From: a virus | Taxonomy: Duplodnaviria; Caudoviricetes | Virus record (IMG/VR): IMGVR_UViG_3300030117_006441 | Span: 1-54,287 of that record | Reading direction: 5' to 3' (one strand) | Length of the DNA: 54,287 nt | Shown: positions 1-54,287 of the stretch, in pieces | How positions within the stretch are numbered: position 1 is the stretch's first letter | Layout: each line of letters begins with the position of its first letter | Program-made: the position numbers and the translations under genes | Notes under the pieces: generated by a model | The model's database searches: none | The model's input: the letters and a program-made list of their open reading frames with translations, nothing else | What the model was told of the DNA's origin: nothing

Positions 1-2
1 CA

Positions 3-59
3 TATAGAGTATTAGTATTACCTTCAGCTGCTGTAGATTCTATTATAGCAGGTATGTAG
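3..59 (+). CDS. 3' fragment of a gene cut by the window edge (…YRVLVLPSAAVDSIIAGM*)
   Basis: Open frame ending in TAG at 57-59, directly before the repeated hairpin. Confidence 0.45.
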   Translation, partial: YRVLVLPSAAVDSIIAGM

Positions 60-65
60 TAAATG

Positions 66-113
66 TTTGGGGGCTGTGACTGCGGAGAGCTTCCCCTCCC
101 TGTAGTCGCAGTT
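66..113 (+). repeat. 48-bp direct repeat, copy 1 (identical to 54240-54287)
   Basis: Exact match TTTGGGGGCTGTGACTGCGGAGAGCTTCCCCTCCCTGTAGTCGCAGTT at both window ends; upstream flanks differ. Confidence 0.95.
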
Positions 114-119
114 CCTAAA
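66..119 (+). promoter_or_regulatory. Long RNA hairpin (20-bp stem with 6 G-U pairs); terminator or processing site
   Basis: 66-85 pairs with 100-119; every non-Watson-Crick position is G-U on the + strand. Confidence 0.7.
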
Positions 120-133
120 TTTAACAATAACAA

Positions 134-164
134 TCTCATTCACGGGCAGTCATACCCTTAGAGA
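134..164 (+). promoter_or_regulatory. Leader RNA motif, copy 1 (P1-RTTCAC-P2-TTA-P1') abutting the RBS
   Basis: TCTC-ATTCAC-[14-nt hairpin]-TTA-GAGA, then GGAAGG; same geometry at 1786-1816. Confidence 0.6.
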
Positions 165-175
165 GGAAGGAATAA

Positions 176-838
176 ATGACATTTGAAGAACAAATAGAAA
201 GTTTAACAGGATTAACTGTAAGTAGTTCAGGGACTACACCAACCCAAGGTGAAGTATCTCAATTTTTAACAGATGGTATAAGAGACGTAATTAATAAATT
301 AATTGAAATTTCTCCAAGTGAAACTCCTAAGTTTACATCAACTTCGCATGATAGTGGTAATAATGGAATTACAATTGAAGGAAAAACTTTATCAGTTGTA
401 CGAGAACATGACAGTACGACTGTATTAAGACCATGTACATTAATATCATCTCAAGACAGATATGTTGCTACTGATGTTGATAGTCTTAGCTACAGATCTA
501 AATTTAACCCAGGATACTATGTTTTAGATGGAAAAATTTATTCAGTTCCTGCATCTTCTGCGGGTAATAATGATTTAATAGTTACTCAAGTAACATATCC
601 AACAGCTTTATTTAGTGATTCTTCAATCAATAATTTTCCAGATGAATTTGAATATTTGGTAGTAGTATATGCAGCAATGAAATCATTAGAATCTAAAATG
701 GCAGAGTATACAATAGATGAAGAAGATAGTGAATTAGCTCAGGCTATAGGATTAAATATTGCAGCATTAGGAAAACAATATAATGAAGCTTTATTAGTAA
801 AAACAGATAAACAACCTCAAAATGCAGGAGGTCAATAA
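176..838 (+). CDS. Head-tail adaptor / tail ring protein
   Basis: Follows the capsid genes in circular order; N-terminal FLTDGIRDVI helix and C-terminal FPDEFEYLVVVYAA pattern typical of podovirus adaptor/ring proteins. Confidence 0.55.
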   Translation: MTFEEQIESLTGLTVSSSGTTPTQGEVSQFLTDGIRDVINKLIEISPSETPKFTSTSHDSGNNGITIEGKTLSVVREHDSTTVLRPCTLISSQDRYVATDVDSLSYRSKFNPGYYVLDGKIYSVPASSAGNNDLIVTQVTYPTALFSDSSINNFPDEFEYLVVVYAAMKSLESKMAEYTIDEEDSELAQAIGLNIAALGKQYNEALLVKTDKQPQNAGGQ

Positions 839-1119
839 TGACAGTAAAACAAATTATGGAAAGAATTGGTATTACAGAAACAGGAAGAGCGATAGCTTAT
901 ATTAAAGATGCTTTAGAAGAAATTAATGTAAGGTCTGAAACACATGTTACAACTTCAAAAATAAGTTTAGCTAAAGATCAAAGATTATATGACATACCTA
1001 ATCATGTTATTCAAATTAAAGATATAAGAGTAAAAAATCATTTAAACTCTAAAGATGAATATAGATCTATTCCTAGATTAATACATAAACCTTTAATTAA
1101 AGATGCGGATGGAGTATAA
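838..1119 (+). CDS. Virion protein resembling the N-terminal half of an adaptor/ring protein
   Basis: YIKDALEEI…LAKDQRLYDIP pattern; TAATG coupling to the upstream gene. Confidence 0.5.
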   Translation: MTVKQIMERIGITETGRAIAYIKDALEEINVRSETHVTTSKISLAKDQRLYDIPNHVIQIKDIRVKNHLNSKDEYRSIPRLIHKPLIKDADGV

Positions 1120-1121
1120 TT

Positions 1122-1772
1122 ATGGCAGAAGTTAAAGAGTATGGATATTATATAGAAGGCAATAAAATTGCTATTGTTCAAAAAGATATTTCATTTGATA
1201 ATGATATAAATTCAAGAAATTATGGTCCAGATTCAGATAGAATATTATGGAAATCTCCATTAGAAAGTATTACTGATGGTATTGAAATACAATATAGTTA
1301 TGTTCCTGAATATAGAATTAATGATGCAAGCGATACTCAGGCTATTACTGGATATGATGAAGATGGAACAGGTTTATTAAAATTAACAGGAAGTACATTA
1401 TCTACTGATTCTTCTATTACTCATATAGTAGTAGAAGGATTAGATAATTTTAATGGTTTACATAAAATAAAAACATTAAATGCAAGCTATTATATATTAG
1501 AAACAAAATATAGTGGTGCAGCTGTAACTAATGCTGGCACAATGTCAATAGATGTATCTGTTTTGCAAGATGAATCATTTGAAATAGATTTACCAACATA
1601 TTTACAAAAAGCATTAATTTATTACATAAAATCTAAATTCTTTGAGGATTTAGGTGATTTAGAAAAAAGAGAATATTTTGAAACTTTGTTTTTAGAACAA
1701 GTAGAAAGACATAATAATGCAAAAATCCCAGGATTTAGAGTTATGTCTGCAGGTTCTAATGCAATACGATAA
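1122..1772 (+). CDS. Virion protein resembling the C-terminal half of an adaptor/ring protein with an inserted beta domain
   Basis: IQYSYVP and EIDLPTYLQKALIYYI patterns. Confidence 0.5.
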   Translation: MAEVKEYGYYIEGNKIAIVQKDISFDNDINSRNYGPDSDRILWKSPLESITDGIEIQYSYVPEYRINDASDTQAITGYDEDGTGLLKLTGSTLSTDSSITHIVVEGLDNFNGLHKIKTLNASYYILETKYSGAAVTNAGTMSIDVSVLQDESFEIDLPTYLQKALIYYIKSKFFEDLGDLEKREYFETLFLEQVERHNNAKIPGFRVMSAGSNAIR

Positions 1773-1785
1773 CAATAACAAACAA

Positions 1786-1816
1786 ACCCGTTCACGCACT
1801 TGCCAGTGCTTAGGGT
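1786..1816 (+). promoter_or_regulatory. Leader RNA motif, copy 2
   Basis: ACCC-GTTCAC-GCACT(TGCC)AGTGC-TTA-GGGT followed by AGGAGG; compensatory changes relative to 134-164. Confidence 0.6.
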
Positions 1817-1827
1817 AGGAGGAAAAT

Positions 1828-2160
1828 ATGGCAAACAAATATACAGTACAAGAATCAAATAACTTAGCTATTGGACAAACACATTCAATGCATTTAAATG
1901 TGGGTGCTGTAGCAATGACACCACCATCTAATACAGTTTTTATAGCTATTCATATTCTTAATGATACTAGATTCACAGCATTAGTAGCTGAAGATCCTAA
2001 TACTTGTATTGGTACTACTGGAACTGATAATAGCCACGCTGGAGGAACAGGAGATGTTGTTGCTGATGCTAGTGTATTTCCAGCTGGAACTATAATATAT
2101 GGTAGATGGACTTCAATAACATTAACTAGTGGATTAATAAATGCATATTGCGGTGGTTAA
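1828..2160 (+). CDS. Small virion structural protein
   Basis: Strong RBS; G/T/A-rich beta-type sequence within the structural module. Confidence 0.5.
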   Translation: MANKYTVQESNNLAIGQTHSMHLNVGAVAMTPPSNTVFIAIHILNDTRFTALVAEDPNTCIGTTGTDNSHAGGTGDVVADASVFPAGTIIYGRWTSITLTSGLINAYCGG

Positions 2161-3044
2161 TTATGAAATCAACATTAGCTACAGTTAATTTAAAAAGAAG
2201 GTTATGGCAATCTGGACAACATGTTCAAATCCATACTGGAACAGGTATAGCTGCTCAAGCAGCAACTACTTCAGCATTTAATGAGTGGAGTAGCTATACA
2301 ATTGCTGTAACATTTAATTATGGTATTTCAAACACAGCTTTTGCTACGAATAATCAAACTACCTTTTCAATTATGGAAAGTAATGGAGGTGATCAATTTG
2401 CAGGAAATCAAAGTGGATTTAGTAGTGTAATATATGCAGCTCAGATTTATGGTTTGTATGCTGATGGAGGAACTGTAAATATGCAAAGTTTTTCTTTAGG
2501 CGATGCTCATAATGGTGTGTTTAATAGTGGAAAACAAACTAATCCTGTGATGACTCATATTTGGAGAGCAGATTGTACTGAGACAATTAACAATATTTCT
2601 TTTACTCAAATGAATGATGCAGGTGTTGAAGCTAGTGCTCCAACAACTAGATTTGTAAAAACAACTAAAAGTCTTGATTTTACTAACAATCATTGGGGTT
2701 CTATTGGAACAGGAGGATATATTACGATAGCTGGCTGGAAAGGTAATGCATCAGCAAGTCTTGGATCTCATATGGATGCTGAGTATGGAATTATAAGAGT
2801 TCAAGTATGGAAAAATACTATTTTAACAGATGATCAGTGTAAAAATACTATAGGAGGTGCTACAGGAATTACTAGTTTAATAAATTATAATGATAGTACC
2901 TATTCTTATCCGCAACCTAATCATGAATGGATACCTGAACTAGGAAATGAAGATACTATTTCAGACACAGGCAGCGATACAGCTGTTAATTTAACCTATA
3001 TAGGAAGCCCTGATATTGGATATTTTAGATATGGAGAACAATAA
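2148..3044 (+). CDS. Putative LamG/concanavalin-like virion adhesion protein (start possibly 2163)
   Basis: Beta-rich; C-terminal GIIRVQVWKNTILTDDQ resembles the LamG motif. Confidence 0.45.
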   Translation: MRWLIMKSTLATVNLKRRLWQSGQHVQIHTGTGIAAQAATTSAFNEWSSYTIAVTFNYGISNTAFATNNQTTFSIMESNGGDQFAGNQSGFSSVIYAAQIYGLYADGGTVNMQSFSLGDAHNGVFNSGKQTNPVMTHIWRADCTETINNISFTQMNDAGVEASAPTTRFVKTTKSLDFTNNHWGSIGTGGYITIAGWKGNASASLGSHMDAEYGIIRVQVWKNTILTDDQCKNTIGGATGITSLINYNDSTYSYPQPNHEWIPELGNEDTISDTGSDTAVNLTYIGSPDIGYFRYGEQ

Positions 3045-3274
3045 TGAGATATTATATGATACTAGAAAGCAATGATGTTACAGAAGAAATGAAAAATAAT
3101 AGTCTTATTTGCATGACTAGTCAAGATGAAAATAAAAAATATACTATATTAGCATATAAAGGTGTAAAACCTGCTTGTTTTAATAGCTTTGATGCAATGT
3201 TAGCACCAGAACTTAAAGAAATTATGTTTAATGAAGATAATGAAAATATTTGGTATAATATACCACCTGAATAG
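3044..3274 (+). CDS. Hypothetical protein (possible fibre-associated or chaperone)
   Basis: ORF track; TAATG coupling. Confidence 0.5.
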   Translation: MRYYMILESNDVTEEMKNNSLICMTSQDENKKYTILAYKGVKPACFNSFDAMLAPELKEIMFNEDNENIWYNIPPE

Positions 3275-3289
3275 ACATAAGGAGTATTA

Positions 3290-3460
3290 ATGAAAAAAAC
3301 AGAAGAGAAAAAGGAAGCTCAAGAAAAAATTACAATAGATTCTAGGTTAGAATCATTGAAAAATCAACAAAAGGAATTGGGTCGTCTATTTGATAAGATT
3401 CAAGGAGCAATAGAAGTTCTTGAGGAAATAAAAAGAGAAGACAATGAAAAAACAGATTAG
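3290..3460 (+). CDS. Small coiled-coil protein (56 aa)
   Basis: Read manually; AAGGAG RBS; MKKTEEKKEAQ…IQGAIEVLEEIK. Confidence 0.6.
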   Translation: MKKTEEKKEAQEKITIDSRLESLKNQQKELGRLFDKIQGAIEVLEEIKREDNEKTD

Positions 3461-3890
3461 GGAAATTATTGAATGGAGTCTAAAGGAAATGGATCTCTAT
3501 TCAGAAGACGCAGTAGACTTAGTCTACAAAACAGGGAATGCTGAGACAGGATATAGGCATTTAAAACAAATGGGAGGTGGTCCAGCAATTGGGTTCTGGC
3601 AAGTAGAACCTGCAACGCTTATTGACATTATAGACAATTACGTGAAATATCGTCCTAAGCTCGAAAAACGCCTCAAATCGTTAGGTTTTGATAAAAGGGA
3701 TATGGAAGTAAGGGTAATGAGTAATTTGGCCTTACAAGCAGCATTTTGTCGCTTAAAATATAGAAGAGACAAATATCCACTACCAAAAGCTGGTGATTTA
3801 AAAGCTCAAGCTGAATGTTGGAAACGAGTATATAATACTCACCTTGGTAAAGGAACTATAAAACATTTTATGGAGGCTAATGATGAATGA
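3444..3890 (+). CDS. Putative endolysin, lysozyme-like fold
   Basis: AETG…LKQMGGGPAIGFWQVEPAT…WKRVYNT motifs of phage lysozyme-like proteins. Confidence 0.6.
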   Translation: MKKQIREIIEWSLKEMDLYSEDAVDLVYKTGNAETGYRHLKQMGGGPAIGFWQVEPATLIDIIDNYVKYRPKLEKRLKSLGFDKRDMEVRVMSNLALQAAFCRLKYRRDKYPLPKAGDLKAQAECWKRVYNTHLGKGTIKHFMEANDE

Positions 3891-4650
3891 TATTGTAAAA
3901 ACAGCAATAGTAACACCAGATAAACATTTTCCTATACATGACAAAAAAGCTATTAGTGTAGTTTGTCAAGCAATAGAAATTGTTAAACCAAATGCTTATA
4001 TTGATTTAGGTGATACTGGTGAATGGGAATATTTTAGTACTCACTACTGGAAAGGTAGAAATGCTAAACCTATGGAAGATTTAATTCCATTGCTAGATAA
4101 AGATGTAAAAGCAGTTAATAAAGGTATGGATATAATTGATAAATCTTTAGATAAAGTTAAATGTAAAGAAAGACATTTTGTTCAAGGTAATCATGAAGTA
4201 TGGTTAGATAAATTTGTTACTAGGTATCCTTACTTAGATCGTTACATGACTTATAATGCTTTAAAATTAAAAGAAAGAGGCTATGAGTTTCATCCTTATA
4301 ATAAAAAGGATAATTTAAAAATAGGTAAGTTAAATTTTACTCATGGAAAGTTTACTTCTAAATATCACTCATTTAAACATTTAGATGTTTATGGCGAAAG
4401 TATTATGTATGGTCATACACATGATTTACAAAGACATACTAAAACAAATAGAGGTGGTACAATTAGTGCTTGGAGTTTAGGATGTTTAAAAGATATAGAA
4501 GCTGATGAAGATTGGCTTGGTGGTAGATTGACTAATTGGAATCACGCATTTGCTATAGTTAATTTTTTTAAAAATGGCAATTTTAATGTAGAAGTTGTAG
4601 AAATTATTAACGGAAAGACAACTTTATGGGGTAATCTCATAAAGGGATAA
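3880..4650 (+). CDS. Calcineurin-like metallophosphoesterase
   Basis: PDKH, LGD, GNHE, THG and GHTH motifs. Confidence 0.85.
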   Translation: MMNDIVKTAIVTPDKHFPIHDKKAISVVCQAIEIVKPNAYIDLGDTGEWEYFSTHYWKGRNAKPMEDLIPLLDKDVKAVNKGMDIIDKSLDKVKCKERHFVQGNHEVWLDKFVTRYPYLDRYMTYNALKLKERGYEFHPYNKKDNLKIGKLNFTHGKFTSKYHSFKHLDVYGESIMYGHTHDLQRHTKTNRGGTISAWSLGCLKDIEADEDWLGGRLTNWNHAFAIVNFFKNGNFNVEVVEIINGKTTLWGNLIKG

Positions 4651-4663
4651 TTTATGGAGAATA

Positions 4664-5023
4664 ATGGAACAAGAAGTTATAGAAAATTTAATAGGCGAAT
4701 ATGGCTGGATGGCTGCAGTTGCATTCTTGTTCTTAATAGGACGTAATACAATTGAATCTCTAATTGAAGCCATTAAGGTTTTCGCTGGAGATGATTTAAA
4801 TACAGATGATGTAATTATTTTTGATGGAAGACCTGCTCGAGTTGTTCGAGTAGGGTTATGGAAAACAATACTTTTTGTATACGAAGTCGGATGTGCTAAT
4901 GGTAAGGCAATAGTTAAAGGTGGAAATAAAGTCGCTATACAAAATGATAAACTAAAGGACCATTTAATAGAAAAGCCTTTACCAATGCTGGACTTAAAAA
5001 AATGGGATGACTGTGAGGATTAA
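4664..5023 (+). CDS. Membrane protein with an MscS-like beta domain (lysis region)
   Basis: N-terminal hydrophobic helix, then DDVIIFDGRPARVVRVGL. Confidence 0.45.
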   Translation: MEQEVIENLIGEYGWMAAVAFLFLIGRNTIESLIEAIKVFAGDDLNTDDVIIFDGRPARVVRVGLWKTILFVYEVGCANGKAIVKGGNKVAIQNDKLKDHLIEKPLPMLDLKKWDDCED

Positions 5024-5203
5024 ATGCAGGATACATTAAAAATTTTAAGTAATTATCCTGAACTAGGAATAACAAGTAGTGTGGGTTCAGGTATAATACA
5101 TTGGTTAGGAGTTTTAAATCCTATATTAAGTTTTATATCGCTTATTATAGGTATAAGTATAGGATTAATGACGATATATACAAAAATAAAAGGAGTAAAA
5201 TAA
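5024..5203 (+). CDS. Putative holin (59 aa, hydrophobic core, basic C-terminus)
   Basis: Read manually: …IIHWLGVLNPILSFISLIIGISIGLMTIYTKIKGVK*; coupled to both neighbours. Confidence 0.5.
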   Translation: MQDTLKILSNYPELGITSSVGSGIIHWLGVLNPILSFISLIIGISIGLMTIYTKIKGVK

Positions 5204-5940
5204 TGTCAAGTACAATAGGCAGCGCTACATTGACAGTTAAAGTAACTGAATCAATTAGTTTAAATGGAAGTGAACAAGGTGCAACTAATACTATGACAAT
5301 TAGTAGTGTAAATGAAATTTCAAAAAGAATAGTTAGTGTTCCTCAGTCAGAAGTAACATTATTAAATTTTTCAACTGCCGTTGCTAATGATACTTTTGTA
5401 GAAGGAGATGTAAGATACATTAGAATTAGTAACAAAGATGATGCTAATTTTGTATATTTAGTATTTACAAATGAATATAATAATGAATTTTGTGTTAAGT
5501 TAGACTATGGTCAATCTTTTATTTATAACGCTGATAGAAATAGTGGAGTAATTGATACTATGCTTGCTAATCAAGTAGCTTTGGGATTTACTGAAAGTAC
5601 TGGTGATACAGGTGATGATGATGATATTGAAAATATAACAGCTACTAATAAAATTATACCTGGACTAAGATATGCTCATGATGCTACTACTGTTCCAGCA
5701 GGAACAAGCGTAGGAAGTGTTACATCTGAATCATCTCCTGTAAATGGATATAGAGTAACAGCTCATACATTAGTTACTAGAGATGCAACAACAGGAGCTG
5801 AATCTGTTTCTAATACATCTGGAGGAGCAGATACTGATGGAACAGCTACATATAGCGCAGGATTTGGAGACTTAACAGCAATAACCGCAGAAGCAGACTC
5901 AGGTGTAGTAGATCTTGAAGTCTTTGTAGCTTCTGTTTAA
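5203..5940 (+). CDS. Virion structural protein, paralog of 5953-6423 (true start 5203 rather than 5101)
   Basis: AAGGAG RBS before ATG 5203; N-terminus MSSTIGSATL matches the paralog. Confidence 0.7.
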   Translation: MSSTIGSATLTVKVTESISLNGSEQGATNTMTISSVNEISKRIVSVPQSEVTLLNFSTAVANDTFVEGDVRYIRISNKDDANFVYLVFTNEYNNEFCVKLDYGQSFIYNADRNSGVIDTMLANQVALGFTESTGDTGDDDDIENITATNKIIPGLRYAHDATTVPAGTSVGSVTSESSPVNGYRVTAHTLVTRDATTGAESVSNTSGGADTDGTATYSAGFGDLTAITAEADSGVVDLEVFVASV

Positions 5941-5952
5941 TTAGGAGAAAAA

Positions 5953-6423
5953 ATGAGTTCAACAATAAGTAGTGCAACTTTAACAATAAAATTAACTGAA
6001 AGCATTTCTTTAAATGGTTCAGATCAAGGTGCAACTAACACATTAACTATTGGAAGTATTAACGAAATATATAAAAGAATAGTTACTGTGCCTACATCTG
6101 AAGTTACATTAATTGAAATGAGTACTGCAGTAGCAAATGGTACTTTTGTAGAATCTGATGTTAGATATATTAGAATAACTAATAAAGATGATCAAAATCA
6201 TGTTTCTTTAACATTTAAAAATGAAGATAATGATGAAATGGGTATTAAGCTTGATAAAGGTCAATCTTTTATCTATAATGCAGATCTAGCAGGAGGTGTA
6301 GTAGATACATTTGATGCAAATGCTGGAGCAGTTACTCCAGGAACACATGCAGATTTAGTTAATATAACAGCTCTTGCTAACACAGCTGCTGTAGATGTTG
6401 AAGTATTTGTTGCATGCGTATAA
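5953..6423 (+). CDS. Virion structural protein, paralog of 5203-5940
   Basis: Near-identical blocks (TESISLNGSxQGATN, FVExDVRYIRI, GQSFIYNAD, DxEVFVAxV). Confidence 0.7.
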   Translation: MSSTISSATLTIKLTESISLNGSDQGATNTLTIGSINEIYKRIVTVPTSEVTLIEMSTAVANGTFVESDVRYIRITNKDDQNHVSLTFKNEDNDEMGIKLDKGQSFIYNADLAGGVVDTFDANAGAVTPGTHADLVNITALANTAAVDVEVFVACV

Positions 6424-6445
6424 TTAATAAATAAAGGAGAATAAA

Positions 6446-6577
6446 ATGCCAAACGTCGGTGGAAAGAAGTTTTCTTATACTAAAAAAGGTAAGATGGCTG
6501 CTAAAAAGTATGCTAAAAAAACAGGTAAGAAAATGAAAAAAACAGGTTATAACATAACCAAAAATATAGGTTACTAA
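6446..6577 (+). CDS. Small Lys-rich protein (43 aa)
   Basis: Read manually; AAGGAG RBS; MPNVGGKKFSYTKKGKMAAKKYAKK. Confidence 0.65.
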   Translation: MPNVGGKKFSYTKKGKMAAKKYAKKTGKKMKKTGYNITKNIGY

Positions 6578-6708
6578 TGTATTATATCTTAGGCATATTA
6601 TATTTTGTTCTAGGATTTTCGTTAGTATTTGGAATAGGTGTGTATTTTTTATTTGATAATTTTTTTGATTTTTATCTTGATGACATTGGAGAAGGAGAAG
6701 ATTGGTAA
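6577..6708 (+). CDS. Small membrane protein (43 aa)
   Basis: Read manually; hydrophobic N-terminus, acidic tail; TAATG coupling at both ends. Confidence 0.55.
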   Translation: MYYILGILYFVLGFSLVFGIGVYFLFDNFFDFYLDDIGEGEDW

Positions 6709-6923
6709 TGTTATTAAAAAAAGCAGTATTAAAATTATTAGTTAATCAAACTATTAAAGCAATTGAAAAAGTTTCAGATAAAAAGATTGCTCGTGATCAT
6801 CATGATAGAATTAAAGAACTAGAAAATGAAGTAAAAGAGTTAAAAAAAGATTCTCATCCTCCACAAGAATATGTATGTTGTAAAAATTGTGGATGTAGAA
6901 TAAGTAAAATAAAAAACAAATAA
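6708..6923 (+). CDS. Hypothetical coiled-coil protein with C-terminal Cys cluster
   Basis: ORF track (ATG at 6708); CCKNCGC. Confidence 0.55.
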   Translation: MLLKKAVLKLLVNQTIKAIEKVSDKKIARDHHDRIKELENEVKELKKDSHPPQEYVCCKNCGCRISKIKNK

Positions 6924-6933
6924 AGGAGAAACA

Positions 6934-7083
6934 ATGATGTCATTTATTACAAGTAACTGGGAATATGTATTACTAGCTTTATATGTAGTGGAAAAAGTAG
7001 TAAAACTTAGCCCTTCTAAAAAAGATGATGTAATATGGGATATGGTTTTAAAACCTATTGTTGATAAAATAAAATCTAAATAA
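6934..7083 (+). CDS. Small holin-like protein (49 aa)
   Basis: Read manually; AAGGAG RBS; hydrophobic segment followed by LSPSKKDD. Confidence 0.5.
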   Translation: MMSFITSNWEYVLLALYVVEKVVKLSPSKKDDVIWDMVLKPIVDKIKSK

Positions 7084-7092
7084 GGAGAGATT

Positions 7093-7221
7093 ATGTCTTT
7101 AGTTAGGAATATAAATAAAAGAAAAAAAGCAGGTACTAGTCGTTCTAAAAAAAATACAACTATCTCCAAAAAAGCTTATGCTAATATGAAAAAAAACTGG
7201 GGAAAGAAAAAGAAAAAATAG
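7093..7221 (+). CDS. Small highly basic protein (42 aa)
   Basis: Read manually; AAGGAG RBS; MSLVRNINKRKKAGTSRSKK. Confidence 0.65.
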   Translation: MSLVRNINKRKKAGTSRSKKNTTISKKAYANMKKNWGKKKKK

Positions 7222-7224
7222 AAT

Positions 7225-10200
7225 ATGGCAAAAGATGTTTTAAATATAGTAGATTTTTCAGGTGGTATAAATAAAGCTGTAGACAAAAGAGATTTAGAAC
7301 AAAATCAAATTGTAAGCTCAGATGGTTTAATAAGTTATAGACCAGGAAAATTAACACTTGATGGAGCATTTAATACTATTCCAGGATTGAATGAAAATGT
7401 AGGTAGTTTTTCATCTCAATACATTTCTGAAGGAATACCTAATTTGTATGCTGTATTTCCAGAATTTGGATTTCGTATTTTTGGTAAAGCGACATGTTCA
7501 GGAGTTTCTGGTTCTACTGGTACTTTTAATGTTGAACCAGCTAGCTCCTACCATTCTTTAGATGTAGGTGCTAAATTAACAGTAGTTAAAACAAGTAATG
7601 ATGATGAGTTATTAGGTAAACATTTAATTGTTACGGAAATTGTAAGCAATACAAGTTTTAAAGCAGAAGATTCAACAGATGTTACAGTAAGTGGTACAAT
7701 ATACTATGCATTAAATGCAGATTACGATTCTACAAGTAGTTTAAATTGTTTACCTTCTAATTCTTATAAAAATAATAAGTTTTTTTTAAAGGCTGCTCAA
7801 TATGGTAAATTTGGATTTTATAATATAGGTGACTTTAGATATTGGTATGGTAATTCAGATAGTGGTTATACTAATTTTTTTAGTAATGATTCTTGGTTTT
7901 TTGATACACAATATTTATGGGATTGGAAGCAAGATAGGGGTGGTAATGGAGGAGGTTTTTCTATTAATGATATAAAAGTTTTAGATGCTTACTATGACAA
8001 TGGTTGTTTTAGATTATTATTAGATGCTCCTAAAAAATTTGAAAAAGGACATTGCAAACGTCCTGTAGGATTATATGCAATATCTTCTAATAAATACTAT
8101 TTTAATAAAGATTCTGCAGAAGAAAAAGTAGTTATTAATAAAGGATGGTATCCATTAAGAAGTCATTGCTTAAGTCCTGAAGAATATCATCATAAAACAG
8201 AGTTTATTAATGATGAATCTGATAATCCTCATAATTATAATGGAGCTGGATTTATAGCTACTGACTCTACTGATGCTACCTTATCTGAATTTGATTCTTT
8301 AGTTCCTGATCCAATAGGTGCTAGCTATAATAACTCAAGTTTAATAGTAAATCAAATATCTGTAGGAATTGGAACTGGTAATAATGCAAAACCTGGAGAC
8401 TGGCAATTTGCTTCTAATGAAATAGATTCAACTATTGGATTAGGAGTTTCATTTTTATATGATAATATAGATAATCCCTTAGAGTCTTCAATTAGTAAGT
8501 TAGTTGTTAATACAACACTAGCTGATACTGTTCCTATAGCATCAGGACAAAATGACAAGGCTTTATATTTATATTTTAAATTATATACTGGTGCAAACAC
8601 ATTAACAGCAAATCAAAATGAATTTTTATCTGGAATAGAAGATGGAAAGCATTCTGTTTCTGAATTTCGTGGATCAGATATGAATAATGGGTTTTCTAAT
8701 TTTGGTGCATGGAATCCTAGAATTGTAGGTGCAAATATATGGCTTATGCATAATAATGAAGGTCCTATTGAAGATCCTTTATATTTAGCAACTGTTAATT
8801 TTGATTATAATTCAAAAACTAAAAGCTTTTCTCATGATGGAATAGAAGCAAGTGATAATTGGCAAACAGCAACTCAAGCAGGAGTTGTTCATCAATTAAT
8901 CCCAGGTATACCGTCTTTACCAGTTTTAAGTTATAGCTTAAAAAATGGTTATAAATATACAGATAATATTCATGCTTGGTATAAAACTTCAGCTATAGTA
9001 AACAGAAGATTATACGCAGGAAATGTATCGTATTATTCTAAGCCTATTAATGATATATTAAGAAATGAAAGTCCAATAAATTATCCCGATAGAATTTTAA
9101 GATCACCAGTTAATAAATTTGATATATTACCAGAATCAAGTTTTTTAGACATTATGAATAATGATGGTCAGGATATTGTAAAATTAGTTAATTTTAATCA
9201 AAAATTATTAGTATACAAACAAGATGATTTATATGTTATAGATTGTTCTGGTGAATTTGAATATTTAGAAACAACACATAAAGGAGTAGGTATAAGTTCT
9301 GCGACAGCAGTTTGTTCTACACCTAATGCTATTTACTGGTTAAATAGTCAAGGCGTTTATGCTATGGATGCAGAAAATCCTCCTGTAAATATTATAAAAT
9401 CTAGATTAGGTACTTCTGAATGGATGCAAAAAATATATAATACTTTTTCTCATATTGAATACGAACCTCAAGATAATTTATTAATTATATTTTCTAGATA
9501 TAAAGATTTAGTATCAGATGTTAGTACAGATAAACATGCTTTAATTATTAATATTGCTACTGGGGGGTTGTATTTTAAAAGTAACCCTTCTGTAATTATA
9601 GGTTCTCAATATTCTAAAGGAGTAATTGCAAATAACAAATTATATGTATCTATTAATGGCGAAGGCGGAGATAGTGAAATGTTCCATAGTCAAAACAGCA
9701 CACAATTTGTTGCTGGTTCAAAAGCGGAGTCTACAGTTTCTTTTAAAATCAATAATACAAGTCACAATCAAAGCTTAGGTGGTACAAATAATAAATATCT
9801 AATGATATACAAAGGTTCTTCCTGGGTAAAAATTAATAATCTTGCATTTGTAGAAACAGTAAATTATACTTTTAGTGATGTAGCGGCTACTACATTAGTA
9901 CAATTATATAATGAAAAATGTAATACATTAAATACAAATAACTCAGATTACACTCATGCATTAAATTTTACTATGGAGTCAGATGGTTTAACTGTAAAAG
10001 AATATACTGCAACAGTTAAAGCAAAAAACACTGGAACAGCATATAGTATGGGTAGTACTTCCGTTACTGGTTATGGGTCTACTAATTATGCATTTAGTAA
10101 TGATGGTACTGATGGAAATTTAGGTATAGGTGACTTAACTAATTTTTCTGTAATAAATAATACTGCTGGTGTAAATGCACAAGCTGGTGTATTTCAAATT

Positions 10201-11025
10201 TTTGCTAATAGAGGTGAAAGAACAAATCCTGGAACAGAATATACTTTACAAATACAATATGGAGTAAATGTTGGAAATGATGCATTTGAATCTAGAATTA
10301 TAAAAGCTAATTATATTACCTCTTCAAACCCTAGTGAATTATATAATGCAGCAACAAGTTCTAATTATTCAAATGATTCTGATCCAAGTGCAAATAATCT
10401 TACTAACAGTAATGCTTTAATTACTAATATTCATGAATTTTTACAAAATAATTTTATTGAATCACAAGGTAATGAAATGAGTGATTTGACTGATCATTTT
10501 ACATTTAGTTCATTAAATACAGATTCAGATGGAAGTGTTACAGGTGTTACTAATTTAAAATATTTTACAATGACAATGAAAACATCATCTCCATTTATTG
10601 ATTATAGCGATACTTTTATAACAGCATATGCTACGGGAGGAAAAGGTGGTTCAATATTAAGATGGGAAAGCGATACAAAAAATAATCACAATAATATTAT
10701 ATTAGAAACTAAAGATTATGACTTTACTCAACCTAATGTAAGAAAAAAAGTATATAAAGCTTATATAACATATAAAGCAGATTCTAATATCAAAGTGTAT
10801 TATCAAGCAAACCAAAGTGGAACATTTGTTTTAGCAGATGTAAAAGACTCAGTTACAGATAATACATTATTGCATAGTACAGAATATACTAGAGGAGAAA
10901 TTACATTTGGATCTGGAGGTAATAATATATATTCATTTAGTTTAAAATTTGTAAGTACAAATGAATGTAAAATATTTGATATTAATGATATAAGTTTTAT
11001 ATATAGAATTAAAAGAGCTAAATAA
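7225..11025 (+). CDS. Tail nozzle / DNA stabilization protein (P22 gp10 / crAss muzzle-like)
   Basis: N-terminal DFSGGIN, propeller-like middle, C-terminal ETKDYDFTQPNVRKKVYKAYITY. Confidence 0.65.
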   Translation: MAKDVLNIVDFSGGINKAVDKRDLEQNQIVSSDGLISYRPGKLTLDGAFNTIPGLNENVGSFSSQYISEGIPNLYAVFPEFGFRIFGKATCSGVSGSTGTFNVEPASSYHSLDVGAKLTVVKTSNDDELLGKHLIVTEIVSNTSFKAEDSTDVTVSGTIYYALNADYDSTSSLNCLPSNSYKNNKFFLKAAQYGKFGFYNIGDFRYWYGNSDSGYTNFFSNDSWFFDTQYLWDWKQDRGGNGGGFSINDIKVLDAYYDNGCFRLLLDAPKKFEKGHCKRPVGLYAISSNKYYFNKDSAEEKVVINKGWYPLRSHCLSPEEYHHKTEFINDESDNPHNYNGAGFIATDSTDATLSEFDSLVPDPIGASYNNSSLIVNQISVGIGTGNNAKPGDWQFASNEIDSTIGLGVSFLYDNIDNPLESSISKLVVNTTLADTVPIASGQNDKALYLYFKLYTGANTLTANQNEFLSGIEDGKHSVSEFRGSDMNNGFSNFGAWNPRIVGANIWLMHNNEGPIEDPLYLATVNFDYNSKTKSFSHDGIEASDNWQTATQAGVVHQLIPGIPSLPVLSYSLKNGYKYTDNIHAWYKTSAIVNRRLYAGNVSYYSKPINDILRNESPINYPDRILRSPVNKFDILPESSFLDIMNNDGQDIVKLVNFNQKLLVYKQDDLYVIDCSGEFEYLETTHKGVGISSATAVCSTPNAIYWLNSQGVYAMDAENPPVNIIKSRLGTSEWMQKIYNTFSHIEYEPQDNLLIIFSRYKDLVSDVSTDKHALIINIATGGLYFKSNPSVIIGSQYSKGVIANNKLYVSINGEGGDSEMFHSQNSTQFVAGSKAESTVSFKINNTSHNQSLGGTNNKYLMIYKGSSWVKINNLAFVETVNYTFSDVAATTLVQLYNEKCNTLNTNNSDYTHALNFTMESDGLTVKEYTATVKAKNTGTAYSMGSTSVTGYGSTNYAFSNDGTDGNLGIGDLTNFSVINNTAGVNAQAGVFQIFANRGERTNPGTEYTLQIQYGVNVGNDAFESRIIKANYITSSNPSELYNAATSSNYSNDSDPSANNLTNSNALITNIHEFLQNNFIESQGNEMSDLTDHFTFSSLNTDSDGSVTGVTNLKYFTMTMKTSSPFIDYSDTFITAYATGGKGGSILRWESDTKNNHNNIILETKDYDFTQPNVRKKVYKAYITYKADSNIKVYYQANQSGTFVLADVKDSVTDNTLLHSTEYTRGEITFGSGGNNIYSFSLKFVSTNECKIFDINDISFIYRIKRAK

Positions 11026-13145
11026 TGTCTAGAATAAACTCAAAAATAAGACAAAGAATAAACTCTGATAAATTATCGATTAAAGATAAAAGACCTAGTA
11101 ATAGTGAAGGTCAAAACGGAGATATAAGAATTGCTACAGTCAATGGAGTAAATATATTATTTGGTAAAATAAGTGGCGAATGGTATAATTTTGGTAATGG
11201 TAAAAAAATTGGATATAGAAATAAAGCTGCATTAAGACAAAAAGTATCAGATGACCATATACGTCAGCTAAATGTTGATGCAGATTTATTTATTAAAAAA
11301 GCAAAATTTAATGTTACAGATATTGATTATTTAACTATTGATTCTAAAGTTTTTGATATAGAATCTAGTAACACTGTAAGCAAAATATATATAGGGGATG
11401 TTTCATTACAACCTACTTGGGGAACAACAGGCTCTACATTAAAATTAGAAAACGCAGAAGGACATGGTTCAGATTTAAAAATATTAGGAGCTGGTAGTAC
11501 TGGTACAAATAAAAACGGAGGAAACACTATAGTATCTTCTGGTTTAAAAACAGGCTCAGGAACAAGTGGATCTATAACTTTAGGAGCAGGAGATAGTGGA
11601 ACATCTGCCGCTGCAGCTTTAAATGTCAATGCTACTAGTACTGTTTTATCAGGAACATTAACTATAAATAATATTGATACCGATACAGCAGGAGATAATT
11701 ATTTAGTTGAAGTAAGTGGAGTAGTTAAAAAAAGAACTCCAGCAGAAGTATTGTCAGATATAGGAGTAACATTTGGTATTGCTGATACTAATGCAGTTAG
11801 AATAGATGGAGGAGATATTGCATCTGGCGAATATGCTAGATTTACATCTAACGGATTAGAAAGTAGAACGCTTAATGAAATAAAAACCGACATAGGTACA
11901 GATAATAGTTCATCTAGTGCATTAGTACCATCAGCTGGTACATCTGGACATTTTTTAGCACATAATGGGGCTTTTGCTCAAGTAGCATATTCTAATTTAT
12001 CTGGTACTCCTACTATACCTACTAACTATGTAACTGACAATGCAGATGATACTATGGCTGGTACATTAACTATTGATAAAGATTCTACTCAAATTGGAGG
12101 CCAATCAGACTATGGAATATCAATTGATTATGACCATACAGGAATAACAGCAGAATTCCAAACTTTAAGCAATTTTGGTCTTGCAGTAGACGTGAATAAT
12201 AGTACTATTACTCATGTTGGAACTCATAAAAACTATGGCATTGCTAACAGTGTAAGGTCAAATACAACAGGTACAAGTGAAGTTTATGGAATTCATAATT
12301 ATGCAAGTGTAGGAGATACTGTATATGGAATTTATAATAAAATGTTAGCAGCAGGAACCACGGGGTATGGTATTTACCAAGAAGTTGATGATGGAGATAC
12401 AGATTATATTCAGGTAAGTAGTGCTAATACAGCTGATTATTTTAAAATGTCTACTACTGCAAATGGAGTAACTGTATTAGAAACTATAGATGCTGATGCT
12501 CAGTTAGCACACTTAACAATACAACCTGATGGAAAATTTCTTATGGAAATGAATAATATGGATGGAGAAGATGATGCTTGGGCAATACTTAATAATGGTC
12601 ATAATGCTATGACTTTTAAAAGTGAAGAAGGAGCAGAAAATTACTTTAAGATATATGATACAACAGGTTCTACTCCTACTAATTATTTTGAAGTAGAAGT
12701 GCAAAATCACGGAGTAACACTAATTAAAACTATTGATTCTTCAGCAGCAAATGCACATTTAACAATTCAGCCTGATGGAGATTTAAAATTTCGCCCTTCA
12801 AGTGGAATTACAACATTATTGGCAGGTAGTAATGTTAATGACTTTGGTAAACTTACCGTAGGAACTGATGGAGATTTAACAATATCAACTACTGATGCTG
12901 CGGCAGCTAATGCACACTTAAAATTTGAACCTGACGGTAGTTTTTTAATTAAAGAAACAGCTAATGCAGGTGGTAATGTTGCTAACTATGGACAACTATG
13001 GGTTAAAAATGACACACCTAATAACTTGTACTTTACAGATGATTCAGGACAAGATGTTGCTATAACTAATAATGGTAGTTTAGCAGGAGGAGGTGGAGGT
13101 GGTGGTGGTTTAAATTCAATAGTAGCAGCAATGGTATTTGGATAA
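11025..13145 (+). CDS. Tail fibre / spike protein
   Basis: G/T/S/N-rich, internal repeats, poly-Gly linker; follows the nozzle gene. Confidence 0.65.
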   Translation: MSRINSKIRQRINSDKLSIKDKRPSNSEGQNGDIRIATVNGVNILFGKISGEWYNFGNGKKIGYRNKAALRQKVSDDHIRQLNVDADLFIKKAKFNVTDIDYLTIDSKVFDIESSNTVSKIYIGDVSLQPTWGTTGSTLKLENAEGHGSDLKILGAGSTGTNKNGGNTIVSSGLKTGSGTSGSITLGAGDSGTSAAAALNVNATSTVLSGTLTINNIDTDTAGDNYLVEVSGVVKKRTPAEVLSDIGVTFGIADTNAVRIDGGDIASGEYARFTSNGLESRTLNEIKTDIGTDNSSSSALVPSAGTSGHFLAHNGAFAQVAYSNLSGTPTIPTNYVTDNADDTMAGTLTIDKDSTQIGGQSDYGISIDYDHTGITAEFQTLSNFGLAVDVNNSTITHVGTHKNYGIANSVRSNTTGTSEVYGIHNYASVGDTVYGIYNKMLAAGTTGYGIYQEVDDGDTDYIQVSSANTADYFKMSTTANGVTVLETIDADAQLAHLTIQPDGKFLMEMNNMDGEDDAWAILNNGHNAMTFKSEEGAENYFKIYDTTGSTPTNYFEVEVQNHGVTLIKTIDSSAANAHLTIQPDGDLKFRPSSGITTLLAGSNVNDFGKLTVGTDGDLTISTTDAAAANAHLKFEPDGSFLIKETANAGGNVANYGQLWVKNDTPNNLYFTDDSGQDVAITNNGSLAGGGGGGGGLNSIVAAMVFG

Positions 13146-13154
13146 GGAGAATAA

Positions 13155-13547
13155 ATGGCAAATGTAAATTTAGTAAGCACAACATCAATATATGCAGAGT
13201 CGGTTGGATTTAATTTAAGTAATACTTTAACAACTACTCTACTAACGGTGTCTGCTAATAAATTAATTAAAATCAATAGAATCACTTGTGCTAATGTAGA
13301 TGGTTCTTCACAAGCAGATTTAGATTTGTTTGTAACTAAAGCAAACTTTACTTCAGCTGGTGTAACAAACTTTGATACATCAGGAAGTTTTTATATAGCT
13401 AAAACAATATCAGTTCCTGCTGACTCTACATTAATAGTTTTAGATACACCAATATATTTAATGGAATCAGATGTTTTAAAAGGAGGAGCAAGTGCTTCAG
13501 GTGATTTAGATTTAATTATATCATACGAAGTATTTGATGATGCATAA
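13155..13547 (+). CDS. Tail fibre-associated structural protein
   Basis: Beta-rich (CANVDG…ISVPADSTL…ISYE); strong RBS. Confidence 0.55.
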   Translation: MANVNLVSTTSIYAESVGFNLSNTLTTTLLTVSANKLIKINRITCANVDGSSQADLDLFVTKANFTSAGVTNFDTSGSFYIAKTISVPADSTLIVLDTPIYLMESDVLKGGASASGDLDLIISYEVFDDA

Positions 13548-14419
13548 TGGCTAAATGGAATGCAAATATTATTAGTAAAAATGCTAGATATAGAACTCAA
13601 ACCAATGGCTTGGCAAGGGGTATATATTCTTTAGATGAACAAATTCAACATATAAGTGCAGAGAATTGGCCTTCGCCTATTAATAATACCATTGGAGATG
13701 ATGGAGGTTATCATTTACCTAATTTAACAATAAATGAAAATACTGTTGCTGGAGATAATGCAGATAATTATAATGTAGTAACTGTTCCACTACCTAGTGA
13801 TGCTTCTCAAGGAAGAGTGTATATTGCAATGCAAGTTACAGCTAGCACTACTTATTATAATGATTTTGTTATTGGAGCAGTACAAATACCACATGCAGAT
13901 GGTGCTAGTTTAAATACTACAAGTGACACAACTACTAATGTAAATTGGAATATGAATAATACTACATATGGATCAGCATCATGGGAACGTGGAAGTGCTA
14001 GTACAGCTGGTAATAATACATTGTCTTCTATATCAGGATATACTTGGACTAGTATAACATCTGGAAATACTGTTAGAAGATGGAATAGAGCAACAGGTAC
14101 TAGTAGTCAGAGAACAGGTGCTGCTGGTGGTATTAATATAGCGGCTGATTATAACATATTTAGTGAACTAGGAGACTTAGGCCCAGCTGGTGATTCAGCA
14201 GCAAGAATACCTCAAACAGGAGCTAATTTCTATATATATGCAGAAACAAGCGGTATTACTCACGGAGAAATTGTATGGGCTAGAAGTCCTGAAGTTACAT
14301 TAACAGGTAGTAATCATATATTAGTTATATGTTATCATGCTTATACTAGCAGTGGAGGAATTGGAATGGTTAATACTGATGCCAAACCTTTAATTAGAGT
14401 TTATTGGGATGAATCATGA
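13547..14419 (+). CDS. Distal tail fibre / receptor-binding domain protein
   Basis: T/S/N/G-rich; WNRATGTSS…TG and FYIYAETS are reminiscent of MAM-like domains. Confidence 0.45.
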   Translation: MAKWNANIISKNARYRTQTNGLARGIYSLDEQIQHISAENWPSPINNTIGDDGGYHLPNLTINENTVAGDNADNYNVVTVPLPSDASQGRVYIAMQVTASTTYYNDFVIGAVQIPHADGASLNTTSDTTTNVNWNMNNTTYGSASWERGSASTAGNNTLSSISGYTWTSITSGNTVRRWNRATGTSSQRTGAAGGINIAADYNIFSELGDLGPAGDSAARIPQTGANFYIYAETSGITHGEIVWARSPEVTLTGSNHILVICYHAYTSSGGIGMVNTDAKPLIRVYWDES

Positions 14420-14712
14420 TAACATCTGATATAACAATAAATCAATCTAATAATACTACAAGTTTAGACTTTACTGCATTTAGTTCAATGGAAGAAAATG
14501 ATTACTTTGAATTAAATGTTAATAATATATCAATAAAATTAAATGTTAATGCTAATATGTCTATAAATGATTTTACAGAATGGTTAGCTAATAATTGTAA
14601 TAATAATTATGATTTTTATAGCATAGCGACTGCTAGTAACAATGATAGTGCATTAAACATAACAAGCAAAACATCAGATCAACTAAATGTTGAATATGAT
14701 TTTAATAGATAA
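14416..14712 (+). CDS. Hypothetical Asn-rich protein
   Basis: ORF track; ATGA overlap. Confidence 0.5.
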   Translation: MITSDITINQSNNTTSLDFTAFSSMEENDYFELNVNNISIKLNVNANMSINDFTEWLANNCNNNYDFYSIATASNNDSALNITSKTSDQLNVEYDFNR

Positions 14713-14717
14713 AACTA

Positions 14718-14746
14718 TTGTATAAATGAAAGAGAACTTATATATT
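14718..14746 (+). promoter_or_regulatory. Sigma70-like promoter for the ejection protein / RNAP operon
   Basis: TTGTAT-N17-TATATT in the intergenic gap before ATG 14779. Confidence 0.5.
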
Positions 14747-14778
14747 AATATGAAGGATTTTAAAGAAAAGGAGATAGT

Positions 14779-15558
14779 ATGGCCCGAAATATAGGTGATG
14801 TATTTTTAGCAATAGATAAATCTAGAGAACTAGAACAAGAATACGCTATATTAGAAGAATATAGAAAAAATAGAGAAAAAGAAGCTGAAGAAGCTACTAT
14901 CGGTCAATTTTTAGGAGGTATAATTGGAGGAACTTTAGGATTTGTTTTTGGTGGTTTAGCAGGAGCTGCTAAAGGATTTGGATATGGAAGTGCTGGCGGT
15001 AGAGTTAGTCAAACATATGATGATTATACATTATCAAAAGAAGATTTAAAATTTTTTGAAGGTGGAAAATTTAATAGAGCTGATGATTTAAGATTAAAAG
15101 AAGAATTATTAGACTCAGCAAAAGACACAAGAAAAGCAGAAGCTTTAGGAACATTAGGTGGTATAGCACAAACATATATTGCTTCTTCTAAAATGCCTAA
15201 AGTTAGTGATTTTTGGGAAGATATGAGTATTGCAGAAAAAATAGAATTTACTGGTAAAGAACTTTTTGATAAAAAAGAAGATTCTTATGCTTTTTCTGAT
15301 ACTATTAATGTTAAAGCTAAAGGAACTGATATTCCCTTTTCAAAACAATCACTTCCATTTAAATCTGCTGTTAAATCAGCAGCTAAAGGAGTTTTTACTC
15401 CTGGCACAGCTGCAAATGAGCTAGCAAGATTCATATCTAGTAACTATGGTGTTAGCAATTATTTACGTGGAGGTACTATTAATGACTTAGTAGGTCAATA
15501 TTTAATGTCAAGTATACTACCACAATCTATGAAACTTATACAAGATAAGGATAATTAA
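14779..15558 (+). CDS. Ejection / pilot protein with glycine-zipper hydrophobic segment
   Basis: GQFLGGIIGGTLGFVFGGLAGAAKGFG. Confidence 0.5.
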   Translation: MARNIGDVFLAIDKSRELEQEYAILEEYRKNREKEAEEATIGQFLGGIIGGTLGFVFGGLAGAAKGFGYGSAGGRVSQTYDDYTLSKEDLKFFEGGKFNRADDLRLKEELLDSAKDTRKAEALGTLGGIAQTYIASSKMPKVSDFWEDMSIAEKIEFTGKELFDKKEDSYAFSDTINVKAKGTDIPFSKQSLPFKSAVKSAAKGVFTPGTAANELARFISSNYGVSNYLRGGTINDLVGQYLMSSILPQSMKLIQDKDN

Positions 15559-16166
15559 TGCCTGAATACAATCCAAATAATTATACATCGCAACAAATTG
15601 GAGAAGATTATTACGAATGGGTACAAGAGTATTTAAATAGTCCGTTTGGAAGCTTAGCAGATTTATATCAACCTGTATTACCAATAGATGATGATAGTAC
15701 AGAACAATTTGAAGATTATTTATCAGAAGAAAATCCAGGAATGTATAGTTTTTATAGTAACTTAATAAGTCCTTGGATTACAGATGATGATGATTTTGAA
15801 AATTTTTGGGGTACTTACGGTAATTATTTTTCTCAAGATTATGAGTTAGGCCCAGCAAGTATTAATAGAGAAATAAGATTAGGAAATGTTCAACAAAAGC
15901 AGTTGCAAGATCAATATCAAATGAATTATCAGTCAATGGAATCTCAACTAGGTTCAACAGGATTTTCAGGAAGTGGGTCTCAAAGCAATTTGTTAAATAA
16001 TTTATGGTCTGAATATATTTCTCAAAGCCAATCAAATCAATTACAAACAAACCAAGCTTTATCTAATATATATACATCTCAAGGTGATAGTATTTTAGAT
16101 ACATTAGAAGATTTAGGTAATTTAGGTGCATTTAGTGAGCTTGGTACTGATAATGGAGGTGGGTAA
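15558..16166 (+). CDS. Very acidic internal virion protein
   Basis: Only 1 Lys and 2 Arg in 202 aa; position in the ejection module. Confidence 0.5.
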   Translation: MPEYNPNNYTSQQIGEDYYEWVQEYLNSPFGSLADLYQPVLPIDDDSTEQFEDYLSEENPGMYSFYSNLISPWITDDDDFENFWGTYGNYFSQDYELGPASINREIRLGNVQQKQLQDQYQMNYQSMESQLGSTGFSGSGSQSNLLNNLWSEYISQSQSNQLQTNQALSNIYTSQGDSILDTLEDLGNLGAFSELGTDNGGG

Positions 16167-17056
16167 TGTCTTTACTTGATCAAGAACAATTTTTAATACC
16201 TCTTTTAACACAGGGTACTGCAGATAACATAGAGTATCATGACCCTGAAAAATTTTTAGAAGAATATGGTATGTATTTACCTGAATATGATTCTACAGAT
16301 GAAATACTTAAAGCTCAAGAGCGAGATATTTTACAACAAAATATTATATCTGGTGCAAAAACAAATTTTAGAGAGTTAGAGCCTAATATAGGTAAAATGT
16401 CAAATATTAATACATATTATAATACTGGCAATCAAAATATGTTAGATACTATTTCTAATCAATTAAGTATTGTTAATATAAAAGCTTTAGAAGATAAAAA
16501 AAGATTGCAAAAAAGTTATTTACAAGATATGTATTCTAGTGTAGCAAATTTAGCATATGAAGGTGCTTTTGATGAAGAAAGTCTGGGAATGGAATCTATT
16601 TCTGAAAGCGAAATAGAATCTCAATATCCAGGTTATTTTGGATTAGATTCTGCTGATACTAGTACTGGTCAAGCAATAAATGAGCCTGAGGAAAATATTA
16701 ATATATTTACTGCTCCTGATATAACGTACGGCAATCAACCTAATTTTGTTAATATCATTGAAAGTAGTTTGCTTGAGGCATTACAAATAGATAATCCAGA
16801 CGATTTAAATTTTACAACTGATATGATTGACCAGTCTTACTGGGAAACATTTACTGAATTTACAGGTCAAGCTAATGATGCTTATGCAACTTGTTTAGAA
16901 GGGGCAACTACTGCTTCTGAACAAGAATTTTGTGCTATGAGTTATCAGGCTGATACTAATAATATTAATCAAATTATAGCTAGTTCATTTGTTTGCGATC
17001 CTAATAGCGATTATTATAATGAAGAAGCTTGTTCAAATATATCTTTAGGAGGATAA
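16166..17056 (+). CDS. Acidic internal virion protein, partly similar to 15558-16166
   Basis: Shared YGxY…Y and LxxxGAF patterns. Confidence 0.5.
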   Translation: MSLLDQEQFLIPLLTQGTADNIEYHDPEKFLEEYGMYLPEYDSTDEILKAQERDILQQNIISGAKTNFRELEPNIGKMSNINTYYNTGNQNMLDTISNQLSIVNIKALEDKKRLQKSYLQDMYSSVANLAYEGAFDEESLGMESISESEIESQYPGYFGLDSADTSTGQAINEPEENINIFTAPDITYGNQPNFVNIIESSLLEALQIDNPDDLNFTTDMIDQSYWETFTEFTGQANDAYATCLEGATTASEQEFCAMSYQADTNNINQIIASSFVCDPNSDYYNEEACSNISLGG

Positions 17057-18526
17057 ATGTCAGATTCACGAAAAAGAGCAATATTAGCTCAAGGAAAAGA
17101 AAATAGATTAGACTCTGCTTTAAATGCACTTACTATGAGTGCAGTAGGTTATTTTAAAAGTCAAGATGATAAAATAGAAGAAGAAAGATTAGCTGAAGAA
17201 TACGAAAAAAAACAAAACGTACAATTTAGAAAATCTCAAGTTAATCAATTAACTTCTAAAATGCCTAGTATAGATCCTAATAAATATGGAGATGTTCTTT
17301 TTGATAACACTGCATTTGTTGAATATTCAGAAGATGTAAGAAAAGCTATTAAAGCTACAGAAGTAGGTAAAAATTATACACCTAGAGGTAGTGTTTTATC
17401 TGATATAGCTAACGAAACATTGTTTGAGTATGGTGGTAGAGCTATAGATTATAGCCCAGGTATTAGTATAGATGAAATAGATAACTATGAAGCTTATCTT
17501 TTTGGTAAAAATGCTGTTGGAACACCCTTAGAAATAGCAAATAGAAATAATTGGGGTGGTGCATTAGAAATAGAAGAAAACACTGATTCTGCTTACTTTG
17601 GAAAAGCTGTTATTGATAGTGAACAATATGCAGATTTAATAGACAAAGGTTTAATTGATTATATGCCATCTGATGTTTCTGGATTTTATTTATTAGAAAA
17701 AAATGATGTAGACCAAATACAACAAAATTGGGAATATTGGAAATCAGGATTTTATTCTAGTGGAGAATTACAAACACCTGATAGCGTTACTAGATTAATA
17801 CAAGAAAATAATCAAGAAATTAGAGAAAAAGAATCTGAATTATTAAAAAATGAAAATTATAAAAGCATGTCTGACAGTATCTATGAATGGAATAAAATTG
17901 TAAGAACTCCTTTTGCAGATGGTGATCAAATGGGAGGTATTTTAGAGCATAGCGATAAATTGACTGATTTTAAATTTAAATATCAAGAAACTCCTGAATC
18001 TTTACAAGAAATTGAAAGTATGAGTTTAAAAGATTTTCAAGAAAATTTTCCTGGAGTATATCAATTATATCATAGTCATATTTCTATGGCTGATGCAGCT
18101 AGTTTTTATTACAGTAATAAAAATATGATAGATGCAGAATTGATAAAAATGCCAGATGTTAATTTAAATTGGCAAAAGCATTTACAGGCATACAGTGATG
18201 TAAATAATATAAGAATGCAAGAAGGTATGCTTATGGATATGCAAGAATCAGAATATATGAAAATGAATTTAATGAATTTTGAAGGAAAGTCAAGCGTTGT
18301 TAATGAACTATCTTTGTTAGATCAAAATATATTTAACCCTGTTTATCTTGAAAGTTTACCTGTAAATCAATTAGATGCAATATTAAATAAATTAATAAAC
18401 ATAGAAAACAGCTTTAAAGAAAACGATGATATTGGAGCAATGCTATTTTTAGAAAGATATGGATTTGGTTCTGTTCCTCCAGGACAAGCTTTAGCTAGGT
18501 TCATAGAAGAAAGGAGTCAAAGATAG
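17057..18526 (+). CDS. Putative internal virion / ejection protein
   Basis: Long helical ORF between tail genes and the RNAP-like gene. Confidence 0.45.
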   Translation: MSDSRKRAILAQGKENRLDSALNALTMSAVGYFKSQDDKIEEERLAEEYEKKQNVQFRKSQVNQLTSKMPSIDPNKYGDVLFDNTAFVEYSEDVRKAIKATEVGKNYTPRGSVLSDIANETLFEYGGRAIDYSPGISIDEIDNYEAYLFGKNAVGTPLEIANRNNWGGALEIEENTDSAYFGKAVIDSEQYADLIDKGLIDYMPSDVSGFYLLEKNDVDQIQQNWEYWKSGFYSSGELQTPDSVTRLIQENNQEIREKESELLKNENYKSMSDSIYEWNKIVRTPFADGDQMGGILEHSDKLTDFKFKYQETPESLQEIESMSLKDFQENFPGVYQLYHSHISMADAASFYYSNKNMIDAELIKMPDVNLNWQKHLQAYSDVNNIRMQEGMLMDMQESEYMKMNLMNFEGKSSVVNELSLLDQNIFNPVYLESLPVNQLDAILNKLINIENSFKENDDIGAMLFLERYGFGSVPPGQALARFIEERSQR

Positions 18527-19863
18527 TGGGTGCATTAAGTAAACGTATTGAACAAAATTTAGCTGCTGCTGATAGCAGCTTAAATAGCATTGAAGAAGAA
18601 TTAAGATTACAAATGGTAAAAGATAGTTTAGAGATGGCAAATAGTGCTTCTAAAAAATTAAATGCAATTATTGAAAAAAAAGGAAATAATGGAGAAGTAA
18701 TTATACCAAGTAATGCAATAAAAAATGAAGAAGAGTTTTTAAGTGTTACTTCTAATAGTTTAAAACAATTAGTAGATTTAGAATCTGATTTAAACATATA
18801 TGATGATTTCCAAGAGTATAATACTATGAGAAAAGAAATAGAAGAAATTAATGAAGCTTTTGATAATAATATTCCTTCTGGTATCTATGTAGATAGAGAA
18901 GGTGTTCCTCAAAAACAAAGCTTAATAGATAATCCTGATAAAATATATTATAATGATAAAAATTCTTTAGACAAAATTTGGGGTACTTCAATGTTAAATG
19001 AGTTAAATAAAGATGCTGATATATTTTTGACAGAAAAAGGTGAAGTTAAATTTTCCAATCCTATGCTTTCTTTAGAAAATATTACAAAATCTAGAATTAT
19101 TTCTCAAAATCCTGCTATAAGAGAGTTGGTATATGGCACTAATGGATTTAATGAATTATTAGATTTAAATAATTTAGATGCTGAGGGTGGCATTGCAAGC
19201 GGTGTAAAAGATGCATTAAATATTAGTACAAATAAAACACAAATATTAGAAGAAGCATTACACGCTAAGAGTAAAAATAAAAAATGGTTTATTGACGGTT
19301 CTGATAGCGATTTATATAAAAAGTTTTTAAAAGAATTAGATAATATCAAATCTGAAGAAGCTAAAGAAATTATAAAAATTAATCTACAAAAACAACTAGA
19401 TAGAATTTATGAGCAAGGTATGACTATATATAATGATATAGATATGTTTGATAGATATAACGAATTGCAAGAAAAGTTTCCTAAATATAAAGGATTTAAT
19501 GAAGATGTAAAATATATTGAAGAACATGGTAATGAGCAATTGCAAACATATATTAACAAAAGAGATGAATACAGGCAAAATAAAACATATTATGAAACTG
19601 TTTATGATACATCTTTTAATGTTAATGAAGCGTTAAATCAAATCTCTATAGGTTATTTAAATAAAGAATTAGAAAAACTACCTGATGAAGAAAGAACTTC
19701 AAATCTTGATAGTTTAATTATTAAATTATCAGATAGTATACAATCTGAAGATGAAGAAATTGAAAGACAATATGCAAATTATTTAGAATCTGACCCTGAT
19801 GATGCTATGCAACTAAAGTGGTTTAAAGAAATGTATAAATTAGATTCTAATCGTTGGCGATAA
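18526..19863 (+). CDS. Putative internal virion / ejection protein
   Basis: Coiled-coil-rich ORF; GTG start overlapping the upstream stop. Confidence 0.45.
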   Translation: MGALSKRIEQNLAAADSSLNSIEEELRLQMVKDSLEMANSASKKLNAIIEKKGNNGEVIIPSNAIKNEEEFLSVTSNSLKQLVDLESDLNIYDDFQEYNTMRKEIEEINEAFDNNIPSGIYVDREGVPQKQSLIDNPDKIYYNDKNSLDKIWGTSMLNELNKDADIFLTEKGEVKFSNPMLSLENITKSRIISQNPAIRELVYGTNGFNELLDLNNLDAEGGIASGVKDALNISTNKTQILEEALHAKSKNKKWFIDGSDSDLYKKFLKELDNIKSEEAKEIIKINLQKQLDRIYEQGMTIYNDIDMFDRYNELQEKFPKYKGFNEDVKYIEEHGNEQLQTYINKRDEYRQNKTYYETVYDTSFNVNEALNQISIGYLNKELEKLPDEERTSNLDSLIIKLSDSIQSEDEEIERQYANYLESDPDDAMQLKWFKEMYKLDSNRWR

Positions 19864-19878
19864 AAAAATAGAGGCAAT

Positions 19879-22800
19879 ATGAGCTTAGAAAGAGAATTAC
19901 AAGCCTTTTTACGAAATGAAGAACTTCGTAAAACAACAATGGGCAAACCTGCTAGACCACAAACATTAACACAACCAGAAGAATCAAGTTTATTAGATAG
20001 TATTGGTGAAACTGCGCAAGAGTATGTTGGTAATTTTATTTGGTCTGCTTTTGATGAAGCTACTTTTGGAGCATTAGGTCAGTTAGAAGAATCTCCAAGC
20101 TTATTAGATGCTGCACTAGGAGATTTAGCAGGCGATGCAAGACAAGTTTTATCTGGAACTCGTGATTTTTTAACTGGAGATGAAAAACAAACTGTTATTA
20201 ATCCAGAAACTGGTGAAGAAATGCAAATGCGAATGGGACCACAAAGTTTTGGTGGAAAACTAGCATCGGGAGCAGGTACATTAGCAGGTTTTATTGCAGG
20301 TGGACCTAAGGCTGCATTAAGTGTTATTGGTAAAGGTGTAACAGCTACTGCTGCAAAAGCTGCTGGTAAAAAAACATTGCAAGGCGCAATGAAAAAAGCT
20401 GAAAAAGAAGCTGTAGATATTATAGATAACGACTTAAGTGGTATATATCAAAAAAGATTACATTCTAATTTAGCTCAATCTGTACAAAAAACTATTAAAC
20501 CAGGAAGATTAAATAGTCCTGATAATTATAGAACTTTTATGCAAAATAGTATAAAAGAAAGTATAGAGCAAGGAGTAACTTCAGGTCAAATTACTAGAAG
20601 TGTAGGAGATCAATTAAGTGTTGTATATCAAAAATATTTATTAGATAGACCTTTAACTTCTGTTGCAGATTATTTTACTGAAAATATGGCAAATAAAACT
20701 ATAGCTTATGGTATAGGTTCTATGATACAAGAAGGTGCTATGTTTGGTATATTAGATGCAGCAAGAGAAGGATTGCATGTGGGATTATCTGCAGGAGAAC
20801 ATAAATACGATATATCCCATCCATTATGGGGTGGTATTGTAGGGGTTGCTTTTGGTGTAGGTAAGTTTCTTCCTGCAGCAGGTAAATCTAGTTCAGACAA
20901 AGTAGATTTTATATCTGCTATAAAAGGTAAATTTGCAAAACATAACAATTTATTAAGTAAACAAACGTTTGCAGAGCTTAAACACTCATCACAAATGCTT
21001 GGCAATAATCTAAAACCTTTAGGAGATTTACATAGAAGAAGTGTTAATTATCAAGGTAAAAATTATATATTTGATTTAACTCAACCAGAAGCATCTGCTA
21101 GAAGAATTTTAGATGGTGCAGGTAAAGCTGCTAGTGAGCAAAATATGGCTGAAATTACAAGGCTTGCTTTTGGAAAAACAGCAAATGGTATAGGTAATCA
21201 ATTAATTAAATGGGCAACTCACAATTCTTGGGAAAGTGTAAAAGAAAATTGGCCTAAAATGTTATGGGGCGGATTAGCTATGAATGCTCGTAGTTTTTAT
21301 GATATGGGAATAGTAGGTCAAGAAGTTCCTAATGATGATTTAGCTGTAAATTTTATGTTAGGAGCATTTTTAAATAGAAAAGGTTTAGCTAGAAAAACAG
21401 ATATGTTTCCTGAGCAATTAACTAGATTAAGAGAAGGATTACATATGCTAGATGTTTTACCATCTAAATATGCTGTAACAAATCCTATTACAGGAATACC
21501 AACATTAAATCCTTCAATATCATCCAATATAAATCCTATGGCTTCTGATAAACGTTTAAATTCTTTTGTAAAATTAGCAGAACAAAAAGGATTAACAACT
21601 AATAATTTTGATAATATAGATACTCCTATTACTCGTAAAGTAAGTCGTGGAGTAGTAGAATTTGATGTAACAGCAGGTGTTAAGTCAGCTAAGCAAAGTG
21701 GTGAAGATTTAAGTTTATTTTTTAGATTTTATGATTATCTTCATGGAGCAGCTAATAAAAAATATGTTAAAAATTTAGATTCTATATCTGAAACTACTGC
21801 AAAAGAAATTAATGATGCTCTTGCTAAAGAGTTTACTAACCAAGTTGAATTACAAAAATATTTAAAAACTACAGCAGATAATGTTGGAGATAGATTTGAA
21901 ACAGAAATTGTAAAAACAGGTATAGACATTGTAGGTCTTTTAGAAGGAAAAGAATTAAGAGCATCAAGTTCTGATGGTAATATTGGGAGTATTCCTGAGT
22001 TAGTTTTATTTAGTAACAAAGTAGTAGAATTAGCAAAACAAGGTAAACTAGGAAATGAAGTAAAATATTTTGAAAATATAAAGCCAGAAAGACAGCTTGA
22101 TGAATTATCTAAAATACAAGAAAAAGCAAGTAGCGTATTGGAAGGTTTACTAGAATTACAAAGAGGTACAAAACGTTCTGAAAATTCTTTTGTTAAGGTA
22201 AGAGATATGGAGCTTGTAGATCAACTTTCTAGGCTTATTAAGACTAAAGAAAATGTTATCAATACTGACTTAGGCTTTTCTGAAACTGCAAATAATAGAT
22301 TTAGTTTTTCTAGAATGGATGATATGATGGGTTACATGTCTAATAGAATATTAAATAAACGTATTAATAAGTTTTCTGAATTATTTGATGCTAGCAACCC
22401 TAAGTTTAATGAAATACAAGATTTATTAATTGATGCAAATATACTACAAAGCGATAAAGCTGATATAAGAGTAGGCTTAAAAATGATAGAGAGTATAAAT
22501 CAAGTAAAAATATTAGGAGCAGACGGTAAAATAGTTAAAGATACAGCATTGGTTTCAAAGGATAAAAAGTTTATTAGCTCTTTATTAGAAATTTTAGGCA
22601 CTAAAAATAGATATGATACTACAAAAGTAGGTGATGTATTTATAAGTCAAGAAAAATTAGCAAATTTAAAAAACATATTTAATACATTAGGCATTAATGT
22701 TGATTCTAATTTATTATCTGAGTTTAGTAATCAAATTGTTCAACGAGTAGCATATGAAAATTTTAAACTAACTAACATAACTCCAGAACAACAAGCTTTA

Positions 22801-25800
22801 TTTGAAGCATTTTATAGTTTAGGTACACCATCACAAAACAACAATTTTTCATTAATGGGATGGCATAAACCTTCTGGTAAAAAAGCTACAGGAATATTAG
22901 TACACAAAATTAAATATGAAGGTTCAGATCCTGAAATTATTGAAATTGTTAATAATTATAATAGAGAAGTCTCAAAGCTTAAAGAAAATGGTAAAACTCC
23001 AAAACAAGATAATGTTGTTACCGAAGGAGATACTTATACACTAACAGATAAAAGCACATTTTATATTATACAATCTGTAATGCAAGATGCAAAGCTAGCA
23101 AGTAATACTACTGCTAAATATGAATTGCAAACATATTTTACAAAAACAGCAGAAAATGAATTAGGAAGAAACGCAGCTCTAACATTTTTAAATGCTTACC
23201 CTAACAAAGCTTCTAAGCTAACTAAATTGTTAATTAATAATGGTGCTTTAGAAATGAAAAAAGGTACAGGTAAACAAGAGGGTACTTATGAATATCATGT
23301 AAATCAAGAAAAGTGGAATAAATCTCAAACTCAAGAGCAACTAAGAAAGTTTATTGAAGACTATGGTATTAATATGGATAGTTTAGATATAAAAATGACA
23401 CATGCTCAAAAAGATGTTCAAGCTTATTTTGATGAAATGTATAGTCCAAATGATGCAAAATCTAATATGCCATTACCTGAATTTTTTCAAAAATATAAAA
23501 TTAAAGATACTGATGGCAACTTAATACCTCCTAATCCAGTAGAAATGAATGATTTCTTAAATTCAAAATTAAAAAACGAACTAGGTGAATATAGAGGTTC
23601 AAAAGCTATAAAAGAAATATTTGATAGCATGGAATATAGTAAAGGAGATGCTAATGAAGCTTATCAAAGATTAGTACAAATGGTTACTAAGCATATGGAT
23701 GGTAAAAACAAAAGAGTTTATTTTTTTAGTGAAGGAAGAATTCAAAGTAAAGATAGTAACCTTCATTCTTATGATAATCCATATTTCCAATATTTAGACA
23801 AAATAGGCTTAGAATATGCTTTAGTTGACGGTTTATCTGTAGACTGGAATTTTCAAGGTAATAAACCTAGATTAAAAGTTTTAGATGTATTCCAATCTGA
23901 ATCTACAATTATTAATAAATACGATAGAACATTAATTAGAAATAGAAAAGATATGTTCTTACAATTATTAGCTAAAAAAACAAACATGGATAAATTTCCG
24001 TCTGGTATGGAAATAATTGAAATGCCTGGTATGAAGCTATCATTAATTATTGGAAAAGATATTGAAGTTGTTAATAAAATTAAACAACAATTTAATGAAC
24101 TTTATAAAAGAAATATAGATAAAGTTAAAGGAACTCCTAATGAAGATTTATTAATGACAGTAAAAGAAAATTTAGAAAAATCTACAAAATTTAATGATGA
24201 AGTAAAACAAGCTTTTCGAGCATTAATAGCTGAAAATATGTCTACTGGTAAAGATAAATCTTTATTTGTAGATATGTTAAATATGACTGAAGGTGATTTG
24301 CAGAAATTTTTTGTAAATAGGCAAACACTATATAATACAATGAAATTTCAAAGACTTAATGAGCAAGTATTAGAAAGTTTAGTTGATTCTTATGATTATA
24401 TAGGTAAAAAAATTAAAGATTCAGATAACAGAAGTTTAGATCCAGAAGGATTTAAAGCATCAAAATATTACTCTAAAAATAAAAAATTTGGTATTGCAGT
24501 TGTAAATGATAGTGCTGATAATCTAGGTTATAGTTTAAAGGAATCATGGGCTAAGCACAATAAAGGTAAAGAATGGAATGACTATTACGGTGGAAGAGAA
24601 AATGAAAGTGGATTTGATAGTATGACATACATTTCTAAACAAATGGCAGATATGTTATCTTTTTATTATGGTACTCCAAACTCTAAAGTATTTAAGCCTG
24701 TTATTAGTTCTCAAGGAGAAGGGAATTTAATGTATGGTAAAACAGCATTTATGTATGATCCTAAATTAGATTCTTTTTTTAAATCTAATCCTGGACTAGA
24801 TATTTTAATGATGGGAAGTGCAGATAAATTAAAAGTTGCACAAGATAAAATATTAACTATTCCTAAAGCAGATATATACAATACAGGAGCAATAAATAAA
24901 AAGAATATTATTGATTTGCCTATAAAAAGTATAGGAATACAAAGTATACCAGATAAAAAAAGTTTATCTAAATTAAGCCTTAGTGTTATTAATCAAAGCA
25001 CAGATGTAGACTTACAGCAAAAAATATATAATGATTATATTGTTCCTGATTTAGCTAGAAATTTAGAAAACTTAAGAAAAATTGTAAACGATCCTTTGGT
25101 TGAGCGTGAAATGATTAGAGAAATTAAAGAGGGTATGCATAAAGGAACTTTTGAATCTCAAGAATTATTAGATGGAGCAAATTACCACTTAGGTGCTCAG
25201 TTAGAATGGTTAAAATTATCTCCTTATGCAAGCTTAGATGTTTTTGGTAATCATTCTAAATTAAATTTATTTAAAAGCAAGTATATAGATACTGCATTAT
25301 CTGTAATGTCTGAATATATTGACCCTAGAACAAAAAAATCTATTACATATGGTGGTAAAAGTGTAATTGGTCAAAGATTTGATACTGATTTACAAGGAAC
25401 TTTATTTAATAATAAAACAGGAAAAATAGAAAGATATGGAGAAATTTTACTTCCTGAAGGGTTAGGGTCTGGTAATATAACATTTGACGGTAGAAACTTT
25501 AATATTAAAGTAATAGACACTAAAACAAATAAGTTAACTAATGCTAAAAAAATATTTGAAGAAATAATGGAATCTAAAGGCATTAAAAAAGAATCTATTG
25601 AATCTGGTTGGAAACATATGAGTGAATCAGAAGCACCATTAGAATCATTATTTGAATTTTTTAATAATAATACATTAAAAGACACGAGATATGACATTGC
25701 AGTTTCTACATTACGTTATCCTAGAACAAGACCAAATGATTTACATTTTTTACGTTTAAGAGGTTTTGTTAAAGGCGGTGGTCAAAAAACAATTGTAAAT

Positions 25801-28542
25801 GCTTTAGACGTATATAATATATTTGAAGGTGATTACGATATTGATAAAGTAGATTTTTGGTGGGCAGGTAGTAATGCTTGGTACGAAAATATACAAAGAC
25901 AACAAAAAGTATTTGTACCTACAGCGGATGTATCTACTGCAAAAGAAACATTGCCTAATATTAATTTACTGTCTAGAAATGCAAAACAAAACAATTTACA
26001 ATGGGATATACTAACAGGTAATAAAAGAGCTATTGGAGATCTTAGAGGTGTAGTGCAAGCAACATCTGCTAAAGTTAAGTATATTGATAATTTAGCTGCT
26101 TCTGTCACAAATGCTCAAGGTCAAACTAGAAAAGTTATTTTAAGAAATCCAAATATTAAAGAAGGTGAAAATGGATATTGGGAAGTAAGAATGGATTGGA
26201 ATAATTCAGATTATCATTTATCTCAAGCTTTAAATGGACAAATATTATTAGACGCAACATCACCCGATCCTAGTATTTTAAGGAGTACTAGAAATTGGAT
26301 GGTAGACTTTTTATTTCCTAAATTTAGCGATAAAAATAGTGTTTCTAGAGAAGATTTTATTAATTCTGATGGTACATATAATACAAACAGATTAAGATTG
26401 TTTATGCAAGATAAAAAAACAGGAACTGGAGAAGCTAAAGATAAAAGAGTTAGATTATTTAAACGTATTGAATATGTAAGAGAAGGTAATGAAATTATTG
26501 AAAGAGAAGTAGATTTAGATTTACTTGATATAAAACATATACAAACATTAATGAATCAATACTCTAAAATATTAGAAGTCTTACCAGGAAGAAAAGTACA
26601 TACTAATGGTGAATCTGCAAAAGCTACATACGAACAAATGGTTGAAACTTCTGAACTATACTTTAATTCTTTAGATAGAAATACATTTAGCAATAATATA
26701 TTTAGAAAATTATGGTATTCTAAAGATTTTGACCCTAATAGTGGCGATGGATCGTTTAATTTTCAAAGTGGTGTAGGTAAACAAACATTAAAAGATTATT
26801 ATGATTTTGCATATAGATATAAAAATGTTAAAGGAGCTGATGGCAAATATTCTAAACAAACATTATATAATTATGCTCCATATGCTAAGCAAAGTCCTTT
26901 CCATCCAGGTGTTATTGAAAACATGCATCGTGTATCTACTGGAGAAAGAGGTGGAGTTGCAGAAAAATCTTTACACTTACTTAAATCTGATCCTTTAAAT
27001 AGATTATTAAGAGATACCAGAGTATCTACTAATGAATCATTATTACAAGAAAGAAAATTAGCAGAAGAACTATTAAATAATGACGATTTTAATATAAAAG
27101 AAATTGCTGATTTTATGCCATCTTTAATGGGTGAATTAAAACAAGATTATAATGCTTTAAAAAGATTAAAGTTTTTATCATATAGATTATCTCAAAGTAG
27201 GACTAAAAATAAAATACAAAAACAAAAAGCATTTGATGAACAAATTAAAGTATTAGAAGAAAAATTAAAACCACTAGTTAATAAAAAGTTTAAATTTAGT
27301 AAAAGTACAAAAGATATTCAATTGCCTAAAATACTAGACATTCAAGATGACGCTAAATATGTTGATGCTACTGTATCATATTATACTTTAAATTATGCAA
27401 GAAATATATTTGGGGCTATGAATGCTAAGCCTGGATACAGAAGAAGCGTAACAGAGGCTAGAAAATTAGTTGGAGAATCTTATGCAAATAAAAGCGAGCT
27501 ATATGGTGTAGGCTATGGAAGAAGATCTATATATACTACTGAAATGGATAGAGTATTATCTAATCGTGAAAGTATTGCAGATATAGAAACAAAAATACAT
27601 AACGCTATTACAAAAGGTGTGAATGAGCATGGTATAAGTTGGTTATGGGATTTTGCTATGCCTTCTCAAACTGATATACAAGGATATATAGGAGTTTATA
27701 AAAATAATGCTATCCCTATGTCAGTTAAAGCATCTGGTAATTATAAACGAATTGTAAGATGGATGTTAGATGCTCATTCTCGTAAACTTCCTGAAGGTTT
27801 TTATGCAGCTTATGGTGGTAAATGGCAAGCAGAACATTTTACAACAATATTAAAACATTTAGCAGAGACAGATTTTGTTTGGAGAAACTATTTTAGTGGT
27901 AAAAGTAAACATTTACCATCAGATGTATTTGAGTTAAATAAAATATTAACTTATGGTGCTCCTAAATTTGATTATAAACTAAATAACTTATTTGAAAATT
28001 ATACTGATATTAAATCTACTAAACATATAGACGAGTTTAATCCTTTTGGTATGGGAAAAAGATACGGTCAGCAAATAGAATTTTTTAGAGCATTATCTAA
28101 TATGAATGAAGAAATATCTGGAGAAAAATTTAATAAAGGAGCTGAAATATTATCTTATACTAATCAGTTAATGATGGAAAATGGGTTTTTAACACCGCAA
28201 AAAACATTAGCATTACTTGGTGATGCAGCTAAACAGCTTGGACCTATGCTAAATAAAGTATATCCTGCTTCTGTTGACGTTAGAACTGGTGAAGCTAAAC
28301 CTTTAAGACCTATATCATTAGTAAATAATCCAGTACATGTTCTTATTGGCGGCAATGGTGGTAATGGTAGCCCTATGTCTTTAAACTTTTATAAAGCTCA
28401 AAGTAAATATGTTAGGGATATGCAAAAAAGTATAATTAAACAAGCTGAAAACATTAAAAACACTGAAGAAAATGTGTTTCGTAAAGAGTATTTTGAAACA
28501 AGACAACATGAAGATGTTAGTAAAAAACCAGGAGATTGCTAA
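19879..28542 (+). CDS. Virion-packaged two-barrel DNA-dependent RNA polymerase (crAss-like), 2887 aa
   Basis: LRYPRT (25714-25722) about 39 codons before EGDYDIDK (DYDID at 25831-25845), matching the DFDID-type catalytic loop; giant size; ejection module. Confidence 0.75.
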   Translation: MSLERELQAFLRNEELRKTTMGKPARPQTLTQPEESSLLDSIGETAQEYVGNFIWSAFDEATFGALGQLEESPSLLDAALGDLAGDARQVLSGTRDFLTGDEKQTVINPETGEEMQMRMGPQSFGGKLASGAGTLAGFIAGGPKAALSVIGKGVTATAAKAAGKKTLQGAMKKAEKEAVDIIDNDLSGIYQKRLHSNLAQSVQKTIKPGRLNSPDNYRTFMQNSIKESIEQGVTSGQITRSVGDQLSVVYQKYLLDRPLTSVADYFTENMANKTIAYGIGSMIQEGAMFGILDAAREGLHVGLSAGEHKYDISHPLWGGIVGVAFGVGKFLPAAGKSSSDKVDFISAIKGKFAKHNNLLSKQTFAELKHSSQMLGNNLKPLGDLHRRSVNYQGKNYIFDLTQPEASARRILDGAGKAASEQNMAEITRLAFGKTANGIGNQLIKWATHNSWESVKENWPKMLWGGLAMNARSFYDMGIVGQEVPNDDLAVNFMLGAFLNRKGLARKTDMFPEQLTRLREGLHMLDVLPSKYAVTNPITGIPTLNPSISSNINPMASDKRLNSFVKLAEQKGLTTNNFDNIDTPITRKVSRGVVEFDVTAGVKSAKQSGEDLSLFFRFYDYLHGAANKKYVKNLDSISETTAKEINDALAKEFTNQVELQKYLKTTADNVGDRFETEIVKTGIDIVGLLEGKELRASSSDGNIGSIPELVLFSNKVVELAKQGKLGNEVKYFENIKPERQLDELSKIQEKASSVLEGLLELQRGTKRSENSFVKVRDMELVDQLSRLIKTKENVINTDLGFSETANNRFSFSRMDDMMGYMSNRILNKRINKFSELFDASNPKFNEIQDLLIDANILQSDKADIRVGLKMIESINQVKILGADGKIVKDTALVSKDKKFISSLLEILGTKNRYDTTKVGDVFISQEKLANLKNIFNTLGINVDSNLLSEFSNQIVQRVAYENFKLTNITPEQQALFEAFYSLGTPSQNNNFSLMGWHKPSGKKATGILVHKIKYEGSDPEIIEIVNNYNREVSKLKENGKTPKQDNVVTEGDTYTLTDKSTFYIIQSVMQDAKLASNTTAKYELQTYFTKTAENELGRNAALTFLNAYPNKASKLTKLLINNGALEMKKGTGKQEGTYEYHVNQEKWNKSQTQEQLRKFIEDYGINMDSLDIKMTHAQKDVQAYFDEMYSPNDAKSNMPLPEFFQKYKIKDTDGNLIPPNPVEMNDFLNSKLKNELGEYRGSKAIKEIFDSMEYSKGDANEAYQRLVQMVTKHMDGKNKRVYFFSEGRIQSKDSNLHSYDNPYFQYLDKIGLEYALVDGLSVDWNFQGNKPRLKVLDVFQSESTIINKYDRTLIRNRKDMFLQLLAKKTNMDKFPSGMEIIEMPGMKLSLIIGKDIEVVNKIKQQFNELYKRNIDKVKGTPNEDLLMTVKENLEKSTKFNDEVKQAFRALIAENMSTGKDKSLFVDMLNMTEGDLQKFFVNRQTLYNTMKFQRLNEQVLESLVDSYDYIGKKIKDSDNRSLDPEGFKASKYYSKNKKFGIAVVNDSADNLGYSLKESWAKHNKGKEWNDYYGGRENESGFDSMTYISKQMADMLSFYYGTPNSKVFKPVISSQGEGNLMYGKTAFMYDPKLDSFFKSNPGLDILMMGSADKLKVAQDKILTIPKADIYNTGAINKKNIIDLPIKSIGIQSIPDKKSLSKLSLSVINQSTDVDLQQKIYNDYIVPDLARNLENLRKIVNDPLVEREMIREIKEGMHKGTFESQELLDGANYHLGAQLEWLKLSPYASLDVFGNHSKLNLFKSKYIDTALSVMSEYIDPRTKKSITYGGKSVIGQRFDTDLQGTLFNNKTGKIERYGEILLPEGLGSGNITFDGRNFNIKVIDTKTNKLTNAKKIFEEIMESKGIKKESIESGWKHMSESEAPLESLFEFFNNNTLKDTRYDIAVSTLRYPRTRPNDLHFLRLRGFVKGGGQKTIVNALDVYNIFEGDYDIDKVDFWWAGSNAWYENIQRQQKVFVPTADVSTAKETLPNINLLSRNAKQNNLQWDILTGNKRAIGDLRGVVQATSAKVKYIDNLAASVTNAQGQTRKVILRNPNIKEGENGYWEVRMDWNNSDYHLSQALNGQILLDATSPDPSILRSTRNWMVDFLFPKFSDKNSVSREDFINSDGTYNTNRLRLFMQDKKTGTGEAKDKRVRLFKRIEYVREGNEIIEREVDLDLLDIKHIQTLMNQYSKILEVLPGRKVHTNGESAKATYEQMVETSELYFNSLDRNTFSNNIFRKLWYSKDFDPNSGDGSFNFQSGVGKQTLKDYYDFAYRYKNVKGADGKYSKQTLYNYAPYAKQSPFHPGVIENMHRVSTGERGGVAEKSLHLLKSDPLNRLLRDTRVSTNESLLQERKLAEELLNNDDFNIKEIADFMPSLMGELKQDYNALKRLKFLSYRLSQSRTKNKIQKQKAFDEQIKVLEEKLKPLVNKKFKFSKSTKDIQLPKILDIQDDAKYVDATVSYYTLNYARNIFGAMNAKPGYRRSVTEARKLVGESYANKSELYGVGYGRRSIYTTEMDRVLSNRESIADIETKIHNAITKGVNEHGISWLWDFAMPSQTDIQGYIGVYKNNAIPMSVKASGNYKRIVRWMLDAHSRKLPEGFYAAYGGKWQAEHFTTILKHLAETDFVWRNYFSGKSKHLPSDVFELNKILTYGAPKFDYKLNNLFENYTDIKSTKHIDEFNPFGMGKRYGQQIEFFRALSNMNEEISGEKFNKGAEILSYTNQLMMENGFLTPQKTLALLGDAAKQLGPMLNKVYPASVDVRTGEAKPLRPISLVNNPVHVLIGGNGGNGSPMSLNFYKAQSKYVRDMQKSIIKQAENIKNTEENVFRKEYFETRQHEDVSKKPGDC

Positions 28543-31298
28543 TGGGATGTGGACTTTCTAAAAATCACGAAAAACTATTTGAAATAGGACAGAAATTTAT
28601 TAATAATCCCTCTGTTAGAAATATATTTAATGAAGGTGGTGCTAGTGATTTAGTACTAAAAAAATATATACAAATGTTTGGCTTTAAACCTAGTGAACAC
28701 ATTGTATTTGATGTAAAACAATCAGATATAAATAAATTTAAAGGTGAATTAAAGCATATTTTAAAGCAAATTAAAAAAGGTAAAATTATAAATAATTTAG
28801 GTTCTTCAGTATATACAACTTCTGCTGTAGTAAGAAGAAATCCTGCACTAGGAACATTGTATGATAATTTTTTAAAAACACAATATAATTTAAAAGGTAG
28901 ACAGTCTATAGATGTAGAGCAATTTAATAACATGATGACACATTTATCAGAAGCTGGAGTAATAGAAGGTTTATTGCCTTCAACAAAAAGTATTAAAAAA
29001 GCTCAAAAACTAGCTACAAAATATCAACAAGAAATTGAGTCATTGCGTATTGATGCAAACAATGGAAAAGATGTAGATATTAAATTACAACAAGCTGAAG
29101 TTAAATTAGATAATTTTTTAAGTGAAGGTGAAGGTATTGTATTTAAAAAGTTTATTGAAAAGATAGAAAGTAAAACAAAAGGGATTAGGTCTTTAAAAGA
29201 AATTCAAGAAATTGAAAAAAATAGAGATAGATCTAAAAAACTTACTGATAATCAATTAAAAATTATTAGAGACTCTATACATAATTCAGGAATTGCAGAA
29301 ACTCCACAAATGGCAAATGCTTTAACAGAGTATGTTATGCTTATGAATAGAGGCTATCATACTTTAAATAAAGGCGTAGAAGCCTATATAAGCGCAGTAA
29401 AAGAAGGTATGGTAGCTAAAGGTATTACTAATACAGAAAAGCTTGACCAAGTTTCTAAAAAATTAAGAGATAAAATATTGCCAGATCAAAAAATTGGTTA
29501 TTATCCTCATTATAGATATGATTTAAATGCAGAGTTTTTAGATGGCTTAATGCCTAAATTACAGAAATTATCTATTGAAAGTTCTTTTGGTATTGAATCT
29601 AGACAAAATATAGAAAGCTTAGCAGAACCTAAAGATTTAATAGAAGCAGCTTTATCAGATATTAATACTTATCTATCTAAAAGAATTAAACCTAGAACTA
29701 AAGATTTAGATAGTAAACTATATTCTATGAACTTTCCAGTAACAATAAAAAGATATTTAGATGAAATAAATAGATTTAATTTTGTTGCTCACACGCAAAA
29801 ATATACAAGGCAAGTTTTAAATGAGGCTATGAAAGGTTATAAAAAAGGTAAAGATTTAGAAGGTTATGGCAGGCAGTTTACTGAAATGGTAATGGATTTA
29901 CAACAAGCTCAAACTGGAATTAAAGATATTAAAGCTGGAGAATGGAATAATTTATCTAGAGGATTGTTAAATTTAGAGTTTGCTTCTAAACTTGGTTTTA
30001 ATCTTCGTTCAGGTATTGTTAACTCTACTCAGTATTTATTAAATCTAGTAGAGTTTGGACCTATCATTAAAAATAAAGCTGCTAATTGGTACAAAGGTGA
30101 TTTTAAAATGGAAAAATATGTTTTAGAATCTATGAGAGAATCTGGATTAAGATTTAAATCAGACAATCCTGAGTTGTTAGACATGCAATCATCTAAAGCA
30201 TTTAGTCAAAATGTAAAATTAAATGATGGTGGTGAAATTGTATTTACAAAACCTAGTAAATTAAGCAAATTTGCTGATATGACAGGATCACTTGCTGGTA
30301 AATCAGGATATTTTATGAGAGTAGCTGAAAACTTTAACAGAGAAAGCACATACAAAATTGGTTTTTATAAGATGTGGAAAACACTAGAAAGTAATGCACG
30401 TTATAAAGACATGATGAATAAAAAGTTTAATGGTAAAATGAGTCAAAAACAATGGGAAGCGGAACTTAAAAAACGATCTAAAAATTACGCGCAAAACATG
30501 GTTAATTTATTGCATTTTGATTATTCGAGTGTATCGAAATCTAAATTATTAAGATCTCCAGTTGGAAGGTTCATGTTTCAGTTTCAGCATTATGCTCATA
30601 AATTTTTAGAATACAATTTAAAAGTTGCTAGAGATGCAAAAAGCTCTATACTATCTGGTGACTTTAGCATGTCTGGTGATGCAGGAAAAGCATATAGAAT
30701 GGGGATGACTTACTTTTTAGTTCCATATTTAATTGGAGCACTATTTGAAAGAGATGCATTTAGACTTATACAACATGATACTGCTTCTAGAGTACAACAA
30801 TGGTGGAAATTCTTTACAGGAGATGAAGATGAATTTAAAGAAGCTACATATGGAAGAGGAGCAATAGGTGCATTAGTAGGTTTTCCATTACTTTCTGATG
30901 CTTTAACTACTGGAGAACTTTTAGAATTATGGGAGTTAGATGATGATAGTTATAGAAGTTTATTGATTGGGTATAACGATCAAAGTGCTTTGTCAGGAGA
31001 CCAAAAATATGCTAAAGCAGCAGGTGTTATTAGCCCTGCATTAAAAAGATATTTATATACTACAAGTGATTTAGCGTTTTCTGGATATTTAAGTGAAGCT
31101 ATTATGCAAGAAATGAATTTTTATAGAAGTACTAAATCTAAAGAAAGCAAAGAATTACTTACTAATGCATTTAGAAATAATGCTCCTGATAAAGTATTAG
31201 AAGTTTTAGATAGCATACAAGATTCTATTGAAGGAGGAAGACGTAAATCAACCTCCTCCAAAAAGAAACCTAAAGATTCTTACTTTTTAGGATATTAA
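28536..31298 (+). CDS. Large internal virion (cargo) protein
   Basis: Helical 920 aa; LGFNLRSGIVNSTQ and GRFMFQFQHY resemble large polyvalent/ejection proteins. Confidence 0.5.
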   Translation: MLMGCGLSKNHEKLFEIGQKFINNPSVRNIFNEGGASDLVLKKYIQMFGFKPSEHIVFDVKQSDINKFKGELKHILKQIKKGKIINNLGSSVYTTSAVVRRNPALGTLYDNFLKTQYNLKGRQSIDVEQFNNMMTHLSEAGVIEGLLPSTKSIKKAQKLATKYQQEIESLRIDANNGKDVDIKLQQAEVKLDNFLSEGEGIVFKKFIEKIESKTKGIRSLKEIQEIEKNRDRSKKLTDNQLKIIRDSIHNSGIAETPQMANALTEYVMLMNRGYHTLNKGVEAYISAVKEGMVAKGITNTEKLDQVSKKLRDKILPDQKIGYYPHYRYDLNAEFLDGLMPKLQKLSIESSFGIESRQNIESLAEPKDLIEAALSDINTYLSKRIKPRTKDLDSKLYSMNFPVTIKRYLDEINRFNFVAHTQKYTRQVLNEAMKGYKKGKDLEGYGRQFTEMVMDLQQAQTGIKDIKAGEWNNLSRGLLNLEFASKLGFNLRSGIVNSTQYLLNLVEFGPIIKNKAANWYKGDFKMEKYVLESMRESGLRFKSDNPELLDMQSSKAFSQNVKLNDGGEIVFTKPSKLSKFADMTGSLAGKSGYFMRVAENFNRESTYKIGFYKMWKTLESNARYKDMMNKKFNGKMSQKQWEAELKKRSKNYAQNMVNLLHFDYSSVSKSKLLRSPVGRFMFQFQHYAHKFLEYNLKVARDAKSSILSGDFSMSGDAGKAYRMGMTYFLVPYLIGALFERDAFRLIQHDTASRVQQWWKFFTGDEDEFKEATYGRGAIGALVGFPLLSDALTTGELLELWELDDDSYRSLLIGYNDQSALSGDQKYAKAAGVISPALKRYLYTTSDLAFSGYLSEAIMQEMNFYRSTKSKESKELLTNAFRNNAPDKVLEVLDSIQDSIEGGRRKSTSSKKKPKDSYFLGY

Positions 31299-31474
31299 CT
31301 GGAATAGTTTTTCATTGAATCTACTAACGATTGTTTAAAATCTGATAATATTTTTTGTAAACTATCAATTAATTTAATGTTTTGTATAATATACTCAGGA
31401 TTATCTTCTTGACGTTCTTCCATTTTGTGTACTATTTTTTGTATTACTTTTGCAGCATCTATTGATTTTTGCAT
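31295..31474 (-). CDS. Hypothetical protein (59 aa)
   Basis: Read manually; GGAG RBS; stop overlaps the stop of the convergent + strand gene. Confidence 0.55.
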   Translation of the reverse strand: MQKSIDAAKVIQKIVHKMEERQEDNPEYIIQNIKLIDSLQKILSDFKQSLVDSMKNYSS

Positions 31475-31833
31475 TTCTTATCTCCTATTATATTTAAAAA
31501 TTCATCAAATTCTAAAACAGCATAAACTTTAGACCTATTTCTTTTAATAACCAAAATAGGCACTCTATCTTCAGAATTATCTTCTGCTTGTTCTAATGAC
31601 TTCCAAAGATTTAGTCTTTCTGTATTTTTGCATTCAAAGCTGTAAGGAATAAGCTTTTTTGCTATTGGAGATAGTACAATATCTTCGCCTCCCATTCCCA
31701 TAGTCTGTGACTTAATATCATCATACTCGAGCCGTGGCATCTTAGTCCACAGATCAACGAAGATAGATCTAAGCTTATCCCTTACTAAATTTTGTAGATT
31801 CCGTCCCTTTGCTTTCGCACTCTTTACTTTCAT
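31459..31833 (-). CDS. Holliday junction resolvase, PD-(D/E)XK
   Basis: SAKAKGRNLQ…GEDI…SFECKNTE. Confidence 0.75.
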   Translation of the reverse strand: MKVKSAKAKGRNLQNLVRDKLRSIFVDLWTKMPRLEYDDIKSQTMGMGGEDIVLSPIAKKLIPYSFECKNTERLNLWKSLEQAEDNSEDRVPILVIKRNRSKVYAVLEFDEFLNIIGDKKCKNQ

Positions 31834-32026
31834 GTTTCCCCCTTATAGTTGATTTAGTTATAGCATCCCATTTATTAGCATCTAATGTAGGTGTATTAGC
31901 CCATTCAATAGTACCTTTTATGTCTTGTTTTGGAACTATTATTTCGCAGTACTCATTATATTCTGTTCCACATACACTACATGTAAACCATAAATCCCTA
32001 TTTGGGTTTGATGATTTTTGTTCCAT
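31775..32026 (-). CDS. Hypothetical protein with CxxC
   Basis: ORF track; AAGGAG RBS. Confidence 0.55.
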   Translation of the reverse strand: MEQKSSNPNRDLWFTCSVCGTEYNEYCEIIVPKQDIKGTIEWANTPTLDANKWDAITKSTIRGKHESKECESKGTESTKFSKG

Positions 32027-32228
32027 TTGATTCTCCTTTCAATTTAGCGCTAGCTTCTAGAATTTCTTTTTGATATTCATGAAAATCTTTAACATCTTTT
32101 TTAAATTCAATATATTGTTTTAAAGAATTTCCTATATTTTCAATCATTTCAATAGCAATATTATTAACATTAGTTAGCATTTCTACTTTTGCGACAATTT
32201 CTTTATTTGTTGGCTTTTTTCTTTCCAT
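31998..32228 (-). CDS. Hypothetical protein
   Basis: ORF track; GGAGG RBS. Confidence 0.55.
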   Translation of the reverse strand: MERKKPTNKEIVAKVEMLTNVNNIAIEMIENIGNSLKQYIEFKKDVKDFHEYQKEILEASAKLKGESNGTKIIKPK

Positions 32229-32389
32229 ACTTTTTTACCTCCTTCCCTTTCTGCACACTTAGCGCATATACTTAATTTTTGTTGAGTGATAAAGCCAATC
32301 CATAAATACTTTTCAGTATATTTTATTTCATGGCACATACCACATTTTTCATTTAACTTACCTAAATATTTGACTATTCCAAATATCAA
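32183..32389 (-). CDS. Small Zn-finger-like protein (CxxC…CxxC)
   Basis: CGMC and CAKC. Confidence 0.5.
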   Translation of the reverse strand: MIFGIVKYLGKLNEKCGMCHEIKYTEKYLWIGFITQQKLSICAKCAEREGGKKVWKEKSQQIKKLSQK

Positions 32390-32556
32390 AGACCAAGTCC
32401 TTCAAGTCTTTTGTTAGCTTCTATTCTTTTATCTTCTGGCATACTTTCCCAGTATTCCATAAATATATCATAAGCATGTCTATATTTAACTAAATCAACA
32501 ATAGTTTCATCATTTGTTTTGTCAATATCATCGAATAATTGTTTTATATAACTCAT
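32386..32556 (-). CDS. Hypothetical protein (56 aa)
   Basis: Read manually; AAGGAG RBS; overlaps both neighbours. Confidence 0.55.
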   Translation of the reverse strand: MSYIKQLFDDIDKTNDETIVDLVKYRHAYDIFMEYWESMPEDKRIEANKRLEGLGL

Positions 32557-32714
32557 AATACAGGCTCCTTTCCTCTTAATTTACATTGATAATAGTATCT
32601 TTGACGTTTATGTATGTTCCAAGGTGTAAAGTGTGTATAATCTTTATCTTTTGGATTTCTACCTAAATGAAGATCCTCACGTGTAATAAAATGTATGTAT
32701 TCAGTAACTCTCAT
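32553..32714 (-). CDS. Hypothetical protein (53 aa)
   Basis: Read manually; ATGA overlaps at both ends. Confidence 0.45.
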   Translation of the reverse strand: MRVTEYIHFITREDLHLGRNPKDKDYTHFTPWNIHKRQRYYYQCKLRGKEPVL

Positions 32715-32854
32715 GACCACCATTTTCTCCATTCTATTTGACGCTTTTTCTTATCTTCTTCTATTTTTTTAGTTTTTGTAGTATTTCTCTTTTTGTATTT
32801 AACTCGACCTACACTAGTCATTTTAGGAAAAACACTTTTCTTTTTTTCTGTCAT
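32711..32854 (-). CDS. Small basic protein (47 aa)
   Basis: Read manually; AGGAGG RBS. Confidence 0.55.
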   Translation of the reverse strand: MTEKKKSVFPKMTSVGRVKYKKRNTTKTKKIEEDKKKRQIEWRKWWS

Positions 32855-32862
32855 ATTACCTC

Positions 32863-33726
32863 CTAGAATATGTATCTTATTTCTTGCCATGGCAATACAA
32901 AGTTATGTAATTCTTTAAACTTTGATATACAACGCCACTTATAATTATATTTATATCTAATATTAGTATTCCCATATTGAGATACTTTAGTTTCTTGTAT
33001 GTTAGGCTTCCATAATAACTCTTCTTGTTCTATTTTATTGTTATCTAAATTATATTGATGCATTTGTTTATTATGTGTTAAAAATATTACTTCACATTTT
33101 ACTTTATCTTTAATACTGTTATCAACATACTTATCAACAGTTTCAAATAAATCTATATACATATCCCTAGAATCTTTATGCACTATAACTGGAGAATAAT
33201 TTAAATGAACATCATATCCTGCTTCATAAAAATCATTAACTGCTTTAATTCTATCAATAATTTTAGATGTACCAGGTTCTAATTTATCAGCTAACTTTTG
33301 AGGCATAATACTAAACCTAATTCGTATTTTTCTATCTGCATCATAATCTAATAAATCTTTATTAACATATTTAGTAGCAGCAGTGCCCATAGCTTTTTCA
33401 TGATACTTAAAGTAATTAAATATAAGTCTCCAATCATGATACCTAGAATGTAATATAAAATCTTCATTACAACTAAAATCATAACTATAATATTCTTCAT
33501 GTGTTTGATTAGGCTTTTTAGGCCATTTAAGATCATTGCTATGGTTTTCTATAGCTATAAGTATATCTTCAGGATTTTGAGCTACTGTAAGCCCATTTGG
33601 TACATGTCTACGCATATAACAATACGCACACTTGTATAAACAACCAAAACCAAAGCTAGGAGTAATAAAATCACTACTACGTCCTGATTCTCTGATTGTC
33701 ATTGCCTTTCTATTTACATATTTCAT
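32863..33726 (-). CDS. Spore photoproduct lyase family radical SAM protein
   Basis: SSDFITPSFGFGCLYKCAYCYMRRH (CxxxCxxC), ATKYVN, IRIRFS, LEPGT, NYSPVI. Confidence 0.8.
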   Translation of the reverse strand: MKYVNRKAMTIRESGRSSDFITPSFGFGCLYKCAYCYMRRHVPNGLTVAQNPEDILIAIENHSNDLKWPKKPNQTHEEYYSYDFSCNEDFILHSRYHDWRLIFNYFKYHEKAMGTAATKYVNKDLLDYDADRKIRIRFSIMPQKLADKLEPGTSKIIDRIKAVNDFYEAGYDVHLNYSPVIVHKDSRDMYIDLFETVDKYVDNSIKDKVKCEVIFLTHNKQMHQYNLDNNKIEQEELLWKPNIQETKVSQYGNTNIRYKYNYKWRCISKFKELHNFVLPWQEIRYIF

Positions 33727-33744
33727 ATCTTCCCCTTTGTTTTA

Positions 33745-33815
33745 ATAAGAAAGCATCCCCAAACCAACCGTTGGCCAAGACCGCTATTGCGATATGATGA
33801 TACTGGCTTTCTTAT
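33745..33815 (-). promoter_or_regulatory. Intergenic stem-loop (10-bp inverted repeat, large interior)
   Basis: ATAAGAAAGC (33745-33754) / GCTTTCTTAT (33806-33815). Confidence 0.45.
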
Positions 33816-33834
33816 CAGGCTTTATTATTCTAAG

Positions 33835-34119
33835 CTAATCAGTAACGTAAGTCACTGGCGTAACTAAACGACCTGTGATCCGACACCTACGCTTCTGACA
33901 TTCTTCAACACTACCAAACTTCTTAAGTTCATTAACTCTACCTGATACCGCATTAATATCGAATCCTGTAGCTCTAGTCAACTCTCGAAGTGTTATGCCA
34001 AAGTCTTTATCTTGATGAGGTATAGCATACACAAATGATTTAATATAATCACTTTGCGATACTACTGTACCATCTTCATTAATTTCCTTATAGGCTATTC
34101 TAGACGTAACTCGTGCCAT
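33835..34119 (-). CDS. Winged-helix DNA-binding protein
   Basis: GITLRELTRATGFDINAVSGRVNELKKFG. Confidence 0.7.
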   Translation of the reverse strand: MARVTSRIAYKEINEDGTVVSQSDYIKSFVYAIPHQDKDFGITLRELTRATGFDINAVSGRVNELKKFGSVEECQKRRCRITGRLVTPVTYVTD

Positions 34120-34489
34120 TTTGTACCTCCTTGTTTTGTTTTAACATATCTTCAGCTTGTTGTTTATTTAAAGCTTCCATTTTTTCTTTAGATTCTATCA
34201 TACCCCATAGTATACATAAATATACTATAGCATCTGTTAATCTACCCTTTACATTTTCTCTTTGTGATACGTGACCTTTAATATAAGATGCAATACCATC
34301 TATATGCTTCATAAGATATATCCAAAGAACCATTTCTTGTGAATTCCCTGTTTGATTAGCTATTCTTTGAAAATTAGCAAATACATTATCTTTATTCATA
34401 GCATATTCTTTTTGACCTTCAGTATGCATAGTTTTAACTTCATTAAGTATCGAATCAATCAAAGCTATCATTTCCCTGTGTTTCATCAT
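34100..34489 (-). CDS. All-alpha NTP pyrophosphohydrolase-like (nucleotide-modification-associated, DUF1599-like) protein
   Basis: KEYA…FANF…YLMKH…ENVKGRLTDAIVYL. Confidence 0.55.
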   Translation of the reverse strand: MMKHREMIALIDSILNEVKTMHTEGQKEYAMNKDNVFANFQRIANQTGNSQEMVLWIYLMKHIDGIASYIKGHVSQRENVKGRLTDAIVYLCILWGMIESKEKMEALNKQQAEDMLKQNKEVQNGTSYV

Positions 34490-36234
34490 TCTATCCTCAC
34501 GTTATTTACATTTAATCTAACATTAAGAAACTCTTTCTCTCTGTTTTTATCACTTTTAACATGTATCATTTCTATAAGATTTGTTTCTTTATTTCTATAT
34601 GGTGTTAATGATAATAGTTTATTAGCATTATATGCCACACGGAATGAACCTCTAGAAGATGATATATCCATGCCTTCTTTAAAAGCAGATTTACTAATTT
34701 CACTAACAGCAAACACAACTACGTTGTATTTAACTGCAAGTTCCATAAGAGCTTGAGAGGCTTCTTCCACTTTCATATTATTGTCTTGACGTTTACTCTT
34801 AAATAGACCCATATGATCAACAACTACAAGCTCTGGTTTATTTTCCATCATAGCTATTTTATTTTCTATATCACTAGGATATGGAGAAGAATAATCTACA
34901 GTAAGATACTCAAATTTATCTTCTTGACCATTTTGTAATTGACTATAATGAGCTTCTAACTCTTCATGTGTCCATTTATTTTCTATCATTACAAATCTAG
35001 ACCATATTTGTCTTGGAGACATTTCCATCTCAATAAAATATGTTGGTTTCTTTAATGCAACTATCCAATTTTGTAATAACATTGTTTTCATACTAGCAGG
35101 TGGAGCTTGTATAATAACTACTTCACCTGGATAAATAGGAAAATCTTGACCATACAACTCACCTATATTTATAGGGTTATGGTCTTTAGAATAAAACTCT
35201 ATTAATTCTTTTTCCATAGCAGATGCATTCATTACACTTTCAGTTCTTACACTTCTTTTACCTCTATGCAATTTACATGTACTATCACAATAGAATTTAA
35301 TTATAGGGTCATCCCATCCATAAGTATAGCCTTCACCTCCGTGTCCTTTATAACAACCAGTAATAATGTTATCCATTTCTGCTTGTTTAAATTCATGTTG
35401 AATACTTACTCGTTGTCTCCAATTTTCCATAATCATTCGTACTATATTCTCTGGAAAACGCCATCTAAGATATGCAGCAAGTCTTAATGCAACCATATGC
35501 CTTTTACCTTTAGGTGCACCTTCCATCATTTTTTGAATACATGTATGATGTTTTGTCTCTAATGACTGTGTTTGTATTTGTTGTTGTTTCGGTTCTTCTT
35601 TAATTAACACATTAAATACAGGTTTATCTACAGGATCTACAGGCTCAGATTCTTTTTGTTCTGAAGCATAATGTTTAATAACGCTTTCTAAGTCTTCTTT
35701 ATTGCAATTCATAACATTATTTACATAATCTTCATGTATTTGCACTTTAAATAGACCAGATTTACTATTTTTAGTATTATTTATTCTAATAATTCTAGTT
35801 TTATCTGTTACTGAAGGGTCAGCTATATTGAATATACCTTTATCTGTTAATTCTTTCTTTACAGCTATGTGTAAATCTTTATGAGCTTCCCATTCAAATG
35901 CACTTCGATGTATACCTACATGAAATCCAGTACCACTAAAATAAACTTTACTGGGAACATCTAGCTGTTTTAAGAGTTTAAGTAAATCAATTAATTTATC
36001 TCTTGCATCTAATACATTACTACCATCTACATCTAACAAAAATTCTTCTGGCATATATATTTTACCATCAAATCCTGATAAAGATTTATTATCACTATAA
36101 TAGTTCTTTACATCTTCATCATAATCATATAAAGAACAAAATGTATCGTTCTCTATTCCTTCCCATTGTTCAATACTATCAGCATCATGAAAATGATGTC
36201 TATTAGATAATCCGAACGCAATTTCTTTAATCAT
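34486..36234 (-). CDS. Primase-helicase (AEP primase-polymerase, PriCT/PriL-like linker, SF4/RecA-like helicase)
   Basis: LLDVDG, YFSGTGFHV, DPSV…RIIR; Walker A-like APPASMKT, EMEMS, VVVDH. Confidence 0.8.
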   Translation of the reverse strand: MIKEIAFGLSNRHHFHDADSIEQWEGIENDTFCSLYDYDEDVKNYYSDNKSLSGFDGKIYMPEEFLLDVDGSNVLDARDKLIDLLKLLKQLDVPSKVYFSGTGFHVGIHRSAFEWEAHKDLHIAVKKELTDKGIFNIADPSVTDKTRIIRINNTKNSKSGLFKVQIHEDYVNNVMNCNKEDLESVIKHYASEQKESEPVDPVDKPVFNVLIKEEPKQQQIQTQSLETKHHTCIQKMMEGAPKGKRHMVALRLAAYLRWRFPENIVRMIMENWRQRVSIQHEFKQAEMDNIITGCYKGHGGEGYTYGWDDPIIKFYCDSTCKLHRGKRSVRTESVMNASAMEKELIEFYSKDHNPINIGELYGQDFPIYPGEVVIIQAPPASMKTMLLQNWIVALKKPTYFIEMEMSPRQIWSRFVMIENKWTHEELEAHYSQLQNGQEDKFEYLTVDYSSPYPSDIENKIAMMENKPELVVVDHMGLFKSKRQDNNMKVEEASQALMELAVKYNVVVFAVSEISKSAFKEGMDISSSRGSFRVAYNANKLLSLTPYRNKETNLIEMIHVKSDKNREKEFLNVRLNVNNVRIE

Positions 36235-36253
36235 ATCCTCTCCTTTCGGTTAT

Positions 36254-36317
36254 ATAAGGGGCGCTCACATATTCCTTTGCCATTTGGACTTACAGGACCA
36301 GTTGTTGCACCCCTTAT
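36254..36317 (-). promoter_or_regulatory. Structured element between the SSB-like and primase genes
   Basis: 11-bp closing stem ATAAGGGGTGC/GCGCCCCTTAT (one U-G on the - strand) with an inner hairpin. Confidence 0.5.
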
Positions 36318-36329
36318 CACATTAACTAA

Positions 36330-36890
36330 TTAAAACGGTATTTCATCACTTGATGTTGTACTTGTCTCATTAGTCGTAGTGGAGGATACAAAAGTATCTG
36401 TCTCTACTTCGCCACTTGTTAGTTTTGGTTTAACGAACTTAATAAAGTAGTTATTAGCTTTATTCTTCCAATATTGTACATCATCTGCTGTAAATTCTTC
36501 AGCAGCATTTTTAAATACTGTTGGAACAAATTGTTTTAATATTCTACTATATTTACCATCTTTATAAAGATAGATATTAACTGTTTTACCAGCAAGGTGC
36601 TTAGGATCATCATCCATTTTAATTACAACTTTACCGTCATCACTTTCTAAACCTCCTGTGATACCAGCATTAGCAAATCTAAAGACTTGGCCTATAGCCC
36701 ATTCTTCTCCATTGCTAACATTAGCGTAAATTCTAGCATTAAAGTTTTCAGGATAACCTTCAAACCATACATCTAGATATTTAGCATCGTTATAAACACC
36801 ATAAGCAGCTCTAGCAATAGTTGCTTCTTTCCAACCTTCAGCATAACTATTACCACCACCACCTTTATTAACTGTCATTGTTCTAGCCAT
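36330..36890 (-). CDS. Putative ssDNA-binding protein (start MARTMTV at 36890)
   Basis: GGAGG RBS; beta-rich core; acidic tail ending DEIPF; downstream of ERF. Confidence 0.6.
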   Translation of the reverse strand: MARTMTVNKGGGGNSYAEGWKEATIARAAYGVYNDAKYLDVWFEGYPENFNARIYANVSNGEEWAIGQVFRFANAGITGGLESDDGKVVIKMDDDPKHLAGKTVNIYLYKDGKYSRILKQFVPTVFKNAAEEFTADDVQYWKNKANNYFIKFVKPKLTSGEVETDTFVSSTTTNETSTTSSDEIPF

Positions 36891-37353
36891 TAGTACCTCC
36901 TTGTATTTGAATTGAATTACCATCATCATCTGTTTGTGCTATACCTACCATAGCCGATAGTGAAAATCTTCTTGCATAAGTAATAGTAGCTCCTACTGCT
37001 TGTGCATCTTGTTTACCACCAATAGGCATTTTTAACTTTGATTTAACCCATTGTCCTGATTCATGTAATAACATAGTAGTTACATAAAAGCTACCTTTAT
37101 CACACGTATCATTTCCTTGTATTACGGATAAACCATTTTTAGTTAATTGTGGAAAGCATGATTTAATTACAGTATCTAAATCAGCATAATCAGACTTGAA
37201 GAATGGATTAGTACTACTTTTCTTAGCACCTCTAATTTCAGATTGAGCTTTAGCTAACGCTGCAGCCAATTTGTCAATTTCAGGTGACATCCATTCGTTT
37301 TTTCTTCTATTTATAGGGTCAGAAGTCCCTTTGGGTTCTTGAATTGCTTCCAT
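36883..37353 (-). CDS. erf: ERF-family single-strand annealing protein
   Basis: NPFFKSDYADL, LLHESGQW, QAVGATITYARRFSL…G…DDDG. Confidence 0.9.
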   Translation of the reverse strand: MEAIQEPKGTSDPINRRKNEWMSPEIDKLAAALAKAQSEIRGAKKSSTNPFFKSDYADLDTVIKSCFPQLTKNGLSVIQGNDTCDKGSFYVTTMLLHESGQWVKSKLKMPIGGKQDAQAVGATITYARRFSLSAMVGIAQTDDDGNSIQIQGGTNG

Positions 37354-37401
37354 GAATCCTCCCTCTGTTTTGTGTTTTTATTATCCCTAGATGGGGGTTA
37401 T

Positions 37402-37430
37402 AATTTACATACTTTATTTCTATTTTCCAA
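37402..37430 (-). promoter_or_regulatory. Possible sigma70-like promoter for the recombination/replication module
   Basis: TTGGAA-N17-TAAATT on the - strand upstream of erf. Confidence 0.35.
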
Positions 37431-38082
37431 GTATCATTGTAGGAAAGTTAAATGAGAATTTTTTATCATAAGGCTGGTTAGTTATTAACTTCCTAACAGC
37501 ATTACAAATAAAACTTCCACTCATATTACTACAATAACTTGTTGCCTTCATTGTACATGGTTCAGGATCAGAATCACCATCAGGATACCATGTTTTAAGG
37601 TAATTTTTTAATGTTGGCTTTGGTAAGACATATTGTTGGTAATGTTCAGCTCCCATACGACCATCAATAATTGCAAAAGGTTTAATTCTGCTTTTAGATA
37701 TATGAGTTACTGCATCTAATCTAGATTTCATACTATCAAAACCTAGTATAATTATATCATTATGCTGACTCATAGGTATATATTCATTGTCTTCTGGGAA
37801 TTTACCAAAATATTTATCGACTGTTTTCTTGTTTCCAGTGATATTTATTATATGATGATAGAGACAATCAACCTTATTTTTACCGACATCTTTTATGTTA
37901 TATTGACTTACACCTATATTTGGTTGCTCAACAACATCTCCATCGTATAAAGCAAAGTTTTCTGCTCCCATTCTTGCCAACTGCATGGCTGCAGAGCTAC
38001 CAATAGCCCCGCAACCAAGTATATGGTAAGAATAGTCATTCATATTACTAACAATATCACTGAATCTACTATTTTTGTCCAT
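37420..38082 (-). CDS. ThiF/MoeB/E1-like activating enzyme
   Basis: ILGCGAIGS, YDGDVVEQPNI, VGKNKV, GFDSMKSR, IDGRMG; candidate catalytic Cys in EPCT. Confidence 0.9.
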   Translation of the reverse strand: MDKNSRFSDIVSNMNDYSYHILGCGAIGSSAAMQLARMGAENFALYDGDVVEQPNIGVSQYNIKDVGKNKVDCLYHHIINITGNKKTVDKYFGKFPEDNEYIPMSQHNDIIILGFDSMKSRLDAVTHISKSRIKPFAIIDGRMGAEHYQQYVLPKPTLKNYLKTWYPDGDSDPEPCTMKATSYCSNMSGSFICNAVRKLITNQPYDKKFSFNFPTMILGK

Positions 38083-39025
38083 GTATCCCTCCTGTTAAAT
38101 AACTTTCATTCCAGCTTTGTTCATCAGCATAATCCATATAAGGATCTAACTCTTCATAACCAGGATCACAAATGATTAAATCCCATGCATGTATTTCTAA
38201 TAAGCTATCAAAATCACATTTTTCTATTAGTTCTACAGACAATGGCATTTTAGCATTTTCTAATCTTCTGTTTACATCCTTTATTTTATTAGCATATTTT
38301 TCATAGTTAAATTCACCAGCTATAAATGAAGAATTTATACTATCTACTTTTTCTAATAATTGAATCCATGCTGTTCTTATTATATTTCTTTCACTATGCT
38401 CATTAAGATTTGCATTGAATAAAGTAGTTTGATCTGTTCCAGGAATAACAGTTCCACTTGTTACTCCCTTATTAGTCCATTTACTCCAACTACTACCAGA
38501 ATTATACCAATTAGTAGCTGGTTTAGTACAGAATTTTTCTACTTCATCATTAATTTTCTTAGGTATCTTAAATTCTTTATTATCATTTAAGATATTAAGT
38601 TCAACATCTTTATGCATTACAAAAGGTTTCCATACTGATACTCTACATTTATATTCTTCTTTTACATTAACTACTAAAGCAAAACTTAAGTCGCCATCTT
38701 CATATTCATCTATAGTATTTGTATCAGTACCACTCCAGAAAGCATCCATTTTAGCATGAGAATGCCACCAACAAAAGCGAATGTTCTTTTTCTTATACTT
38801 CATAGCCATTTTACTGTAATATGCTGCTAATTCAGTTTTATCTAATTCGCATAATGCTGGAGATACTTCTTGTTTCATTATTACTGGATCTGTAATTTGC
38901 CAGTCACCATCCTCATCTTGAATAGTTACTGCCATACCACCTATTTCTGTGCTCCATTTATTTGAAGCACATCTGGCATAATTAATTATCTTATCCCAAT
39001 CCTTCTTTTCTATAAATACTTCCAT
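38069..39025 (-). CDS. JAB/MPN+ (JAMM) metallo-isopeptidase
   Basis: EIGG plus exact H-x-H-x7-S-x2-D motif (HSHAKMDAFWSGTD). Confidence 0.88.
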   Translation of the reverse strand: MEVFIEKKDWDKIINYARCASNKWSTEIGGMAVTIQDEDGDWQITDPVIMKQEVSPALCELDKTELAAYYSKMAMKYKKKNIRFCWWHSHAKMDAFWSGTDTNTIDEYEDGDLSFALVVNVKEEYKCRVSVWKPFVMHKDVELNILNDNKEFKIPKKINDEVEKFCTKPATNWYNSGSSWSKWTNKGVTSGTVIPGTDQTTLFNANLNEHSERNIIRTAWIQLLEKVDSINSSFIAGEFNYEKYANKIKDVNRRLENAKMPLSVELIEKCDFDSLLEIHAWDLIICDPGYEELDPYMDYADEQSWNESYLTGGIHGQK

Positions 39026-40329
39026 TATTGATTCCTCCTATTATTTACTAGATTTAATGTTAATGCTTCCAGAGCTTCTCTTTCAGCGTTTGTTGTTGTA
39101 GGTGAAACTTCTACAGGTTCATCTTTATATATCACTACAGCAGCTTTATACGATGGACATTCATCTTTTACAGTACAATATGCAGAACAATAAGATTCTT
39201 CTGTAACATTTATCCCATCTTCAGCCTGATCTTGAACAATATGACCATATCCACAATTAGAAGGTGTCATTTTAGCATTTATATTGTAATATTCATCATT
39301 GCCTTCTAAGAAATTAGGCTGTCCAAAGTAAGATCTATTAATTTGATTAAGTGGGCCTGTTTGAGTGTCATAATGTGTCATCAATCTATTTATAAATACT
39401 TTTAATGATATAAAATCTAAAGCTCTTACGCAAGAATGAAATTCTTGATTCATAGCTCCTACACATACATATCTAAAAGCATCGTTAAATATATTATTAT
39501 AATTATATGAATATCCATTACCACTTATAAATGGATGTTGCAATCCTTGATAACTACCATACCATCTGCCACCTATAGCATAAAACCAGTTTTTAGTACT
39601 GTTACCATTGGCTACTCTAATACTATTTGGTATTCTATTTACATCAAGTTTTGCAGATATTAGACAATTAATTATTTTTACTAATGATATTCTTATAACT
39701 ATGTAGCCTTCTCCAGGTAAATTAATTTCTGCTATATTATCTGGATTTTCGTAATGCCTATAGTTAATTTTTACATCATTATAATTATATATTATATCTA
39801 ATAAATAATTAGTAACAACTCCTTCAGTTTCTATTGGACTTATTCTTAAACCAAAAGCACCGTCAGACATTTCATATTGCCTATACAAATGAGCTTTTAT
39901 TACTTCCCATGACTCAATTACATCATCAGTATTATCTTGCATTATGAGCCCTTGTTGCCTAAAGCTACTTAATATGTCTTCAATATTTGCTAATTCAGTC
40001 GACATATTTCTTAATCTCCAATTAGCATTATCTTTAACTCTTTGTACAACTTTTCCTAATGAATTTGCTTTCTTATGCATTTCACCTTGATGCCATAATA
40101 TATCTTTTATAGTATCATAAGCTCCTGGTTTCCAATAAAACTTTTTAGTAATACCAAGAGGTTTAGTAGGTGCATGTAAATTGTAAGACCTTACTACATG
40201 ATTTTCACCTTGTACGTATCTAGTATTAAATTCATCAATTAATTCTAATACTTCAGCTTGAGGTCCTAATTGAATATTTTCTATTAAGCTTGTCAAGTCT
40301 GGATTTAATTCAAATAAGTTTGTTTGCAT
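39025..40329 (-). CDS. Putative E2/UBC-like conjugating enzyme with long N-terminal extension
   Basis: HPFIS (H265)…YVCVG (C289) resembles the prokaryotic E2 HP-x-h…hC-h-G motif; lies between the Ubl and JAB genes. Confidence 0.55.
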   Translation of the reverse strand: MQTNLFELNPDLTSLIENIQLGPQAEVLELIDEFNTRYVQGENHVVRSYNLHAPTKPLGITKKFYWKPGAYDTIKDILWHQGEMHKKANSLGKVVQRVKDNANWRLRNMSTELANIEDILSSFRQQGLIMQDNTDDVIESWEVIKAHLYRQYEMSDGAFGLRISPIETEGVVTNYLLDIIYNYNDVKINYRHYENPDNIAEINLPGEGYIVIRISLVKIINCLISAKLDVNRIPNSIRVANGNSTKNWFYAIGGRWYGSYQGLQHPFISGNGYSYNYNNIFNDAFRYVCVGAMNQEFHSCVRALDFISLKVFINRLMTHYDTQTGPLNQINRSYFGQPNFLEGNDEYYNINAKMTPSNCGYGHIVQDQAEDGINVTEESYCSAYCTVKDECPSYKAAVVIYKDEPVEVSPTTTNAEREALEALTLNLVNNRRNQ

Positions 40330-40354
40330 TGTATCTCTCCTATATTGTAAGAAA

Positions 40355-40395
40355 GGGGACAGTAAGTGGATTGTAAGTGTGAGTAGACTATCCCC
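40355..40395 (-). terminator. Terminator-like stem-loop between the Ubl and E2-like genes
   Basis: GGGGATAGT/ACTGTCCCC stem (one U-G), large loop, followed by TTTCTT. Confidence 0.45.
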
Positions 40396-40416
40396 CTCCT
40401 CTGTGTTTACACTAAA

Positions 40417-40629
40417 CTAGCAACCGCCAGATTTATTATTCTGAACAGCTGCCACTACGGAACCATCTGTAAGTTCATGAGTATCCGCCACATTAGTACC
40501 ATTTACTGCAATATCAGCACCAGGGCTAATATCTAATTCAGCTCTCAATTGAGCTACAGTTAATGAAGTGACTTCTTTATCTACAAATCCACCACCCGCT
40601 AACCATCTTATCGTTCTAGTTGTTGCCAT
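40417..40629 (-). CDS. Ubiquitin-like (ThiS/MoaD-type beta-grasp) protein ending KSGG-C
   Basis: 70 aa; TVAQLRAEL, IAVNG, HELTDGSVV, C-terminal GG plus one residue; AAGGAGG RBS. Confidence 0.85.
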   Translation of the reverse strand: MATTRTIRWLAGGGFVDKEVTSLTVAQLRAELDISPGADIAVNGTNVADTHELTDGSVVAAVQNNKSGGC

Positions 40630-40657
40630 ATTTGGCCTCCTTTTCCTGTTTAGTTAA

Positions 40658-40813
40658 CTATTTCCAACTATTTAGCTTATCAACATAGCAATCTTCTGCT
40701 ATTTCAGCTAATTTTTCTATTTCTAGATTATTACTCTTAGTATCTTTAAATTTCATAGTATATTCTTTAATGTTACCAGTTTTATCTAATCTAATTACTT
40801 TTACTTTTAACAT
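40658..40813 (-). CDS. Hypothetical protein (51 aa)
   Basis: Read manually; AGGAGG RBS; directly upstream of the Ubl gene. Confidence 0.55.
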   Translation of the reverse strand: MLKVKVIRLDKTGNIKEYTMKFKDTKSNNLEIEKLAEIAEDCYVDKLNSWK

Positions 40814-41334
40814 ATTTCAAAGCCTCCTGATTCTTTGCAAAATTCAGCAAATCTTCTGACATTATCAGTATTAAAAGGATAACTTGACTTATAATTAATA
40901 TCTTTATCATCACTTTTTTCTGCTTCTTTTCTTTTTATTTCAAAATGATTTGCATATTTATCAGTTTCACCAGATTCTATCTTTTTAAACAATATATCGG
41001 CTATTTTCATTGCTTTAGTTTTAGTAATAACTCTACCATCATTATAATGACCAGCTGTTATATCATCTTTGTCAAGAACATCTATGCATTCATTACATAC
41101 ATAGTCCCACAATGGGCGCCACCACCATACATTATTACGAAAATATATACCAGGGTTATCATCATGATGCTTTTCCATTTGTTCCCAATATTTTTTGCGA
41201 TCATTTTTATTTAGATTGTCTTGCATTGACCATCTTTCTGCAAAATCATCAATTGACTCTATCATACCATAAACTGTAGTATCATCGAGCTCAACATTTA
41301 CTTTAGGTTTTATCCCATGTACATCAAATCCCAT
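40807..41334 (-). CDS. Phage hypothetical protein
   Basis: MGFDVHG…YFRNNVWWWRPLW…FCKESGGFEIC; AAGGAGG RBS. Confidence 0.7.
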   Translation of the reverse strand: MGFDVHGIKPKVNVELDDTTVYGMIESIDDFAERWSMQDNLNKNDRKKYWEQMEKHHDDNPGIYFRNNVWWWRPLWDYVCNECIDVLDKDDITAGHYNDGRVITKTKAMKIADILFKKIESGETDKYANHFEIKRKEAEKSDDKDINYKSSYPFNTDNVRRFAEFCKESGGFEIC

Positions 41335-41439
41335 TATTTACCTCCTTTTAGCCTAGCTTGGCGTTTTCTACGATCATTAAAGTGTTTTAATAAATACGTA
41401 GGTATATTATATTTATTCATATCATTAATAGCATGATAT

Positions 41440-41628
41440 TTAGTTCTCTGAGTTCCGTTTATATTCATCTTTATCTCCACTTAAGTTATCATTGTCTCGT
41501 AAAACAGGTTCTATCCTGTCCATAAGTTTTTTACCCAATTTATCTTGCCTATTTTGTATTGCTATATAAGTGTAAACATCTCTTAATAATTGCAATATAT
41601 CTCTTACATTCCTAAAATGTATACCCAT
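41440..41628 (-). CDS. Hypothetical protein
   Basis: ORF track; AAGGAG RBS. Confidence 0.6.
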   Translation of the reverse strand: MGIHFRNVRDILQLLRDVYTYIAIQNRQDKLGKKLMDRIEPVLRDNDNLSGDKDEYKRNSEN

Positions 41629-41662
41629 TATTAATCTCCTTAGTTAGTTTATTGTAAATTTA

Positions 41663-41777
41663 TTAGAGAACTACGAACATACGAGTAAACGTATATCCTA
41701 CATACCGCTCCAACCTGGTGATCACCGCGTTTTTCAAGTTGGCGTTAATCATTAGATACATATGATTAGTTCTCTAA
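41663..41777 (-). ncRNA. Candidate structured ncRNA (multi-branch)
   Basis: Perfect 11-bp closing stem TTAGAGAACTA/TAGTTCTCTAA enclosing three hairpins; no ORF. Confidence 0.5.
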
Positions 41778-41784
41778 ATCTTTG

Positions 41785-41905
41785 GGGCGAACCATCTGTT
41801 ATTTTCGAGGTGTATTAAGTGATCAGGCATGTCGTCCCCCGACCATATCGATATATTGTCAACATTGCTCACCAGCATGTATCGAAAATATCTAGGTCAT
41901 CACCC
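41785..41905 (-). ncRNA. Candidate structured ncRNA
   Basis: GGGTGA/TCGCCC outer stem (U-G on the - strand); inner 9-bp TATTTTCGA/TCGAAAATA. Confidence 0.5.
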
Positions 41906-41918
41906 TTGCACGTTGAGC

Positions 41919-42551
41919 TTAAGTCTTACAATTATCTTCAAATTCAGATAAATCCTTATCACCACCTTCAATTTTACCAGTAAGAGCATCTCTGTATATA
42001 TGATTATTATTATTATCAACAGTTTTACCATATTTTACATGAGTTGTAGCAAAATCAAGATTTATATTTCTAGAAGACATAGATTCTATCTTATCAAATG
42101 CTGACATCATAATATCTCTATATGATTCACATTTTTCACAACCATCTGGTCCATGTTCTCCTGCATGCCATAGAATATCCATATGTGACATTATATTTTC
42201 ATATCTTTTATCACTATTACTATATTTCTTAACTTCTATCACATTTTTATTTTTAAGTTGTGCGATTTCGTCCAACTTCATTAAATATTTTTTGTAATCA
42301 TCTCTTGATGTATCTACAGCTATACTGATTTGATGCTTAAGATCTTCTATCATTTGATTTTTAATCTTTAATTTAGCTTTTAAAGTATACAAATCTTGAC
42401 CAAGTGATAGTATTTCTTCTTCTTTTTCTATCATTTCATCATCTTTTTGCATATCAGCTTCCATTGCATCTCTCATCCACTTATCTTTTAATACTTTATA
42501 AGCTTCTGATATATCTTTATCATCTTTCTTATCTTTGTATTGATCTTCCAT
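41919..42551 (-). CDS. Coiled-coil hypothetical early protein
   Basis: ORF track; GGGAG RBS; H…H…CxxC. Confidence 0.65.
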   Translation of the reverse strand: MEDQYKDKKDDKDISEAYKVLKDKWMRDAMEADMQKDDEMIEKEEEILSLGQDLYTLKAKLKIKNQMIEDLKHQISIAVDTSRDDYKKYLMKLDEIAQLKNKNVIEVKKYSNSDKRYENIMSHMDILWHAGEHGPDGCEKCESYRDIMMSAFDKIESMSSRNINLDFATTHVKYGKTVDNNNNHIYRDALTGKIEGGDKDLSEFEDNCKT

Positions 42552-42741
42552 TTTATTCTCCCTTAATTAGTTTAGTGTGTATTAACAAATATTATCTATA
42601 ATTTGTTTCTATAAGCTCATTTCTAAGATATTCCGCAAATTTCTTAGTATCTTCAAGATCTTTTTCTAACTTCTTTATTTTTTTCTTTAATCTTACTAGT
42701 ACTATTTTATCGTGCATTGTATTCCTCCTTAATTATTTTAA

Positions 42742-43321
42742 TATATGTAGGCATACATCTTCCAGAAATGACGTTAGGTTTGTTATCTATATCAACAGGT
42801 GCCCCCGTATCAATATTTTAGATCAACTTGTGGTTGAAGACAAGCGGCGACCAAGCTACTAAATGCATCCCTACACATAATTTTATAGTATCATGATGGA
42901 TCTAAGCTCATACTCTTGTCCATCTCTACATTATGAGAGAAACCCAATTAGGGCCTTGTAGTGATACTAATTCTTTAGTATGGTAGCATAGATATAAATA
43001 TCCACGGGTTCATGATTCCCATTATACACCACCATACTGGTCGCGAGTAGAGCAATAGCTCATCGAAAAGTATAGGATATAAATATTGTACAGTCTCCAT
43101 TTAAGCAGCAAGCTGCCCCTAATTGACGAAGTTAGGTAGTAAGAGTCACTTTTAGACCACTACGCAAGCGTATTATAATATCTATATCCTAATTATAAAA
43201 TTATAAGTATAAGGCCTCGGTATCATTCATCTAACTATCTATCTGTTACAAAGCCGCTAAGCTACGGGACTGTGCACTAAGTCCTAGATTGCTAGGGAGT
43301 TTCAACTGTACCTTATACTTA
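42742..43321 (-). ncRNA. Array of structured RNA-like domains 3' of the tRNA (42742-42879, 42886-42969, 42977-43038, 43073-43191, 43204-43321)
   Basis: Each unit is closed by its own 8-11 bp inverted repeat, mostly with short A/T linkers; no ORF of 60 aa or more. Confidence 0.55.
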
Positions 43322-43327
43322 ATGTTG

Positions 43328-43400
43328 TAGCGGAGGTTGGAATCGAACCAACAAACTTGTGGTTATGAGCCACACTAGGCTACCAAGCCTGCTCTCCGCA
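43328..43400 (-). tRNA. tRNA-Met(CAT), initiator-like, CCA not encoded
   Basis: TGCGGAG/CTCCGCT acceptor stem; TGTGG-CTCATAA-CCACA anticodon arm; GTTGG-TTCGATT-CCAAC T arm. Confidence 0.9.
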
Positions 43401-43408
43401 ATTGATTG

Positions 43409-43583
43409 AAACTTACTTACATCAACGAATGCATTACCCGTTCTTTTATAGATATAATTAGAATAGTTGGGTTGATTCTATTACAGATGTTGTTTAGTGT
43501 AAGTTTATACTATATATAAAGGAAGCTACTGCACATACGGTATATATTATGACACATATGGAGTGCATATACAGTAGCATTCC
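43409..43583 (-). ncRNA. Two further structured domains 5' of the tRNA (43409-43506, 43521-43583)
   Basis: AAACTTAC/GTAAGTTT and GGAAGCTACTG/CAGTAGCATTCC closing stems. Confidence 0.45.
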
Positions 43584-43609
43584 CGTGAAACATTCCAGAA
43601 AACTACAGA

Positions 43610-43876
43610 TTATTCGTCTGTAGTCTTCTCGAAAGGTGATTCATACTCTTCATCTTCTTTCAAAGTTAGGTCAATATTAACACCAAACAATGTAGCTTCT
43701 TCTATAACATCTTTAATAGCAGCATCACGTTGTCTTTTAAGATCCATTTGACTTGCTATAGGCTGTCCTAGTATTCTATTCCAACCTCTTTTAGCAGGTG
43801 CATTCTCAATCTTAGGTGCAAACCTTTTAAATATTCCTTTTACTCTATTACGATATTCCATCTTTTCTTCTGTCAT
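43610..43876 (-). CDS. First early gene, hypothetical protein
   Basis: ORF track; AAGGAG RBS. Confidence 0.65.
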   Translation of the reverse strand: MTEEKMEYRNRVKGIFKRFAPKIENAPAKRGWNRILGQPIASQMDLKRQRDAAIKDVIEEATLFGVNIDLTLKEDEEYESPFEKTTDE

Positions 43877-43974
43877 TTTACTATCTCCTTTTATTTAAAT
43901 AACTATAAAATATTTATATATATTTATATTAAAAAAATCTATATGATTTTTAACTAAATTTCCTTTTTGGAAAT

Positions 43975-43990
43975 CCGCCCGATAGGGCGG
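43975..43990. promoter_or_regulatory. GC-rich hairpin in the divergent control region
   Basis: CCGCCC-GATA-GGGCGG in AT-rich surroundings. Confidence 0.5.
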
Positions 43991-44205
43991 TTATACATAA
44001 AAAAGACCACACGATAAAATGCTACAATTTTGAAACCTTTTCTCTTCGTGAAGTAATATAATTTTTTACCATCTCCCTTCGACAAAATCTAGGATTGCTT
44101 TCCCAAAACCGACCAATTAGTCTGCAAAATTCGTAAGTCATTGTATTTCAGCAACTTACAGCTCAAAAATAATTCTTGATTTTTAAAATAAAAGTATATA
44201 ATATA

Positions 44206-44214
44206 TGATATAAT
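44206..44214 (+). promoter_or_regulatory. Extended -10 promoter for the packaging/head operon
   Basis: TGATATAAT upstream of the GGAGG RBS and ATG 44240. Confidence 0.5.
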
Positions 44215-44239
44215 AAATTTATGAAAGGAGGTTATAGTT

Positions 44240-44425
44240 ATGGCATTAAAAAAGTATATCCTAACTATAGAATATGATGATAACGGAGATAATTGTGAAT
44301 ATATTGAAGAACAAATCATTGACGATACCTCCGATAATAAACGAATAATATACGAGGCTGAACTCGATAAGTACTTTACTGATACAGATCTAGCATGTTT
44401 GTTAGATGACTTAGCGGAAGCATAA
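44240..44425 (+). CDS. Small acidic hypothetical protein
   Basis: ORF track; GGAGG RBS. Confidence 0.65.
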   Translation: MALKKYILTIEYDDNGDNCEYIEEQIIDDTSDNKRIIYEAELDKYFTDTDLACLLDDLAEA

Positions 44426-44473
44426 GTAAGCGGCCGCTGGCGCGGCCTCGTTAATAACCAGGGAGATAAAATA

Positions 44474-44668
44474 ATGGACACATGGACATTAGGAGAAAAA
44501 TACAAAGCTCAACAAGAAGAGTTAAGAGAGTTAAAGGCTCGTGTTAAGTATATGGAGGAGTACCTAGCTACATTAACAAAGGGAAACAAAAAGGATGAGA
44601 AGCTACAAGATAAACAAAGTGGTTCATCACGTGTTCGAGCCACAAGACGAAATACCAAAAAGTCTTAA
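44474..44668 (+). CDS. Small coiled-coil protein
   Basis: ORF track; GGGAG RBS. Confidence 0.55.
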   Translation: MDTWTLGEKYKAQQEELRELKARVKYMEEYLATLTKGNKKDEKLQDKQSGSSRVRATRRNTKKS

Positions 44669-45329
44669 CGTATTAAGCGACTGGAGGAAAGGTCGAATTG
44701 GCGACTGGGTGAAGACGGATGACGAATGTGTTATTCAAGTATTAAGACGAGGGCAGATGTTACGCTCAAAAGGTAGAGATAAGGTCAGGGAATACATAGG
44801 TACGTGCACTGGCACATTTCCTATAGGACCCCGTGTAAAGATGGATGCATCTAAAAGGGCTAATATATACTCATTCGGGGGGAGTAAAAGCCCAGACACT
44901 ATTCTCTTAGACCGTGAAAATCTGACCAAAGCTGAATCTGTCTTCGTTTTATACGTATCTAAAGGTATGGCGATAGAGGAAGCATATATAAAAGCATTTC
45001 CTACAAATAATATTAGGTATGCAAAAGAAAAGTCGGCAAGTTTAATAAAGACTGAAAGGATTAAAACTGCTATGAAAGAAGAATTAAAGCCTGTATTAGA
45101 AGAATTAGGCATAAATGAAGAGTATATTATTAAAGGTATTAAATCAGAGGCTGAAACTGCTGATAAATCTGACACAAGATTAAAAGCTTTATTTAAATTA
45201 TCTGATATTATGGACTTAGAAGACAAAAATCAAACTAAAGTTACACAAATATCAGGAGCAGTATTTAAAGGGTTTGGAGAAGCTAACTTAGAAGAGGCAA
45301 AAAGACCTGTTGAGATAGAAAACAAATGA
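44595..45329 (+). CDS. Putative terminase small subunit
   Basis: HTH-like EEAYIKAF…ASLIK and DKSDTRLKALFKL helices; upstream of terL. Confidence 0.6.
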   Translation: MRSYKINKVVHHVFEPQDEIPKSLNVLSDWRKGRIGDWVKTDDECVIQVLRRGQMLRSKGRDKVREYIGTCTGTFPIGPRVKMDASKRANIYSFGGSKSPDTILLDRENLTKAESVFVLYVSKGMAIEEAYIKAFPTNNIRYAKEKSASLIKTERIKTAMKEELKPVLEELGINEEYIIKGIKSEAETADKSDTRLKALFKLSDIMDLEDKNQTKVTQISGAVFKGFGEANLEEAKRPVEIENK

Positions 45330-45508
45330 GTTTTTTTAAAACATTTGTAGAATATATTAAAGCAGATAAAGATATAATTAAATATAGACTTGATATATGT
45401 CAGAAATGTCCTTTTTTAAGCAATAATTCTAGATGCAGCCAATGTGGTTGTTTTATGAAAATTAAAACAGTAATAGGACCAGCACGATGTCCTGTTGGAA
45501 AGTGGTAA
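45326..45508 (+). CDS. Small Cys-rich protein (DUF6171-like)
   Basis: RLDICQKCP…CSQCGCFM…CPVGKW. Confidence 0.65.
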   Translation: MSFFKTFVEYIKADKDIIKYRLDICQKCPFLSNNSRCSQCGCFMKIKTVIGPARCPVGKW

Positions 45509-46245
45509 TGAAAGAAGTTAGCTTAATGAGTTTAGTAAACTCAGGTTTAAAAGATGTATTTGGTATTGGTGAAAAAAATTTATTGTCATATATAGAAACT
45601 TTAGACCTGAATGATCAAGAAACAAAAGAACAACTTGTTAAATATGCTCGTAGTGTAGCAACAGATAAGCTTACTGCAGTAGCTGGATCTCCATTACCTG
45701 GTACAGGATTACTACAAAATATATATACAGGTGATACTGGAGAATATTATGGTCAAAACTTATCTCATTTACGACAGCCTAACAATATGGAGTATTACAA
45801 TAATCTTGCAAACATTAAAAATGCTCCTAATTTAGTTGATATATTTTTTGAAAAAACTACTCCTGAAGCTGAAGGATTAACAAAAACAAGCTTAAGGCCT
45901 TCACAAGGCTACCCTTTTTACAATGAAGGTGAAAATGTATACGGGTTAAAAGATTATATTGATATATCTCCTATGTATAACAATTATCAATACTTAGATT
46001 ATTTGGATAAAAAGTTAAGCACTTTAAATCCAGGAGAAGGAACAGTAGTAGATAAACCAAATTATAATATGTCTGTAGATTTAGGTGAATCAAACTGGAG
46101 TTTAGGATTAGATTTACAAGGAAATCCTTATTTAGCTGTTGCTGATATATGGGATTTTGGTGGATCTACAGGAACATTTGGTTCTGTTATGGATAAACTT
46201 GGAAAACCTATTAATTTTTATGAAAGATTTTATTTAAATGAGTAA
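45487..46245 (+). CDS. Hypothetical protein between terS and terL (start probably 45508)
   Basis: ORF track; TAATG coupling at 45508. Confidence 0.55.
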   Translation: MSCWKVVMKEVSLMSLVNSGLKDVFGIGEKNLLSYIETLDLNDQETKEQLVKYARSVATDKLTAVAGSPLPGTGLLQNIYTGDTGEYYGQNLSHLRQPNNMEYYNNLANIKNAPNLVDIFFEKTTPEAEGLTKTSLRPSQGYPFYNEGENVYGLKDYIDISPMYNNYQYLDYLDKKLSTLNPGEGTVVDKPNYNMSVDLGESNWSLGLDLQGNPYLAVADIWDFGGSTGTFGSVMDKLGKPINFYERFYLNE

Positions 46246-47791
46246 TATTAATTTACGAAACGTATCTAAAGAAGAGGAAGCGTTAGAATTAGCTAAAAAA
46301 GATATGATTGCATTTGGAAAATTATTTTTACCAGATGATTTTATGAGGTCAGAAACTCCATTTTTTCATTATCAAGTAGCAGATATTATTTCAAACAAAG
46401 ATATTAAACAAACAGCAGTTATTTTACCTAGAGGACATGGAAAAACAGTACTTACAAAATGCAATATACTACATGATTTCGCTTTTACTAAGGAGCCATT
46501 GTTTTATGGATGGGTTGCGGCCTCTTCTAAAATTTCGGTCCCTAATCTCGATTATATTAAATACCACTTGGAGTATAATGATAAATTTTTGTATTATTTC
46601 GGTAATTTAAAAGGGAAGAAATGGACTGAAGATGATATTGAGCTTAAAAATGGTTGCAAACTTATTAGTAAGTCCAACTTATCAGGGATTAGAGGAGGCG
46701 CTAAGTTACACAAAAGATATGATCTTATCGTATTGGATGACTTTGAGGATGAAAATAATACCGTTACGCCTGAGTCTCGTGCTAAAATTAGTAATCTTGT
46801 TACAGCTGTTGTATTTCCTGCTCTTGAACCTGGTACTGGTCGTCTTCGGATTAATGGGACTCCTGTTCACTTCGATGCTTTCATACAAAACATACTTGTT
46901 GGTTATGACCAAGCTAAAAAACGTGGTGAAAAATATAGTTGGGAAGTAATTACATACAAAGCAATACTTAAAGATGGTACACCATTATGGCCTTCATGGT
47001 TTGGTGAAGAAGAAATGGAAAGAAAGAAAAAGTTTTATGCTGACTCTGGTCAGCCTCAAAAATTCTATCAAGAGTATATGATGGAAGTTCAAAGTAAAGA
47101 GGATTCAATCTTTACAAGAGAGCATATAAAGTATTGGGAGGGAAGTTTTAGATACGATGAAGATACAGAAGTATCATATATTATTAACAAAGGTGAGGAA
47201 ATACCTGTTAATGTTTTTGCTGGTATTGACCCTGCCACTGATAGCACTAGGAGAGATACTGACTTTAGTGTTTTATTATATGTTGCAGTGGATGTTAATA
47301 ATAATGTATATGTATTAGATTATGTTAGAAAACGTTCTATACCTGTTTTGGGCATTCCTGGAGAAAGTAAAAAAGGGATTGTGGATTATATTTTTGATTA
47401 TAACAAAATATATCGTCCTTCCATACATACAATTGAGGATACGAGTATGTCCAAACCAGTTTTCCAAGCATTGGTATCAGAAATGCGTAGACGAAACGAC
47501 TTTAGCGTTAAATACAATGCAGAAAAACCTGGTACAAGAATGTCGAAACGTGATAGGATTCAAGAAATATTGGCACAAAGATTTTCAATAGGAAGTGTTC
47601 ATTTAAAAAAAGAACAATATGAATTGCAACACGAAATATTAATTTTTGGTCCACGTATGGGTCATGATGATACAATAGATGCTTTAGCTTATGCTTGTAA
47701 GTATGCTCATCCACCAAAGTCCATGCAAAAAAATAAAAGTGGAGATTGGTATAAACATAAACCCTCAGCAAAAAGCTGGGTAATAGCTTAG
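46238..47791 (+). CDS. terL: Terminase large subunit
   Basis: PRGHGKT Walker A, LIVLDD Walker B, GTP motif, GIDPA and HDDTIDALAYA nuclease motifs. Confidence 0.95.
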   Translation: MSNINLRNVSKEEEALELAKKDMIAFGKLFLPDDFMRSETPFFHYQVADIISNKDIKQTAVILPRGHGKTVLTKCNILHDFAFTKEPLFYGWVAASSKISVPNLDYIKYHLEYNDKFLYYFGNLKGKKWTEDDIELKNGCKLISKSNLSGIRGGAKLHKRYDLIVLDDFEDENNTVTPESRAKISNLVTAVVFPALEPGTGRLRINGTPVHFDAFIQNILVGYDQAKKRGEKYSWEVITYKAILKDGTPLWPSWFGEEEMERKKKFYADSGQPQKFYQEYMMEVQSKEDSIFTREHIKYWEGSFRYDEDTEVSYIINKGEEIPVNVFAGIDPATDSTRRDTDFSVLLYVAVDVNNNVYVLDYVRKRSIPVLGIPGESKKGIVDYIFDYNKIYRPSIHTIEDTSMSKPVFQALVSEMRRRNDFSVKYNAEKPGTRMSKRDRIQEILAQRFSIGSVHLKKEQYELQHEILIFGPRMGHDDTIDALAYACKYAHPPKSMQKNKSGDWYKHKPSAKSWVIA

Positions 47792-47799
47792 GAGATAGA

Positions 47800-47958
47800 A
47801 TGCATAGAAAAAAATTATTAAAATTTCCTACAATAAAATCTGGATTTAAAAGTATGGGAATAAAAAGAAAGCCTGGGTCTGGAGGTTCAAGAAGAATGGG
47901 AACTCCTACAATGGGTAATATATTAACGGGTCGAAGAAATAACAGAAAGAAAATGTAA
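47800..47958 (+). CDS. Small Arg/Lys-rich protein (52 aa)
   Basis: Read manually; AGGAG RBS. Confidence 0.55.
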   Translation: MHRKKLLKFPTIKSGFKSMGIKRKPGSGGSRRMGTPTMGNILTGRRNNRKKM

Positions 47959-47960
47959 TT

Positions 47961-48098
47961 ATGAAAATGCATATTTGACCATATAAAGGTACACCTCATT
48001 CGGTGAATGAGAAACACAAAAAAGCTCCAAAAGGTCAAAAACATTGGAGTGGTACACAGTTTATGTTAGCAAACAATACATATAAAGAAGGTAAATAA
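47961..48098 (+). CDS. Small ORF with in-frame TGA at codon 6 (candidate selenoprotein, or pseudogene)
   Basis: MKMHI*PYKGTPHSVNEKH…KEGK*; fills the gap exactly and ends in TAATG coupling; hairpin at 47995-48011. Confidence 0.4.
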
Positions 48099-48361
48099 TG
48101 TCAACAAAAAAAACACCAGCATGGCAAAGAAAAGAAGGTAAAAGCCCTAGTGGAGGTTTAAATGCTAAGGGTAGAGCTTCTTATAAGGGAGGCACACTTA
48201 AAGCTCCTGTAACACAAAAAAATCCAAAAGGAAAAGCAAAAGGGAGGAAAGCTAGTTTTTGCGCAAGAATGAGTGGTATGAAAAGAAAGTTGACTGGAGC
48301 TAAAAAACAAAATGATCCTAATAGCAGGATAAATAAATCATTAAAAAAATGGAATTGTTAA
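48098..48361 (+). CDS. Small basic phage protein (DUF6321-like)
   Basis: GGLNAKGRASY…LKAPV…RKASFCARM…WNC. Confidence 0.7.
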   Translation: MSTKKTPAWQRKEGKSPSGGLNAKGRASYKGGTLKAPVTQKNPKGKAKGRKASFCARMSGMKRKLTGAKKQNDPNSRINKSLKKWNC

Positions 48362-48374
48362 ATAAGGAATTATC

Positions 48375-50675
48375 ATGGCAAAAAGAATAGATAAAAATGC
48401 ATTAAGAATAAAAGATATATTTGAGATAGCAAATAATGAATACAGAGCTCAATGGGAGTATGTAAACCAAAAAGGTGTAGATTTTGCTAACGACAATCAA
48501 TTAACTGATGAAGAGAGGGTTGCATTAGAAGAACAAGGGATGCCCACCTTCACAATAAACCGCATAATGCCTGTAGTAGAAATGTTAAATTTTTACGCCA
48601 CAGCAAATCAACCTAGATGGCAAGCCATTGGAGCAGAAGGTAGTGACATAGATGTTGCTGCAGTTTTTGCTGATATGGCTGATTATATATGGGACCATTC
48701 TGATGGATCCTCTCTTTATGCTAATGCAATTAATGATGCTGTAACTAAAGGAATTGGATATTTACATGTTACTGTTGATATAGATTCTGATAATGGTATG
48801 GGTGATGTTGTTATTAAAAATCCAGAACCTTTTGATGTATTTGTAGATCCTAAATCTAGAGATATTTTATTTCGTGATGCATCATTTATTTTAATTAGAA
48901 AAATTTTACCTAAAAAACATTTAATGTCTATTTACCCTGATTATAAAGCAAAAATTAAAAAAGCTGGTTCAGTAAATGATAGTGAATATGATTATAGTGA
49001 AAAGTCTAGAGATACACATATGAAAGATTTTGGTTATAAAGATATTGATTCTAGTGAAAGCATTAATGACGCTGGTGAAAGAGATGAGGCTGTTGAATAT
49101 TTTGAAATATATGAAAAAGTTAAAATTAAATATGTTAATGTTTTTTATCAAGAACCATTAACAAGAGAAATTTTACAACAAATACAGCAGCAGGTTTCTG
49201 TACAAATGCAAGAAATGCAAGCTGAAATGCAAGTATCATTTTTAGAGCAACAAAAAAGTTTAGAAATGGCTTTACAATCTGGTGAAATGATACCAGAAAG
49301 ATATGAGTTAGAAATACAAAAATTGCAACAAGGAATGCAACAACAGTTGCAACAAGCTGAACAACAAATGACTGCTAATATGCAAAAAGAAGCAAGCATA
49401 GTGCAGAATATTGTTATAAGTGATAAAGAATATAAAATATTAATTAAAGATGAAAAATTTAATAATAAAATAGTAGATACTGTTTCATTTTACGGGACAA
49501 GAATACAAAAATGTTGTGTTGCTGGAGATCAAACATTATTAATGAAAGTTTTACCTGAAGGGATTACAGAATATCCTATTATACCTTTTCATTATAAATG
49601 GACAGGAACACCTTATCCAATATCTGCTGTATCTCCATTAATTGGAAAACAAAGAGAAGTAAATAAATCGCATCAATTGTTAATACATAATGCATCGTTA
49701 GGTTCTTCATTAAGATGGATGCATGAAGAAGGTAGTATTGATACTGATTATTGGGAAAAATATGCTAGTTCTCCTGGTGCATTATTACCTATAAGACCTG
49801 GGTCTCAAGCTCCACAAGCTGTGCAACCTGCTCCTTTAAATAGCGCATTTTTTAATATTGTTCAAGGTGCAAAAAATGATATGGAGTATTTAGCTGGTAT
49901 ATATTCTTCTATGATGGGTGATGCTCAAGGAGCTAGTGAAACATATAGAGGTATGCTTGCTATGGATGAATATGGAACAAGAAGAATTAAACAATGGATG
50001 CAAAATTGTTTAGAACCAGGATTAAAACAACTTGGAGAATCTGTAAAACAATTTACACAATCAGTATATACGGCTCATAAAGTTTTTAGAATTGTACAGC
50101 CAAGCGCTATACAAGAGCAAAGAGAAATAGAAATCAATATACCTTTATATAATGATTTAGGTGAAGCAATTGGTAAGTTAAAAGATTATGGAGCTGCAAA
50201 ATTTGATGTTAGAATTATTGCAGGATCTACAATGCCAGTTAACAGATGGGCATATTTAGCTGAATTAAAAGATATGTTGCAAATGGGTATAGTAGATGAT
50301 GTAGCTGTATTAGCAGAAACAGATTTAAAAAATAAAGAACAAATTATGAAAAGAAAAAGTTTATATTCTCAAATGCAAGGTCAAATATCTTCTATGGAAC
50401 AACAAATAAAAGATTCTGCAGGAACTATAGAAACTTTACAAAGACAATTAGTCCAAGCTGGTATAAAAGATAAAGTAAATCAAGCTGAAGTTGAAATAGC
50501 TAAAAAACAATCTGAAATAGATGGAAATAACAATAAAGCATTTTTAGAAACGCAAGCAAAACAAAAATTTGCACAAAAAGTTATTACAGATGAAGCCAAT
50601 CAACAAAAAGAAAGAATTAAGATGGAAGCAGATAATATAATAAAAAACTTGCAACCTAATAATAAAAGTAATTAG
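48375..50675 (+). CDS. Portal protein (P22-like)
   Basis: PTFTINRI, GIGY, VFVDPKSR, YPIIPF; C-terminal coiled coil; position after terL. Confidence 0.85.
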   Translation: MAKRIDKNALRIKDIFEIANNEYRAQWEYVNQKGVDFANDNQLTDEERVALEEQGMPTFTINRIMPVVEMLNFYATANQPRWQAIGAEGSDIDVAAVFADMADYIWDHSDGSSLYANAINDAVTKGIGYLHVTVDIDSDNGMGDVVIKNPEPFDVFVDPKSRDILFRDASFILIRKILPKKHLMSIYPDYKAKIKKAGSVNDSEYDYSEKSRDTHMKDFGYKDIDSSESINDAGERDEAVEYFEIYEKVKIKYVNVFYQEPLTREILQQIQQQVSVQMQEMQAEMQVSFLEQQKSLEMALQSGEMIPERYELEIQKLQQGMQQQLQQAEQQMTANMQKEASIVQNIVISDKEYKILIKDEKFNNKIVDTVSFYGTRIQKCCVAGDQTLLMKVLPEGITEYPIIPFHYKWTGTPYPISAVSPLIGKQREVNKSHQLLIHNASLGSSLRWMHEEGSIDTDYWEKYASSPGALLPIRPGSQAPQAVQPAPLNSAFFNIVQGAKNDMEYLAGIYSSMMGDAQGASETYRGMLAMDEYGTRRIKQWMQNCLEPGLKQLGESVKQFTQSVYTAHKVFRIVQPSAIQEQREIEINIPLYNDLGEAIGKLKDYGAAKFDVRIIAGSTMPVNRWAYLAELKDMLQMGIVDDVAVLAETDLKNKEQIMKRKSLYSQMQGQISSMEQQIKDSAGTIETLQRQLVQAGIKDKVNQAEVEIAKKQSEIDGNNNKAFLETQAKQKFAQKVITDEANQQKERIKMEADNIIKNLQPNNKSN

Positions 50676-50710
50676 ATTACGAGCAAATTTCTTAACATAA
50701 AGGAGAAATA

Positions 50711-51616
50711 ATGGTAAAAGAAGAAGAAGGTAACTCAATTACATCATCAGAACAAGAAGTAAATGATGCTGTATTTGACTCTGACAATTTCTTTGACGAA
50801 CTTGAAAATTCTGTAAATGGAATGCAGTCTGATGGGGAAGACAAAGTTGTTGACACAAACAAGGTAACCCAGGATAATAGCGGCTCCGAAATGGTAACCC
50901 GCAATAATGATTCTGGATCCGAACAAGTGGAATGGGAAAATGAGAACAACCCATATAAAAAAAGATACACGGATTCAAGCAGAGAAGCTACAAAAATGTA
51001 TGAAGAGCTTAGAGACTTGAAACCCTTCGTGCCAGTTCTTGAAGCAATGAAAAGAGACAGTGGTCTTGTTGATCATGTACGTAGTTATTTGAAAAATGGT
51101 GGTGCACCTAATCAATCTATTCAAGAAAAATTAAATTTACCTAAAGATTTTGAATATGATGCTAATGAAGCTATTACTGACCCTGAGTCAGACTCAGCTA
51201 AAGTACAGCAAGCTCATATTGATAGTCTAGTTCAAAGTAGAGTAAATCAAGTATTGACTAGAGAAAAGGCAAATGCACAACAAATGCAACAAAGGTTAAT
51301 GTTAAAAAAACAGGAAGTTGACTTTATTAAAAAACATAATATGACTCAAGAGCAGTTTGAAGCATTTAAAAATGCTGCAGCTAATAGAAAAATGACATTA
51401 GATGATGCATATTATATTATTAATAAAGATAAAACAAATACTAATGTTGCAAATAGCACAAAAAAAGACATGCTAAATCAAATGAAAAATGTACGTAATA
51501 TTCCAACAAGTGCTTCTGACTCAAATAATCAAGGTAACTCACAAAAATCACCAGACCAAAAAGTCTTTGATAGTATGTTAGGCCTTGATAATGATGTAGA
51601 TAACTTGTTCGGGTAG
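50711..51616 (+). CDS. Capsid scaffolding protein
   Basis: Acidic N-terminus, YKKRYTDSSREA coiled coil; between portal and major capsid genes. Confidence 0.7.
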   Translation: MVKEEEGNSITSSEQEVNDAVFDSDNFFDELENSVNGMQSDGEDKVVDTNKVTQDNSGSEMVTRNNDSGSEQVEWENENNPYKKRYTDSSREATKMYEELRDLKPFVPVLEAMKRDSGLVDHVRSYLKNGGAPNQSIQEKLNLPKDFEYDANEAITDPESDSAKVQQAHIDSLVQSRVNQVLTREKANAQQMQQRLMLKKQEVDFIKKHNMTQEQFEAFKNAAANRKMTLDDAYYIINKDKTNTNVANSTKKDMLNQMKNVRNIPTSASDSNNQGNSQKSPDQKVFDSMLGLDNDVDNLFG

Positions 51617-51639
51617 ATGCCTTAAATCATCTTCCGAAC
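51607..51639 (+). promoter_or_regulatory. Hairpin spanning the scaffold stop codon
   Basis: GTTCGG..AGATG / CATCT.CCGAAC. Confidence 0.45.
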
Positions 51640-51651
51640 TTAATTTAAACA

Positions 51652-51692
51652 AACCTGACCGAAGGCACATGTTGTGCAGCTGAGTGATGGTT
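51652..51692 (+). promoter_or_regulatory. K-turn-like (box C/D-like) leader structure before the capsid RBS
   Basis: AACCTGA … GTGATGGTT with inner GCACA-TGT-TGTGC hairpin. Confidence 0.4.
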
Positions 51693-51708
51693 AAAAGGAG
51701 ATGATTAA

Positions 51709-53235
51709 ATGTCTGATATATTTAATTTAGAATCGTATACAGACGTTAATGCGACAAACGGTGTCACATCTGGTTCCAGATTTGGAACAGGATTAGACAC
51801 TGGTGATCTTCGTAGAAAGTTTAACTTTGGTGACAGAGTTTCTGAGTTAGCAATAGCTCAAGATCCGTTTTTTAGATTCGTAAGTAAAGTAGCTAAAAAA
51901 CCAACTGATGATCCAAGTTTTAAATTTACTGAGAAGAGAGGTTCGTGGCATAAACGTTATGCATACGTAACTGCACATAGTGCAAGTGCGCCTAGCGCTG
52001 TAGTAGATGATGCTACTGTTGGTGCTGGTGCTGTAGATGCTGGTGACACATATTATTTTGGTTTTATGGGAGATTATTTATCTGCTGGTAATAAACAAAA
52101 TGTATTTGGTCAAGCAAACGGTAAAATACAAGTTGGTGCTTCTGGTACTCAACCTTCATTTTTAATTCCAGGTCAAATGGTGAAAATCCCTTATGGTTCT
52201 TCAAGTGCAACATTTAGTAGTGGAAAAATTTCTGCTATTGATGGATACTTAGTTGCAAAAATAGAATCTGTGGATTTAGTTTCAGTTAGTGAAATGGCTG
52301 TATGTAAATGTACTATTGTTAAAGGTACTGCTTCTGCTATAGAACTTGCTGCTTACCATGGTGCATCAGATGCACTTAATGCTCAAGATATTCATGGCAT
52401 GAATATTCATGATGAGTTAGAGCCTAAAAGATCATATGTAGTTGGTTCAGCTTTCGCAGAAGGTTCTGGTTATCCAGAAACTTGGAAAGATCAGCCTTAT
52501 TCTACAGGTCAAGGTCAAACTCAAATATGGAAAACTTCATGTGCTATGACAAATACTGCAAGAGCTACTTCTCTTAAGTATGAGTCTAATGAGTGGGCTA
52601 GAATCTGGAAAGATAAACTGATAGAGCATAAATTTGACATGGAACAATCATTACTATTTGGTTCTCAATATAGTGATGCTAGTGGTGTTAATTATACTCA
52701 AGGTGCTGTAGATTGGATTTCAACTTATGGTAACTCATTTACATTAGCTACTGGTACTAAAACAGCTGATGATTTTTTAAATGATATGTCTAATTTGTTA
52801 GACCCAAGATACAACAATAGTAAATCAACTGTTTTCTTCTGTTCTACAGATGTATATAATTGGTTACATAAATTAGGTGGATACTTCCAAAATAATTTGG
52901 AAATTTCTTCTAATTTTAGAGCTGATTTAGCTGTAACAGGCAGAAAGAAAGTTCTTGGTTTAGATACTACAACTATTTCAACAGTATATGGTGATATGAA
53001 TGTTGTTAGAAATATCCACCTAGATGGCACTAATATTGCTATGCTAGCTATAGATATGAAACATTGTGCATATAGACCTCTTGTTGGAAATGGTTTAAAT
53101 AGAGATACTTCAGTATACGTAGGAGTTCAAACTTTAGAGAACTCTGGGGTCGATCGTAGAGTAGATATGATATTAACTGAAGCTGGTATGCAATGGGAGA
53201 TGCCTGAATCTCACGCTGTATGGACCAAAGCTTAA
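51709..53235 (+). CDS. Major capsid protein (HK97 fold) with insertion domain
   Basis: VGSAFAEGS, TQIWKTS, EHKFDMEQSLLFG, ISTVYG; follows the scaffold gene. Confidence 0.85.
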   Translation: MSDIFNLESYTDVNATNGVTSGSRFGTGLDTGDLRRKFNFGDRVSELAIAQDPFFRFVSKVAKKPTDDPSFKFTEKRGSWHKRYAYVTAHSASAPSAVVDDATVGAGAVDAGDTYYFGFMGDYLSAGNKQNVFGQANGKIQVGASGTQPSFLIPGQMVKIPYGSSSATFSSGKISAIDGYLVAKIESVDLVSVSEMAVCKCTIVKGTASAIELAAYHGASDALNAQDIHGMNIHDELEPKRSYVVGSAFAEGSGYPETWKDQPYSTGQGQTQIWKTSCAMTNTARATSLKYESNEWARIWKDKLIEHKFDMEQSLLFGSQYSDASGVNYTQGAVDWISTYGNSFTLATGTKTADDFLNDMSNLLDPRYNNSKSTVFFCSTDVYNWLHKLGGYFQNNLEISSNFRADLAVTGRKKVLGLDTTTISTVYGDMNVVRNIHLDGTNIAMLAIDMKHCAYRPLVGNGLNRDTSVYVGVQTLENSGVDRRVDMILTEAGMQWEMPESHAVWTKA

Positions 53236-53250
53236 GAAAGGAGTTAAATC

Positions 53251-53763
53251 ATGGGAATTCCATTATATGGACAAAATAAAGATGGTAATGCTATTGATAA
53301 AGCGTTAAATGGTGGATATGGTCAAGATGCTGGATCTGATTTAGCAGATAGTACTGATGCTGTAGCTATGACTAGCGCTGATTTTGGTAAAACATTCTGG
53401 TGCTTACTAGATGGTGCTGCAAAAACAGTAACATTACCTGCTAACGTTGGTGATGCAGATATTGGTAAAAAAATCAAAATCTTACAAAGAGTTGATTTGG
53501 TTGCTAGTGGTGTATTAACAATCTCTGCAGGTTCTGGTAATACGTTTTCTGCAAACAGCTATGCTCTTGGTGTAGCTATTGATGAATTCAGACCATCTGA
53601 AGCTAATAATACCTTAACTATTACTGGAGCTAATACTAACTCTGCATTTGGTGAAAACTCTTCAATTACTATTACAGTAGTTGAAGGTGGTGAATATATG
53701 CTGGAGATAGATGCAAGAGCTCTTGGTAGTGGTAATGACGGTATTGCATTCACAACAGTATAA
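53251..53763 (+). CDS. Capsid decoration / head fibre protein
   Basis: DFGKTF…TVTLPA…G pattern; directly after the major capsid gene. Confidence 0.55.
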   Translation: MGIPLYGQNKDGNAIDKALNGGYGQDAGSDLADSTDAVAMTSADFGKTFWCLLDGAAKTVTLPANVGDADIGKKIKILQRVDLVASGVLTISAGSGNTFSANSYALGVAIDEFRPSEANNTLTITGANTNSAFGENSSITITVVEGGEYMLEIDARALGSGNDGIAFTTV

Positions 53764-53774
53764 GGAGGTAGATT

Positions 53775-54236
53775 ATGGCTGGAAAATACTGGATAGCTGG
53801 TAAACCTGACAAAGTTGTTAATTGTAAAGATGTATCAGGTTCTGCCGCTGGTGTAAATGTAGGTAGTATAATCAAACTAAGTAAAACCTTCTCATATACA
53901 GAGATGACAGATGGTGGTGGTACAGTAGGTAGCCTTCTATGGGAAGAGAGTATTCCTGTAGGGGCAACAGTACTACATTGCGCAGTTGTAAACTTAGTTA
54001 AGTTTGGTGGCGATTCAAGCGCAACAATAAGAGTAGGAGATGGAACAGATCATGATAGATATATGACAGGTACGCCTGATGTATTTCTTAATGCAGATGC
54101 TCTATCTTTAGGAAATGTTTCAGGAGTAGCATATCATGCTACTGCTAAACAGCCTAATATTCTTGTTACTTCAGGATCTGATTGGGGTGCTGTTGATTCT
54201 GGTAGCGCTACAATAGAGTTATACTACATGGTATAA
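53775..54236 (+). CDS. Capsid decoration / spike-base-like protein
   Basis: IPVGATV…IRVGDGTDHDRY…GSATIELYY jelly-roll-like pattern. Confidence 0.55.
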   Translation: MAGKYWIAGKPDKVVNCKDVSGSAAGVNVGSIIKLSKTFSYTEMTDGGGTVGSLLWEESIPVGATVLHCAVVNLVKFGGDSSATIRVGDGTDHDRYMTGTPDVFLNADALSLGNVSGVAYHATAKQPNILVTSGSDWGAVDSGSATIELYYMV

Positions 54237-54239
54237 ATA

Positions 54240-54287
54240 TTTGGGGGCTGTGACTGCGGAGAGCTTCCCCTCCCTGTAGTCGCAGTT
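54240..54287 (+). repeat. 48-bp direct repeat, copy 2 (truncated by the window end)
   Basis: Identical to 66-113. Confidence 0.95.

Follow-up and report, generated by a model that had tools for sequence, protein, structure and literature searches.

Candidate small RNA genes in an uncultured marine podovirus: structured modules around a tRNA-Met gene where the leftward arm begins

In an uncultured marine podovirus, a gene-free stretch that opens the leftward arm carries six different stem-closed modules arranged around a single tRNA-Met gene, and looks like little-studied RNA cargo. The window analysed (54,287 nt; positions 1 to 54,287 of IMG/VR record IMGVR_UViG_3300030117_006441) is a near-complete genome, in which the leftward (minus-strand) arm codes for replication and recombination genes. 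Between a promoter-like motif and the first ribosome-binding site (RBS) of this arm lie 774 nt without a gene, occupied in order by U6, tRNA-Met, U5, U4, U3, U2 and U1. The tRNA and all of the units are on one strand, the minus strand, which is the sense of the arm. The explanation favoured here, with modest confidence and on the basis of sequence comparison, is that each module is a small RNA gene of its own, which would share a transcript with the tRNA and be set free by processing.

ORFs of at least 60 aa are absent from both strands over 42602-43609, in agreement with the initial annotation, which had described the region as ORF-free, and the short frames of 27-41 aa inside the array straddle unit boundaries. 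The first ORF of the arm, read from the ORF list and the sequence, encodes 41 aa (42592-42717, minus strand), with the RBS AAGGAGG at 42724-42730 and an ATG at 42717-42715; it is the first RBS-preceded ORF 3' of the motif and marks the end of the leader. At the other end, an 88-aa ORF (43610-43876) lies upstream of both U7 and the motif. A possible extra module (41663-41777, minus strand, 11-bp closing stem) is found between the early ORFs; the fold of 41629-41918 around it has a z of -1.86, and 3' of the module a core-like 16-mer with two mismatches (41647-41662) is followed by an RBS. This module overlaps a 32-aa frame. RNA contigs from three RNA runs cover only 42078-42665, corresponding to a 210-aa ORF, and such contigs cannot resolve transcript ends. 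No host call is made, because TerL relatives occur in genome bins labelled Poseidoniales, Dehalococcoidia and Methanosarcinales and these labels are inconsistent.

Relatives were compared at 151 loci, named by L-numbers, and lineage-wide scans covered 154 sequences or sources (1.3 Mb); from IMG/VR, 80 of at least 599 relatives were taken into the comparison. A blastn search with 42500-43900 found no match in 50,697 phage records, and the flanking small proteins, used as anchors in IMG/VR, recovered no relatives.

The promoter-like motif (26-28 nt, 43518->43491, minus strand) stands at the head of the leftward arm and is single-copy in the window. Its core on the minus strand, TAAACTTA[CT]AC[TC]AAAC, occurs once each and in the same orientation in 29 of the 151 relatives' loci, as well as in the window; among relatives the core is invariant and the upstream halves are variable. 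An RBS and a start codon follow 10-48 nt 3' of the motif in 16 of the 28 evaluable loci, all 16 being without a leader, and the motif therefore behaves as a leftward-arm promoter. Judged by its position, it is the putative promoter of the leftward arm, which would be transcribed from this single site. The motif could instead be a 5'-UTR element, since weak core-like copies precede two later RBSs.

Between the 88-aa ORF and the motif lies U7 (43520-43584, minus strand), a strong hairpin with a fold z of -5.21 on the minus and -1.54 on the plus strand. In relatives, too, hairpins can be read from the sequence immediately ahead of the motif. A consensus terminator scan did not call U7; it is probably a terminator-like hairpin of the upstream 88-aa gene, outside the array transcript. 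The "about seven" structured domains proposed initially are thus found as seven stem-closed units (U1-U7), each with its own inverted repeat, of which U7, upstream of the motif and probably a terminator, does not belong to the cluster.

The RNA fold of 42718-43609 has a z of -3.39 on the minus strand, none of 20 shuffles being as good, as compared with -1.08 and 3 of 20 on the plus strand; minus-strand values for the single units range from -1.29 to -5.21. When the whole genome was scanned with adjustment for composition, 712 minus-strand blocks of 900 nt were scored, and the six lowest all begin at 42751-43276; no other 0.9-kb block on that strand is as structured as the array. A control ORF-poor stretch of the same arm (32390-32862) gives a z of -0.16. 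Across U1, U3 and U4 together, pairing is retained at all 15 variable predicted pairs, the inner hairpins co-varying too; these covariation tests had two or three sequences each, and against the window-only fold neither U3 nor U6 reaches significance. The comparison across relatives that had been proposed as a check thus yields compensatory changes in U1, U3, U4 and U6, which indicate that the folds are maintained and the units under selection as structures. Identification of the units as structured elements of minus-strand sense is thereby supported. Their closing stems, first put at 8-11 bp, come to 8-18 bp, and the linkers are short and A/U-rich, as had been described.

U1 (42742-42879, 138 nt, minus strand) is bounded by repeat I3, with 17-nt arms that are 82% complementary, and folds into an 18-bp closing stem, rich in G-U pairs as the initial annotation had stated, with four inner hairpins. 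Its GGCA loop (42800-42803), previously taken for a GNRA tetraloop, is of the GNNA type, because the third position is a pyrimidine. A homologue of 84.5% identity is present in L002 at a different place in the genome, about 1.7 kb from the motif. RNAalifold gives 41 pairs for U1, with one compensatory change, five one-sided changes and none broken. In a permutation test, six changed pairs are kept and two broken on the minus strand (P=0.002), as against three kept and seven broken on the plus strand (P=0.65).

U4 (43073-43191, 119 nt, minus strand) is multi-branched, with a closing stem of 15-18 bp (repeat I1, 18 nt, 89%) and the two G(CUUG)C hairpins noticed at the outset. Its homologue in L118 (81-83% identity) lies directly behind the motif and on its own constitutes the leader of that genome, and the CUUG loops are retained in this copy while their stems co-vary. 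RNAalifold predicts 28 pairs, with four compensatory and two one-sided changes and none broken, and two further compensatory pairs in the outer stem can be read by eye from the alignment; scoring against the window-only fold is distorted by the wrong placement that MAFFT gives to an indel in the closing stem. The fold of U4 is better on the plus strand (z -3.49) than on the minus strand (z -2.71), and its covariation is strand-symmetric. A covariance model of U4, run over the 154 sources (1.3 Mb), matched the window and L118 and no new member.

U3 (42975-43066, minus strand) consists of a 5' hairpin (43044-43065) and a stem-closed three-way junction (42977-43038); its closing repeat is 8 nt, exact, and extends to 13-14 bp in the fold. 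L082 (93%) and L002 (88%) have homologues, which adjoin the tRNA-Met of those genomes. RNAalifold gives 30 pairs, one of them with a compensatory and two with one-sided changes, and none broken; in L002 a longer hairpin substitutes for the third hairpin, and the closing stem is kept. U6 (43401-43506, minus strand; repeat I21, 8 nt, 100%) is the first module of the leader, and the CUUACA of the motif takes part in its closing stem. The single-sequence fold z of U6 is only -1.29 on the minus strand. Homologues lie directly behind the motif in L002/L082 and in L007, and RNAalifold with three sequences yields 19 pairs, two of them compensatory and one broken in one sequence.

U2 (42886-42969, 84 nt, minus strand) is a three-way junction with an 8-bp closing stem (repeat I14, 100%) and a fold z of -3.05, none of 200 shuffles being as good. 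Its homologue in L005/L098 is 93.5% identical, as compared with 74-83% for the flanking genes. The copies differ by six substitutions, two of which fall in pairs, and both of these keep pairing on the minus strand only; so few changes do not reach significance (P=0.18). A DNA contig of run X2 fuses 42972 directly to 43491, with U2 kept and U3-U6 absent. U5 (43204-43321, 118 nt, minus strand) has a perfect 11-bp closing stem (repeat I5) and is the least supported unit: its fold shows no strand preference (z -1.80 minus, -1.95 plus), and nhmmer found no match to it in the 151 loci.

The tRNA-Met (anticodon CAT; 43327-43400, minus strand), called by ARAGORN and by Rfam RF00005, bears out the single tRNA reported initially. 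It scores 36.4 bits as compared with a gathering score of 29 for RF00005, and 43327-43400 is the only segment to qualify for that family; its first acceptor pair is mismatched and CCA is not encoded. All 12 tRNAs in the 154 lineage sequences are tRNA-Met(CAT), on the same strand as in the window. The initial annotation had named Rfam, ARAGORN and ribozyme searches as the way to identify the units, and the tRNA-Met alone was matched. With cmscan of 42500-44100 and 42700-43326 at E up to 10, no Rfam family matches any unit. At the same limit there is no match to the classes of self-cleaving ribozyme that Rfam covers (hammerhead, twister, HDV-like and others), nor to tRNA models, tried on U1-U7 for tRNA-like or decayed tRNA sequences. 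Rfam models of GOLLD, ROOL and other large ornate RNAs match neither the window nor the relatives' loci, and relaxed ARAGORN with introns permitted made only calls overlapping the real tRNA.

Several other identities were rejected. With the threshold at 80%, ARAGORN calls a permuted tmRNA across 42792-43421; this call incorporates the real tRNA and its tag is atypical, and Rfam finds no tmRNA outside the tRNA. As to a CsrA sponge, 11 GGA motifs are present as compared with 9.5 expected, and only two of them are unpaired. Matches between units are of only 8-11 nt and form no tandem array, and a CRISPR-DR match at E 8.8 is noise, in keeping with the original remark that the units are neither repeats nor CRISPR. 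A MITE-like element was also discarded, every unit being single-copy in the genome with three or fewer relatives among the 151 loci. The 2887-aa protein has no Pfam, PHROG or PDB sequence match; it has a DYDID motif and an Atlas match of 0.76 to a viral RdRP-domain cluster, which is below the counting level, and its possible identity as a virion RNAP is only a lead.

Units U1-U4 and U6 are each found in one to three relatives among the 151 loci, often at other positions: U1 in L002, U2 in L005/L098, U3 in L082/L002, U4 in L118 and U6 in L002/L082/L007. Their conservation ends sharply at the closing stems, U2 sits behind an ORF in L005, and L002 and L082 differ by module-sized indels. The modules are conserved as well as TerL or better (U2 93.5% vs 82.6%; U4 80.9% vs 78.2%). 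It appears from these comparisons that the array modules are exchanged among relatives as cassettes. Profiles of U1-U4 run with nhmmer --max gave no new members, the best being a weak U3-like match in L015 (E 0.06), and IMG/VR pattern scans with unit cores returned nothing for U4 and, for U1 and U2, only the one contig already known in each case. ORF-free leaders of 99-991 nt, mostly unrelated in sequence, are present in 12 of the 28 loci. Other RNA is carried in this region too. Six relatives have at the locus an RNA of 420-510 nt (about 480 nt), termed LR-1, which has no counterpart in the window and in which 42 of 117 pairs are compensatory, as compared with 1-5 in slid controls. A manA-like RNA (RF01745) is present in the early region of L087 (44.6 bits vs a gathering score of 55.2, E 7e-10, outer junction stem unmatched), and manA RNA is absent from the window.

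The alternative that survives best, although an unlikely one, is that the array is a cis-acting structured 5' leader of the leftward operon, whose modules are not separate products. Such a leader might protect the new 5' end left after tRNA excision against RNase E or RNase J, control when translation occurs, or modify RNA polymerase so that it resists termination. The last is what HK022 put and lambda nut RNAs do just behind early promoters. The leader position of the array fits a cis-acting role: the entire array lies between the promoter-like motif and the first RBS, in three genomes the end of U6 is paired with the 5' end of the presumed transcript, and U4 alone suffices as a leader in L118. 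However, 16 of 28 relatives are without any leader and the existing leaders mostly share no sequence, whereas a conserved cis signal would be expected to hold its place and sequence; elsewhere the modules sit between or after ORFs, as do U1 in L002 and U2 in L005.

It is improbable that the array forms a single large ornate RNA, with the tRNA inside it or next to it, that would be functionally analogous to GOLLD and ROOL, which are phage-borne, occur near tRNAs and form RNA cages. About 580 nt of dense structure do lie 3' of the tRNA-Met in this marine phage, the global fold closes the region into a single domain set, and relatives have a true large RNA, LR-1, at the locus. Against this, neither GOLLD, ROOL nor any other Rfam model is matched at E up to 10, relatives have the units one at a time or in a different order, one relative keeping U2 without U3-U6, and LR-1 itself is missing from the window.

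Elements acting at the DNA level, whether MITE-like or recombination cassettes, a replication origin, or ssDNA hairpin signals for a virion RNAP as in N4, are very improbable. An inverted repeat and A/T-rich junctions bound every unit, units are gained and lost as cassettes, and U4 and U5 fold equally well on both strands. The DYDID motif of the 2887-aa protein also resembles the DFDxD of crAss-like virion RNAPs, one of which, phi14:2 gp66, prefers single-stranded templates in vitro according to the accessible part of the preprint (bioRxiv 10.1101/2020.03.07.982082). Yet the units are single-copy and mutually unrelated, unlike MITEs, and their inner hairpins co-vary, not the termini alone. The proposal in the initial annotation of ssDNA structures read by the virion RNAP is not supported, since changes in U1 keep pairing only in the sense strand, which is the non-template strand, and since the units vary while the motif is conserved. 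No hairpin conserved across relatives was seen (for small hairpins, in a non-systematic comparison); the element conserved lineage-wide is the linear 26-nt motif, and the early transcripts of phi14:2, as far as the accessible part of the same preprint reports (bioRxiv 10.1101/2020.03.07.982082), have no common upstream motif. That the region is a gene desert with degenerate tRNA genes or chance structure, and possibly conceals micropeptide genes, is hardly credible: the locus recurrently has a tRNA, frames of 27-41 aa are present and U1 shares an 11-nt identity with the tRNA anticodon arm, but that identity is lost in the L002 copy of U1, relaxed ARAGORN and tRNA models (E up to 10) yield nothing credible, the folds show compensatory changes, the ORF-poor control has no excess structure, and the short frames span module borders that are not syntenic in relatives.

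Under the favoured reading of independent small RNA genes, the array and the tRNA would be transcribed as a single precursor, from which the tRNA would be excised by RNase P and 3' tRNA-processing enzymes, and an RNase E-type endonuclease would cleave the short, A/U-rich single-stranded linkers. The products would be RNAs of 85-140 nt with both ends locked in a long stem, and are therefore proposed to be exonuclease-resistant. Speculatively, they may act in trans as accessory early products, for example by binding proteins or as decoys in host takeover or counter-defence, and may be the RNA counterpart of the variable small early proteins that fill the region in relatives. Processing sites, like the stability and trans action of the products, are purely inferential. 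Of the polycistronic small-RNA cluster first suggested, the minus-strand structured units, the selection on them and one putative transcription unit with the tRNA behind the motif stand, and U7 falls outside.

A wider but doubtful proposal is that this lineage of marine podoviruses, abundant and uncultured, has in its promoter-proximal 1-2 kb a dedicated "RNA cargo bay", a fast-shuffling pan-genome of unrelated RNA genes under structural constraint (U1-U6, LR-1, the manA-like RNA and tRNA-Met). Delivered at the start of infection, these would form an RNA-based arsenal for takeover or counter-defence, a counterpart of protein anti-defence islands, and the rarity and turnover of the RNAs would then reflect an arms race. 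Accessory early regions of phages are usually read as collections of small proteins, and here the slot holds structured RNAs without a known family in at least 12 of 28 related genomes. If expressed as stable RNAs, the modules of 84-138 nt and the RNA of about 480 nt with very strong covariation would provide a natural library of compact folds and a test case for RNA-based host manipulation by marine phages. In addition, the motif is a well-defined single-copy phage promoter candidate for a group without a cultured member.

Structured signals at or just behind early promoters are known from N4 virion-RNAP hairpin promoters, HK022 put and lambda nut. An N4-type promoter hairpin is small, on the template strand and conserved among early promoters. 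These signals are short, conserved and fixed in place, whereas the window has multi-branched units of 84-138 nt, no two alike, which most relatives do without. The manA RNA (RF01745), found almost only in marine metagenomes and cyanophages, is proposed in the accessible text to be a cis-regulatory riboswitch candidate in 5' UTRs (PMC2864571), unlike the modules here, which stand in a row without intervening genes. GOLLD and ROOL are RNAs of phages and prophages near tRNA islands, with tRNAs sometimes within a linker, and one marine example is downstream of a Met-tRNA, according to the portion of the source available (PMC12286853); the 3' region of GOLLD is universally conserved, whereas the relatives of the window share single modules only. 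A literature search found no description of the array or of LR-1, and some of the modules may already be listed in the supplementary tables of a catalogue that takes 8,495 candidate structured RNAs from IMG/VR (PMC10690425).

In the crAss-like Cellulophaga phage phi14:2, early ORF-free intergenic RNAs are transcribed above most genes and are stable, abundant and of unknown function, as stated in the accessible part of the preprint (bioRxiv 10.1101/2020.03.07.982082). Both phages are marine, with a giant virion protein carrying a D-F/Y-D-x-D motif and with long ORF-free regions. Unlike the window, phi14:2 belongs to the Crassvirales, has a genome of 100 kb and gives no blastn match with the array region 42500-43900; one of its regions scores as a tmRNA, whereas the window has none, and no tRNA is predicted in its first 9 kb. 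In T4, two small RNAs lie among eight tRNAs. These RNAs, RNAC and RNAD, are situated beside tRNA genes, transcribed from the tRNA region, reported to be late and of unknown roles, in the parts of the sources available (PMC3014915, PMC9697503). Shuffling of cassettes among relatives, as seen here, is not described for T4 in those parts (PMC3014915, PMC9697503). The units in the window share a strand and a putative transcription unit with the tRNA and, like RNAC and RNAD, would be small RNAs next to a tRNA; unlike in T4, there are six different modules around one tRNA, and their place is the head of the replication arm.

The window is the entire IMG/VR virus record, of 54,287 bases, with a completeness estimated at 99% and a G+C content of ~30%. 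It encodes an N4-like large terminase (TerL), ~24% identical to those of cultured phages, together with a P22-like portal and an SU10-like capsid protein, and no DNA-level match of the window to any cultured relative was found. Sequencing runs containing parts of the window are labelled marine, seawater or estuary metagenome. Three relatives' loci (L156, L157 and L158), whose TerL is 59-65% identical, lie in genome bins labelled Poseidoniales, Dehalococcoidia and Methanosarcinales; composition-based binning of viral contigs is the probable cause, and the labels therefore give no host signal. Minus-strand genes at 31.3-43.9 kb include those for a DnaB-like helicase-primase, an Erf annealing protein and a RusA-like resolvase, and the array is located at the 5' end of this arm. 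Also in this replication arm are a radical-SAM protein resembling spore photoproduct lyase (32863-33726, minus strand; PF20903, E 2e-22) and a ubiquitin-like conjugation set (37420-40629, minus strand), comprising a ThiS-like 70-aa protein with the C-terminus GGC (40417-40629), a ThiF/E1-like protein (37420-38082) and a weak JAB-domain match (38069-39025), with a 434-aa protein without assignment inside the set.

The initial annotation described an ORF-free row of about seven structured units packed around a single tRNA. No ORF of at least 60 aa is present in 42602-43609, and one tRNA-Met(CAT) lies at 43327-43400 on the minus strand. The units are, as proposed, not repeats: each is single-copy and they are mutually unrelated. 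Each has its own closing inverted repeat, and the linkers are short and A/U-rich; the stems measure 8-18 bp rather than the 8-11 bp first given, and a GGCA loop assigned to the GNRA type does not belong to that class. The units have no Rfam match at E values up to 10, with the tRNA included in or excluded from the range, no further tRNA-like gene was detected by ARAGORN, relaxed settings included, and GGA motifs are not enriched in them. An identical 11-nt stretch occurs in U1 (42825-42835) and in the anticodon-arm/variable region of the tRNA-Met (43354-43364), preceded in U1 by a D-arm-like stretch; it is lost in the copy of U1 in the relative's locus L002.

Relatives' loci were collected by TerL (80, from at least 599 matches) and by small terminase (71), giving 151. 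A 26-nt sequence running from 43518 to 43491 on the minus strand is present once in the window, and its invariant core occurs once, in constant orientation, in 29 of these loci. Among 28 loci with enough downstream sequence, the window included, a ribosome-binding site (RBS) and start codon follow 10-48 nt past the core in 16, and the other 12 have 99-991 nt that are gene-free. In the relatives' sequences, hairpins with U-rich tails tend to lie before the motif. The simplest reading is that the motif serves the leftward arm as promoter and start region; its length and layout are, we presume, reminiscent of promoters used by phage-encoded single-subunit polymerases. Weak copies of the core lie on the minus strand at 42570-42578 and 41647-41662, immediately ahead of the RBSs of 210-aa and 62-aa ORFs, and an exact 9-mer of the core has three occurrences in the window where 0.53 would be expected. 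These copies may be internal promoters or a common 5'-UTR element. A single place in L002 and L082 aligns with both RBS contexts, 42540-42578 and 42702-42740.

The first RBS-preceded ORF of the window (41 aa, ATG at 42717) begins 774 nt past the motif, and this interval is filled exactly by U6 (43401-43506), tRNA-Met, U5 (43204-43321), U4 (43073-43191), U3 (42975-43066), U2 (42886-42969) and U1 (42742-42879). U7 (43520-43584) lies upstream of the motif, past the stop of an 88-aa ORF, and is best read as the terminator-like hairpin of that gene. The 774-nt interval might instead serve as a cis-acting leader of the arm, a reading that we consider unlikely; it would account for the position ahead of the first ORF, and has to be set against the behaviour of the units in relatives.

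Five units recur, each in just one to three relatives among the 151 loci: U1 in L002 (84.5% identity), U2 in L005 and L098 (93.5%), U3 in L082 (93%) and L002 (88%), U4 in L118 (81-83%) and U6 in L002, L082 and L007. No homologue of U5 was found in these loci. Similarity ends at the closing stems, and positions vary among genomes: U4 adjoins the motif in L118, U1 is ~1.7 kb away from it in L002, U3 is directly beside the tRNA in L002, and in a DNA contig of sequencing run X2 U2 is joined to the motif and U3-U6 are absent. The identity of the units equals or exceeds that of TerL in the same genome pairs, and the units are separate elements under selection. Neither IMG/VR scans with three unit cores nor a U4 covariance model run on 154 sources gave additional members; the modules are therefore rare. 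That the array forms a single large RNA of the GOLLD/ROOL kind is improbable; such an RNA would suit the tRNA-associated setting, and the units are inherited separately.

As RNA, the array region has a fold z of -3.39 on the minus strand versus -1.08 on the plus strand. Minus-strand values are -2.08 for U1, -3.05 for U2, -2.77 for U3, -2.71 for U4, -1.80 for U5, -1.29 for U6 and -5.21 for U7; U4 folds better on the plus strand. In a whole-genome scan of composition-corrected MFE, the lowest six of 712 minus-strand 900-nt blocks all begin at 42751-43276, and the array's plus-strand block ranks 105th. Another ORF-poor stretch of the same arm has no excess structure (z -0.16). The divergent intergenic region separating the two arms (43877-44239) is strongly structured (minus-strand z -3.50), and a hairpin at 43977-43990 falls within a 46-nt stretch 98% identical in L026. 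Elements acting at the DNA level, among them the single-stranded DNA structures first suggested, would also use inverted repeats, and are slightly less probable than a single large RNA.

Base-pair changes preserve the unit folds; the structural case is weakest in that each test has two or three sequences. U4 has 28 pairs with four compensatory changes, two one-side changes and none broken, and two additional compensatory pairs were seen by eye in its outer stem. The corresponding counts are one, five and none for the 41 pairs of U1, and one, two and none for the 30 of U3, whose third hairpin varies in length; U6 has 19 pairs, with two compensatory and one broken in one sequence. Judged against the window-only fold, substitutions in U1 avoid minus-strand pairs (P=0.002), whereas no such avoidance is seen for the plus strand (P=0.65), and no other unit reached significance, substitutions being too few or misaligned. 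Decay products or chance structure can be given very little credence.

For the most part, the long leaders found in other relatives have unrelated sequences. Six relatives have an RNA without ORFs, 420-510 nt long and here named LR-1, on the minus strand of the early region (L002:6905-7391, L007:5598-6080, L082:2738-3246, L005:5063-5481, L085:2902-3406 and L003:5235-5651). LR-1 matches no Rfam family, does not occur in the window, and shows very strong covariation. With three sequences, 98.3% of its cells pair, and both sides have changed in 42 of 117 pairs, versus one to five in slid alignments and with the observed value reached by none of 500 shuffles; with six, compensatory changes affect 55 of the 141 predicted pairs, and some hairpin domains are optional. 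The early region of L087 carries a manA-like RNA (992-1186, minus strand; RF01745, E 7e-10), which at 44.6 bits falls below the gathering score of 55.2 and whose outer junction stem has no match. All 12 tRNAs in 154 lineage sequences are tRNA-Met(CAT) on the array's strand. Small ORFs and RNA genes therefore make up a mosaic in the promoter-proximal part of the arm.

What is established for the array of RNA modules is its strand and structure, the modular way in which it is inherited, and its place behind the motif. A single precursor transcript would span array and tRNA, from which the tRNA would be cut by RNase P and 3'-end enzymes; an RNase E-type enzyme could cleave the A/U linkers, and the products would be stable because the closing stem holds both ends. 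Since the modules are rare, turn over and sit among variable early genes, our guess is that they act in trans, in host takeover or counter-defence. No T7-like RNA polymerase domain was detected in the window ORFs scanned. A 2887-aa ORF at 19879-28542 (plus strand) has one DYDID motif, at residue 1985, no match among Pfam, PHROG or PDB sequences, and a weak hit, at 0.76, to a viral RdRP-domain cluster in the Atlas. The motif resembles the DFDxD motif that crAss-like virion polymerases are reported to carry (bioRxiv 10.1101/2020.03.07.982082). As a lead, the protein may be a virion RNA polymerase of the crAss-like two-barrel kind, here in an N4-like/SU10-like podovirus.

In phage phi14:2 of Cellulophaga (L155, NC_021806), the ORF-free early region 4031-4502 (plus strand) is scored as a tmRNA by both Rfam (46 bits, with 47 as gathering score) and ARAGORN (tag peptide GSSVQKLAMVA); the record annotates no RNA gene there, and the region may be one of the phage's reported abundant early 'long non-coding RNAs'. 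The nearest precedents of the array are T4 RNAC and RNAD, which come from the T4 tRNA region and whose roles are described as not established in PMC3014915 and PMC9697503; the early intergenic RNAs of phi14:2, abundant and persistent according to bioRxiv 10.1101/2020.03.07.982082; and GOLLD and ROOL, placed near phage tRNA islands in PMC12286853. Each shares its setting with the array but not its family, and what is new here is that different modules stand in a row, are exchanged like cassettes and have a fixed place behind a lineage-wide motif.
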